64,000 nt of DNA from Paecilomyces variotii (lineage: Eukaryota): assembly GCA_004022145.1 (NCBI GenBank), contig RCNU01000008.1; one strand, written 5' to 3'. The position numbers and the translations under genes are program-made. The notes under the pieces were generated by a model, which ran no database searches, was not told the origin of the DNA, and saw nothing but the letters and a program-made list of their open reading frames with translations. Shown one piece after another: positions 1 to 64,000 of the stretch (the stretch's first letter is position 1; every line of letters begins with the position of its first letter).

Positions 1-1317
1 TCAGTAACTCAGTTAGACCATACTGGGAAGGATGTGGATGTGGACAGCTGCAAGAATCCATGATAAGATTACAATTAGCTGTTGTCAAAAGGCTACTGAG
101 AACTTCTCCATCCAGTTTTTGGCAGTGCCGTCTTTCAAGGCGCATATCAAACATTCCATGGCTTTTATGGGATCTCATTATACCCAAATCAAATGTCTTA
201 TTCACATCCAGTCTACAGTTACTTATTCTACTGGATAAACAGAACTTCTATGTTATCCGCTCTATGTCGGCGCACAAAGCGCACGTCCAGGTGATCTGTC
301 AATCATCCGTTTGCAGCAGGTTGTTTGCTATCCTGATTTCAAGATAGAACGTACTAGCTCACTAGGATCCAGATTCTTTGTATGCGGTAGGAGTCAAATA
401 TGGGTTCAAATTCCCAGACGTCAGCTCGCAATTCATTACAAGGTGGTTCAAATCAAACTATGCTTCCGTGCAATTCAATATTCGACACTCTACCACAAAA
501 TGTAGGTGAAGGCCGCTATGGGACTTCATCTGACCACATTCATCTCCATCCCATCAGAGTCAGGAGTATGAATGGCACAACCCCTCAAATGCCTCTTCGC
601 TTCAATGCTTTTCTTGGGGTATAAATATCCGCACCTGGCTCTCCATCTTGAACTTTCAACTTCGATCATACAATCCCTGATCCCATATTCTCTTCTTTCT
701 TGATCCATTATAGTCATGTTATACTATATAGCGCGGTACAGTACACTTACTTGTTACACTATATCGAGATGATCAAAACACACCATCTGTCAGCAAAGTT
801 GCTGGAAAGTGCTTGGCTTGAATGCCATGAAGCTCAGCGGTTCTATGCTGATAGCAGAGTACGGCATTATTACACTCAGCACAGGCTACTTGATATTAAA
901 CAACTCCCCGGACTGTATATGTGGCCTTCACAACAAAATCTACTCCCGATGGTCACCCTATCTTTTTGTGCCTCCACAAGGTCTCTTAACAGAGTTCCTC
1001 CGGTTGTCAGTGTTATCCTTTTTTACTGCCTCCAAAATGATCTTTGGCACATCTTTCTTATACGGGATTTCTGTGGTTCGACAATGAAGCAGTTGTCATT
1101 TTTCAATTTTTGTTCTTTCTTCCCAACTCGGCCGCCAGGTCTTCTTTCAGACTGTGACATTGCAATGGTATAATATATACCCGTCTTGATGGAGAGTATA
1201 TACAACCGGTTGCTAGCGGTGCCATTTATATATATACGGGTGAGTACATCTTCTGCTATAACAAGGTTGTGACGGGGACGATGCTTATTCGACTCCTGAT
1301 TCTCCAGTATCACTCGC

Positions 1318-1713
1318 ATGTACAAATCGCTAGCGGGCCATCGGACTGCCAAGCAGGCAGAAATCTCCGAACTAGCAAAACGATTGAACGCTCTTTTATA
1401 CGTTGTTATGATTCGCAGAATGTTCGATCATGAGTGGTTTGGCCAGGTGATCATTCACCTGCCCTTCGCGACGCTGAAGGCTCCGAAAGGCCCCGTGCTA
1501 ATTATTGCCCCAAGCATGACTTTAGCACAGAACTGGGAGATGCAGTGGAATTTACATGTCGATGGTAGCCATCCGCGAACTGGAATGGTACTGGTCAAAG
1601 GGTACGGCATATCCAGTGCCGTCTGGAAATGGCGCGATGGCTGCCGTGGACGCAGGGGCAACAAAAAGGATACGGTTCGGAGGGACATTGGGCAGTTGGA
1701 TCGGTGTCTTTAG
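1318..1713 (+). pseudogene. SNF2-family helicase fragment (motif Ia region)
   Basis: ORF contains GPVLIIAPSMTLAQNWEMQWNLHV, resembling SNF2 motif Ia (PxLIxxPxSLxxNWxxE); short and isolated. Confidence 0.45.
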
Positions 1714-2380
1714 CCGGTAAGTGCATTTGGCCCTTCGCCTTGCGATCGTTGTCGATTTCTTGGTGAGCAATGTGAAGCCATCGGCTACTTAATGACAACG
1801 AGCGCCAACATCTCTATAGTGAAGCCGAGGACGCGTTGCAAAACATCTGCATGTCTCTCTTTTCCCGGATCATCAGCTCCAAAAGCGTGTCCTGCCGACC
1901 CTGTACTTCGTGCCGTATTTGGCATCGAAGTAGATAAGGACTTTTCGGATCAAGATTCGTTGGGTCCAAATGCTGCGCTTACATTAGATGCAGTCTACAG
2001 GACTAGCTCGATGGGTTTTGGTTTTGTCCTTCAGGGCTCGTATGCTGTTTATTCGAAACTCAAAGGCCTTCCTTCGGTTAAGCTCCTTTTCGAATGCTCG
2101 TGCGGTAATCGTCTTCCGTCTGTTTTTGCTGGGACTCCTGATGTTAGGTCGTCTCATGGACCTTCCAGGGTCGAATAATGGGTATATACTTGCTTTGGGT
2201 AATTGCTGGTGAGATGTCCGTTTTCCCTTATCGGTCGCCACAACTAATCGGATCCATAGGATACAGACGGTCTTGGTATCAGATAACCTCGCCCAGATGA
2301 ATGAAGGCATGTGGAAAGATGGCCAAAAGTTCTTTAGAGTCGGCGAAAATTACGGAAAGGGTCCCGAACAAACGTTTTAG

Positions 2381-3157
2381 GTGGACGGCTTGAAAACTCC
2401 ACTCAAACCGTACCAAGCCTACGCAGTATATTGGATGCTAGTCCATGAACAGACCACCGTGGGACCAAGAGGTGGCTTTCTCTGCGACGACATACGTCTC
2501 TGTATCATTGCCGCCAACCTGTCCTATCTTATACGGCCGGAGAATGACCAGTACAGCCTGACAGACAAGAATATTGAGGTCAATGGTTGGCATAAGAACT
2601 TCGACTCGTCGCCCTATGGCCAACATTTTGAATCGATCGTCCCCGACTCCGCAAAGCTCCACGAGGTTGCGAAGCTGATCAACAATGTTGGCAAAGACGC
2701 ACTGGTCATGAGCAAGGTATGTCTGCGTCTTCTCTCCTCACGTCCCAGTCCGCTCGGAAATTTTCTCTTACTGATCTATACGCAGTGGTTATCTCGTCGA
2801 TATGACGAGGAAAATGTCCATCCGGCCTTTAGTTCGACTCCAAACGACAAGCGAACTAAGTCCTATGAGCCTTTTTCCTCCAAGGATAAAGCTTTTGTCA
2901 ATAAGCCGCCAAAGATCCTTTATGTCTCGTCAAACATCATCAGCGAGGGTCTTACCATCACCGGTGCAACATGTTCAATCTTGCTGGAACTTGTACCCAT
3001 GAACAAACAGTTTGAGCAGCTGGTGAAGCGTATCCATCGTTACGGCCAGGATGTGGAAACCGATGTGTACCAACTATTGGCAGACACTCCAGTGGTGGAT
3101 ATTATGAGAAGACGCAGACGTACCTTGCTCATGACCAGTGCGCAAGCAGGAAATTGA
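2381..3157 (+). pseudogene. SNF2-family helicase remnant, internally deleted
   Basis: LKPYQAYAVYWM...RGGFLCDD (Q motif and truncated motif I, GKT missing) joined to SAKL, SEGLTITGA and QLVKRIHRYGQ (motif V-VI like). Confidence 0.65.
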
Positions 3158-3599
3158 CTGGCCACAATTACCTTTCGTTCCCGACCTTTCGCGTTGTTGA
3201 TCAGATAGGGATAACATATTCTTTCCCCTTCGAATCTTTCAACCAGGATTATCTGGATTACCTAACGGTCCTCGGCCATGCACTCTTTGGAAGTACACGC
3301 CAGTGTACAAACGTATAGCCCGTTTGACCCTCCTGGAAGGAAGATACGGAATACGATATAAACTTTGCGGTGGACATCCGCCCTATTTGGCTCCGGTGAG
3401 TTTCCAGAGATCTCTTTTCCCATGCATTAGGTATCTCGCTAACGATTTCTAGGAACATTATTATACAAACCGACTTCCGAACCGCGAGAGGAAGAGATAC
3501 TGCGACACCTCGCATCTAGAGGTTCGCCCGAACGCTTTATGTTTCATGGTCCAATGCCGCGGTCGGTCCAGTTCATCAAACAGACGTCAAAAATAAGGG

Positions 3600-6050
3600 A
3601 CCGGATTTCAGAATGTCAATCATCGGTCGTCCCGTAGCTGGAAAGCTACAATTCAAGGTTTTCGTCAGAGATGTCCAAAAAACAGCAAGGGTTACATGCA
3701 CCCGTCCAACATTGTCCATATTGCATACCTTGAATTTGACCTTCGTCATCGTGCCGGGAAACACCCATTTCTTTATCGCTTTCACCCCAAAGGAGGGTTT
3801 TAGTTTCCAGAATGTTGCTGGCATTGTGATTCCGGACTATGTCTCTATAAAACAAGGAAACATATATATCGCGGTGCACGGCACATCGATCTTCAAGTTC
3901 ATTGCCCGGACATCCAGTGACTTTCTGCTGAGCCAACGTGGAGTTTTGTGAGATTGAGGCACCTATCAAGAGACAGATCAATGCTCTTGACGTTTTTCAC
4001 AACAGTGCCTCCCCATATCTGGACCTCTGTCTTTCTGAACCAGGAATTGAGCAATGTGTTTCTTCTCCTCTTTACCATGGCCATCACTCCCCGTCGTGTG
4101 GCCAAGACGTTGACCGTTCGCCAAATACGACAAAGAAACTGTTAAATCAGAATTTAGCGAAGTCTTATATTTTAAGAGATGGACCGATTGATAATTAGCT
4201 ATCTTTCAAATCATCAGACAATTAAAGATTTCCCGGTTGCGGCAAGACGACCATCCTCGCCGCACTGGCCTTCACAAGGCCGGACTGCATGTACTCATTG
4301 TGACATTGTCAAATGCTGCTGTCGATGCCTTCACTTCTCAACTGCTCTCTCTGGCGCCAGATATTGATTACATCCGCGTTCGACAGGCTCAGGTCGAACA
4401 GGTATCTACTTTTAGCCGGAAAGTCGAAGATGAAGACAATCAGCTGTCAGTTTATAACTCCGCAACTGCCATTGTGAACTTGCTGGGTATTATTAAGAAT
4501 TTGCAGAACCAGAAAGTACAGGGCGATCTGAGATATTCGGTCTTTGCTCACGTTGACCGCCACGCCAGACAGCAATTCGCTGCTGAAGAAAGACTTGTTG
4601 TACCTATCGGACCAGAAGGACAAGACGAGTCAGAAGATTTTCCTGCGCTGGATTTGGTCAGGATAACATAGATGAAGAGCAGTCCGATGAAGAGGGACAT
4701 GCTCGTGAGACCATCGAAGCGTGCTCGGTGTTCTGTGCTCGGATGGACCAGCCTCCAGAGAAACCCCAATCTTCTTCGAGAGGTTCTGAAGAAATCATTC
4801 GGAAGTTGTGCATATGGCAAAAGGATAGATCGCGTTTGTGCAGAGCTTTTGGCGCTCTTTCAAACTAAATCATTAAGAATGTCCGTACTGTCGCCTGCAC
4901 CGACAATCTGGAGGGTTCGCCGCGAGTCCGGAAACACTTCGATACGGATACTAAAGACATTATATTGGAATCATTAATAACATAGATAGCCAGGCAGTTG
5001 AGTCGAAAATGGGGATCCCTATAGCAAAACTCGATCAGGCAAAGTTTGTCAAAGCGTCAATTCATGGAGGAGACCGATCAACTCTGGCTTTTTGTTATCT
5101 TGAACTTCCAATGTCGAGGAATAAATGAGTTTTCGCGTTAGCTATCTCGTTCCTTATATAAACGCCTGCTGAGGAATGGCTTTCGCTCTTATATACTAGG
5201 TAAGCAGTACCGAATAAGGCTGGAGATCTCTCGCTTTTTAAGCGATTTCATATACTCGGGGTTCTTGAAGAACAATCTATTAATACAAAATCTGAGGATC
5301 GATCTGATTCTTGAGTAGAGTCTACGGAGCTGGATAAATATCTGTGCAGACTACCAGATTGCGTCCGCGAAAGACAACATGACGCTTATAGCTCTAGACA
5401 TTGTTAATGGAGAGTGTGAGATAGCTAAAGCAAGTACCTCGAGGTATAATGAGAGGAACCTTGAGGTCTTTATAGATTTCATCCGCTACCTGATGAAGAA
5501 TGGGGGCGAGCAACAGTTCGTACCTCTGATGCCTTCCACCTCCCACCACTCCAAATCTACCCTACGACAGCGGCCAGTTGTGACCAGATCGTGAGACTGG
5601 TCTTTACGTAGAGGAACAGACTCGGAGCAAAGTGAACAAGAGCAAGATGAGTTTTAAAGTGTTCCGACCTGTTAGTGCCTCATACCTTCTCGTGGTGCCA
5701 CCCGTGGGATAGGTATAAAAGCCTTGCGTCTAGCAAGCCTCTAGCCCCGAAGATGAGGATATTCAGTTCTACTGTGCTAAGTTCGACTTTGGCACATACT
5801 CAATGACAATCATCACGCTTTGTGCTGAGCAGAAGTCTAGGCCCATCAAGGCCGTCATACATCTGGCCGCAGCCAAGAGAGTCCAGCAGAAGGAGATGGT
5901 GAAAGTGGCGAAGCTTGATTCTATGCAAGTACATCAAGCGGACTGTGTGGTCTTTGACTGGATTGTCTCCAGGACCAACCCTCTGAGCGATCTCGGTTTC
6001 ACCACAGACAATAACATGTCGGGGCAGAGCTTAACTGGTTGGCTAATATG
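3600..6050 (+). pseudogene. DNA2/NAM7 (UPF1-like SF1) helicase pseudogene, copy 1
   Basis: Frameshifted motifs in correct order: FPGCGKTT (~4229), VLIVTLSNAAVD, SQAVE...IPIAKL...GGDR (~5000-5080), KQYRI (~5200), KVAKLDSMQ...DCVVFDW...LGF (~5900-6000); many stops and frameshifts. Confidence 0.75.
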
Positions 6051-6530
6051 CCATATAGCATTCAGGCAAGAATCATTTTTCTAAAGTTGCACTTTATGTA
6101 TGTAATTCCATAGCTTAGCACGTCCCTATACTCCATGGGAGGTCACCAGTGTCATGGGCGAAGCCTGTGCCCCGCTGGACGTTAATGAATACTACTACTA
6201 CCAGTTCACAGAACCCATATCATTCTCGGACAGAAATCCATCTTCAGTCCCCTTGTACCATCGCTCTTCTGCGCGTATTTGGTCTGTGCGTCGCCGTAGT
6301 CGTCGTCGTGGTCCTTGCCAACAGCGCTTCTTTTTCAAATCTCTGTCCTTTCGTTGCATGTCTAGATTTTGATTCATGCGCTATAACTAATCTATGCCCC
6401 GACAATAGTTTCGTTTTCCCTTATTCCTATATATTCTTCGTTTTTTTTTTTTTTTTTTTTCCCTTTCCCCTAAACCCGTAGATGACCAGTATCGCTCCCT
6501 TTTTAACAAGGATAGCCTCGACACCTTAAA

Positions 6531-8075
6531 ATGAGGTCGATCAGAAATGCAATGATGCGCCCTTTCTCCCCGCTTCGCAAGAAACCGATCACGGTCCCTC
6601 CTCCAGTGCGCCTCGCATCCAACGAAGAATCTATAGATGAAGAGATCTGCCCGGGCTATAATTCGAAGAAATTCTACCCGGCAAGGCCAGGAGAGATACT
6701 CGGCAATCGCTATCAAATTCTTGTTAAGGTTGGCTGGGGGATTTCATCTACCACATGGTTTGCTCGTGATATGCGGGGGTAATCTGCTTCTCTGGATCCA
6801 CTGCTATTTCTGTTGTTAACAAACGATCTAGATACAAATGGGAACCAGAAAGCGTTGTAGCGTTAAAAGTAATCAACGCCAACTCTCATACAGATGACGG
6901 TGAACGCAAAATTGAAGAATGCATTGCTAAGACAGACGCGACTCATCGCGGTCGTGCATTGTTTCGAACATACTTGGAGTGTTTCGAGGTGAACAGCCCA
7001 GAAGGAAAACATCTATGTCTAGCATATGAGCCCATGAGGGAGCCGATCTGGCTTTTCCAGAGGCGTTTCAAAGATGGGAAAATTCCCCTTCCACTCGTCA
7101 AGACATACATTCGTTTTCTTTTGATAGGTTTGGATTATCTTCACACAGCATGCAGTGTTGTCCATGCCGGTATGTTTCGCCAGCTGAACTGATCCATCTG
7201 GGCTATATCAGGCTTACATCTTATACTATAGATCTAAAACTTGATAATATCATGATCACGTTCGAAGACCCTGCTGTCCTTAGCGACTTCATGAATTCTC
7301 AGCTCGACATACCGATGCAGTACAAAACTGACCCTTCGGGCAGACCCATCTATCTCTGTCAGAACGACTTCGGTCCTCTGAGGAAACTGAGTAGTATACC
7401 AAAGATAATTGATTTTGGACTGTCTACGAGACTAGATAAACAGGATGACTACGGTGTATACCCTATCCAGCCAGATCACTATCGTGCACCAGAAGTTATC
7501 CTTGGCTGCCGCTGGAATATGAGCGCAGACATATGGAACTTGGGTATTCTTGTACGTTCTATATCCCTTGATTAGTATATGCAATAACTAAGCCGATGTA
7601 AGCTCTGGGATCTCATTCAGGGTAAAGAGCTATTCCAGCAGGTCTACGATGCGCAAGGCCGTTACGTTGCAAAAGCGCATCTCGCAGAAATGATCGCGTT
7701 ACTCGGGCCCCCTCCTCCTGAACTGGTTTCACGGACCTACTCCTTATCCGGTTGCAAATGGCCTGAGCCAGTGAAGAGAGAAGATGGCAGAGTCTGTGAA
7801 ACTGCAGAGCAATATTTTGGTGGTCCTTTTTTTGACGAAGATGGTATTTGAGACGTCCCATAATTGTTACAGCCTTACTAACAATAAGCCAAAAAGGTAA
7901 CTTTTTGCACCAAGACCTAATCCCAGACCGGAAACTGGCAGATACACTTCCCTCTCTAGAAGATAAGGAACGGGAAGATTTCTTGTCCTTCGCAAAGATG
8001 ATGCTTGCTTGGCTCCCAGAGGAAAGGGAGATGGCACGTCAATTGGCGAAACATCCATTTCTTCAGCTGAAATGA
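6531..8075 (+). CDS. SRPK-like (CMGC) Ser/Thr protein kinase, 5 exons
   Basis: KVGWGISSTTW, VALKV, HADLKLDN (spliced), DFG, YRAPEV, DIWNLG; introns ~6779-6831, 7170-7231, 7552-7601, 7844-7896 restore a continuous frame. Confidence 0.85.
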
Positions 8076-8923
8076 GAGTACATGGTGATTATTGTCATCT
8101 ATCCACATTCGGATGGATAGTCACTTATAGGGAATCATGCGTTTCTCTTCCTCGCTTTTTTTCATGTCAAGTGTCAGTGTATATTGGTAATAGAGTATGC
8201 CATTATTGTGAGGGTTTATATTCGATCCTACAAGACGGAATTCAGTAGTCATATTGAACCATCTAGCAGATTGCTTGCTTGAAGACTAGTTCTAGGGAGG
8301 GAAGGGTGGTTGACCTCGTATTGTCACTACGGGACAGGAAAGGGAGGTGTCGGTGATGACCTCCAGCTGTTACAGGTTATCAACCAATCCATAACAAAGG
8401 ATATAAGAAGGGCCATGACACGGTTGAGGGTGTCATATAACTGGTATGCAATTCCTGGTTCTGGCGTAGCACATATCTACATATGCGCTAGTCCTTTCCA
8501 GATCCCTTATTACCTACCCAAAGATTACACTGACCCACAATTATAACTGCGAATATAAGCACATAAAACTCCCCGTGGATGTATTTAGTTTGATTAAAAG
8601 TCGTCTGTACCCAGGTTTGTTTCAAATATTCGTTCTGAGCTGAGAGTAACTAACTAGGTAGGTAATTAATTGTTCATCACCAGGGGTGATTAAGTAGGTG
8701 ACACCGGAATGTAAGTATTAGCCGTTCCGACTACGTAGCCAGCCACGTTCAACGAAGTCGAGACGCGTCGAAAGAACCATATTGATCATCAGGTGCAAAC
8801 TAAAGATCTATCACTCAAGCCATGCAATACAAATTTCCGTATCGCAAACATCTGATCCTTACTTAAGCCTTTCCTCCTACTATCACCATTGTTTTTCTCC
8901 ATATAAATCATCACTTCGGCGGA

Positions 8924-9999
8924 ATGTCAGCGACTGTTAGCTCTAAGATTGTCCATTTCGATGAAATAATCCCGCGAGTGGTAGATCCCGAATGTGAAGG
9001 TATAGAAGCCTAACTCCTTCTCCTTCCTCGACGATAGGTTATACAGATGGAGATTTTCTTTTACTGATGCACTGTTAAAGAGAAGGACGTCGAACGCCTT
9101 ATTCCTTTGGTGTTTAAGTACACGGATGTTGCAAGCGAGAATATCCCTAAAGGATGCGACTTTCATTTCTTTTTCTACAATCTTCTCACGTATCACGCCG
9201 AGTTACAAGGCCTGACAGTAGTCCAAGGTGGTGTTAGAGGTGCTTTGAGAGAAAAAGAGACAATCTCATTGCTTAAGAAAAACTGGAGAGTAGAGGAAAG
9301 GAGGTTATCCGATGGCTTTATAAGGTCGCAGGGCATGATGTTAAGAGTGCTGATGACCACTATCTACTCTATCATCGATATCAGAGATCCTACAATCCAG
9401 TGAGTGGCAGCCCCCAGGACCGGCTTACCTATTGACCATTCTTAAAGATTCCCTATACGACGGTTTCAGCTAGAGTACATGATTGGCAGAGAAAGATACC
9501 TTACTAGACCGGAAGGTGCAGTCAGTGTCAACTCGCCGGAATTGCCGATTATCTCTTACACTGGTGTATGTATACTTACTCCTTGAATACTGCTACGAGT
9601 CTGTTTGTGGATCTTTTCTCACATTCCTTAGTGGTTTGAAGGGCAAACCTGGAGACAGTTCCTAGAGGAAACTCTCAGTGTGATGATAGGGCAGCTCGTC
9701 GGAAATATCAAGATTCAAGATAAGTCTTCGTGGTTGGTTTTCATGGGGTCTGTGTCCATATTGCCCATGGATTATTCACAACCGATATGATTTCTAGGGT
9801 GCATTCGAAAGGCTGTCATTCGGATGAGATTTTCCAATTGAATTTCACGCGAGGTTACGATCTGTGTTTGAAGGAAGACTGGCTTGAAGCTACACGTGCT
9901 TTGGCAAGATTATTCAGATACCTCTTGAGTGGGAATGCAAAGGTCGGCGCAGTGCAGGCATATTCGCAACCGGGGGCTGATGCCGACAAGGACGTCTAG
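8924..9999 (+). pseudogene. Multi-exon fungal hypothetical protein, probably disrupted
   Basis: ATG at 8924; protein-like ORF pieces (9107-9400; 9730-9999 VGFHGVCVHIAHG...FTRGYDL...LFRYL) separated by GT-AG-like introns; frame breaks near 9660-9730. Confidence 0.4.
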
Positions 10000-11718
10000 C
10001 CTATCGGCAGCTCTACTTGGAGTAGACCTGGCGATCGGATGTTATATAATGGATGCAGTCCCTTCCTTCCATTATCCAAAGAAGGAACTATATTCAGAAA
10101 CTTACAGAGCCCGAAAAGTTCTAGGGCAGCTCATCACTATATGCTGGCTATCAGAGAACTGAATACGAGGAGAATCATATCCAGCCTTTCATCTTTGACT
10201 CAATCCTGAGCAGTCTATGCTGGCTTCGGATTCCCCCAGAGACCACAAGGGAAAGAGATCACGACGGTGAGCTCGCTTTACTCGTGGTCAAGGGTCGCTG
10301 ATTCTTATGTGTTAGCAGGGTCTCATCGTGCAATGCCGCGAGGCGGATGCCAAGTATCCAGGATTCTTTTCAAAAGGTTTGTGATACCCGAAAGTGGATT
10401 GAAGAAAGGAACCAGCATACATACGTGACGAGGTGCTGCTACACGCGAGCGAGCGGGCCAGCGCCGAATTCGAATATCGCATAAAACGAAGAAAACCGCA
10501 GCGGTGATATCCGTTAAAGGTTGTGGCGAATGGAGATAGTGGATTCTTCAGGATTGTAACTGAGAGCACGATTTGATATATACAGGATTCTTAATGTATG
10601 AATGCAATGCCAAATGGGAGCAATGGTGGATGGCTGAAAATTACTCCGTGGATACTGCTTTAGTGAAATCCTCTTCGTGGCAATCCAGATCTTGGGAGAG
10701 ATATAGTGGAATTAACCTACAACTATGGAGTTCTCAGATACTAGGATCTGCAGATAACTGAAAATCTCTATTTCTCTTTCCATGGCTGACTGGCTGCAGA
10801 GTGCAGAAGCAAAATATGGTTATTATTAGCTCGTACCCGTCGCACGTTGTTTTTATCTTTCTTTCTTTCTTTTTTTTTTTCCCTTCGCGGCACCCTTTCA
10901 ATAGGAACATACTAGTCTTCCTACAAACTATCCTTGTCATATCTTAGAGCACAGAAGCAGAAAGGAAAACTGAATGTATATCTGGACAAAGGTATGATCT
11001 GCGTTGCTTACTCTCTGAAATATACCTCCTTTGATACGCCAAGGTTGATAAATGACTTTAGATCCTCTGCCACTATTCTAAATCGCATGCCGCATCCGGG
11101 ATATCTTCTTTGATATGCCATCCGGTCAAAGGAAGTTTGCTATTTATCAAGCGATTTCGGGAAGTGGAGGCATATTGCAGCTTAGCGTATGGCAGCAATG
11201 CTGCACATGAGCTGTCAATCTTTAGACCATCTCCTTTCATAGTCAAACTATTCAAAGAGGTCTCATCCTTGGAAACTTGCATATGTCTTGTAGCTCGCCT
11301 GTGCCGCAGCGGGTGATTGCCGCTTGAGGTCCTTCAACGACTATGGAATCCTGTGGAGGAATATGGAATCGGGCCTGTCAAAGGAATGAAGACATGGCCA
11401 TCACTTACAGAGCAATTAACCGCGGGAACAATCATCGAAAATGAGGGGAACTCCTTCAATGATATGATGTCAACGGTGGTGATTGTAGAGCAGTGACTGA
11501 AATGCTATGGATCAAGCCCGCAGCGGCTACATTCAACAAGAAATTACCGCTCAATTTGGAGCTATAAGAACTGCAGTTTCCCATGTCAAATCCTGAGATA
11601 TTTTCTACCCAAGCTTTCTTCATTATGCGTTGAGATTTCCTGGCAGTCTTATATCAGAGGTTATAATCATATCTATCTATACATGATTCTATATACATGC
11701 ACCGGGGTATTTATTTAG

Positions 11719-12260
11719 TTGCTTGCTCCCTCAGACGCCCAGCATTGCATACACCCGTACCTGGCAGCGTTTCCGAGCACGTTCACGTACAACGGCCTTA
11801 TGAAGACGGACAGTAGCTTGGCGTATCACCCTATGCGCCCAGCGTTAAAAGCTGGTTTGCTTAACTGGTTTAGAACATTCTGTCCCACCCTATTTAGAGA
11901 GCCTAATCTGCGCCTTATCGCCCTTGATATAATAAATGGCGAGGACTAGGTTGAGCCTTATAACAAATCACGATACAACCTATAAAATATTGCTATTATG
12001 ATAGAGCTATTGTCTTATCTGTTTAATAGCAAAGTACTATCTTAGGGTAGTGATGTCACTATTATCACCCCATACACAGAACAGCGCTCTTATTATATAA
12101 CGGCTTTTATTAATTTTGCAACACAGAAATGTATTGCATAGCGTGATATTGCGAAGGTTGTGACCGTTGATTTAATGCAAGGCCACGAAGCAGAATATGT
12201 GATCTTAGACTGGTTAGTTGTATCGCAGATTTTGGTTATTTACGACACCACTGACTCGTG
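11719..12260 (+). pseudogene. DNA2/NAM7 helicase C-terminal remnant, copy 2
   Basis: QHCIHPYLAAFPSTFTYNG (motif IV-like), RLIALDIINGE (matches TLIALDIVNGE of copy 1), VVTVDLMQGHEAEYVILDW (motif V). Confidence 0.65.
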
Positions 12261-12859
12261 AACATTTTAGCGATTGCGGTCTCCTATTCAGGCATTCATC
12301 GATATTTTCCAGCAAGTTTTATATACATCAGTTTATAAAAGAACTTCTGATTTGTCGAACTGCAGTTGTTTATTTCTTTCATTATTATTTGGCCCTATCA
12401 ATATATTGTTCGAGTCAGTTTTAGTGAATCTGTTTTCGTCACTTTATGGTGCAAAACGAAGCAGTTTTCGTCGTTATTCTGCTCGGAATAGTGAGCCTTG
12501 AGGTGCGTCTCGCCTGATTACAATCGTATAATATCCCTCCTTATCCTTAGGTCAACAACTTTCAGATGCTGATTTCTTGGTTCTAATAGATGCCTCTCAG
12601 ATTTCCGACTGTCTGGCTTCTCTTAAGTATCGAATAAGCTCCTCATTAGTCACACCAATAGCTTTGCGGGCCTCAGATTCACAACCAACAACAATCGTTA
12701 CAATATCGCGATAACCCGTGCAAAGCAATTTTTCATCGTTATCAGGAAAGATAGCGTCACGGCCTCCACACAACAATAGAGGAAGAGAAAGAGAGACTAA
12801 CAACGGCGACAAAGATAACAAAACTTCGGCATAGAGAGAGAATCATATCCTGATGACAT

Positions 12860-14260
12860 AAAGGTCTCCAAAAAGAAGCTGAATGTCTGTGTGAGCAACG
12901 TCCGATAGGGGTCTTGTTCGGAAGAACTTTGCAGAGCATGCTACAGACAAGTCTAATGGCATAATAGTCATTAGCGACAAAGACGGACAGTCCTTGAAAA
13001 CAAACGCCTGGATTCCTATCGTCTCCCTGAACCAAGCGGAGCTAGTCAAAGGTAGCATTCGCGGCGGTGATAGACATCAACTACCGCCTCTGGTTGCTTC
13101 TTCATTCAGTACAATGTCCTTCAACCAATTTAGCGGACAACTCGGACGATCCTTGTTCGACAGGCTCCTTCAGAGCGGTTTCCCTATCCAAACTCTTAGC
13201 GTTCAACACAAGATGCACCTAAGGCTCGCATTCTTTCCGAGTACGTATACGTACGGCGGAAGGATTGCTTATGATATGACCATTTCATGGAATGAAAACC
13301 GCCGGAAAGCCGTTAAACTGGAAGGGGTGGATATATCGGAAGCCATCTCGTTACTCGAGAACTTGGCGAAGAGAGGCTGAGACGGTCTTTTGACATTTTC
13401 ATATTGTGTTTCCTGCGACGGTCTTGCATACTGCCCTGATTCTAAGATTTATTCTTGTTACATACTTTGCTGACGTTTATTAACCGCGTTCTTGCGAAGT
13501 CGGCCTTCCTGTTACCAGTTGTTTCGTGGCTGGTTCGACGACGACAAGGGACAGCCTGACGAGCTGTCTCCTCCTCCAGCCCCTCCGACTGCCGCTGTGA
13601 TGTCGGAACCAACAACTCCTCGTACGCGGATTACGCCGTTCACCGCCATCAATAGCGGTGGTAGAGGAGCACCTCCCACCTGAGATACGCCGGGATCGGT
13701 TCGTGTCCGGCAACGTGATTCCTCCTGCGCGTGAGGAGGTGCAGGCTAGTCCGTCGCGTCTTCTGATGAATCCGAGGAAGGTAACTTCCTCCTTGTGGAA
13801 TTCGCATTTGCTCAATTTTGCATAAAGGTTATGCTTGCGTAGTCTTTCTAGCACTTCCGATACGTGCTGTACATGTTCTTCTTCATCCATTGAGAAGATC
13901 AGGATGTCGTCCAGGTATACAATGCAGCAGATATCTAACAGGCCCCTCAGTGCCGTGTTGATATAGGCTTGAAATGTAGCCGGAGCACGGAAGTGCATGA
14001 GTTCTTCTGTTTAACACAGGACTCATCGTTCGACTGGCCCCTCGAACCACACGAGCGAAAACCTGTGCCAGATTATTTAAGTGAGACCCTCACCTTATGC
14101 AGTTTTGTTTATGTGCTAAAAATTTGTAGGATCCATCTTACGAGACTACAACCTTTGCACAGCGCTCAGTATATGAAATCTCTGATCAATTTCGCGGCAA
14201 AGAAAGGTGTTGCGTGGCGTAATATGGTGAAGCTTGCAACAGTTGATTCGATGCAAGGCA
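12860..14260 (+). pseudogene. DNA2/NAM7 helicase remnant, copy 3, interrupted by an insertion
   Basis: AWIPIVSL...GGDRHQLPP, SLFDRL, QHKMHLRLAFFPSTYTYGG; after the ~13.4-14.0 kb insertion, VKLATVDSMQG. Confidence 0.75.
13765..13986 (-). mobile_element. Ty3/Gypsy reverse transcriptase fragment (~220 bp)
   Basis: APATFQAYINTAL...CIVYLDDILIFS...HV..VLERL...LYAKLSKCEF...VTFLGFI; no LTRs seen. Confidence 0.92.
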
Positions 14261-17101
14261 CTTGTGCATACGACAAACGGCTAATGAGAAGTTGTTCTTG
14301 CAAGTATACTAGGCGCATATATTCTAGTAGCAGACAAAGGTCTGTGGTTGGCATGTTCCTACAGAAACCCAAAGACAGTCTTTGGCTGGAGAGGGGCGTG
14401 ACTTGCTCTTCCCTTTTGGAAAGCCAAAGGCTTGCACACATAATAAAGAATGCACGCAAACTTGTCGCGCAGATGCGCAAGAAGCGACTGGCGAAGATGT
14501 GGATCTCAAAGGCCAGTAAGGTCGAACACACGCTGCGTAAAGCAAAGATTGAGGCTATGCAGAGTGCAGGAGATAAGACCACTGAAACCACGCAAAATGA
14601 CGCCCCTATACCCCCTATGGAAGGCTTCTCAGAAGGACATTGGAGACCATTCTGCCTTGCAATACCTCCTCCGCAGATCACCAAAGCTGCGTGCAAGAAA
14701 AGAAAAGCCCACGGACTTTCGATAGTGGCAATGTGAACGCATTTCTCTCATCTTCGAGCTCAAAAGTCTCATCCGAAGAAGAGGCTTGCAAATCCCAAGC
14801 CCCAGCGGATCATTCCTCCTCACAGAATCAAACGAAATGTTAATCGAAAGAGACTACGAAATGCCGGGGAGGATTTCAAAGAAATCAGTATGCATGGAAC
14901 TTGAGTCAAGCACGCAAGGGACGCTCTCAAGAAGCTTGAACCTGGTAGTGTTCGTGGCAGTGAACTCGATGAAACCAAGAAGAAATTCGCTGTGGCTTTT
15001 GTTGATCGGTACAACTTGATGACTACTTAGCTTAGGGTGCCCTGTCAAAAAGAAGCCGACCCAAGAGCAATTCGACCTAGCAGCATCGGTCAAAATAAGA
15101 AATACAACCGCCTCTACTCTTGAAATAGTTACTCCCTGGACTATAGCTGCCAAGATAGCGAAGAAGAAAAACTCGCGCACACAGACAATCTTGGGAAGTT
15201 CTCTTGTGAAGAATGACTCTCCTTCGAGGAAACGAAGCTTTGAGGATATCAATTAGCAAAAGGTATAGTCTACTTTGTCCAGTATACTTATCCCATTGTA
15301 GCCTTGCTAATCAGATATTGCAGTATTACATACTACAATACGGATTCTGAATTACGAGTCAGCTCAGCTATTTCATTCCTTTACCAACACCCTCCCACAG
15401 TTTCCGCGCGCCACCCCCATTTGCGAACCACTGACAAAAGATGTTATACGCTATGGGAGTGGAACAGTAATGGCGACACTATGTGGACTTTTTAATACCT
15501 GTATTTTATCGCTTTTATACTACGGAAAGGTCGGTTCAAATCTACATATCTATTATATGCAATGCTACTGCACATTGATATTGCATGTACATGTATCTTA
15601 ATTCTAGTCAACCGCGTCTATGAATGCAGTTATCATAACATCCCAGAAGAGGACAAGGTGTAAAATGCCGTCTGTGTAGAACTACTACTCCGTCTCCATT
15701 GTATTTTGTATGATCCCGCTCAATATACTCATTAGCAGTCTGTACAGTCCACCTCTGAACCTGATCCTCGGTTTCCTCATTGCCAATTTGCACATTCTGT
15801 CTATTCTCTCTGCGCTCACTACACTTGATACAATCAGGCGTTTATCAATCAAGACTTTCTGGGACTAACGTCATGATAATTATGAATAATTCTGCTAGGT
15901 TCGAGAAACCCAGATTGGCGCGGCGAAAGCAGCGTTTCGACGGCGGAAGGCGAGAGACAGAAGCCCGCATAATTAGGAGAATTACTGCTTATCAGTAGAG
16001 ATCTCCGGGGATATGGTTTCTGTATCCTCTATGCCACTTGAACAGCCTCTCTTCCCTCCCCTTTTGTTTGGTTCGCTGTTTGGTCCGTGGTCGCGGAGTA
16101 TGTGGCGTCCTCTGCGATCGATTATTACTTCGTCGAGTTTTTCGGCCGTCTTTTTTGCTGCCTCGAAGCTCATCGCCACGCTGACTCCGTTGCCGTTTCT
16201 GGCGCTTCACCTGAGTGCAGATTGTCCGAACTGTTCTTCAACGCATCGATGAATTGCCAAAGCCTCTGCGCGGATGAACCTGCAGAATCCGCATCGGGGT
16301 TTGGTGGTGCCATCTTCGATCTTTCCCAGAAGGATGTTGCAATAATGAACCAGGTCACTTCACTGGCCCACCGCTGAGAGGGGAAAGCCTTTGATCTTCA
16401 AGGTTATCGAGTATCCGGTTCGCGAACGGATGGCACACAACATATAATGATAGGCAGGCCGGTAGGTGACAAGGCGATATGATCATAGTCGACCACCGGC
16501 TAATCGAAGAGTGCCGCTGGCTGAAGATTTCCCGCTCCGATCAGCGATGTCGCGGTAGCAACCTCTTGTCAGGGATATAGCAACTTAGGGTACTTCGTAC
16601 TAGTCAAAATGTACTTTCAGTGCCTCCCTGCTATTATTTAGACACCACCTGGGCAAGTCAGCCAGACGTACGGAATGAAACGGGACTTGTTCCTGTTAGA
16701 GAGACTAAGCCCTCGAGTTCGGGGACCGTGTCAGATAAGGTCTCCCTCCATGATATCCGGCTTTTTGTTGCCCAAGAATACTTTCTGCGTGCTGTGGAGT
16801 CCTTTTTCTGGGTCAAAGTGTCTCAGTCAACTATGTCCTCAGAAGACTATCTCTTCTAAGAGATGACTTGTACAATGTACGCACGAGTCAGTCTGTGACA
16901 GTGCTGAGAAGACGTAACTCCGATTGCGCCTGAACTCGTCAGAAAAAATCATAAGGCAATGACCATTTTAGTCGTTGGTTTTGTATTCTGGCGTCGCTTG
17001 CTTACCTCGTTTGAATCCCGAGCTTAGGATGATCTCCTCAAGGTTTGCGTAGTCACTAAGTCTGTTGAATACCGGTTGATATTATTGCGCCTTATCCCCA
17101 A

Positions 17102-18742
17102 CTATGCCTGAGGCAAATGGAAAGGATCACTCAGAACGAAATAGTCCAGCAAGGAGTCATTTGTAATGCCAAAATCCCCGGCGATATTTCCTGGCAGAGT
17201 GAAATTGTTTTCATCAAGGGAGTAGTGGCTTTCCATTGACGCATCTTGGACTATCGCGGGGTTTATTCCATGTCCTTCCAGTACGTTGTCAAGGAGACTT
17301 AGTTCTCTTGTCTTCCTCTGCCGCTGCAGATTGACGAGCATACTCGCTATTCCGTAAGATTCCTTCACAGCTCCAGTTGCGTACTTTTCGGCCACTGTCT
17401 TGAGTGTTTCCAACGCGTCTGTAAGGTGCAGGAGTGATTGTCGATTATCGATGGCTAGGAAAATGCAAACCATCTGAAATGGGATATTGACAATATGGCA
17501 CCACGGGGACATGATTTCAATCAGTTCGCGGACTGAATCTAGCCCCTTAGTCGAGAGCTCGAGAATAAGACTAAGAGAACGATCCGACAAACTACGGCCG
17601 AGAGCACGCACACGACGATATATACATAGTGCGATATTGCATTGGATCAACCTTTGCATGGGGTGCGCCGGGTTCAGGTAACAGAGATGAGAAAGTTCCA
17701 TCTCCAGTTCATCAAAAGTTCGTGGGACGTTTGGCTTGAGGAGTTCAGTCAAACGACAGAGCTCCTGCTGTTCTTTTGTCCAGCTGGTCTCAGGCATGAG
17801 AGTCGATGCGCCTCTTAATTCCACTTGTGATCTACTGCAATCGAGCGAAACCCATGTGTTGAACAACTGTGCGACCGAATAAATTCTCCGCCGTTGTTCA
17901 GGCTGAAGATAATCACTTAATTGGGTGGGATTCGAATCAATTGAGGATTCAAAATGTAGTTTGGTCGCTTCTATCATATGCATCAGGTTACAGGTCGCCA
18001 TCCAAGTCGCCTGTTGGGAACCCGCCATTCGAAGGTAAATTGCGCGCAACAGCCAGCCGAGCACATGGTCAATATGTGGAGTGACTGTCTGAAGAGATCG
18101 CTCGAGGATAATACGCGCAATTTGGAGTAATTGTTCTTGTTGATCGCCAGCTCTTTTGCCAAAAAGACAACCGAGGGCTGCGATGCCACATATCAGACCA
18201 TCGACAGGTCCGTATGAGTTTGGAACTGACCACCTCTTGCTAACAGCACTCCGCACGTACTCGCGATCTAGAAAGTCATAGACTGGGGCGACCTCTGCAA
18301 AGTAGATCGCTGTTAATTCATACATCTGGTCCCGACTCAGGATCTCTGTGAGTTGCAGGCTTCGCGTCAGGTACGTGTTCTCCCGGGGAAACCCCAGATT
18401 CCACGCATAGTAATTGAACACGGGAGACGCAGCTGGGTCAATTTTTAGCCCTAAATTCTTCAAGAACACGGCAGGCGAATTGTCCTCGATCAACTGTAGC
18501 TCCGAAGCTGTTGTTGATTCAATGTTCTCTTCGACACGGGTGCCGGTCGTATTCATCTCTAAAGCCGGTCGTCGGACATGGCCTCTTCCTATCCTTCTCC
18601 TTCGTCGTTGCTCATAAGTGCACTCATGCCCATTCTTAATACAATACATACAGGGAACTTCGCCATCGCATTTGCGTTTGCGTTCCCTGCAAGAATTGCA
18701 GGCGCGCTTGGACCGCTTGGTACCGGTTAGATTGGCGGGCAT
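17102..18742 (-). CDS. Zn(II)2Cys6 transcription factor
   Basis: CNSCRERKRKCDGEVPCMYCIKNGHEC zinc cluster plus fungal TF middle region; single 546-aa ORF. Confidence 0.93.
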   Translation of the reverse strand: MPANLTGTKRSKRACNSCRERKRKCDGEVPCMYCIKNGHECTYEQRRRRRIGRGHVRRPALEMNTTGTRVEENIESTTASELQLIEDNSPAVFLKNLGLKIDPAASPVFNYYAWNLGFPRENTYLTRSLQLTEILSRDQMYELTAIYFAEVAPVYDFLDREYVRSAVSKRWSVPNSYGPVDGLICGIAALGCLFGKRAGDQQEQLLQIARIILERSLQTVTPHIDHVLGWLLRAIYLRMAGSQQATWMATCNLMHMIEATKLHFESSIDSNPTQLSDYLQPEQRRRIYSVAQLFNTWVSLDCSRSQVELRGASTLMPETSWTKEQQELCRLTELLKPNVPRTFDELEMELSHLCYLNPAHPMQRLIQCNIALCIYRRVRALGRSLSDRSLSLILELSTKGLDSVRELIEIMSPWCHIVNIPFQMVCIFLAIDNRQSLLHLTDALETLKTVAEKYATGAVKESYGIASMLVNLQRQRKTRELSLLDNVLEGHGINPAIVQDASMESHYSLDENNFTLPGNIAGDFGITNDSLLDYFVLSDPFHLPQA

Positions 18743-19107
18743 CCCCCTTGTCTTAGGAGAATAGCTTATTCAAACTGTCCAATCTCTGAACGCGCCTTGA
18801 AGATCGGTTAGCAGACCGAGACGGCGTCTTGAAGTCTCTTATTTTTATTCCGGGGGCGAGATTGATAGCCTTTACCACGTTGTCGGGTCCAGTGGGAGCT
18901 GCTGCTAAGCAGCCACTCGCAGCCACTGATTGATTATATTGCGGATCGGATAGGGACGGGGAGTTTTGGTTCAAGCACCGCAGAGATCATGTCACTTGGT
19001 GACCTTCAGGTGAGAACCGAACCGCTGGCAATCGGCCGAGATATTGTTCACCGACAGTGCTGGAGATGTTGCGAGACAGTTATTCGAGATGACTCCATGC
19101 GGCAAAA

Positions 19108-19137
19108 CGGAAGTTCGTGCGGTCCGCACAAGTTCCG
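19108..19137. promoter_or_regulatory. Imperfect CGG-rich palindrome in the divergent TF/MFS promoter; candidate Zn2Cys6 site
   Basis: CGGAAgttcGTGCGGtCCGCACaagTTCCG, with nested inverted CGG/CCG triplets. Confidence 0.45.
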
Positions 19138-19298
19138 CAATCATCCTAAGTATCAATTGATAAGACCAAAAATGAGTTGGGCAGGCATTATTATGTATGA
19201 TATCTTTTCTCCCCATTTCAGGGATCGATTGACGATACTGAAAAATAATCATATTTTTATTATCATAATACCCACTGTTCTCGTGTTCAGATCCCATA

Positions 19299-20980
19299 AT
19301 GAGCAGTCCAACCTCTCTATCAGATGACCATGCAGTCTCACTATCTTCACTGGCAATGATAGAGAAACAGGCTGAGTGCCCAGATGACTCTCATGGAGGC
19401 GCAAGCTGCATCCCTATTGTCTATAAAAAACTAACCTTCCGGACAGAGGTGCCAATTGCCTCTCCTCAGATCCCAGATCATCTGAGACCACCGGATCTCA
19501 AAAGACTGGTATCGCCACACGACTGGTCTCCATGTCGAAAAGCCTTCATCACGGGAATTTCATGCTCGACAACCATATTCTCTGGGTTTGGCGCCAGTTC
19601 ACTGGGTCCGGCAGAGACTCAGATGGCGGCCGAGTGGCACGTCAGCGTGGTAGCGCTCGCTGTTGGAATTATGCTGTACTGTTTCGGATTCGCAATTGCC
19701 CCTATGGTCTTAGCACCGTTCTCTGAGATCAATGGAAGAAGACCGGTATTCATAGCTACATCAGTCTTATTTCTCGCATGTCAGCTCGGCAACTCCTTTA
19801 CGCATTCTTATGTCGGGTTCGAGAACCCCCCCTGTTTGCGTTTCCTTAACAGAATGCTAATTAGTTGGGTATTTACAGAATGCTTCTTGCGCGTTTCTTC
19901 GGTGGCATTGGTGGCTCGGCATTTTCCTCAATGGTAGGCGGCATCATTGCGGATATCTACCATGCACAGAACAGGAACACGCCCATGGTGATATTTTCAG
20001 GTGCAACCCTTTTTGGAATGGGATTAGGGCCAATTATCTGCGGGCTGATTGCAAGCAATACGACGTGGCGCTGGATATTCTGGCTACAGACCATCGCTGC
20101 AGGAATCATCTGCGTCGTCCTTGTCCTATTCCTCGGGGAGACGCGAGAAAACGTGGTTCTGCGAAAGAAAGCAAAGATCCTGAATAAATGGTACGAAGAC
20201 CTCGAGAAAGAAGGTTTCTACAACTTCGAAAACGACACATACACCCCGATACGCCTCCGTTGGAAAATAGCAGCAGACGAGGAGCGCACGGATCTACTCA
20301 CCATGCTGCGAATCTCTGTCATTCGGCCCTTCCAGCTTCTTTTCACCGAACCGGTCGTGTTCTTTTTCTCCTTATGGGCCGCTTTCTGCTGGGGTGTTTT
20401 ATACCTCAACATAGCTGTGATCCCCTATGTCTTTGAGCAAATGTATCATTTCTCACTCGTCGACTCAGAAGCCACTTTCACTGCCGTGTGCGTAGCAGCT
20501 ATTCTAGGAACCTTCCTATCGATCTTCCAGGAGAATCTAGCGTTGCGACGCAAAGGATGGAACTCCGTCCCTGAACACCGGCTTTACTTTAGCTGTATAG
20601 AAAGCACACTACTTCCTATCGGTCTATTCATGTTTGGCTGGACGGCAGAATACCACGTCCATTGGATCGTTCCAGCAATAGCAGCAGCCATCTCCACGCT
20701 GGGGATCTTCTCCATTTACCTTGCTGTCTTCAATTACCTCGCTGACGTCTACCACCGATACGCGAGCTCTGCCCTCGCGGCGCAGAGCTTCTGCCGCAAT
20801 ATTCTCGGCGGGGTCCTCCCACTTGTTTCGATTCAGATGTTCAGGAACCTGAAATATGGACCTGCGTCGAGTCTTCTGGGCGGAATTGGGGTCCTCTTGA
20901 CCGCCGTCCCGTGGATTCTGGTGCTTTATGGACCGCGTATTCGCGCGAAAAGCAAATTGGCGAGCGAGATCATGCTGTAA
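19299..20980 (+). CDS. MFS drug:H+ antiporter (DHA1-like), one intron ~19817-19878
   Basis: LAPFSEINGRRPVF, LARFFGGIGGS, WRWIFW, PEHRL, YLADVYHRYASSALAA; many hydrophobic helices. Confidence 0.92.
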
Positions 20981-21865
20981 CACTGCTTACCATATTATTA
21001 CTTAGATATTACTTAGATATTACCTAGACTATAGACTATAGACTGCTTCTTCATTGGGTTCTCACTAGGTACATAACATAGACTATCATCGATTTACTAT
21101 ACAATGTACGCAGATCTTTGATGCTTCGTGGAAAACAAGGAAGGGAACGTGATACGCTTGAATAATTGCATTACATGTTTAACAGATATTAAAGAGTATT
21201 TGGCACTTCATATACGTACAGAAAAGAAATACAATCACATGGATATGAGATAGTAGTTACGGTCAGCATAGCTGCACGTGCTCACCAATCTATGGCCAAT
21301 GTTTACATGAAAGATCGCGATACAATATTGGACCTCTTATGGACGCGTCGCGTAGACATCTCGCACAACTCGAACCTTTACGCAGATTCCCGTTTTCTTC
21401 TCCACATCCCTCAACAAGCAAGAGATGAGTGATGAAAAAAAGGGTATTGAAGTGCGTATACACAGCTATGTGTATACTGAAAAGGTTCCAAAGATTAGTA
21501 TAATCAATCAATCATCAGGTCGGCGCACGGCGGCAGTGTATAAAAACGAAGGATAGGTCGATCAGGAAATGTATACAGAACAAGTATCGAGGCGTGAGAC
21601 TGGGCTCTCGCTCTCGATACTTGCTGTATCGTGCCCTTCACGTCCTCCCGTTCCTGCCGCCGCGGAGTGCCATCCTGATGATTGATTGATTGATTGTTTG
21701 TTTGTTTGTTTCCTTGAGGTGTCGAAACATCTCGCACGAGTTCCCCTACAGAGCCCAGCAACTTCGTAACCGGGTCCATGTTGAAATGGTCCTCAAGTGG
21801 TGTCTCCGTTGCGCTGCCCTTCCCCGTCCCTACCGAAGTAGGGCCCAGTTGCCTAGACGTTTCCG

Positions 21866-21924
21866 AATAGGACTTGCCTTGCCTATCGAAATAGGACTTG
21901 CCTTGCCTACCGAAGCAGGACTTT
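21866..21924. repeat. 24-bp tandem repeat, ~2.5 copies
   Basis: aataggacttgccttgcctatcga / aataggacttgccttgcctaccga / agcaggacttt. Confidence 0.8.
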
Positions 21925-22987
21925 GTTTGAGAATAGAGAGTTGTGAAGAAGAAAAGAAGAAACGGTTCCAGGGGGGGGAGGAGGAGGGGGTATTTATACC
22001 ATTGCAGCTGGGGGAAGATCGGCGCTAGTAGCAAGCGAGGTCTCGAAAGTTTGTCTGGTTTGTGAGATTGTTTGTTTGGATGAGCGAGGTTATTTTAATA
22101 ATAGGAGGGGGTTGGGATGTGTTATTCGATGTTAAAGCGGTTGCGTGGTGGAGGGTGGTTGTGATATAGCTATAGTGGTGCACTACCCGTCACAAAATGG
22201 GGCTAGGTGCTATCAAGGAACATCAAACTCTCAGGAAATGTAATGCGGGAAGGTCATACCGGTGTTTCTTGGCATAGATAGTATCTATACGGGAGCTGGT
22301 ATTGGGTTACTACGTTGATTGTTGGCGATTGTGGTCAAGACTATACCTACGTTATTGATATTCGTAGATGCTCTGCTACGGGTATAGAAAGTTTTCGACG
22401 GCGCGGTAATTCCTAAATGAAATTCCATAAACATGCGTGAATGTAAGTCCATCAGTGGGAGAATTAGTATAAAATGGACTTGACTGTAGCTATAAATCTC
22501 TGGTTAGGAGGTATATAGCGTTCTTTCTATAGCCTCAGACTCGGAATTGTATTTAGTAAATTTTATACACGAAACTTCTATTTAAGAATCGGAAATGAAA
22601 TAAACAGATATGCAACTTTATTATCTAATTGTAACTAGATCTATTCTTCTAAGAGGGGAGTAGCAACTATCTATCTGACCTGTCCTAAGGTCAATAAAAC
22701 CTATACAAGATATCTTCTACCTGGAATCATCTATTTGTATTCTGGGACTGTCTGGTCCATAATTAACCGTGTATCATTTGTAGAGCTGGTGATAGTACTT
22801 TCGTAAAAACCACTTGTGAATAATTTCGTATCAGATATTATAGCGCTATTGAACAATTGCGCCGCCTGCATTTGCATGTGTCAAGTAAACAAGTAAAATT
22901 GCATAACCCATATCCTATCCAGTAGCCTCCCATTCACAGATATAACCTCTCTTGCCGTTATAAAAGGTATATGACCTCCTAAACGCG

Positions 22988-24032
22988 TTATGCCGGAGAA
23001 AGGCCCATCAGTCCTAATGCGATCCTGGCCTCTTCACGCAGCAAGTCAATAGAAAAGACAAGCTGGTCATTTGAGTTTCTGCCTTGAAGAACTTCTCCGC
23101 CAAAAACTTCTTTTCTCGATAGGATGAGTTGTTCCGACGCAGCTTGGATCGGGGGAGGAGCTGGGAAAATAACGATGTCTTGCTGTAGACGGGGCATGTT
23201 GTTCCTGTCTAATGTGTAAAGAAGGACATTTCCTCGAACTGTATCCGTATTTCTGACTCGCCGCCAGTTGAGTATGATCGTTGCTTTCACTTGCCCCTGA
23301 CCACCCACGAGCCAGAGGTTCATATCTTCCTCGAGTCTGGGGAAAGACTCGCTCCATCCAGATTCGACCACAAGAGACGGTAATCTCCGACCGTCTACTC
23401 TTAAAAGCAAATCTGGTTCCTTTCTAGAGCGCGCATACGGCCCGTGAATAAATGGGATCGCTGATTACATTGTTAGAACGGTCAATCATATAGTTAATAG
23501 GATTAATAGGATTTAGACTTACTCGTTCCAACCATAACACGCAAGTACTCATATTCATGAGCAGTGATTTGCCCGGTACGATACCAACGGAACTTCTGGG
23601 CATTGATCCAGTTCTGATGACAATCATGGAGCTCTGTGGGCATGATTCGAATCCAGATAGTAGAAGTAATGACGTTGTAGTTTTTCCTGTAAGATAAGAA
23701 AAGAAAAGAGATATAAAATGGTTAGTCTTATAAATTATCAAACAGAGGGGAAATGTCAGAAGTATTCTTTACCTGAAAGTGCCCTCAAACCTGTCGTCGA
23801 GCTGATCTAATATGGTCTGCGCCCAAGCTGGCAGAATGTGTTTGTAGATGAGTTCTTCGTGGGATGTAACAGTAGAGAGAATTCTCAAAGCGTGTTTGTA
23901 GAGATCTTCTGGAGAGGAGAACATTGACGAAGAAAATATGAGCTCTGGAGTGCCAGTCTCTGCGCCTGCCACCTGAGCGTCTGCCACCTGAGCGTCTGCC
24001 GCCTGAGCAGCTGGTACCTTAGACTTCGCCAT
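22988..24032 (-). CDS. Fungal hypothetical protein with PD-(D/E)xK restriction-endonuclease-like motif, 3 exons
   Basis: KEPDLLL...PSLVVESGWSESFPRLEEDMNLWL; introns ~23772-23688 and ~23522-23424; N-terminal 15-bp coding repeat (AQVAD-like, x3). Confidence 0.7.
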
Positions 24033-25310
24033 TTTGACAGAGTCCTGTTCAGATAAGTTGACTTGGAGCAGAATATTGTGCACCTATAGACACTGCTTGA
24101 ATAGAAAGGAAGATTTTAACAGGTCAGGGAAGACTTAGGGAATCTTCAGGTAAAGTAAATGTGAAGCGCAGGAATGAAGTTGAGGTCAAGTTGAGACAGA
24201 ACTGAAGAAGTAAGGGCTTGCCGTTAAGTTTCCTGGTTAGGATTAGGTACTTAGGTTACACCGCTTTGTATAGGGTTCAGAATCGTTGAAGCCTAATAGT
24301 GCATAGCATGCGTAACTTTGATGTTGTAGAGAAACATTGCATCATATGCTAAGGCATCTCTAGCAGCGGAAGCATACCTAGTTTAAGTAGATGAGTGTTT
24401 GGCTTTCCGCAGGTAGAATACCTACCTAAAGTATTGTGAATTACTTACTATCTTGCGTTGTATCATTTCTACCAAGTGATGTAATGTCCAAACTCAGAAA
24501 GGCTCTCTATTAGTTATTGGATATACAGCGCTACGTATCATTCCTTCTAAGGAACTCGTATGGTAGTCTAGTATGATTTATTTCTCTGTCCAGCCACTCC
24601 CCGCCACAATGTACATACATACAGTACGTACTGTAACGAAAGGGACGCCATCCCAGACTAACCAACATTGAGTTAGTGAGGAACTGCCCCAAGCTAGAGA
24701 GTCTTGATTTGATTGCGATTTATTATGTATCCTTTTCTTCTCTTTTTGATTCTTTCTTCACTCTGATCTGCGATGGACGGATACTGATATTATTTCCATC
24801 CAGCTAATCTAGCTACTACATATGCCAGGTCATACCTCTTCGAACCCTCGAAACAGACAGACAAATTGGGCAAGCGGACCGCGTCTTGATAAAGAACTTT
24901 TGCGCGTTGATTCTCCGCAAGGCCAGACAGACACCATTCACCTCACTGCAAGGTCACAGCGGTGTCGCTCTTTTCAAAATTTGGATCTGAACCGAAAATT
25001 ATTTTCTCATCTGCAAGGGAGATACGATTCCTCCTTTTCTGTTACCAGCGCCCGAACGAAACGTCCGCAGTCCGTTATCGAAAGCTACACCTCCTGCGGA
25101 ACAGTCTTGTCTCTCGTCATGGTTCGTCCTTGGCTGAGCAGCAGTCTGTAAGCACCAAGGTTGATCTTGTGGTGAGCGGGATCCGATCCTGCTAGGAAAT
25201 ATACGTTTGGTTGAGCACGAAAGAGCTCAGGACAGGTCAGGGAAAGACGGTCGCGTGCGTGAATACGTCAAACCCGGCGGGCGACGCAGCAGCAGACATT
25301 TACCGCGAAA

Positions 25311-28012
25311 ATGGCCGAGACAGATACCGCGCAGGTATCGACCAGCGCGAATCCGTACGAGACAGATCCGGACAAGATTCCAGAAGGCGATCCTTACCTA
25401 GCTCGAAGCCCTCATTATGGCCGCTACCACCCGCGACCTGACGACTTTACGCCCCAATACAATCACTGGTACCAATCCGAGCCTGAAAGCACAGAATACT
25501 GGAAGGACGTTGTGCGGAAATACTGTACACCGGAGAATTCTATACAGACGGTCGGGGATAGGGAAGTCTTTATTGCCGGCACAGTCGTCATCCGAGTGGA
25601 CAAGGAAGATGCGAGTGGCGCAGCAGAGTCGCGGTATTCTTGCTTGAACGCAAACGAACTAGGAGCTGCTAGAAAGGCCCGAGAGGCCCTCAGAGACTTA
25701 GACATTGCGGTGCCTGTGATATACTTCTGTGGAACTGTCGACGGGAAGAATGTCACCGTCGAATCGCGAATCCCAGGTGTCTCGCTGGACGTTGCCTGGA
25801 GATATCTCACACCAGAGCAAAGGCAAAGTCTCAAAGTACAGTGTTGCAATGTCATTAAGAATCTCCAGATCGCCGACTCGTCGTCTGATGAACCCTCCTA
25901 CGTCTGCCGCGGATTGAATCACCAAACACTACCGGAAGCGCAACAACCGGAACGGGATATACTTTTCGAGGAGAACAAAAAGGGTGAAGATTTCTGCTTT
26001 GTACATAATGATATGGTCCGATCTAATATCGTTGTAAAAGACGATAAGATTGTTGGCATCGTTGGCTGGAGACAATGTGGCTACTTTGGTCTCGATAGGG
26101 CTAGGAATGTCCATCGCGAGCTAAGAACGCCTGAATCGTCTTACATCACTGCCTCAGGTGAGGATGATGGTGAGAAGAATTCCTGGGCTGACCTGTATGA
26201 TTTGTTACGCGAGGACACTGGCAAAAAGGCTCTTACGAATGGACATGGCAACCCGACGCCCGAGGTGAAACTCGAGCCCTCCGCCTCTAGTCTGGATGCA
26301 GTCCCCAGCGCTGCCATGGACGGCGTAAAGCTTTCTATAAGCCAGTTGGACGGCACAGATTTTCCTGCCGAACATCCTACTCCCAAGAAAGTGAACGATT
26401 TGAAAAGGGGTTCAATGTCAAGAGCCTCATCATCAGAACGTTCGTCCCCCGTTCCAGCTACCAAGGGCGGCACTGCTGCCAAAAGACCCACGGCAGCATC
26501 AAGCAAGAAGGGCACGGCAACTCAAAAAGCCGCGCCTAAAAAGCGCAAGCTAAACACTCGGGACGGAGAAAGTGTTGATGGCCGTTCTAACACCCCGGCC
26601 TCATCGCGTGCGAGCAAGACGCCAGCGCCAAAAAAGCAGGGTTCCGCATCGGCGGCAGGCTCGCCAGCTCCAGAAAACAAGAAGAAACGTTCGAAGAAAG
26701 CAGCTCCGGAGTCAGACGACGAAAGTGTCGAAGACGCGAACGAGGTCTTCTGTATCTGCCGGCGACCAGATAATCATACCTGGATGATCGGTTGTGATGG
26801 AGGCTGCGAAGATTGGTTTCATGGAAAATGTGTCAATATCGATCCCAGAGATGCAGACTTGATTGACAAGTACATTTGTAAGTCTTATCAGTGCCTTACT
26901 ACCTTCCATGTATCTGCCCTCGCTGACAATACTCGTCAGGCCCCAATTGCCAAGAGCAAGGAAAAGGAAACACCACATGGAAGCCGATGTGTCGCCTGCC
27001 AGAATGTCGCAAGCCTGCTCGTATCACCAAACAGGTCTTGAGCAAATACTGCTGTGACGATCATGGCCGAGAGTTCATGCGTCTTAAGACTCAACACCTC
27101 AACCTAGTACCCGCTGTACGCACTTCCAATAACTCACGCTCCACGAGCAGTACTCGAAAAGGAGACAAAAGCCAGCGGAGTAGTAATCTTGTTGGCGAAC
27201 AAGATCCAGAGGCGTCTCACGCCGAGGATGGCGCCGCATCCAACGAAGACGATGACGATGACATGGACGCCGATGTGAGGAATGCAACGGAGGAACTCGG
27301 GAGCAGAGGGGGTATTCTCACGGCACGCGAGTTGAAGGCAGCTATATCAGGAGTATCCTCGGTGGAAGAGTTCCGAAGACTGGGCGATCGAATTGTGTCG
27401 CCTCCAGACGACAATGTCAAGGATGAAGGCGGCAAGAAGCTGGGTCTAGATATTGATCCTAAGGACCTCACCTACACACCTGATGAGGAGACAAAGATCC
27501 AAAAACTACGGAAGCGAAGAGATGAGCTTCTTCACCGCACAGAGATGCTCCGAGCTCGTAACACCTTCCTAGGCTTAGTACGACAGAGGGGTAAAAACGT
27601 GCTGGAGCGGTTGAAGCAAGTAGACCCAAAGGGTGGCTGGAAGGACATATGTGGCTTCGACACGCGGCTGTCTTGGAGTGACGAGGAATTCGACGAATGG
27701 AGACTCTCCGAGGCCGGCCAAAAGGCTCTCAAGGATGGCAATCTGGAAGCCATTCCTGCAAAGGATGCAGATGGGGATACCCCGATGGAAGACGCCTCGA
27801 ACCAGGAGAATGAAATCGGCACGATTTCTCGCGGTGTCTGTCTCAAGAAACGCTGCGAGCGACATAAACAGTGGGTCAAAGTTCAGCAACAGGACATTCA
27901 ATTCGAGGAAGCCATGACCATCCAAGATCTTGCAAAATGCGAGCAGGAGGCGCAGGCTGTCGTCGAAAGAGCCGTTCTTCGCATGTGGGCTGAGAAAGAT
28001 GGCTCCGGATAG
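25311..28012 (+). CDS. SPP1: COMPASS/Set1C PHD-finger subunit Spp1 with an N-terminal APH/choline-kinase-like domain
   Basis: PHD finger FCICRRPD..WMIGCDGGCEDWFHGKCV...YICPNC across intron 26878-26939; SKYCCDDHG and CLKKRCERHKQW. Confidence 0.85.
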
Positions 28013-28405
28013 ACTGGCAATGTCTCTGGTTTCTCTCACTTCCCTGCGATGGGCGAATCTTGCAGCATGATATCTTTTTTTTTTTCTCTTAATTTCCGCG
28101 CATAAAAAACCCCTGCTGGCATATTCATAAGTTTCGGGAATAAGATACCCCTCTGTTCTAGGGAAGGGCCGGGATTGGAGTTGTTTCATCGGTTATCGTC
28201 CGCCTTTTGTTCGCCGGGGTTGTTTGCAGTCATATTCTATTCTGAACTGCTAGGAAAATGGCGCTTGATATCGACTAGTAATTGCACACATGCGTGATTT
28301 ATCTTCCGAGGCGGACGTACCTATCACATACGTGGTAGGTAATTGTATGCAGATAATAAAAAATGTCTTTGCATCCATGAACATATGTTCTCTCCGGCAC
28401 AGCGC

Positions 28406-29697
28406 TCAGTCTAATGGCGCAGCAAGGGCTTCCCATGTACCTCGATCCCAGACACACCACCTGCCTACACCACTTCCCACTCGATCCTTGACAACCTCGA
28501 CCACGTTTCTACCATTTACCTTGGAAAGAAGCAGGTGGGTGTCGATACCCTGATCGAGGGATCTAGATAGGATGGTGGGTAACAAGGTCGTCGACGTAGC
28601 ACGATGCAAAAAGACGGAATGTATACCCTCGTTTCGATCACCATCTCCGTCCCCGACATTGAATTGTTGCCCTTGGCCAGAGGATCGTGACGAAGGGTTC
28701 ACACTTCTGTTTGGGTATATTGATCCGAGCGTGTTCGTATTGACAAGCATCACAGAAAGAAACGACGCATATGTCCGCGACAGATATGTCAGAGTACGTA
28801 GTACCGGAACTAGTAGAGCCGTGCCTCTAAGCGGGCTTGAGGTGCGAATAAGACCATCAGCCATAGTATCTATTCCCTCGATAATGAGGAGGACCGGGCT
28901 ATTGCAGTTGTCCGAAGACGACACCTGTCCATGGTTCTCTCTGAGCTGGTGTCTCTGCTGCTGAATTCGGTTCAGGGCATCAGACACATTACTGATGGCT
29001 TGTATGACATGAGTGAAATCCAATACGGAGAGAATCTGCACTGAATCAAGAAGCTCAACGGCCTCCTCACGTGATAAGTGCGGTTCATCATGACAGGAAA
29101 GAAGTGAGCCAAGTAGTGTCTCCGGTGAGAAGGCACTAGAAGTTGGAGATCGGATGATGAAAGCCCTTGGTTCCGATGGATGATTCGGGCTGGTCCTACG
29201 GAGATGTGTTGACAGTAGATAACGAGGGAGCTAACAGCAGAATGTCTTTCAGCAGCTGAACAGTCAACTCAACCGGAGAGGTTCCTGAATCCGTAATATT
29301 GGATGCAAGGTAGGGAAGTTCGAGTTTGTGACAGGTTGCAAGGATCGCCAAGCAGCCTGCATACGCGAGTGCGAATGGGAAAGAATTGCATCCTGTATGC
29401 TTATCGACTTACCTCGCAGACTCGTCCCTTGTCTTCATCCGCATTTCCTTCCCTCAGTCTGGAAAAGCCTGTAATAGTGCCACATCTGAAAACGCTGTCT
29501 TTGTCGCTCCCTATACCGTTCTTGATGTCATGCTTGAGACTCCACTCCCGCGAAGGATGGCTGTCGCCCCGCGGGGAGGCATTGTTCACTACCTTCCCAG
29601 AAGCCCTCTTTGCTTCTCCCGGGAATGGTTCTGAAATTAGTGAGGAGGCAAGGATTGGAAAGGCAGGCTCAGCGAGGTAAGCGTTGGTTAAAGACAT
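28406..29697 (-). CDS. RecA/Rad51-paralogue-like protein, one intron 29231-29412
   Basis: Spliced ORF with GTITGFS, AFII, LDSVQILSVLDF, LLIIEGID (Walker B-like), VMLVN, GIDTHLLLS...VVEVVKDR. Confidence 0.6.
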
Positions 29698-31008
29698 CCT
29701 GATGGACTATTGTATTTCCTGAATCAGATAAGGATCCTTGCAACAAAGGGCAGAAACACCTTTCAGCACTTTATTGGATAACTGCGATAGCGTCTGGTTC
29801 GTTTCAGCAAATGTTACGCCTTTTTCGTGTCCTCCCTTTTGCGGGATATTGATCTTTCAGCGCACTATGCGGGTCATTTACTGGCAGGTTGGCGCAGTAC
29901 TGCCGACGATCGTCTCTAGTCGAAAGCCAATGCCGCAGAAGTCAGACCATGTCCAGACTCCAGGCATTAGCAACCAGCCGCTACGTATTGAAATCACGAA
30001 TGAGACCGTGGATAGTGGATTGAAGAAGAATAGAAGTATAAGGAGGCTGGCCAGGAGGGATCTGGGATATGTCTTTTTGATTCAAAAGGCGCCGAACAAC
30101 TTGAAGTTAGCTGATGCACTTCGGTTAGCGCCCTTGGTTGAGTTGATGCCTTAGGGGGAATAATCACGTTTCCCGCCTGGTATTTTTCACGGGTCCAAGG
30201 CATAATGCAACGACTGAGGTAGTAAGGACTCGATTTATCGCTTACATTTCTCTCGGTCACGTACACTTTGGCGTAGAACTCATCTGATGTTGTTGCTGGG
30301 AGATGCCAGATAAAAATAATTAAGTCGATACTGTCACCGACGCAACGGTAACTCTTCTACAGCAGCAAGGTCCTTGCAGATAAGATAGTTGAAATGCTGC
30401 TATCTTATTAGTTTCATTCTCACGAAGGTCCTTGATGTAATGATGGTTTGTTCTTGAACTAGCAAGACGAGGGTCTCCGTTCATCCTTAGGATACTGCAA
30501 CTGAGTTTTCAAGAATCGCCAAGATCAACAGATGATAAAGATATTACGGGGGAAAGTGTATTAGAGTAGAAGCTGAAGATACTAAAACAGGAATAACAGA
30601 CACTAATCAGGACATACGCCCAACCTATTAAACAGGAATAAAAAGGTACCCGTTCCCCGACCATCGGGTGTTGTGCAGACAGAAAACGCCGGTCGCTTGT
30701 AACCCCCAATTCGCGTCAAGCGAGCTTTAATTTGATCCCAATCAAGGGTACCAAGGACTAACTGGGTGTTTTGAGGGGAAATGAGCTCATAGTACTACGG
30801 CCGGCTGAAGTGCTATCAAGCATCCTGAAAGTTTCCCAGGAAAACGTGAAACGGAGTCACCAAGGCTGTTGCTTCGAAGCAGCCAGCTTCGGGTCAACTA
30901 GAGAAACATGTGTCTAATCCATCTCGTCGGGCTTTCCCTGGTCTCCGAGCGGACGGTTGGCCTTCAGGCAAATTAAGATCCAGAACTCAGTAACAAGGAC
31001 CAGTTCAC

Positions 31009-32738
31009 TCAGGAGTCAGCAGGCCGTCTCTCCGGGCGTGGCTTCCTCAAACTCTTCATACGGTTGACAAAGCCGCCGCCGCTCTTCATTCCATCGCCTC
31101 CGCCATTCATCCGCTCATCGGTATCCTTCCTCTCCAGTCCTTGAGGTCTCCTGGGGCTGCTCGCAGCGCGGGCTCTTCCACCAGATTCGTAACTCGTTCT
31201 GGTGTCTTCCGCCATCTGTATTTTGGCGCCCTTCTTGTCCCACGCATCATCGTAGTCCTGGAAGAATGGGTTTCTCTCGTTGGTTCGAGACCCGCTGGAG
31301 GTGGGAGTAGAATAAGTCGCATCGGGGGATACAACACGGCCTCCTCCCGCCCTGGGATTGATGCCTCCTCGGATTCTTTGGGCAAGACTCTTCTTCCGCT
31401 GCAAACCACCGCCGTTCGACCCGCTCCCCGATTCATTTTCACTCTGGCGTCTTTGGATGGCTGCACGACTGGCCGGCGCCCCCTCCAAGAACGTGCTGGT
31501 TCCCAATCCCATGCTTTCTGCGCCATGGATCGGCTCAACACGCGTAGTGGCGCTGAACGCTTCGGGCTGATCGGATTTTCCGCTTGTAGCGAAGTCGTTG
31601 TAGCCTTCGGTTTGGACACCGTGGAAGAGCTCAAGGTCAATGTTATCATTGTTAGGTCCAGCACCACCCAGTGCCATGTTCCTGGAGTCCTTAGGAAACG
31701 CCTGCATCGGCGCAGCCTTTAAGCCCTTGCGATTGCGGTGAGGATTGCAGGCATCAAAGGGACCGTCGTGGTGGAATACTGTATGCTGTGGTTAGCCACT
31801 TTCCCCATGATACACCAGGAGCAGGTGAATCTTACAGCCAGTTCCATAGATGCTGGTCACGTCTAATTTGTCGATGATATCAAGACGATGACTGGGTGTC
31901 TTCTTAGAAGAACGAGACTTGCCATCTCTGTGTCGTGCCTCCCTTTCGCGATGTCTTCTCTCCCTTCGACGTTTTTCGTCTTCCGGATCGAGGGGTTTCT
32001 GAGGTCGCTCCATGACAGAGGACTCCGAATTACGGCGTGGCCGTCTCACGTCATGAGATCTGGAGCGATGAGGCTTTGAAGACGACGATGGCGGGTCTGC
32101 AAAGACATCAAAAGGATCGCTGTCCTTGTTGCGAGCTTGCGAGCGCTCCTTCGGCGGGCGGCTTGGAGGCTTGTTGCTTGGGCGAGAAGGCGCCGGCCTG
32201 CGATTGCTGGTCTCAGAAGAGGGCTCGAGAGAGAGGTTCTCCTAGCCAGGAATGTTAGTAGACTGTGGTTACCGACTCTGGTGGGAAGGATAGACATACG
32301 AAAAGCTCAGCCGTGTTGCCCATCAAGCTGGGTTTGGATGTTGAAGACATGCTGGCACTGGGTGCTGACTGAAAGGAAGTCAGATCCGTCTCGTCCAAGA
32401 ACGGGTTCGTTGACACAGGGCGACCTGTTGAGTTGGGAGAAGTAGCGGAGGGCGACACAGCACGATTCCTGAAGGGATTGTTCGAGCTCAGATTGATGTT
32501 GAGCTGAGGAGAGGGCTGGCGCTCTGGAAAGATTAAGATGGACACTGTTAGTTATTTCCGGCCAGGTTTCGAATTCCGGGAACACATGAGGAAGAGGGGT
32601 CCGGGTCAGACTACCGCTGCACATCAGGCAGGTTGGCGGGCGGGAAGGTGAGAGCGATGATGCTCTGTCAAGGGGAATTGGAGAGTGTAGATTGGGGCAG
32701 GGACACAAACCTGGCGCCGACAGCGGGGCGAGCGACAT
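31009..32738 (-). CDS. PAL1: Pal1 cell-morphology / endocytic site protein, multi-exon (start uncertain)
   Basis: NNPFRNR and TNPFLD (NPF motifs), LDIIDKLDVTSIYGTG, FHHDGPFDACNPHRN, APMQAFPKDS, GLGTSTFLEGAPAS. Confidence 0.85.
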
Positions 32739-35233
32739 TGTGGTCAGATACAATATGTCTGGGATTTGCTGGGGTGTGTCAACTCTGATAAGGATGGTGG
32801 ATTTCGGATGAATGCCAGCAGGGCCTTGGTTTCGAATTTGGGGAGGTTCAGGCGGGAAGCATATATCTGAGGACCCGTGAAGGGAAGTCCGCCGTTTACT
32901 GGCGACCACACGACTCGAGCACTGCACGCCAACACGACCTATGGATGCGGGCGCGAGGAGGGTTCGATTGCAGCACGATCGGCAAGTGTCCAAGGCGGAC
33001 GACGGGAGTGAAACGACGATTGATCTGGTGAGGGTGGGCAGGGACCACGACAGAGGATAAAAGAGTCGTCAACGGTTCGAGGGACACTGTCTTACGCAGA
33101 CGACCGTCTGTCTGGAGATGATCCCAGTCTTGGATTCTTTTCGTGTCCTAGCGACGGGGGGTTTCTCCGATGAGTTTGAGGCAGCCGGGCCGTTCGCAAG
33201 AATGCAGTCCAGTAGTGATTAATCAATCGATAAGGCAGATCGGCAGGTTGGTTGCACGGCGGATCCGTGTGGTGATCGAATAGGATAGGGGAAGTCGCTC
33301 GGCCGGGTAGTCAGTAGTCCTGTCTGCTGAATCGACAAGCAGAATAATAGGAGATGACTCGATTTAATGAACTGGTTCGCGCTGGGGAAGGGGGCGTGGC
33401 TTTAGATGAAACAAGATGGAGCAGTCCTAGGGAGGTGGTGAGGGGGGGAACTTGGAAGGAGGGAGGAAGAGAAGAGGGTGGATGGATGAGACGAAGGCTC
33501 GAAGGCCCAGGAGAGCGTAGAGTTAGACTTCCCAGAGAGTCTCTGCTTCCTCGTCCAGCGATGAGGGCGCGGAGGTTAAAGTGAGGGTCGCAGCGGGGGC
33601 GCTACCAGCGACAGGCGGCCTCCGTTCAGGGACCGTCGTTGAGCCAAATTAATTTGTTGTTGGCGATAGTCAGGGGAAAAAAAGACGCCGCGGATATTGT
33701 TGGGCCTCCTTGACAGCTGCTCTTTGTTTGTCTCGATGCCGTTTCTTTTTGTGGAGTGGGTGATGCTCTGCCGCTGCTGTCGATTGCCCCAGTATATATA
33801 TTTATGCCATGCGAGATCCTGCTTACTGAGTATCGATCGGTACAAAAAATCTGGCTGGCTGTGACCGTCGGATCTTCGTTACTACGACATCTTCGTGGAT
33901 AACCGCTGCAGGAACCATGGTCTACATTCCGCACTCTGAGAAAGATCCATCTCGTTGGATTTTGCTTCTCCGCAGACCACTGAAATACGAACCCCAGAAT
34001 GCCACGGATTCATAATAAATGCCTTTGGTACCGCCTTGCCTCCTTTGAAGGTACGACCAGGAGTCGCGCCAAGGTCACCGCAGGAATCCTTTCCAAGTTG
34101 TCCAACAGAGTCGTCACTACTACTACTGGCCATCAATTGCGTCTAAAGAGCATAAGGACGGGCATTCCCTTCCTGGTCTGGAACCAATGACGGCACGATC
34201 AGCTAGGTACCCAGCCCAAAGTATCTATCTCCTAGATGTTAGGAGAAAGAGGAAGATCCCATAGCCAGGGCATCATCCATCTTGTTCTGGCTCGCTGCCT
34301 GCTTGGCGATCCTGTCTCCCCGTGGAACTCGACGATGAGGACGGCTCGTGGAAACTACCTCGATGACAAAAATAATAATAACGCTCTCTAACTTACCATA
34401 TCAGGTGCGGGCGCACAGTCCGCATCCTCGCGGTTTTCCATCAAACGGATCAGCAGGCAGTGGAGTTCGAGCGGCTTGCACAGGCCCTGGAAATTATTCA
34501 AAGCAAGATTTCTCTGCAACCAGGCATAACATCTATTCACAAGACGGTAATTACCACAGATTCTACTTTGCCGCCCGGGTTGCGCGTTCCGCTTCAGTTG
34601 ACGACATCGCCGTTCTGGTTAAGGCCAGATCGACGGCCGTGCCTGTGCCCCGGTGTCCTTCGTTGCACTAAACTCGGCCTGCGCATCCACTTGGTTTCGC
34701 GGACTGTAAGATCAATTACTGCATACGGAATTCCCCTTGGCGCCAGTGTGGACTGGGAGTGCAATCGCAGACTTGCGTCTACTTAGCCCGACGCTGGAAG
34801 GCTCCAATTCAGGGCTTCTGAGATTCCAGAAGCGGTTTGGGAACAATACTAAGGATTCACCTGGGACCCTGCTTTGCGACTGGTTCTTGGATCTCACTGG
34901 AGGATCGACGTTGTAGGTACTCTAGATCTGTCTATGGTACTCTATAAGATCTCGAATACGACGGCAGCGTAGGAAACAGGGAAATATATCAGATAAAAGC
35001 AGCATGGTTCATTCCGCCTTACATCTGATTCTCGCGGTGAATTGTTGATACCACTGAAAGCCCCGCGTAACTATCACGAGATGTCCAGTAACTGAAGTGC
35101 TGACGGGATACGTTGACCATCCCTCAGAAGGCCCCTTGGTACTGCCTTTCAGTACGTCTAGTCGAAAACAAGACTAGGATGATTCGTCTAAGTTACTAAT
35201 GTACCAATCAACTGGGTTCAAATTAGAAGACTA

Positions 35234-35956
35234 TCCCCTCAGCAAACAGTGAGGGACGTTCCTATTTGGGAAGTCGGGCTAAAATTTAGTGCGGCTTGGT
35301 AATCACGTGGCCGAGGCACAGACCGCCTAGGCCTTTACCTAAACTTTAGGCGTGCTAGCCCCTATTTTAACTATTCGTTTAAGCGCAATCTTTAACTAAT
35401 CTAGAACTTACAGCCTAGGAGCCTCTATAACTTATCCCTAAAGCTACCTAGACTTTAAGCCTAATTATAATTCCCTTTAGCACTAATATTAAGCATTACT
35501 GCTTAAAGTTTTACGAAGCCCTTTAATAAGTAAGCCTAACATTCTTTAACTAAGTGCCTTAAAGCATACATAGGAAGTTAGGTATACTAAAGCTTATTGC
35601 TCAAGGACCCTTTAAGTATGTATAGCCTATAAGCCGTAAATACTCGGTGCCTATTTAACTAATCTAGGGGCGCTTTTCGGGGTGCCTTTAGGCATCCTTG
35701 GCAAGCGTTTAAGCGGTTAAAGCCCTAATATAGGGTGCCGAGAATGCGGTGTAGTGCCCTGTAGAATAAGGGGGGAAATTAGCGTAAAACCTTAGGGAGC
35801 CTCTTAGCTACTGATTTAGTGGTATCTTAACTAATCTAGAGCCTATCCCTCACTAAACGTTAGGGCCCTTTAACTATAAGATCACGTGGATCATGTGACA
35901 GAAACCTGACCCACTACCCGCGCTAACAGAACGTCCCATTTTGTTTGCTGAGGGGA
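35234..35956. mobile_element. Non-autonomous TIR DNA transposon (Tc1/mariner-type, TA target duplication) with RIP-like interior
   Basis: Left TA|TCCCCTCAGCAAACAgtgaGGGACGTTC; right GAACGTCCCattTTGTTTGCTGAGGGGA|TA; interior rich in TpA and poor in CpA/TpG; no ORF. Confidence 0.8.
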
Positions 35957-36823
35957 TAACTAAATGCCCCCCGGAATGATGTCTCTGCGAGCATCTCGCG
36001 AGAGACACGGTAAAGATATTGTATGATGTCGGGTATCATGACCAAAGGAATATATATTGAATCAGCGGACGGTCTGCTTTTGATACAATCACTGGTATAG
36101 CAATGTACAGGACGGGATATCATGCGATCGTTCGCATGTTGTCGTCGACTCGCAAATTATATCCAACGAGAACAATATGCCTGCGAGTAGACAAGATTCG
36201 CCATTTACAGGAACAAACGCTTTCCCCCCACCCTTTAATCACCCAGAAACAGCACAGAATGCGTGGAAGTTATTTGCGCAAATCGTTAACGATCAAGCTT
36301 GACATTGATCATGCGATTGCTGGTCTAGCCAGTCCTCTGTAACTGCGAAATGACTAGGATTGACGGAACCCAGCTGCCCGATATTCCCATTGTTAACGCG
36401 CAATACCGCGGGGCTTTTGTGGTATATCGCCTTCTGATGTGAGACACTGAGGTGGAAGAAGTCAGCAATAGCAAATGGTGTGAATTTGGTCCTCGAAGAC
36501 CTTCCAGGAAAGAGAATAACTATTCGCTAGTCTAGTTAATGTAGTTAGTTATGGATCTTGATGACCAAAAGCGCAGCTTCGGTCGCGAGCTTTACCCAAC
36601 CAAGACCAAGCCCATGTCCACGCAGGTGATGGATACCTACCTTGTCGCTTCCTCCAAGCTTCTTCTTTCAACTTGAAGTCCAGCCCAAAAACTCGACGTC
36701 GACACAACGCTCTTCGTGATCGCAGGGATTCTAATTCCGTCGCCTTGGCCAATCGATCGATAAGAGAAGCTTGTCCCTCCTTCACGACATAGCTTCGTCC
36801 TTCCACCCAGACTTCTACTCATA

Positions 36824-37300
36824 ATGGAACAACCACCTCCTCCCACTCTCACGAACCCCCGCTTCACTCTCGAGCTCGAATTCGTACTCTCCCTCGCAAA
36901 TCCGCACTATCTCTCTCATCTGGCAGTCAATTACCCGAAACTCCTCGGTACCTCGACTGCAGGGGATAATACGAACAACGAAAACGATGCGGACGGGACT
37001 GCCTCGCCGGACGCTCAAGCCTTCGCTGCATACCTAGCCTACCTCTACTCCTACTGGAAGACACCGGAATATGCGCAGTTCCTGACTCATCCTGGAGCCA
37101 CGCTGCGCGCTCTACGACTGCTACAGGAAGAAGCTTTCCGTCGCGATATCATCCGGCCCCAGGTTATCGAGGGACTCTTGGGTATGGGCATTGAAGGAGC
37201 TCCAGCTAGCCAAAACGTTGGGACTACAGGCGCAGACCTTGAGCAAGGGAAGGAAGATGCGGAGGCGCAGCCAGAGATCAAGAACGGGATCAAGACGTGA
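36824..37300 (+). CDS. SOH1: Mediator subunit Med31/Soh1
   Basis: [22 protein letters not shown]...[34 protein letters not shown]. Confidence 0.93.
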
Positions 37301-38418
37301 AGGGCTCGGTGCGAAGCAGTTGGGGCTTCTTCCAGCAAGATCCGCACCCAACCCCGATTTTTACGCTGCAAGTGGCTTGACATACACATACATCCGCGGG
37401 GAGAGAATCCCAACAGGCGATCTGATATCCTAGGTCGTCCGGGAACAGCGGAGAAATCCCCTCTTTCTGGGCCGGCGCACCTCGATAATCGACGAAGGAA
37501 CAACATACAGGCGTTTCGGGCCTCAACGAGGACGGCACGTGCGACCGAGGAGATCGGCAGGACGCAATTCATGTGACCCCCCGGGTTTCCGGGTTATGAA
37601 GGATAACGGTAGTAATCCTCCAAGCAAAGTGGATGATCAAGGCCCATGTCTTGAGGGAAATAAATATCAATGTCGCCGTGATGTTGGGATAGAATTCAGA
37701 AGATATTGATGGGGCCGCGTCAGCCAAAGTACAGCTGGGTACATGGTGCTGATGCAATTACTACGACGGAAAAGGATAATAGTTAGGCAACCTGGCGAAT
37801 TCATAGATGAACAATCAATGCGATTGTAGATGTCCTTTCTGCCTATTAATTATTAATTAGCATAGAGCTGTAGTACTCTAGGTATATAATAATAAGCATC
37901 CCTTTGCCAGACTCGAAAGACGGGCTGGACATCAAATCAGCCTTGGCACGGCGCACGGGGTGAGCAGAAATCGCCCGATCAGGCGCTACCAACGCCGCCG
38001 TCTGTCAACTCCGTACCTGGCTGAGGCTTGCGAGATTCTCCTTGTTTTCCTCCGTGTCCTATATGTCATCACCCACCTTTCTCTGAGGAGATCCCGGCTG
38101 CGCCTGGAGTCAGGAAAACGGATGGCTCTAGTCTCTCATTCATGAACACTCGGAGATTGTCGCTGCAGACGCAGCACTGCCAACATAGTCTCCACCGCTC
38201 TCCCCTCGACGGCATCTAATCTGTGCTCCTCTCCCACTGCATGCTCGAAATCAGATAATAATATCCTAATCACTGTTCTTTGTCTTTTGTTGGAGAATTG
38301 CCTGTACGGTTGACAGCATCGTCGAAAGTCGCTCATTCTTCTTTCTTTGTTTTCTTTTTTTTTTTTTTTTCGAACTACCCTTTGCGACCAGCGCTCCAGT
38401 GCGGCGCCCGCAGCTCAA

Positions 38419-41400
38419 ATGAATTCCGTACGGCAGTCATGTCGACCGAAACACCAGGTCTTGATCTTGAAGTGTTACCCACGCTATCAGAAGGGCGTTC
38501 AAGAAGTAAAACCCAATTCGAGCGAACTTTCCTACCTTCTTTACTATGCCAGTACGCGTCGCAGCAAGCTCCAGAAAGTGGGTGCCTTTCTGGAGAAGAG
38601 AACCGCTAGGGACGTCTGGAGAAGCAAGATTGGGTGAGTAGCATTACTTCTTGTCATAGCCGTGGCAGTGACTCGTCTTGCGCAATTCGCTAAGCGTCTA
38701 ATCAATTGCTCTATAGCAATGTCCAGGTCACCCTCCAGATCCTAACGGCGCTTATCGAAAAGACACCTCGCGACTTGTCACTATATGCACGATCAGTCCT
38801 GACGGTCATCGAGACAGTTCTCCGCTCAAATGACATATCAATGGTGGAAGAGACAATCCCGACATTTGACATGTTTTGTCGCCACCAGGATATTGCTACC
38901 TTATCAGCGGAACACGAGTACGCGACCCAATATCATAATATCGTTCGTACATATGCGGCCTTTGCATCACCGGATCCTTCGGCGCATACAAAAACGCCGC
39001 TGAGCACCCCGCTAGCTATACGTTGGAGAAATGCAGGTCTGCAGGCAATCAAGAGCGTCGTCGGTTCAGAAGCATTGGCTACAGATGGCGGGACGCAGCT
39101 GGAGATAGTCGTCCCAGTCATCCTAAGCAATCTGTACTCTGGAGGGGAGGATGTTCTCGTCTCAATTCAAACGAAGGCCGATGACCTCGAAAAGACCGAA
39201 CGGGAACAGGCGGGCCGCCGGAGGATGAGCTCTGCGACTGTGCAGACTGTGGATACAGCTGATGGCGACCCAGTTACAGCATCAGGGACCGCTGCAGATG
39301 CAGACAAAGCAGCCGAGGTTGCGGTGCGCGTTCTTGCCTTGCGATGTCTTGAGCGTATATTTTTATCCGGGAGCAACAAGGGCCAGATACGCATTGCGAC
39401 AAATCTAGTCTTGCGGTTTATCATGACTACGAACCTTCGGCAGAACTCTCCAAAAGAGGAGGCTGCAGTCAGAGATCTAGACGGCAACTGGGCTACGTCC
39501 CTTATCGAACTTATCGCCAAGTGGTGTCCTGTGCAAGACCGCTTTATCATCTTGGTTTCCGCTATGGAGATGCTGGTCGACATGCCAGCGGCAGAAGATA
39601 AACTGAATCAGCAACTGACGCTAGCGTCCATGGTCGACTGGCTTCTGAAGTCCCCTGTCAATATGATCGGTCTCTCTGTCATTGATGTACTCCAGGGACT
39701 CGTCAAGAGTATCCTGCGTCTACTTCAAGTGCAGACGCCCCCATCATCAGCTGCGCAGAAGGGACGATCAGAGGGCGCTGAAACTGTCGCTGCTACTAGA
39801 TCGAGTCAAGCTCTGTCTCCTATTAGAGAGGCGTTGCTAACCAAACTGCAAGAATGCATCGGTGATCTTGTGACGCATATATACTACGGAAATCAAGTCT
39901 CAGACATGATTCGGGCGATTCTCACACGTCTCAAGCCGTCTTCCACCCTCGGGATGTCCGCTGCTTCCGCTGTGGAAGACCCATCCGAAGCAGTCACGAC
40001 GATTGCCAACTCTACGGGTTCACAAGAGGATCCGACCACAAACGCGTTCTTCTCGTTCCCGGCTGCCAGGGTAACCGCTCTGAAAGCTGTTAAAAACATC
40101 CTAGTCGTCGCGAATGTAAGAAACCCAGCCGCCACAGCTGGTGTCGAATCGCGAAACAAGGTCGGAATAGAGGTCTGGGAGGGTACGGAATGGCTGCTTC
40201 GTGATCCTGAAAGTGATGTTCGTAGTGCATATGTGGATGCTGTCGTCACATGGCTTCAGCTGGAGACCAGCAAGCGCGATCTGAGGATCAAAAGCGAACC
40301 GAAAAGACTTCCAAGGGTTCGCTCCAGATACGATATGTCTGATAACGCTGACAGGTCTTCGAAGCGAGTTGTGTCAGCAGCGTCGTATCGCGAAAAGGTG
40401 CCCACTACCTCGCGGACGAATTTCCTCCAGTTGCTCCATCTTGCAGTGTACGAAAATTCTCTTGACTATGGAACAATGAGAAGCGACATCCTTCTATTGC
40501 ACCTACTTTTGTCTGGGCTCATCCAGAACCTTGGTGTCAACGCTGTGAGGTTCGGTTTACCCATGATTTTACGGCTCCAGGATGACATGTCGACATCTCA
40601 GGCCTTGAATTCTCCGGCCGCCAAAGTCAACGTGGGCAGCCTTGTTTACGGCTACCTGTGGGCCTTGTGCGAATATCTGAACTTCGACTCATCTAAGATC
40701 GGTCACGACGTTCACCGAGAAATATCCAAGAGGCAGAAGTTGGGTCTCTGGCTTGATGGAGTCAAGCTTCCTCCGCTTTCACCTGACCATATCTCTCCTG
40801 GCACGGCCAATGGAGCAGGTAGCGAATACCCTGAAGTTGCGGGCTCCTTGCTCCCTTTCACGGGTGTCGAAGACCTCGTTCGCCATGTCGAAAACGCCTA
40901 TAACGAAGCCATTCTGTCTTCTCCGCATAGTCCACCCAGTACGCCTGGACTGTCATCTGGTGCCTCTCCATCACGAGCATCTGCCGCAAAGCGGCCGGAT
41001 CAAGACCTGCTTGCTTCTGACGTCAAAGAAGAAATGCTTTCGCAATGGTCAAAAGAAGCTTGTCTGGCCAATGTGGAAAAAGAGAGCGCGACTACGCTGT
41101 CAATCAGTGGTTCCAAGACGGGAACACTCGGTGGTCGTAGCCATCTCTACACCAATGGTGTAGCAAATATCTCCATCACTGGCACAGGCTCGCACACTTC
41201 TGTGCACCATGGTCATACTTCCGCAACATATAGCCCAGAGGCTGCCGGTGGTATAACAGATGAGCGACGTACCAGTTTTCCGGAAGGGCTGCATACGCCC
41301 GCCACTGGCTCCAGCAGAGACTCTACACTCCGTGTCAACGATCTGAGGCGCGCTCTATCTGTCACCAGTAATGGCAATGTCCGGCGCTCCAGTCCTTTGC

Positions 41401-42140
41401 GCGGACGCCTTGATTTGTCTAGCAGCAGTGGTAAGAGCTCCAGCAGCGAGAGCATGGTTAGCGGTACCTTTTCTACTTCAGATATGGGCGAGCGACGTCC
41501 TAGCAGACCACAATCTCTGAGAGAAGGAAGCTTCAGGTCTGAGAGGGAGGGAACAGAGACCCCACGAGCTTATGCAACAAACATTGGACATTTGGATCAC
41601 AGTCGACGGGATAACTCGCTACCTACGAATCGGTATACCTCCGATGGTATTCCACCTGTTCCTCCACTGCCCCCGAACCTGGCTATTCCTGGCGGGTACC
41701 CCGATTCCAACCGCCCATCGACGGCTCCATCTTTCGGCACAAGAGCTTCATCCAAAGGTCGCTCTGATACTTCAGCCTCATCCCACCAGCGTCCATCCTT
41801 GAATAAGCAGAAGACAAGGTCCAGTACCGGTCTATCATCTGTCGCGGGCAATGCCAACTACGAGAATCATCATCAGGAATCGGGTATTTTGCCCAATGTC
41901 GATGATGATTCGGAACTGACTACAAGTGCCGAACAACGCGCTGAAGTTGAGGAGCTGTTGGACATCGTACTTCCTCGTAACGGCCGCAAGGAAGACAGGC
42001 AGTACAATGGCAAGCCCCTTGGTCCCGGACCGACTCGTCCCTTGAGCTCCGAGGTCAAATCACCTGTCGCAAACCGTGATAGCGGGAACTACAGCATTAG
42101 TCGAGGGACAGTTGGCAGGATAGGACGACCGCCTTATTAA
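38419..42140 (+). CDS. EFR3: Efr3, plasma-membrane PI4-kinase scaffold; intron 38634-38716
   Basis: CRPKHQVLILKCYP...KPNSSELSYLLYYASTRRSKLQKVGAFLEK; long helical-repeat ORF. Confidence 0.93.
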
Positions 42141-44621
42141 TGGATGTGGTTTATATAGCGTGGGACTTGGGATCGGACTAGTGTCCCTATGTTTAGTACA
42201 TTCGTTTCGTTCATGTTACTCTTTAACAGCATAGATCATTTCAGTCGTTTTGTCTTTTTATTGGTACTCTTCTCATTCATGTTTTTGTCGAGCGTTTGCT
42301 GCATCATTTAAGCATGCCGTGCCTTCCCTTGGCGATTTCCTTTTTGCCATTCTGCGCTTTTTCGTTTGTTGAGTCTTCGCCACTGTTTGGCATCCCATTC
42401 AATTCTGTCCTGTCCATACCTATTTCGTTGGTTATCTGTCTGGATACTGGCTACGGGAGGCATCAAAATAAGCTGGTCTATAGCTAGGGCTAGTTGTAAG
42501 AAAGCTTTTGAGAACTTCTTTAGTCAGGAAAATGCACATTGAGTATTAGATGATGTCTGCTGCTCCTGGATGTTTCAACCATGCAGTCGTCTTTAATAAT
42601 ATATCAACTAGTGCCAACAATCAAGTACGAGAAATCAGTCGTCCAACCATAAGCGTAGATATCTAAAGTACTCCGTAACCCTATCCCTGATCATTAGCCC
42701 TGTCGATCACAGAAAGTTGCAGAACGATCTGCAGCCCCCAGGTCGTATCCGCCCCCCTCGCACTCTCAGAGACACCCAAGGAAGTAGAATTATCGTACCA
42801 TACGTACGTCGTTACACACGACTGGATTCCTGCAAGACATGAAAGCGAGCTTTAGTGTCGAGTATTGTGTCTGATAGGCAATCGATGTTGCGAAAGGTAA
42901 CTGTCGAAAGTGAATATTAACTAACCTAACTACAGCAGCTACTCCATACACCTGCCCGGTTAACGACCAAGTCAAGCTTTTGCTGGCTATGACTAGTGGC
43001 ATAAAAGGTGGGACATACTGTCCTACTCCAGAAAAATAATTGATCTATTATTTTGCAGAAATCAATTTTTCCCGTGTCACTATCAACAACCCTGGGATCT
43101 AAACGGTAGTAAATACCTATCGCGGCCAGATCGACAACGAAACCTCGAGAGCAACATACGGAATAGTAACCCTTCTACGTATTCCCAGCGACTTTGCTTG
43201 TTGGCTGTATGGTAAAGATAACAAAGCGCTGTGGCGTCGATGAAGGCTCTTTCTTGCCTTGGAGGACGGCGAGCTCCGGTTTGCTTTTATTCAGGTAATA
43301 GGAATGATATCTGCGAAACCTCTGGAATGGAATTCAGCTTCGAAGTTTAGATAAGATTGTGACCATCCGATTCTCTGCGCTGTGATCATAATCATAATTG
43401 TCCATCTAAGTCCTGCAGTCGGAGACTGGCGTCAACGAGTTGTTCCTTCGGAAGCGCCCTATATCAACTATCGGTAATTTCCGCCACCGCAAGGACATAC
43501 TAACGCAAATCCAGCACTCATCTTCGTTCTATCCCTATCTCATCTTGAACTTGGCTTGGGCTTGGATTGGACGCAAAAAATCAATGATTTTCTTAATCTA
43601 CGCATGGGAGGTCTTTTTTTTTCTTTTTCATAGTGCGGGAAGCCGACGCGTTGTGCAGTCTAGCTCTAGTAGTCATGATGCACGAGGACGCGATGCAACC
43701 GAGGCCCAGTCTCTGTATTCTGACTGATCTAGTCGAACGAACCGTTCCTGAAGGGTCGAGGACTCCATGTGGCTGTCTGGGATATGGAGGAACTGCCGGA
43801 TTCGTGGGGGGGTATTATCTGTAATACTCTCTGGAAGATACATATCTCCATATCGTCCTGGCTGCAGTGGCGCATGGACTTTCTTTGCAGCTTTTCTGGT
43901 TCCATCTTGCGCTAACATCTAATATGCCGTGTAACCCTCCGACGGATGATCTTTGAGTTGTCAATCGACCGTCGAGCTATCTCCCAAAGTGGCTTCTACG
44001 GCATCGAGTGAGCACGCGAGCCCTCAAAGAACTAGAGTCTTTCATGAGGCCACTTGCTATGCGTAACTCTGGCCCTATGAGAGTGTTCGGATTGGCCAAC
44101 ATGCTAAGCTCTGAAAGTTTTCGATCTATGCTGGAATGTATAATGATTACTCTGTGCGACAACCTAACGCGATACCCCTGACGGGGTTAACAAGGCTACC
44201 ATCTTATTCCTTCTTATCTTTGCACGGGGTCTTCCATCGGTCTTCCATACATCCCAAGTCTAGTCAGCTTGGGCTGACAGGCGCACATGGTAACCCCACA
44301 CAGATGCACAGGGTGGTACTCTATTTGCATGTTCGCACGCCCTTGTGGCTGACTCGACGGATGATAAGGAAACATGCAGATCGTTTATTTCTGAAAACGG
44401 CCATTTCCATGTGGGCTCTAGGATATCATTGTGGAACGACTGTCCGTGGCTTGAATGATATAGAGCCAGTCCGGCACTCATTCACCTGCCTCGGATCTTG
44501 GGAATCCTGTCTCTTACATTTCCTGTCTTTTCATTAGAGAATTGAGTTCACACCCAGCTGTGGTTTTGTTCATGTCTTAATTTCCAGAGTTGTTACAAGT
44601 CCACTATTGCCTACCGTAATC

Positions 44622-46673
44622 ATGGGTCAATGGACTGAACGACTCGATCGTGCCGTGGCCGATAGTGCCTTTGGCCGTCGGTTCAGGTTGGAGAGGTCAG
44701 GGCATGTATGTCCATATGCCAACTATTGGCTATCAGTATCATTGATATATGATCCCGGATGTCCATACTCACATACATTCTGCAGAGACGTGAGCGCAAA
44801 GGATCGCGTTTCTCGACAGAAATCCGTGCTGGTCTTGCTACCTTCTTCGCAATGGCATATATCATTTCGGTATGTAATAGCAGGCCACATCGTTCCACAA
44901 TTTCACCAAACATGACGATTAATATACCTCTCTAGGTTAATGCCACAATCTTGACAGACTCAGGGGGCACATGTGTTTGCACAGATACGAAGGACCCGAC
45001 GTGTGCAACTGACGTCGAATACAATCTTTGTCTGAACGTGATCCGACGAGACCTCATCACGGCAACAGCCGCAATCGCTGCGCTATCTACATTCTCTATG
45101 GGAGTCTTTGCCAACATGCCCATAGCTTTGGCACCTGGAAGTATGTCTAACAGAACATGGACTACTTCACGAGCACCCCCAAGATCTAACTTCTCATAGT
45201 GGGATTGAATGCTTATTTCGCATACAACGTCGTCGGTTTCCATGGAACCGGACCAGTTCCATACAGATTGGCTTTAACCTCAGTTTTCCTTGAAGGATTC
45301 GTTTTCGTTGGACTCTCCATTTTGGGCTTGCGTCAGTGGCTTGCAAGGGCTATTCCACGGTCCATTAAGCTAGCATCAAGCGTTGGAATCGGGTTGTATC
45401 TCTGTGCGTATTTGGAATAACAACCCTGATGAGTCCGTTGGCTAACAAATTAAAGCTCTAATCGGCTTGACGTATAGCGCTGGCATTGGCGCCATTACGG
45501 GCGACACGAGTACTCCTATCGCTATTGCTGGCTGTAGGCAAAGTGATATGTTAGAAGACGGTACCTGCCCGTCATGGGCCAAAATGCGCAATCCGACTCT
45601 GTGGATCGGTATCTTTTGCGGCGGTATCTTGACCTGTATCCTGCTGATGTACAGGATCAAAGGCGCCATCATTGCTGGAATTTTACTCGTTTCCATAATC
45701 TCGTGGCCGCGCGATACAAGTATCACTTATTTCCCTCACACCCCCGAAGGAGACAATTCATTCGACTTCTTCAAGAAGGTCGTCACTTTTCATCGGATCG
45801 AGAAGACACTTAACGCGCAGAACTTTGACCTTGCCGGCGTCAGCGGACAGCTTGGACTCGCTTTCATCACATTTCTCTACGTCGACATCCTCGACTGCAC
45901 AGGTACGCTATATTCAATGGCTCGCTTCGCGGGCGCAATCGACCAAGAGACACAAGACTTTGAAGGTTCATCCGTCGCGTATCTTGTGGACGCGTTCAGC
46001 ATTTCAATCGGTTCTTTGTTCGGCTCATCCCCCGTAACAGCCTTTGTTGAATCTGGAGCTGGCATCTCCGAAGGCGGCATGACAGGTATAACCGCCATGG
46101 TAACCGGTCTTTGCTTCTTTATCTCAGTATTCTTCGCGCCCATCTTCGCTTCCATCCCTCCCTGGGCCACCGGTTGCACATTAGTCCTCGTCGGCTCCAT
46201 GATGACGAAAGCGGCCCCGGAGATCAACTGGTTATACCTCGGTGATGCCGTTCCTGCATTTGTGACATTGGCCGTAATGCCGTTCACTTATTCCATAGCA
46301 TATGGTCTCATCTCCGGCATCGTCACGTATGTGATCCTTAATACGTTCACTTGGCTCGTTGATAAAGTCTCAGGCGGTCGCATCACCCCTGCCAACAGAC
46401 ATCTGAAAGATCCATGGACATACAAGATCCCCGGTGGCATACTTCCAGCTTGGATTGTGCGCCTCGCTCGCGGGTCAGTGCTCTTTGATACTGCGTTTTC
46501 GTGGTTGTTTTTAGATCGCAAATACTGATTTTATGCGCCCATTTTATAGGAAGAAGGATTTCTGGCGCGAGGAACCGAAAGAAAGTAGAATTACATCGTC
46601 TGTTTACACGCTATCTTTTCGGGGTGCAGCGCCAGGAACGGTCGTCGCGTTGGATACTGTTGTGGATAAGTAG
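44622..46673 (+). CDS. azgA: AzgA-family purine (adenine/guanine/hypoxanthine) permease, ~6 exons
   Basis: EIRAGLATFFAMAYIISVN, NMPIALAPG.GLNAYFAY, DILDCTGTL, SPVTAFVESGAGISEGG.TG, MPFTYSIAYG. Confidence 0.9.
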
Positions 46674-46871
46674 ATGGCTTCTGGCGACTTAAATGTCAAC
46701 GCAGAAGACCTTATAACGAGGGGGTCTAAGTTTATTCCCAACTCGCAGAGGTATAATGGATAAACTACTTGATATTGGTTAGTTAGCTACAATATTGGTA
46801 AGAGTACGACTTGACGCAGATATACATATAGAGATTTCTATTCAGTCTTCTTACTGCTAGCAATGCAATGT

Positions 46872-47158
46872 TATCATACAATCTGGTATCAGAGCAAAAC
46901 TATTTCGAGACAATTTGGTCGACATCAATGTTGGGCCGCATGTTCTGAATCCCAACAATACGTCCACGACAAGGAGTTGACGGCTTGTCCTCAGCAAACA
47001 AAGTATCATACAATCTGGTAATAGAGCGAAACTGCTTCAAGACAATTTGGAGACATCAATATTGGGCGGCATATTCTCAATCCCAACAATACGTCCAGAG
47101 CTAGCTTCGCGATGCTGAACAGGAGGGCTTGACGGCTTGTGCTCGGCAAGGAAAGTAA
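46872..47158. repeat. Diverged tandem duplication (period ~132 bp) of the 3' end of the caspase-like gene
   Basis: tatcatacaatctggta...aatcccaacaatacgtcca...ttgacggcttgt starts at both 46872 and 47004. Confidence 0.85.
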
Positions 47159-48134
47159 CCCCAGGTAGACCCTGGATGCGAAGGAAAGCGGTATAAGGAG
47201 CCTCAAAAATAAACAACATCGAGTTCGTTTCCTTCACGTATTCGAGTTTTAACGTACAGTCTCCTTCGAGATTGGCGATCCATGCTGATAGTTGTTCTAA
47301 CTGTTGTGCATCGTACGTGTAAGAAACGTGGATGGAAAAGGTGGCCGCAAGGTGTGCAACCGGTTGATTGATAAGTCCCATAATAGAATTCGACATTGCA
47401 GCCGAGTTCGGATTGAGAGGCAGTTTAATGGACCCGACTCCTAGCAAAGACGCGTGACACGGCTTTTTTAGCGGAGAAATACGTCGAAGTTCACTAATGA
47501 CATCCGTAAACTCGACATATTGGTGGCACATCTGCGCTCTCTGGCGGATCTCGATGAACAATTTGGATGTCAGCGATGCTTTCACTGTGGACTCAAAGGC
47601 AATTGGATCTCTTTCGTCACCCGCGGTAATGATTTCGACAAGCCGGGCTCCGGGTTTCATCGTTCGGCTCGCTAAAAAGCTCCAACAGCAGTCAAAAATG
47701 ACAAGGATATCAACGTCCACCTGGTCATCATACGTTTGAAATGCTTGCAAGACTGCAGATGCTTTCATAACTTTCCCCGATGAATTGGTGAGGAGTAGTT
47801 CGTCACCACCAGCACTGGCCGCTCCGTGTCCCGCGTAGTGGACTACGACGACACTTCTTCCTTGTGCTTTCCACGCGGGCATCGTAAGCTTTTCATTGAG
47901 TTCCTGGGTCAAAAACCACCCAGGTTGTGCCTGACGTGAGCCAATGACTAATTCGTGTGGCTCTGGAAATCCGAGTATGTCCATCATTGACTTGAAACTT
48001 TGAAAGTCACGCTCCGCCCCAGTATTATCATCGGACCAACGGAAATGAAACGAGTAGCAATTCTGATAGACCGTCTCCCGTCTCTTGATGGCAGCCTGGA
48101 GGACGGTTTCGAGTTCACCTCTCGAGAGAGACAT
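47037..48134 (-). CDS. Caspase/metacaspase-like (clan CD, peptidase C14-type) protein, intronless
   Basis: VVVVHYAGHG (catalytic His) and DILVIFDCC (catalytic Cys); ATG at 48134, 365 codons to stop. Confidence 0.75.
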   Translation of the reverse strand: MSLSRGELETVLQAAIKRRETVYQNCYSFHFRWSDDNTGAERDFQSFKSMMDILGFPEPHELVIGSRQAQPGWFLTQELNEKLTMPAWKAQGRSVVVVHYAGHGAASAGGDELLLTNSSGKVMKASAVLQAFQTYDDQVDVDILVIFDCCWSFLASRTMKPGARLVEIITAGDERDPIAFESTVKASLTSKLFIEIRQRAQMCHQYVEFTDVISELRRISPLKKPCHASLLGVGSIKLPLNPNSAAMSNSIMGLINQPVAHLAATFSIHVSYTYDAQQLEQLSAWIANLEGDCTLKLEYVKETNSMLFIFEAPYTAFLRIQGLPGVTFLAEHKPSSPPVQHREASSGRIVGIENMPPNIDVSKLS

Positions 48135-48144
48135 TTTGTTGGGT

Positions 48145-48532
48145 TGATGGTACAAGATAACAAAGATCAATATAGGTATTCAGTGTCTTTGCCGTTCGAT
48201 CAAGAGCTGTACTCAATAAAGGTCCAGGATACGACAGATACCCTTTGAGAGGATAAAAACGACAGGATTATCTTGAAAGGAGTTGGGGAAAGAAAGCAAT
48301 CATGCAAGGTTGGATCGAGTTTGAGTGTCCTAGGTTGAAGGGCCCGATGGAAGGAGCGACTATATACTTGACAGGGTGGTAGCCTAGTGGGCACCTGCCT
48401 ATAATTTGTATACCTCGGTTCCATAAGGGTTCCTGATCCGCCTTCGATTACGGCACGGCAGGGTTAAATTTCCTGGTTACATGCTGATATCGTGTACGGT
48501 ATTTTAGGTAGCAAAGTCTCTTCCGTGAATTT
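48145..48532 (-). repeat. Promoter/5'UTR module, copy A (upstream of the caspase-like gene)
   Basis: Collinear blocks shared with 50137-50503, e.g. tgatggtNcaagataa, attcagtgt, tcgagtttga, gtgtccNaggttgaagg, tggtagcct, ggcacctg, ctcggttccNtaaggg, gatccgc, ggcacgg, ctgatatcg, taggtaNcaaNgtctctNccgtg. Confidence 0.85.
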
Positions 48533-48850
48533 AGGCTCATCATTCTGGACGAGTTGTGCGGAAGTGATATTATCTGAGTATCTTTCTGTCGGGTGGCTGG
48601 AATACATACTAGACTCCTGAGATCGTCAAGCGGAAAGAAGTAGAATATGACTCTGATGTAAGGCGCACTCCATATTGCTGTACTCCTACCTAAAATAGCG
48701 GTAGACTTTAAGAGTGATAATATAATGCAGATAGTTCTGCATTAAGGAGTATATAAAACACGCATCAGGGACTTGTGCATTTTGCCAACGTATATTGCTA
48801 TTGAAGCTGACACCGGTCCTATGCCCTACCATAATTCCCACAGTCAATGT

Positions 48851-49146
48851 CAGCTACGGTATATGTGAGAATACAATCTACTCAAGTCCAAAGTAAATCA
48901 TTGAAAGCATTATTTCATAATTGTCTAAGCTTCTACAAAGGAAGTGCAAAGTCTTTATATGGCGATTATTACGTGATAGATATAACCCACTTCTCCTTGA
49001 TTCTACCGTCTGTCTCCGCCTATTTCTTACCAGCCTGCTGAGTAGCCTTAGTGACCTCTCCAAACGGACGGATTTCCGCACAAATTGATTATTTTTGAAC
49101 ACGAATTGCAGGTTTTATAAGGAAAACACTAACCTTCATCTACTCA
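48851..49146 (-). repeat. Inverted, diverged copy of the TEF1 last intron, last exon and 3'UTR (source ~62808-63115)
   Basis: Reverse complement shares aattcgtgttcaaaaa, ggtcacYaaggc...aagaaataRgcggaga, tgtagaagcttagacaattatgaaat, gacttgagtagattgtattc and accgtagct with the TEF1 3' end. Confidence 0.92.
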
Positions 49147-50081
49147 ATATACCAAGGGAAGAGCCAGGTGAGCTTTTCCCTAGCATCGGCACTCCAATGA
49201 TGAGGAGGGGTGCTAATAGCAAACTTCATAGAGCCAGCCAGATGCTTAGCCTGCACAAGTTCAGTATGCTCTTTTTTAGCAAGTTCATCAAGAACAGCAG
49301 TGATAAAGTGCTTTGCATTAAGCGCGTTGGCTTTCATATTACCCATGACCATCTCAACGGTAACATCCTCAGTCGACTCGTACCAGCAGTCATAGTCCGT
49401 TGACATACAGATCATTTGGTATGCGATTTCGGCTTCACGGGCAAGTTTAGCCTCTGGAAGAGCGGACATGTTAATAATGCTACCACCCCAAGAGCGATAT
49501 AGGTTGCTTTCAGCGCGCGTAGAGAACTGAGGGCCCTCCATGCAAATCAACGTGCCACGGTCATGCAGCACAACACCCTCTCCCTCTAAGCTGTGTCCGC
49601 AAGCTCGAACAACCTTGGCAATGCCCTCATCGAATGGTTCACCGAAGGGGACGTGAGCAACAGCACCTCCTTCGAAGAAGGTGAATGGCCTGATACCCCT
49701 GGTTCTATCAATAATCTGGTCTGGGACCACAAAGTCGCGAGGCTTAATATACTCCTGTAAGCTTCCCACAGCAGAGAAAGCAATAATAGTCCGGACGCCG
49801 ATAGATCGAAGAGCAGCGATATTAGCACGAGCAGGCATCTCGTGAGGGGTGATCTGATGGTGAAGACCATGACGGCTCAAAAAGGCGATAGCGATAGACA
49901 CATCCTTGCCGTCAGTCGAGCACTTGTGGTGAAGGATAATGATAGGAGCGGAGGGCTTGCCCCAGGGAGTCAAAATATCTAGGGTCGCAACCTGCGTGAA
50001 ACCCGGGAGTTCTCTGAGTCCAGTACCGCCGATGACGGCGATTCTGACAGGCTCTTTGTATTCCTTGGGGATGGCGACCAT
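49140..50081 (-). CDS. MEU1: S-methyl-5'-thioadenosine phosphorylase (MTAP), intronless, 313 aa; probably a secondary or retro-derived copy
   Basis: IAVIGGTGL, FLSRHG, RANIAAL, AVGSL, PDQIIDRT, MEGPQFSTRAES, INMS..PEAKLAREAEI.Y, STDYDCW; uninterrupted ORF from ATG 50081. Confidence 0.93.
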   Translation of the reverse strand: MVAIPKEYKEPVRIAVIGGTGLRELPGFTQVATLDILTPWGKPSAPIIILHHKCSTDGKDVSIAIAFLSRHGLHHQITPHEMPARANIAALRSIGVRTIIAFSAVGSLQEYIKPRDFVVPDQIIDRTRGIRPFTFFEGGAVAHVPFGEPFDEGIAKVVRACGHSLEGEGVVLHDRGTLICMEGPQFSTRAESNLYRSWGGSIINMSALPEAKLAREAEIAYQMICMSTDYDCWYESTEDVTVEMVMGNMKANALNAKHFITAVLDELAKKEHTELVQAKHLAGSMKFAISTPPHHWSADAREKLTWLFPWYIE

Positions 50082-50136
50082 CTTTCTTGCCTGTTCGAGT
50101 GGTATCTCGTTGAGTGGTGGATCGAAGCCTGTGCCG

Positions 50137-50503
50137 TGATGGTCCAAGATAATAAGGATTAGTATGGATATTCAGTGTTTTGTTGTGGTATAAGGTTACC
50201 TTAATGGGCGTTTGAGGAGAAAGAAATGATGGGGCTTGAATCGAGTTTGAGGGGTCGCAGACAATAAGTGTCCGAGGTTGAAGGCCTGATGGAGGGAACA
50301 ACTTGTAGTTGAGAGGATGGTAGCCTTGTAGGCACCTGGCCGTGACATGTAGACCTTTGATCTCGGTTCCCTAAGGGGTCCCGATCCGCGTTTGTTCATG
50401 GCACGGTACTTTCAAGTTTCATGGTCTATCCTCAGGGAAAAGGCACAGTATGATTCACATTCTGATATCGGTTCCTAGGTAACAATGTCTCTGCCGTGGA
50501 TTT
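50137..50503 (-). repeat. Promoter/5'UTR module, copy B (upstream of MTAP)
   Basis: Homologous and collinear with 48145-48532, same orientation, with small indels. Confidence 0.85.
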
Positions 50504-51243
50504 CTGATAAAGAAAAGGACCCTTGGTTTCAGCATTAAAACAGTCAGGCTGATGCTGCAGTCTGCTGAAGGCATCTCAGTTCGTCATACCTTGATCTCGA
50601 CGTATCATCTCCTCGATAATATCATCAAGGATCTGATGGGGTATCGAAAGACGTAAACGAGTATATGCACTGAAGCGCCAGGTGCCCTTCTGCGAAACCA
50701 CCTCGGATTCGCAACGAAGCGTCACTCCTGCTGAGAGTATGCGAGATAAAACAAAATTTATAAAGGGTAGACAAGCTGTAACGCTGAAACTCGCAGAACG
50801 TCACTCTCATGTGCATTTGGTAGAGGATCAAAGGTGTTACTCGATCTTTTCGTGAAGCTAATGAGCTCAAATCGCGCCTGGTTCGAGTTAGATCCCGTCA
50901 GCACGGAGAGTAATCCTCTTCTATTGTATAGGGAGAGTCTGAAAGCTTATCATCGTTGGAATGTTAAGTTACTATTCGACCTGGTCACCTCACTCACTCA
51001 CGCTGCAGTAAGTAGGCACAAGACTACCTAGGTATCTAACTGAGGTATATTCTCGACGTAACTATCTAAAGCTTTATATACACATGTAATAATGTCGAAA
51101 AGAACGTTACGCGTTCTTTTCAATCCTTTTGACGGTCGAGTAGTGGGTAAGAGATGTAGAGGAGATGAGAAGTGAGGGACTGATCTTTCTTGGGATTGCC
51201 ATGGGTGTACTCTGTATAGCGGTCAACGAGATCTTTAGAGTCC

Positions 51244-52313
51244 TCACACGTCAACCAGCGTTGGTTTGTCGATGGTCCTTCTAATCAGTCCCGCTTTACC
51301 GGGGAACTGAGACGCGTAGACGAGTTTCAGGATCATAACGGCGGATGCCCTTGACCTTAAAGATCTCCACAAGAGTCTGCACATGGCCCTCGTAGAGAGG
51401 GCAATTTGCCTCGATACCCAATCCCCAGTGGGGGTCAAGCGGCGCCACATCCATAATGGCCGTGAATCTGAAGCATTCACGGGCCTGCGCTTCAAGCTGA
51501 GATGTCTTCTGGCTGGCAACGGCGGGGGACTTTTCGTTCGCACGACGCCTTTTGGACCCCAGGGCTGGCTCGTCATTATTCTCGATATCATCGAACCAGG
51601 AGGGATATGCAAGGGCTCGATATTTGTCTCTGGATTTGCGACCGCTGATCTACTATACCGCCTGATTGGTAGTATTTCGATCACAGAGGCGATACCCTGG
51701 ATCTTTGCTTGTCCCTCTGCCACCTCGATCAATCCGTCGAAGCACGGCGGCATTAAGCCATTGTTGGGAGTTGTGATGGTTCTGGTACCTTGTTCGCCAG
51801 ACGGCCTAACGCACGAAACCATCCTTAAACTTGAATTTGGTTCATTAAACGTTTTTAGTAGACGCATCTATGAAGGTTATATTGAAAACTTATAATATGG
51901 TAAGGTGATACGCTTACCTTCTCCATATTTGACGGCTTTCGTGGTCGATCCTTCTCTTGGATAATCTATTGTATAGAAGTCGCTGAGCCAACATAGATAT
52001 GGGTACGTGATACTTCGCTGATCGGCCAGATCAGATGAGCATATACACCGGCATCAGTAGTGTCTATCCAATCAACGCCTTTCAACTCATCAAACGTAAG
52101 AGGGGTTCCATCGGTATCGAGAAGACATTTTATATGATCCGGAGTGTGTGTATTGAAATAAAGTAGGAGGTACTCATCGTCCCAGACTTGTAGGGTGATG
52201 TTCCATTCCTCTGTCATTGCCAGCCTCCTGAGGGCGATGAGGGTTTGCAAGACTCGGGCTTGGAAGTTTTCATATATATGGACAGCTATTCTGATGAAAA
52301 ACCAATATGTCAA
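51244..52313 (-). pseudogene. GIY-YIG-like endonuclease remnant
   Basis: DAGVYAHL...HIYVGSATS matches the GIY...YIG signature, followed directly by a stop and a GT-AG intron-like segment; downstream frames broken. Confidence 0.5.
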
Positions 52314-52427
52314 GGTACTAACGAAGGGCTATCGATGAGTACAACTTCCGAAATGCCGTTGTAGGCGCGTCTGAATTTTGCCTGGCCGCCCTTCCACCGC
52401 AAGCACGGCACGGGCGGATTTCAGAAG

Positions 52428-54210
52428 CTATAGACTCAAAACAAACCACAGGAACGACACCATATCTTCCCGACTCCGAGTATTTTCCTCACTTCGTTTT
52501 GCACCGTCTTCACGGTCTGTAGGTCGTGGAAGAGGGTTGTACATATACTGCCAGAAGTTATTGTATGCATCGGACTCTGAAGACCGGCGAAATGGTACAA
52601 GATAACGAGAGCTGTCAAAATTATTCAGGTTTGGAAGCTGACTGGGCTCGTGGATGAGGAATATCTCGTGCCATCGTGGAGTCTCGCGTAACCTCGTCAG
52701 AGCATTAATCTGACGTCTCAGCTGTGCCTCGTTCTCCTCAAACGTTAAAGCTGTATTCATGAAATGAAGTAATTCGTTTGGCCTTGACACTTGCTTCCGA
52801 TTACTTCCATGACCTTGATGGAAGGAATAATTCTTCGACTCTGCCTTGTTGATCCTGACTACGGCATAGACAGTCGAATCATCATAGATCACGAATGCGA
52901 TCTGGATCAGTTTATCCATAAGCCGTTTGAAATGGATGTTGTTTACACGCCAGTCCAAATCCGCAAGCGCGTAAGCTAGCTTGAGGCTGCCCTCATGCAC
53001 TATACGGATCTCATGCAGCTGCTCTGCATTCCAAGCCTTTAAATTGAGTATTGCGACAAATGCGACCACATGCGACAAGAATTGGAAGCTCTGCAATTAA
53101 TTGCTGTGGGTTTTTGGCATTTTGAATTCCGGATTGAACCAGAAAAGAACGTGTATGAGGAGGTTTTTCACAATAGGCCCAAGTATTGTCTCGAACTCTT
53201 TATGCACCTATTAAGAATCCAAATCATAAAAGGCGTTTATTGTCGGAAGCAGACTGGGTTCGTGGTTCAAGAAGGCCAAATGCCAGTTTCGATTATCGCG
53301 TAATTTTCAGATTACGTCGATTTGTCTCCTCAAGGGCACTTTATTTTCCTCGAATTCGAGAGATAAAACGATAAATTTGAGAGGTTTGTTAGGAGTTGTC
53401 ACAAAGTCCTCGAAACGTAGCGATTATTTCCCGTATATGACGATATGGATATCATCTTTGTGGATATCTGCGTGGTCGGGGATTGCAAAGCCATTATAGA
53501 AGATCTGGGAAATATGCTCATCTGGCATGAATACAATTTCAACTCGAGTACTGTCAGAGATGATAAGATTTGAATCTTTAAGGAAGTTCCCTGCGTTTTC
53601 AACCTCGTCCGGTCTGAGTGGCACCCGGACATGTATCTACCTCTTTTCCTGTGAATAGGAGGAGGTGACCATGAACAGGAAAATCCAAGAACGTAAGTTC
53701 TTCAGGGATTCGCCGAGGACTTGCCATGGACCCGCTCATGGTTTCCCTGCAAGTGTTCGGTAAGGGTCCTTCGCGCGTCATCTAGGCGCTTGACACGGTC
53801 GACTGCGTTTTCTGCTTCTCCCATTTGCGTGTCTTCGGCGACATCGAGGCGCGATTCGGGGATAAAGCCCATGAGTGCTTCCGCTGGTGCGATTCCGGTT
53901 GCGCTATGTCGGGATTTATTGTAGACCAGTTGCGCCACTGGCAATAGGCTGGCCCAGTTATCCTGCTCGAAGTTAGTATATGCTCGCAAGTAGTGCTCAA
54001 GTACCTGGTTTTGGTGCTCCGTCTGTCCATCGGTCTGCGGGTGGAAAGCGGTTGATAGACCGCGTTTTGCCCCTATGCGAGGCGGAGTGTCTCCCAGTAC
54101 TTGCTCTTTTCGATAAAGCAGACAAACTTACATTAAGTGTCGGGGTGTGGCCATCCTGTGCCGTCTCCTGCAACTCTACCTTTAGTTGTACGGTGTCCCC
54201 CTGGTCTTCA
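52428..54210 (-). pseudogene. N-terminal remnant of the DNA2/NAM7 helicase family, copy 4
   Basis: IISDSTRVEIVFMPDE..NGFAIPDHADIHKDDIHIVIYG aligns with copy 1 IVPGNTHFFIAFTPKE..AGIVIPDYVSIKQGNIYIAVHG; EAQLRRQINAL aligns with EAPIKRQINAL. Confidence 0.6.
53702..54104 (-). mobile_element. Ty3/Gypsy integrase fragment (~400 bp)
   Basis: LSTAFHPQTDGQTEHQNQVLEHYLRAYTNFEQDNWASLLPVAQLVYNKSRHSATGIAPAEALMG. Confidence 0.9.
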
Positions 54211-54370
54211 CAATGAAGTGCCTCGTGTTACAAATTGGGAAGTCAATATAAAAAGCGTCATTTTAAGTAGGGACGACGAGATGCATGAGCATATAGAGAT
54301 CGCGATAAGGGACTGTTCAAACCAGAAAAAGAAGAGAGTATACGGCCCGAAGTCTTATCAAGAACAATCG

Positions 54371-54438
54371 AAAACATCTGGTACATATATACATTGAATA
54401 ACTCAAAATATCTGGTACATATATACATTGAATAACTC
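54371..54438. repeat. 34-bp direct tandem duplication
   Basis: aaaaYatctggtacatatatacattgaataactc twice, one mismatch. Confidence 0.9.
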
Positions 54439-56063
54439 AAGATAAGTAGTCAACAAAGGGGGGTTCATAAATGTATGTATATGTATATCTGATGAGAAAA
54501 AAATCGGAGGGCCAGAGAGGAAGATGGCTGTATTTATGTCCGAGAGATCTGGTCTCGAAGCGGGGTTTCAGCAATTCCTTCGCACTTACAGTCCGCGAAT
54601 ATAGGATTCATCAAATTGGCACCTCAATTGTCGGATCTCCCCTTTCCTCGGACGTCTCTATGAGGGGAATGCTGCGGGGTTGAGATGTGAATTTCCTTCT
54701 TTCGTGCATTCCTATCAGCCCTCACGGCTTCTGTGAAGACGAGCTGCAAACCTGCTGCAATCCGCTGCTCCTATCCTATACAAACCGGGTAGCAGCTGCA
54801 ACGGGGAGCTACCTGGATCCACCTGTATGGGATCAAAGAAGACGGAGCTAGAACCGTAGAACAGTTTAGTTGGAGATTCAGTTCGGCTCCTGGCAGCTGC
54901 AATATTAGGATAGAGTCAGGGAACAGAGATAGCTGATAGGTTTCGGCGACCTCCAGCTCTCTGAGCAATTAAGAAATTATTCCCGTACAAGTGCTCCTCC
55001 AGAACCTTTGCTCCGTGATCCTAGATTTCCGCAGTTCCTCTATGACTTGCCCTGCCCTTGCAATACCGGCGGACCTCTCCATATTCTCTCGTCCTGGGAA
55101 TGCTCTTATTCCCCTTAGCAAACTCGTCGGACATCCCACACATCGCATCATCTTCACTGGTTGTACAATGCAATTACTAACCCATTTCCATTCCCTTTTC
55201 GGGAATGCGCGTCAGTATCCCAGACATGTAGGGTAACTGCATTTCCCTCTCACCAAGAGCAAGGGAATGGCATGTGGAATACGTAGCACCCTCGTGCGTA
55301 ACTGCCCGTCACTCTTCCGAATGATAGCCCTCCAGCCAGTAGGTTTCCAGCGGACCTCTCAGGATGAGAACAATGTCAGCTTGTCGTGCGTATATTTTAC
55401 TGTTGTCCTAGAGTATTTGATATTTTATAGTCTTGGATTGAACGGCGTACATATACTGTCTATGAGATTCCTTACGTTACGCGAACTCACTACGGATATA
55501 TATATTCCTAGACAGAGCTAGAGCGTGACTAGACTTCGCATCAGGCGAGCCGGTCGGTATGCATCAGATAGCGCGATTCTTATTTGCAGTCGAATGAGCA
55601 TGTACTGTAGATGAAGTTACGCGCTAAATCCTTGGACGAAGCATCGACAGTACTTAGGTTCATTCATCTCCAGACGGCCAAAAAAAAGAGCGACAAGAAT
55701 AGGAATGAAGAGCAAAAAAAGAAATCGCTTTGCATCATCCGTGAATCGAACACGGGCCTCGTCGATGGCAACGACGAATTCTACCACTAGACCAATGATG
55801 CTTGCTTGTTAGTGTGGTGGAGAAATTTGAATAATATCGAAGGCGAATGTGGGGTGGATAGTTGCTATCTCAACTGATAAACTTTGACGTCGCCAGGCAA
55901 GGTTAGAGTGCTTGCCAAGCGTCGCGCGTCTAACGCGTCGGGCGCGAACACGGACCATACTCAACTGCGCTTGAACAATATCGCAAGAGGCTATCAACTG
56001 TTAGTATCTTGGATTTGTTCTGTAACGGTACCAAAAGCTACGTGGTAGCATCAAATCGGCAAC

Positions 56064-57365
56064 ATGCCTCTTGTACGGAAACGGCGCGCAGTATGTTTCA
56101 TCCTCATCGTTCCCGACTCCCTGCGCTCCTATGCACGGACGTATGTACATTAAAATGAAGTCGCATACTTATCAAGAGCGAATTACAGCAGCCAGAACCA
56201 GAAGCGAGCGAAGATGAAGCGTCTTCATCTTCTGAAGTGGGAGAACAGACACAGCATGATTCTCGACGCCAGCGACGACGAACTGACGATGTACAACCGG
56301 ACGACTCTGGCGACTCCGAATCGTCCGGCAATGAGGTGGAGGCGCCTACTATGGTTGACGTGATGGTCAAGAAGATGGTGCGCCTGGCGCTGGCGAGCGA
56401 GTATTCACGACAACCGATCCGGCGCACCGATATTAGCGCGAAAGTTTTGGGAGAGCAAGGATCGCGACGGTTCAAGGCAGTTTTCGATGAGGCTCAGACA
56501 GTTCTAAGGAAGAGGTTTGGTATGGAGATGGTCGAATTACCAGGCAAGGAAAAGGTTACAATTAGCCAACGAAGAGGTGGGTTCTGGTATTTTCTCTTCT
56601 GTTCCTGGTGATAATGCAGGATTCGTGTTTTTTACTCCCTTCTCAACCTGCCCTGAACAACAAGCATGCTTTCCGAAAAGAAGTGCTTTATATGATTGAT
56701 TAACTTATATCTATGCAGCTGCACAACGTGTCGAGAAGCAATCATCCGCTACGAAATCGTGGATACTAACAAGTACCCTTCCTCCCGCCTACCGAACTCC
56801 GACCATAATTCCACCGACGAAAGCCCCGTCATCATGGACCGAAAGTACCTACACTGCCCTTTACACCTTCATAATCTCCGTCATCAGCCTTAATGGAGGC
56901 TCTCTTCCGGAGCAAAAGCTCGATCGCTACCTGAGGCGTACCAATGCTGAAGCATACACACCGATCGACCGCACGGAACGGTTGTTGCAGCGGCTTTGCA
57001 AGGATGGGTATCTGGTTCGCAATCGAGAAATGGATGGTGGAGAGGAAGTGATTGAGTACATGGTTGGTCCTAGAGGAAAAATCGAAGTCGGGGAAAATGG
57101 TGTTGCTGGACTAGTCAGGGAGGTCTACGGGCGCCCGGACCCTGCTATGCTGAATGGCAATACGGCGAGTGCAGAAGACAAGGAGGAGATGGAAGAATTC
57201 GAAAGCAGACTCCGGAGGAGTCTTGGATTAGGAAAGCAGAAGCCAGAGAATAATTCTGGCGACCAGGCTGCAGAGACTCAAGCGAGAGGCCAAGGGGCGA
57301 GGCGTACTCGGAGACGCACCGGAGACGAAGAACCCGAAGAAGATGAGGAGGATAGTGATGTTTGA
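56064..57365 (+). CDS. NSE3: MAGE-domain Smc5/6 subunit Nse3, 3 exons
   Basis: MVKKMVRLALASEYSRQPIRRTDISAKVLG...FGMEMVELP...SWILTSTLP...LCKDGYL...EYMVGPRGKIE; introns begin at 56091 and ~56577. Confidence 0.87.
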
Positions 57366-58063
57366 AATACCTCATCTCGATGTTGGAAATCTGGCGGTTG
57401 TCCGTTGCACTACGATATGATACCTTATATGATATCCCTTGTGAGCATGTTAGATCTGTACTGGTCCATTGTATAATACTTGATTTTTCTCTTGCAGTAA
57501 TACGGACTTTGGACTAAGAGATGACGGCTGTGGAAATCGTTTGTCATGGATATTTGGGCAATTTTTTTTTTTTTTTTTTTGTTTTTCCTGGGACCACTCT
57601 ATTCCAGCGTAGCTGTCATTGACAGTCGCACGTGGCTATCACCAGATCATTCAGGCAAGACGTAGATCGTCTAAGCAACCCGGATCGGGTCTACTGAGTT
57701 ACTCTATAGTGAACAGACCAAGGAAATAGAAAGACAAAGGAGAAAAGAAACCAGGGACAAGGGCTATGAGCTTCATCTCTGTCGCCAGGTACTAAGTGAC
57801 GCCATATTTGGGACAAGTTTGTCCGATGTAAAGTGAAATGGACAGCGAGGGAACTGATCGACCAGCTGCGAGATACTCAAGTTAACTCACAATCTTGATC
57901 GCGTCCTCAAACCGAAAACCATGCTTGACCTCAACACCAGTGTTGTAGTCCGTAAGATAGAAAAAGGACAGATACTGTTAGACTGTCGGCGGAAGATCGC
58001 CAAGATATCCACGGATCTGCCCTGTCCGACAGATGACCTAGGTCAGTTGTTCAGTATGACTTA

Positions 58064-58709
58064 TCAGTCGCTGTCACTCGCACTGCCTTCATCGCCATCT
58101 TCATCGGCTTCTCTGACACCTTCATTGAGAATGTATTCGGCCTTCTGCAGCGCTAGCTTGATTTCGTCGTTGTCATAGACTAGGTCGATAGCCTTCTGAC
58201 CGTGCTTATTCTTGACGCGGGGGTCGCATCCAGCCTCACACATCATCTCGATCATTTCAAGACCGAGCTTTGAATCCTTTTCGTTGGCAAAGCGAACAGC
58301 AGTGTGAAGGGGGGCTTCCTTATCGACACGCGTGAGAGGGTCGCATTCGAAATACTGGATATCGAAGAGGGCGTCCATGACATCGTCTATAATAATTATA
58401 GTCAGGAGTTTGTTCTCATCTCCCCAAGTTCAGCAAAGATTGGCGGACTCACAGCTTCCATACATGGCGCATATGTGGAGCGCATAGTTACCGAGAGCAT
58501 CGGTGACGGAGTTGAAGAACTCGGCGATCTCTTCGTTCGACTTGTTTTCCATGCCATGAATAACCTGCTCGATCAGATGAGGCTGGTCACGGCGGCACGC
58601 CTCGACGACCAGCTCGCGAGGAGATGCACCCTGTTCGAATAGTCAGTATCTTAGTGCTGCCTAATAATGGCTTATAAACCCGACCGCCGCTCACCTCGTC
58701 GTCCGCCAT
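58064..58709 (-). CDS. Small conserved ankyrin-repeat protein, 3 exons
   Basis: GASPRELVVEACRRD, DALGNYALHICA, EAPLHTAV, AGCDPRVKNKHGQKAIDL. Confidence 0.85.
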
Positions 58710-59362
58710 TCTTGCTCTAGACCACGACAAAAATTGGCCTATATGAAAACAGGACCGTAGAAAGCGTACGCAGACGCGTAGATATCTTGCAGAAGGCCGA
58801 TAAGTAGTTCTCTACACGATTGCGCTCGTATGCGGGGCAGGGATCGGAAGTAGCGGGGTGACGAGAGATGAGGACAGGGGAGCGCGTCACTGTGGGTTTA
58901 AATATTTCAAAAAGAGGCTAGAGTATATATGTACATATAAGCGAAATAACCAACTATAGCAATCTCGAAAAGCTGTCAGGTGGACTGGCAATTCCACCTG
59001 GACAGACTGTTGTTTTCTAAATGCTTTCTACAATCTACAAGATGGTTGACTATCCTGACTCCCTAAACATCGATAGCCGCTCGGAGTTGTAGATTATCCG
59101 TGCCGATATTTCTGCTTCCGATGCCCCACGTCGTACGCGCTGCCGGCGGTTGCCGCGCGGTTAGACAGTATTTCCCGCCCACTGATGATGCTGCACGATA
59201 AGAGCCCTATCAAAAGCTTTCTCGTGCACCAGGCTTGAAGCTGGCTAGGATGCTGAAGAAAGGTGTCATGAATATCTATCGTTCTTGACCAGTGCTGGAT
59301 CATGTATTTATATTATATATCTTCAGACCTGACCTCTTCTTAATCTGAATCAATCCTCCAAG

Positions 59363-59925
59363 ATGCCCTTGACCTGTGAGTCTTCTCCGTCTGAATGCTC
59401 GTCATTCCGCCACCTTAAAAATGAGTCTCTTGATGCTGATAGAGTCGATTACTGCTCTAGTTTGTCCCAACTGCAGCAACGTGCTGACTATCTCCCGCGC
59501 TGAGCCCTCCTCGCAATATCCTCTTGGCGTCAACCGTTTCGAATGCCGTACATGCCCTTACCAATATGTCCTGGATGTCGAATACTTCGAAAAGACAGAC
59601 ATGAAGCAGAAAGAGGTAGAGGATGTCTTTGGCGGCAAGGAGGAGTTTAAGAATGCGGATACGGTAGCAAGTGAGTTCCTCTGGGGTATCTACGCTGCTG
59701 GCATGAATCAGAAAGGCTAATGCAGCTGTCTTCTCACAGCCCAGTGTCCCGCGGAAGGGTGCAATGGAGAGCGGGCATACTTCTTCCAGCTCCAGATTCG
59801 TAGTGCCGATGAGCCTATGACCACATTCCTCAAGGTGCGCATTGTCTCTTACAGCTCTTGCTTGTTCTCTACTGATCTTAGGATGCCAGTGTACCTCATG
59901 CGGCACTCGATGGAGAGAAAACTGA
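59363..59925 (+). CDS. RPC11: RNA polymerase III subunit C11, 4 exons
   Basis: CPNCSNVL...FECRTCPY...CNGERAYFFQLQIRSADEPMTTFLKCTSCGTRWREN. Confidence 0.93.
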
Positions 59926-60799
59926 TCCGATATGATGGTACTCGTGCTTTTTTTTTTGGTGTTTCTTTGGATAAGAGTGAAACAGAACCTGATAGTGGGC
60001 TAGATGGATTAAGTGAGAGAGATCGTCTCGGCATGTCTACAATAGTAATGATAGATGATACCCCGCACTGTGAAACAGAAAGTAAAAATTTTTTGAAACC
60101 TGCGAAGCGGGATCCTACGGTGGCTAGGTGGAATCTTGGAATCCTTGTTTTTTTTTTTTTTTTCTTTTCTTTTATTGGGACCACAGCTACGTATCGTATT
60201 GACATCAAAGGAAAATTGTACAATTATTATTCCCCAATATACCTGCAGCCACCCGGTATCTGGATCTAGATCTTGAACTGTAACCTTGTCCTTTCCCGAA
60301 GACGGGATGTGGCAACAAAGAAAGAAAAATTCTTCGTCGAGGCTCCCACGGCGCCAATTCCAAAATAAAAGGAAGCTTGATGGATATGTCAATCACAGCC
60401 CCGCATCAAGCTCTTTTTGGCGACCGCGCCACTTGTTCGCTGGCGACGGATGGCAAATGGGAGGAGGGGCATCTGGTAAAAGCATGCAAACATGAGGGAT
60501 AGCGCTTGCATCCAGGCCAGCGCAGCGGTGTGGGCTGCTGGCGTTGATGCCCAGTACACTGCATCGGGACCCGTTATTTGAGGGGAGGTTGATGGGCAGG
60601 AGAGTCAAGGAGAGTCCAAGGAGAGTCAGAAGAGTGGGGTCCGCAGCGAAAACTTCTACCAGGGTTCGCCGCTGGCTGGGCAGGCAGTCTTTTCTTGCCG
60701 CCAAAACAGCTGAGCTCTTTGGTCGAGTCCGCCAGCCGACAGTTACTACTAAGTGAAGATTCTGCGCTGGTGCCGCACAACCAGGGTGGGGCATCGTCC

Positions 60800-61010
60800 C
60801 CTCCACGGCCAATGGCACGCACGGCTGCGGGAGGGCTTGAGCCCGCCTGCTTAGTCGCCCTCTCGCTTGCCCCTCCATATAAGGATTTCCCCTCCTCCCC
60901 TCCCACAAGATTTTTTCCTTCTTTCTCCCCCTCGTCTGCTTCAGTACGTATAACTCCCCTCCCGTCCAGCTTCGCGCTTCCTCTTCCTTTCTTCTCACTA
61001 ACCATCTGTC
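60800..61010 (+). promoter_or_regulatory. TEF1 core promoter: CCAAT box, TATA-like element and CT-rich tract
   Basis: ggccaatgg (~60807), catataagg (~60876), then a long pyrimidine-rich tract upstream of the ATG. Confidence 0.5.
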
Positions 61011-61114
61011 TCAGCACCTCTACGCATTCGGCCGTAGTATCTGAGCGCCCTCCGGAATCCTTCTAGTATCTTACAAAGACACTACAAGAATTCACATCTC
61101 ACAACACCGCCGCC

Positions 61115-62946
61115 ATGGGGTAAGCAGGACCTCGATTCCATCAAAAAAATCCATCGAGGATGGGCTTCATTCGGACTCGATAGCTAACTGATCTGTCTTA
61201 CAGTAAGGAAGAGAAGTCCCACATCAACATCGTCGTCATTGGACACGTCGACTCCGGCAAGTCCACTACGACCGGTAAGACACCTCGATCCTGCTGCCTC
61301 GACGATTCCTACGATACTCATAAATTATACAGGTCACTTGATCTACAAGTGCGGTGGTATTGACCAGCGTACCATTGAGAAGTTCGAGAAGGTATGATTC
61401 TACTCGCACAAAAATTCTGATTTTTTTTTTCACTACCCCTCTTGTGGTGGGGGAGGGGTTGCGATCGGCGGTTTCAGGTGCACTAGCACCAACGGAGTCA
61501 CCGCCTTCGACCTCTCTTTTGCTACCGGAGAGGTTAATCACCTCAGGTTTCCTTTCGCTGAAGCTAACTATCCCTATAGGAAGCCAACGAACTCGGAAAG
61601 GGTTCCTTCAAGTACGCCTGGGTTCTTGACAAGCTCAAGGCCGAGCGTGAGCGTGGTATCACCATCGACATTGCCCTCTGGAAGTTCCAGACCAGCAAGT
61701 ATGAGGTCACCGTCATTGGTAAGTCGACTCGTCTACGTATGACTACTTGAACAGGACATTGCTAATCTTCACTCACAGACGCCCCCGGTCACCGTGACTT
61801 CATCAAGAACATGATCACTGGTACCTCCCAGGCTGACTGCGCTATCCTCATCATTGCCTCCGGTACTGGTGAGTTCGAGGCTGGTATCTCCAAGGATGGC
61901 CAGACTCGTGAGCACGCTCTGCTCGCCTTCACCCTTGGTGTCCGCCAGCTCATTGTTGCCCTCAACAAGATGGACACTGCCAAGTGGTCCCAGGACCGTT
62001 ACAACGAGATTGTCAAGGAGACCTCCAACTTCATCAAGAAGGTCGGATACAACCCCAAGAGTGTCCCCTTCGTCCCCATCTCCGGTTTCCACGGTGACAA
62101 CATGCTTGAGCCCTCCGCCAACTGCCCCTGGTACAAGGGTTGGGAGAAGGAGACCAAGGCCGGCAAGGTCACTGGTAAGACCCTCCTCGAGGCCATTGAC
62201 GCCATCGAGCCCCCGGTCCGTCCCTCCAACAAGCCCCTCCGTCTTCCTCTCCAGGATGTCTACAAGATCTCCGGTATTGGAACAGTGCCCGTCGGCCGTG
62301 TCGAGACCGGTATCATCGCTCCCGGCATGGTCGTCACCTTCGCTCCTTCCAACGTCACCACTGAAGTCAAGTCCGTTGAGATGCACCACCAGCAGCTCAA
62401 GGAGGGTGTTCCCGGTGACAACGTTGGTTTCAACGTGAAGAACGTCTCCGTCAAGGAGGTTCGCCGTGGTAACGTCGCGGGTGACTCCAAGAACGACCCC
62501 CCCATGGCCGCCGCCTCTTTCAACGCTCAGGTCATCGTCCTGAACCACCCTGGTCAGATCTCGGCCGGTTACGCTCCCGTCCTTGACTGCCACACTGCCC
62601 ACATTGCTTGCAAGTTCTCCGAGCTCCTCGAGAAGATCGACCGCCGTACCGGAAAGTCCACTGAGGACCACCCCAAGTTCATCAAGTCCGGTGACGCTGC
62701 CATCGTCAAGATGGTTCCCTCCAAGCCCATGTGTGTCGAGTCCTTCACCGACTACCCTCCTCTCGGTCGTTTCGCCGTCCGTGACATGCGTCAGACAGTC
62801 GCCGTTGGAGTAGTGAGTACGTATTTCCCTTTAAAACCCAGAATTCGTGTTCAAAAACTAATAATTCCGTTACAGAGTCCGTTGAGAAGTCCGCCGGTGG
62901 TGCCGGTAAGGTCACCAAGGCCGCCCAGAAGGCCACCAAGAAATAA
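61115..62946 (+). CDS. TEF1: Translation elongation factor 1-alpha
   Basis: [26 protein letters not shown]...[15 protein letters not shown]...NKMD...[11 protein letters not shown]; strongly biased codons; several 5' introns and a last intron at 62817-62875. Confidence 0.99.
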
Positions 62947-64000
62947 GCGGAGAAACACGGCAGAATACGGGAGACATGGGTCATGTGAATCATGTAATGA
63001 TCACGATGCAAAAACTCCGAGCTACTTCTGTAGAAGCTTAGACAATTATGAAATGATGTTTTCAATAATCCTTTTGAGACTTGAGTAGATTGTATTCGCG
63101 CGTAGACCGTAGCTAAGATTTGTCTCGGTGAGTAGTACAATTGTTAAGGTACATCATTACTATCATATATGATACGAGTACTTATGTGCTCCATGTGTAC
63201 GCCATGAGTTCCCATAAGAATAGCCTCGATGCTCAACTGCAGTCACACCCTGTATAGTAGGCTTAGTAGCTAGAGCAAGTAAATTAAATACTAGAGATTA
63301 ATCCCTGTAGATTAACCGGGTTTGAGTAATCTTGGAGCTAATGAAGATGCTTGATTGAGTTAACTACCTGTTATCTGGCCATTACTCTGCTGACTAAGCT
63401 GGCTGCTGGCGCTGGCGACCGCTACTGGAGCCCCCAGGGGCACCGAAATATCTTCTTATTTCTATGCGAATAAGTTGTATTAGAAGAACACAGAATCCAT
63501 TTCAAGACCTATTAATAGCATCCTCTGATACGGGCATGCATAGCCGTATTATAATGTCTTTCTTATCTTTTAACTGTCTGGTTAGACAGACCACCAATCC
63601 TGGAAGTTGCTCGTTTACATTGCCATTAAAAGCGTGCTCATTATGCGGATCTTGTACCGGCACAAGATCTTAGAGGAGTAATGCTATATATGTCCACAGT
63701 TACGTAGACGCGAATGGCTCACTAAAAGAAATGGTGAGGTCGGCAGACCAATGCGGAGCGGTCCCAGTTTGAGATCAGTTTCTGGCATAAGTACTATATT
63801 CGAGAACTTTTGTTAATAGTGAAACGGAATTAACAAATGCTAGTTATATGGCAAGTCTGACCTGTGGGCAGCATGGCAGGGCATGTTGGACGTTGCGACT
63901 GGTATTAGTTCCACTCGCGATATAATTACCTCGCCAAAATATATGAGTTCTTTACCTAGACTCCTTAATACAGAACTATTTGCATAAAGCTGTTACTCTT

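Follow-up and report, generated by a model that had tools for sequence, protein, structure and literature searches.

The methylthioadenosine phosphorylase (MTAP) gene described here, MTAP-B, lies on contig RCNU01000008.1 of Paecilomyces variotii (GenBank assembly GCA_004022145.1), within a stretch of 64,000 nucleotides that is referred to as the window. MTAP is an enzyme of methionine salvage and its gene is normally present in a single copy. Upstream of the MTAP-B start codon are a short leader and a module (P) that resembles the region upstream of a neighboring gene for a caspase-like protein. Downstream of the stop codon, a 2.29-kb block contains a piece related to the 3' end of TEF1, a spacer, the partner module P', the caspase-like gene itself, and a partial copy of the 3' end of that gene. 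Beyond the block lies a purine permease gene, and the TEF1 gene is also found within the window. The coordinates of these features are listed in Table 1.

Table 1. Features of the MTAP-B locus and the regions related to them (positions in the window).
Feature	Position	Strand	Basis or remark
MTAP-B, S-methyl-5'-thioadenosine phosphorylase ORF, stop codon included	49140..50081	-	313 aa, uninterrupted; Pfam, alignment
Leader (55 nt) between module P and the MTAP-B ATG	50082..50136	-	no counterpart in the window
Module P, old duplicate of the upstream region of the caspase-like gene	50137..50503	-	BLASTN, 74% core identity
Module P', partner of P, 5' of the caspase-like gene	48145..48532	-	BLASTN, alignment
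Caspase-like ORF, 366 aa from its ATG	47037..48134	-	ORF; Peptidase_C14 sub-threshold
2.29-kb block, present here, missing in a close relative	46850..49139		X19 record 21
Tandem partial duplicate of the 3' end of the caspase-like gene, at the block edge	46868..47005	-	period ~131 nt
Purine/nucleobase permease gene (Xan_ur_permease), convergent with MTAP-B	44001..46528	+	Pfam, spliced RNA contig
TEF1-derived fragment: most of the last intron, decayed last exon with stop, 3' flank	48846..49125	-	BLASTN
Part of the TEF1 gene proper from which the fragment derives: last intron, last exon, 3' flank	62817..63120	+	Pfam, alignment

The MTAP-B reading frame contains no internal stop, as the initial annotation had stated, and a Pfam scan of its product determined that residues 13-264 match PF01048 (PNP_UDP_1) with an E of 4.3e-39 and a score of 134.7 bits (cut-off 25.1), covering positions 1-232 of the 233 in the profile. 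Fungal MTAPs are colinear with the protein from end to end, native C-terminus included. In a protein search, the P. variotii protein P0001 was 97% identical to MTAP-B and the MTAPs of Thermoascus and Aspergillus were the next best after the P. variotii proteins, with 80% identity. The 90% cluster of MTAP-B holds 11 distinct full-length sequences of 313 residues, one of which is the window's own protein. Ten of the 11 have NCBI accessions, from many P. variotii strains, and there are at least 21 accessions when P0002 is included. P0002 (295 aa) is a mis-modelled version of the 313-residue P. variotii MTAP from which 18 residues were spliced out. Additionally, MTAP-B has an insertion of two residues after residue 59 that is absent from the MTAPs of all other genera aligned.

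The upstream homology was examined by comparing the window with itself using BLASTN. Positions 50267-50425 of module P align with 48324-48477 of P' (73.9% over 161 columns, E 1.2e-21) and positions 50137-50181 align with 48145-48189 (82.2% over 45 columns, E 1.9e-6). The last of the three blocks pairs 50457-50503 with 48479-48532 at a local score of 39, the maximum in 500 shuffles being 25. The core of the alignment contains 220 matches, 77 mismatches and several indels, with a ratio of transitions to transversions of 43:34. The two modules are direct repeats on the same strand, 1.95-1.99 kb apart. The initial annotation had described about 370 bp upstream of MTAP-B as a diverged copy of the upstream region of the caspase-like gene, separated from the ATG by about 55 bp of unrelated leader, and the alignments agree with it on both points: neither BLASTN nor alignment found a partner of the leader 5' of the caspase-like gene or at any other place in the window. 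Nor did the flanks of 80 metagenome MTAP loci contain a match to the leader, the upstream module or the downstream pieces. The direction in which the promoter was copied between P and P', from the caspase-like gene to MTAP-B, is one that we infer.

The source of the downstream homology is the TEF1 gene inside the window, which encodes four EF-Tu/eEF1A Pfam domains at 61766-63085. Its last intron spans 62817-62875 and its last exon 62876-62946, and excising this intron restores the canonical C-terminus of eEF1A. BLASTN aligned the fragment next to MTAP-B with 63120-62824 on the opposite strand (72.1% over 297 columns, E 5e-39), confirming that the sequence downstream of the stop codon is a diverged copy of the TEF1 3' end; in the core of the alignment 199 matches and 74 mismatches correspond to 73% identity, and the ratio of transitions to transversions is 45:29. 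The copy starts 7 nt inside the last intron (52 of the 59 intron bases) and continues through the whole last exon into ~174 nt of the 3' flank, and in the alignment the 3' splice site is gone through a 13-nt gap. Because intron sequence is present, the copy was made from DNA and not from mRNA. The proposal that MTAP-B had acquired a 3'UTR from TEF1 does not fit such a piece, which includes an intron, is a DNA-level copy and is not processed. The longest exact runs shared with the source, of 26 and 20 nt, are in the 3' flank. Constraint on the TEF1-derived 3' flank was considered as their cause and set aside: by our own estimate the runs are not significant if the TEF1 gene's own copy alone is constrained.

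The homologies of P with P' and of the fragment with TEF1 are far beyond chance, and the divergence in both pairs is 26-27%. P. variotii is a species of the Eurotiales in which RIP has been shown experimentally and in which gene families are unusually small, according to the available part of PMC6300479. The window resembles the RIP-mutated duplicates described there in that duplicated segments are found in a RIP-competent genome. It differs in the type of change, which in the available part of that source is C-to-T/G-to-A alone. Transitions to transversions of 45:29 and 43:34 are not almost all C-to-T/G-to-A, and RIP was ruled out as the cause of the divergence of the flanks, which is old and ordinary. 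The RIP indices of the MTAP-B coding sequence are also ordinary.

The resemblance of the neighboring protein to caspases is a weak one only, as judged from its sequence, and does not reach the curated Pfam threshold: Peptidase_C14 scored 16.9 bits against a cut-off of 21.4 (E 0.0053), with no match at E 0.001. The partial duplicate of the 3' end of this gene consists of three segments at 82-91% identity. X18 is an RNA run from the same strain, since its records 17, 19 and 20 are identical to the window over several kb, and its contigs are RNA-derived, with 13 listed GT..AG or CT..AC spliced joints. Record 17 spans the caspase-like ORF with no differences and extends to 48173, 39 nt before the ATG. 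The permease gene matches PF00860 on 45467-46528 (E 4.4e-15) and its RNA contig has GT..AG joints at 44705/44786, 44868/44935, 45140/45200 and 45403/45456. The 62 Pfam scans of ORFs (ORFs of at least 110 aa, part of the window's 99, with a few regions scanned twice) gave no match to a Starship captain (DUF3435); a Starship element could extend past the ends of the window. Rfam and tRNA scans gave nothing within 46-51 kb, and a promoter and terminator scan, whose models are of the bacterial type and the host a fungus, gave nothing above shuffles.

The block is polymorphic. In record 21 of X19, a metatranscriptome, position 46849 is joined to position 49140, in the MTAP-B stop codon, through 27 other letters, and the whole block is absent. 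This record is ~97% like the window in the permease gene and 96% in MTAP-B. In a manual alignment, 15 of 18 positions of the 27-letter stretch (17 of 22) match the loose 3' end of the MTAP paralogue described below. In this close relative, the 3'UTR of MTAP-B still appears to be parent-like, and the MTAP-B and purine permease genes are tail-to-tail neighbors. The block-bearing form is also found in run X16, in which record 3 covers 48870-49579 with 6 differences. Since a parent-like 3'UTR follows the stop codon in the block-free relative, the TEF1 piece would not be the original 3' end of the MTAP copy. The parts of the block differ from their partners by 26-27% as compared with 3-4% between the strains, which indicates that the block was already old when the two arrangements separated. 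Either the block was a ready-made composite that was inserted into the 3'UTR of MTAP-B, or the relative lost it by deletion. In the window, the original 3' end of MTAP-B is displaced by the block.

The block-free arrangement bears directly on the order of events that the initial annotation had proposed, in which a processed MTAP took the place of the ORF in a tandem duplicate of the caspase-like gene, later gained the TEF1 terminator, and came under selection as a gene co-expressed with the caspase-like gene. Several features of the locus suit this proposal. The upstream modules are direct repeats on one strand, the extra caspase-like 3' end at 46868-47005 could be what remains of another copy of that gene, the TEF1 copy has its longest exact runs in the 3' flank, and the MTAP-B protein is conserved. 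However, the relative has MTAP-B with a parent-like 3'UTR directly after the stop codon, and has neither the TEF1 piece, the promoter copy nor the caspase-like gene, so that the replacement of an ORF would need an extra precise deletion there and, in the window, the loss of 27 nt. By our own estimate, constraint on the TEF1 gene's copy alone would explain the exact runs. In X18 the contig of the caspase-like gene has a depth of 115 and window-type MTAP letters contribute ~3 of ~1589, which is a weak measure. The proposed order was not borne out and we regard it as improbable.

A second MTAP form was found in the sequencing runs. Record 18 of X18 (1040 nt) is ~88% identical to MTAP-B and aligns with the window at 49139-50083 alone, starting 2 nt before the ATG. 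It differs from the window by 114 other letters and by a 6-nt gap at 49894, which is the site of the two-residue insertion, and its final 101 nt do not fit the window. The presence of this form in the same RNA run as the window's neighboring genes is a direct observation. Record 22 of the metatranscriptome X19 (5.7 kb), the contig of a relative, is of the paralogue type, with the same variants as X18 record 18, and contains an additional 63 nt at the base that opens codon 182 (49538). Alignments with genomic ORF fragments from Aspergillus either break off right behind codon 181 or begin at codon 182, and the same split was found in 8 of the 18 metagenome loci examined, seven by tblastn and one (L001) by blastn. 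These alignments demonstrate the position of the intron. The 63 extra nt lie exactly at this conserved Eurotiales intron site, and MTAP-B is without that intron. Two long contigs (L003 and L007) from the genomes of other fungi encode colinear, intronless MTAPs. Because such genes exist, the loss of the intron alone does not prove retroposition.

At the eight listed variant places of the coding sequence with another letter in X18, the paralogue type accounts for a depth of 1586 out of 1586-1589.8. Expression is poorly measured by contig depth and this share is only a hint, but MTAP-B seems to be expressed at a low level in this one same-strain RNA run. The diverged MTAP contig is deeper than the contig of every neighboring gene except TEF1. 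Beyond the paralogue contig, X18 has essentially no cover of 48673-49139, and X19 has none of 46921-47504; uncovered parts are evidence neither way. No evidence was found for the co-expression of MTAP-B with the caspase-like gene that the initial annotation had suggested, and the depth carried by the paralogue type is no more than a hint against it. Both MTAP forms are also present in the DNA-like run X16, the window type at a depth of 22.8 (record 3) and the other type at 13-14. Since X19 was sampled from a community and X16 may be mixed, the shared presence of the two forms in these runs does not prove that they belong to a single genome.

It could be argued from the same data that MTAP-B is the sole MTAP of this genome and that the 88% form belongs to a different strain or species that the samples contain. 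X19 is a metatranscriptome, and X16 has about twice the letters of the other label-A runs. Among proteins of 127-548 aa there is no second P. variotii cluster, no annotated second P. variotii MTAP (the 311-aa form) was found, and at least 21 NCBI accessions are of the 313-aa type. The single candidate for the second form that emerged from the protein searches is P0132, a Logan fragment. The X18 data do not fit contamination well. The neighboring genes have no second, diverged contig set in this run (13 of 161 contigs are less than 95% alike), the depth of other letters outside the MTAP coding sequence is 0 save for three listed rows, in a repeat-like region at 52-55 kb, and the diverged MTAP contig exceeds all neighbors but TEF1 in depth. 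We consider a sole MTAP unlikely. Quite probably, a canonical MTAP-A with its intron is present elsewhere in this strain, and the intronless gene in the window, MTAP-B, is a derived form. The claim of an extra, intronless MTAP was thereby upheld by the missing intron and the second form in same-strain RNA. The claim of an intron-containing parent elsewhere was upheld in part: the second form is present in X18 and the intron-containing form in X19, but an annotated second protein was not found in the size range given above. The missing annotation of a 311-aa form speaks against MTAP-A in this strain.

The conservation of MTAP-B was examined in the 11 full-length P. variotii alleles, all of which are intact with an open frame. 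Their 24 polymorphic residues form a mosaic; one allele (P0128) has T20N, at a column that is otherwise invariant, and five have G310W/F312I. Of 139 columns that are invariant in 23 outgroup fungal MTAPs, the window allele keeps 136, and its three differences (K128R, D148E and G288A) are all conservative; the conserved motifs noted in the initial annotation are in this sense intact. Seven of nine listed variant places in the coding sequence are synonymous. A maximum-likelihood tree places P0132, which has 232 aa and covers residues 82-313, as the sister of the MTAP-B clade (support 99/96). The path from the common node is ~0.088 to the window and 0.014 to P0132, which corresponds to a rate of protein change about six times faster in MTAP-B. 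P0132 may be the same form as the X18 paralogue, with which it agrees at the two listed non-synonymous places. A metagenome scan with P0132 gave L022 as the best locus, at 86% identity, and no relative at the Paecilomyces level. A more distant ENA protein, P0131, has the two-residue insertion and an open frame and groups inside the MTAP-B clade, which indicates that the MTAP-B copy is older than the P. variotii alleles.

MTAP-B looks like a working phosphorylase, with its full length and with most of the invariant columns kept, and its sequence fits a duplicate that is under continued but relaxed or altered purifying selection. The rapid protein change relative to P0132, the polymorphic residues, among them T20N and G310W/F312I, and the very low proportion of MTAP-B letters in the depth of RNA contigs from the same strain could instead be signs of a silent duplicate that is heading for decay. 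Against this, the frame is open in every one of the 11 alleles and in the more distant P0131, nearly all of the invariant columns are kept in the window allele, and most of the listed differences in the coding sequence are synonymous. Decay is unlikely on balance. In comparison with fungal MTAPs of the yeast Meu1 type (PNP_UDP_1), MTAP-B is alike in being colinear, with 75-80% identity to the orthologues of Eurotiales and Onygenales, and in the invariant columns and C-terminus. It differs in that it would be a second copy, is without the intron at codons 181|182, has the two-residue insertion, evolves faster, and lies in a rearranged and non-canonical context.

The reading that we favor, with a probability of roughly 0.55, is that MTAP-B is a second copy of the Paecilomyces lineage that is retrogene-like and is flanked by separate, old copies made at the DNA level. 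MTAP-A, outside the window, would keep the intron at codons 181|182 and lack the two-residue insertion, and would be the form that dominates the RNA contigs. MTAP-B would be an RNA-mediated copy that landed tail-to-tail with the purine permease gene, as we infer, and at first kept a parent-like 3'UTR. The patchwork flanks are separate, old segmental copies of DNA, namely the upstream module of ~370 bp and the TEF1 piece of ~280 bp at the stop codon. The present 3' end would have been imposed by insertion into the original 3'UTR, or else it was the relative that lost it by deletion. The resulting enzyme may be weakly or conditionally expressed.

A serious rival is that MTAP-A was duplicated at the DNA level and that the copy later lost its intron, for example by recombination with cDNA, with no retroposition at all. 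Intron loss of this kind is common in fungi. Additionally, all other duplicated pieces in the region are DNA-level copies, the TEF1 piece has intron sequence, and the same region contains a tandem repeat of 131 nt. No A-run follows the MTAP-B stop codon in the window as a remnant of poly(A), and no flanking repeats were found around the copy as a target-site duplication. This rival is opposed by the extent of the similarity, in that the 101-nt 3' end of the paralogue is unlike the window past the stop codon and no similarity was reported outside 49139-50083. At a divergence of ~12% in the coding sequence, neutral flanks could have drifted under the 80% threshold. A DNA-level origin seems less likely than the retrogene-like one but is the strongest of the rivals.

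Genes that arose by duplication or retro-copying and have recruited flanks are familiar from animals and plants. As far as the available part of PMC5470649 describes retrogenes that recruited foreign regulatory DNA, MTAP-B resembles them in three respects: it is an intronless copy of an intron-containing parent type, its similarity to the parent seems confined to the coding part and a short stretch of 3'UTR, and its promoter region is not that of the parent as far as it is visible. MTAP-B differs from the retrogenes in the same part of that source in that neither a poly(A) relic nor a target-site duplication was seen, and in that its foreign 3' piece would have arrived with the later 2.29-kb block and not with the retrocopy. 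Another difference is the host, which has active RIP that normally destroys duplicates (PMC6300479, in the part available).

The retrogene-like reading can be extended to a function. MTAP-B might be a functional, conditionally expressed retrogene that survives in a RIP-active genome and is driven by a promoter module that it has in common with the caspase-like gene. Together with the AzgA-type purine permease it might form an accessory pair for MTA/adenine salvage or for the detoxification of nucleoside analogues, and the presence or absence of the block would switch its 3' end between the parent-like and the TEF1-derived UTR. We offer this extension as speculation with long odds. In the literature searched, supplementary files excepted, no paper linked P. 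variotii with methylthioadenosine phosphorylase. Overall, the locus points to no new mechanism; it is instructive, but as an example of gene duplication with local rearrangement it is fairly ordinary. Since the host is RIP-active and has small gene families, a conserved extra MTAP makes a useful natural case of how a duplicate can escape RIP, and also of how short segmental copies, of a promoter and of an intron and terminator piece, remodel the DNA around a gene. The polymorphism of the block is itself a natural experiment, in which one ORF is found with two different 3' ends.

The 11 full-length P. variotii alleles of the intronless MTAP gene (P0001 and P0121-P0130; protein alignment A4) form mosaics in which a small number of variant blocks recur: SIAI/SVAV, Y..V..R/H..I..K, GI/RV, and WYIE/GYFE. 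Several of the alternative block states are those of P0132, a Logan fragment that is sister to the clade of these alleles, and T20N is found in one of the 11 alleles. These patterns suggest that old haplotypes have been recombining or that the alleles have undergone gene conversion from the paralogue. Among the other MTAP models (protein alignment A3), many from Aspergillus and Penicillium are 338-342 aa long and carry an N-terminal extension of ~30 aa (P0003, P0006, P0007, and others), and other models from the same species have a length of 311 aa. Either these longer models are artefacts of annotation, or they reflect an alternative start that adds a presequence-like peptide.

The neighbouring caspase-like gene ends in a tandem duplication of its final ~135 nt, stop codon included, with copies that are 82-91% identical, and the repeat is located at the very edge of the 2.29-kb block absent from the close relative. 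A single contig from same-strain RNA (X18 record 17; window 44001-48173) runs through the spliced permease gene and continues over the oppositely oriented caspase-like gene, and the 3' ends of these convergent transcripts probably overlap. An additional joint at 46472/46549 alters the C-terminus of the permease relative to the plain ORF.

Further features of the window
Feature	Position	Strand	Remark
Reverse transcriptase match	13483-14010		fragmentary ORF
Long ORF	25263-27038	+	phosphotransferase (APH) match and PHD finger
Tandem duplication of caspase-like gene 3' end	46868-47157		period ~131 nt
tRNA-Gly(GCC) gene	55731-55801	-	adjoins repeat-like stretch at ~52-55 kb

The stretch at ~52-55 kb behaves like a repeat in the public sequencing runs, giving variant contigs of high depth, and contains an opposite-strand joint at 53583/53695. 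It also has ORFs without Pfam matches; by eye, one of the ORFs, at 53702-53989, resembles a retrotransposon integrase tail. Window 1-15000 contains broken-up ORFs matching helicase C, AAA_11/AAA_12, protein kinase, and reverse transcriptase, and looks like a degraded region with many remnants of mobile elements and pseudogenes. The combination of APH and PHD matches in one ORF is unusual.
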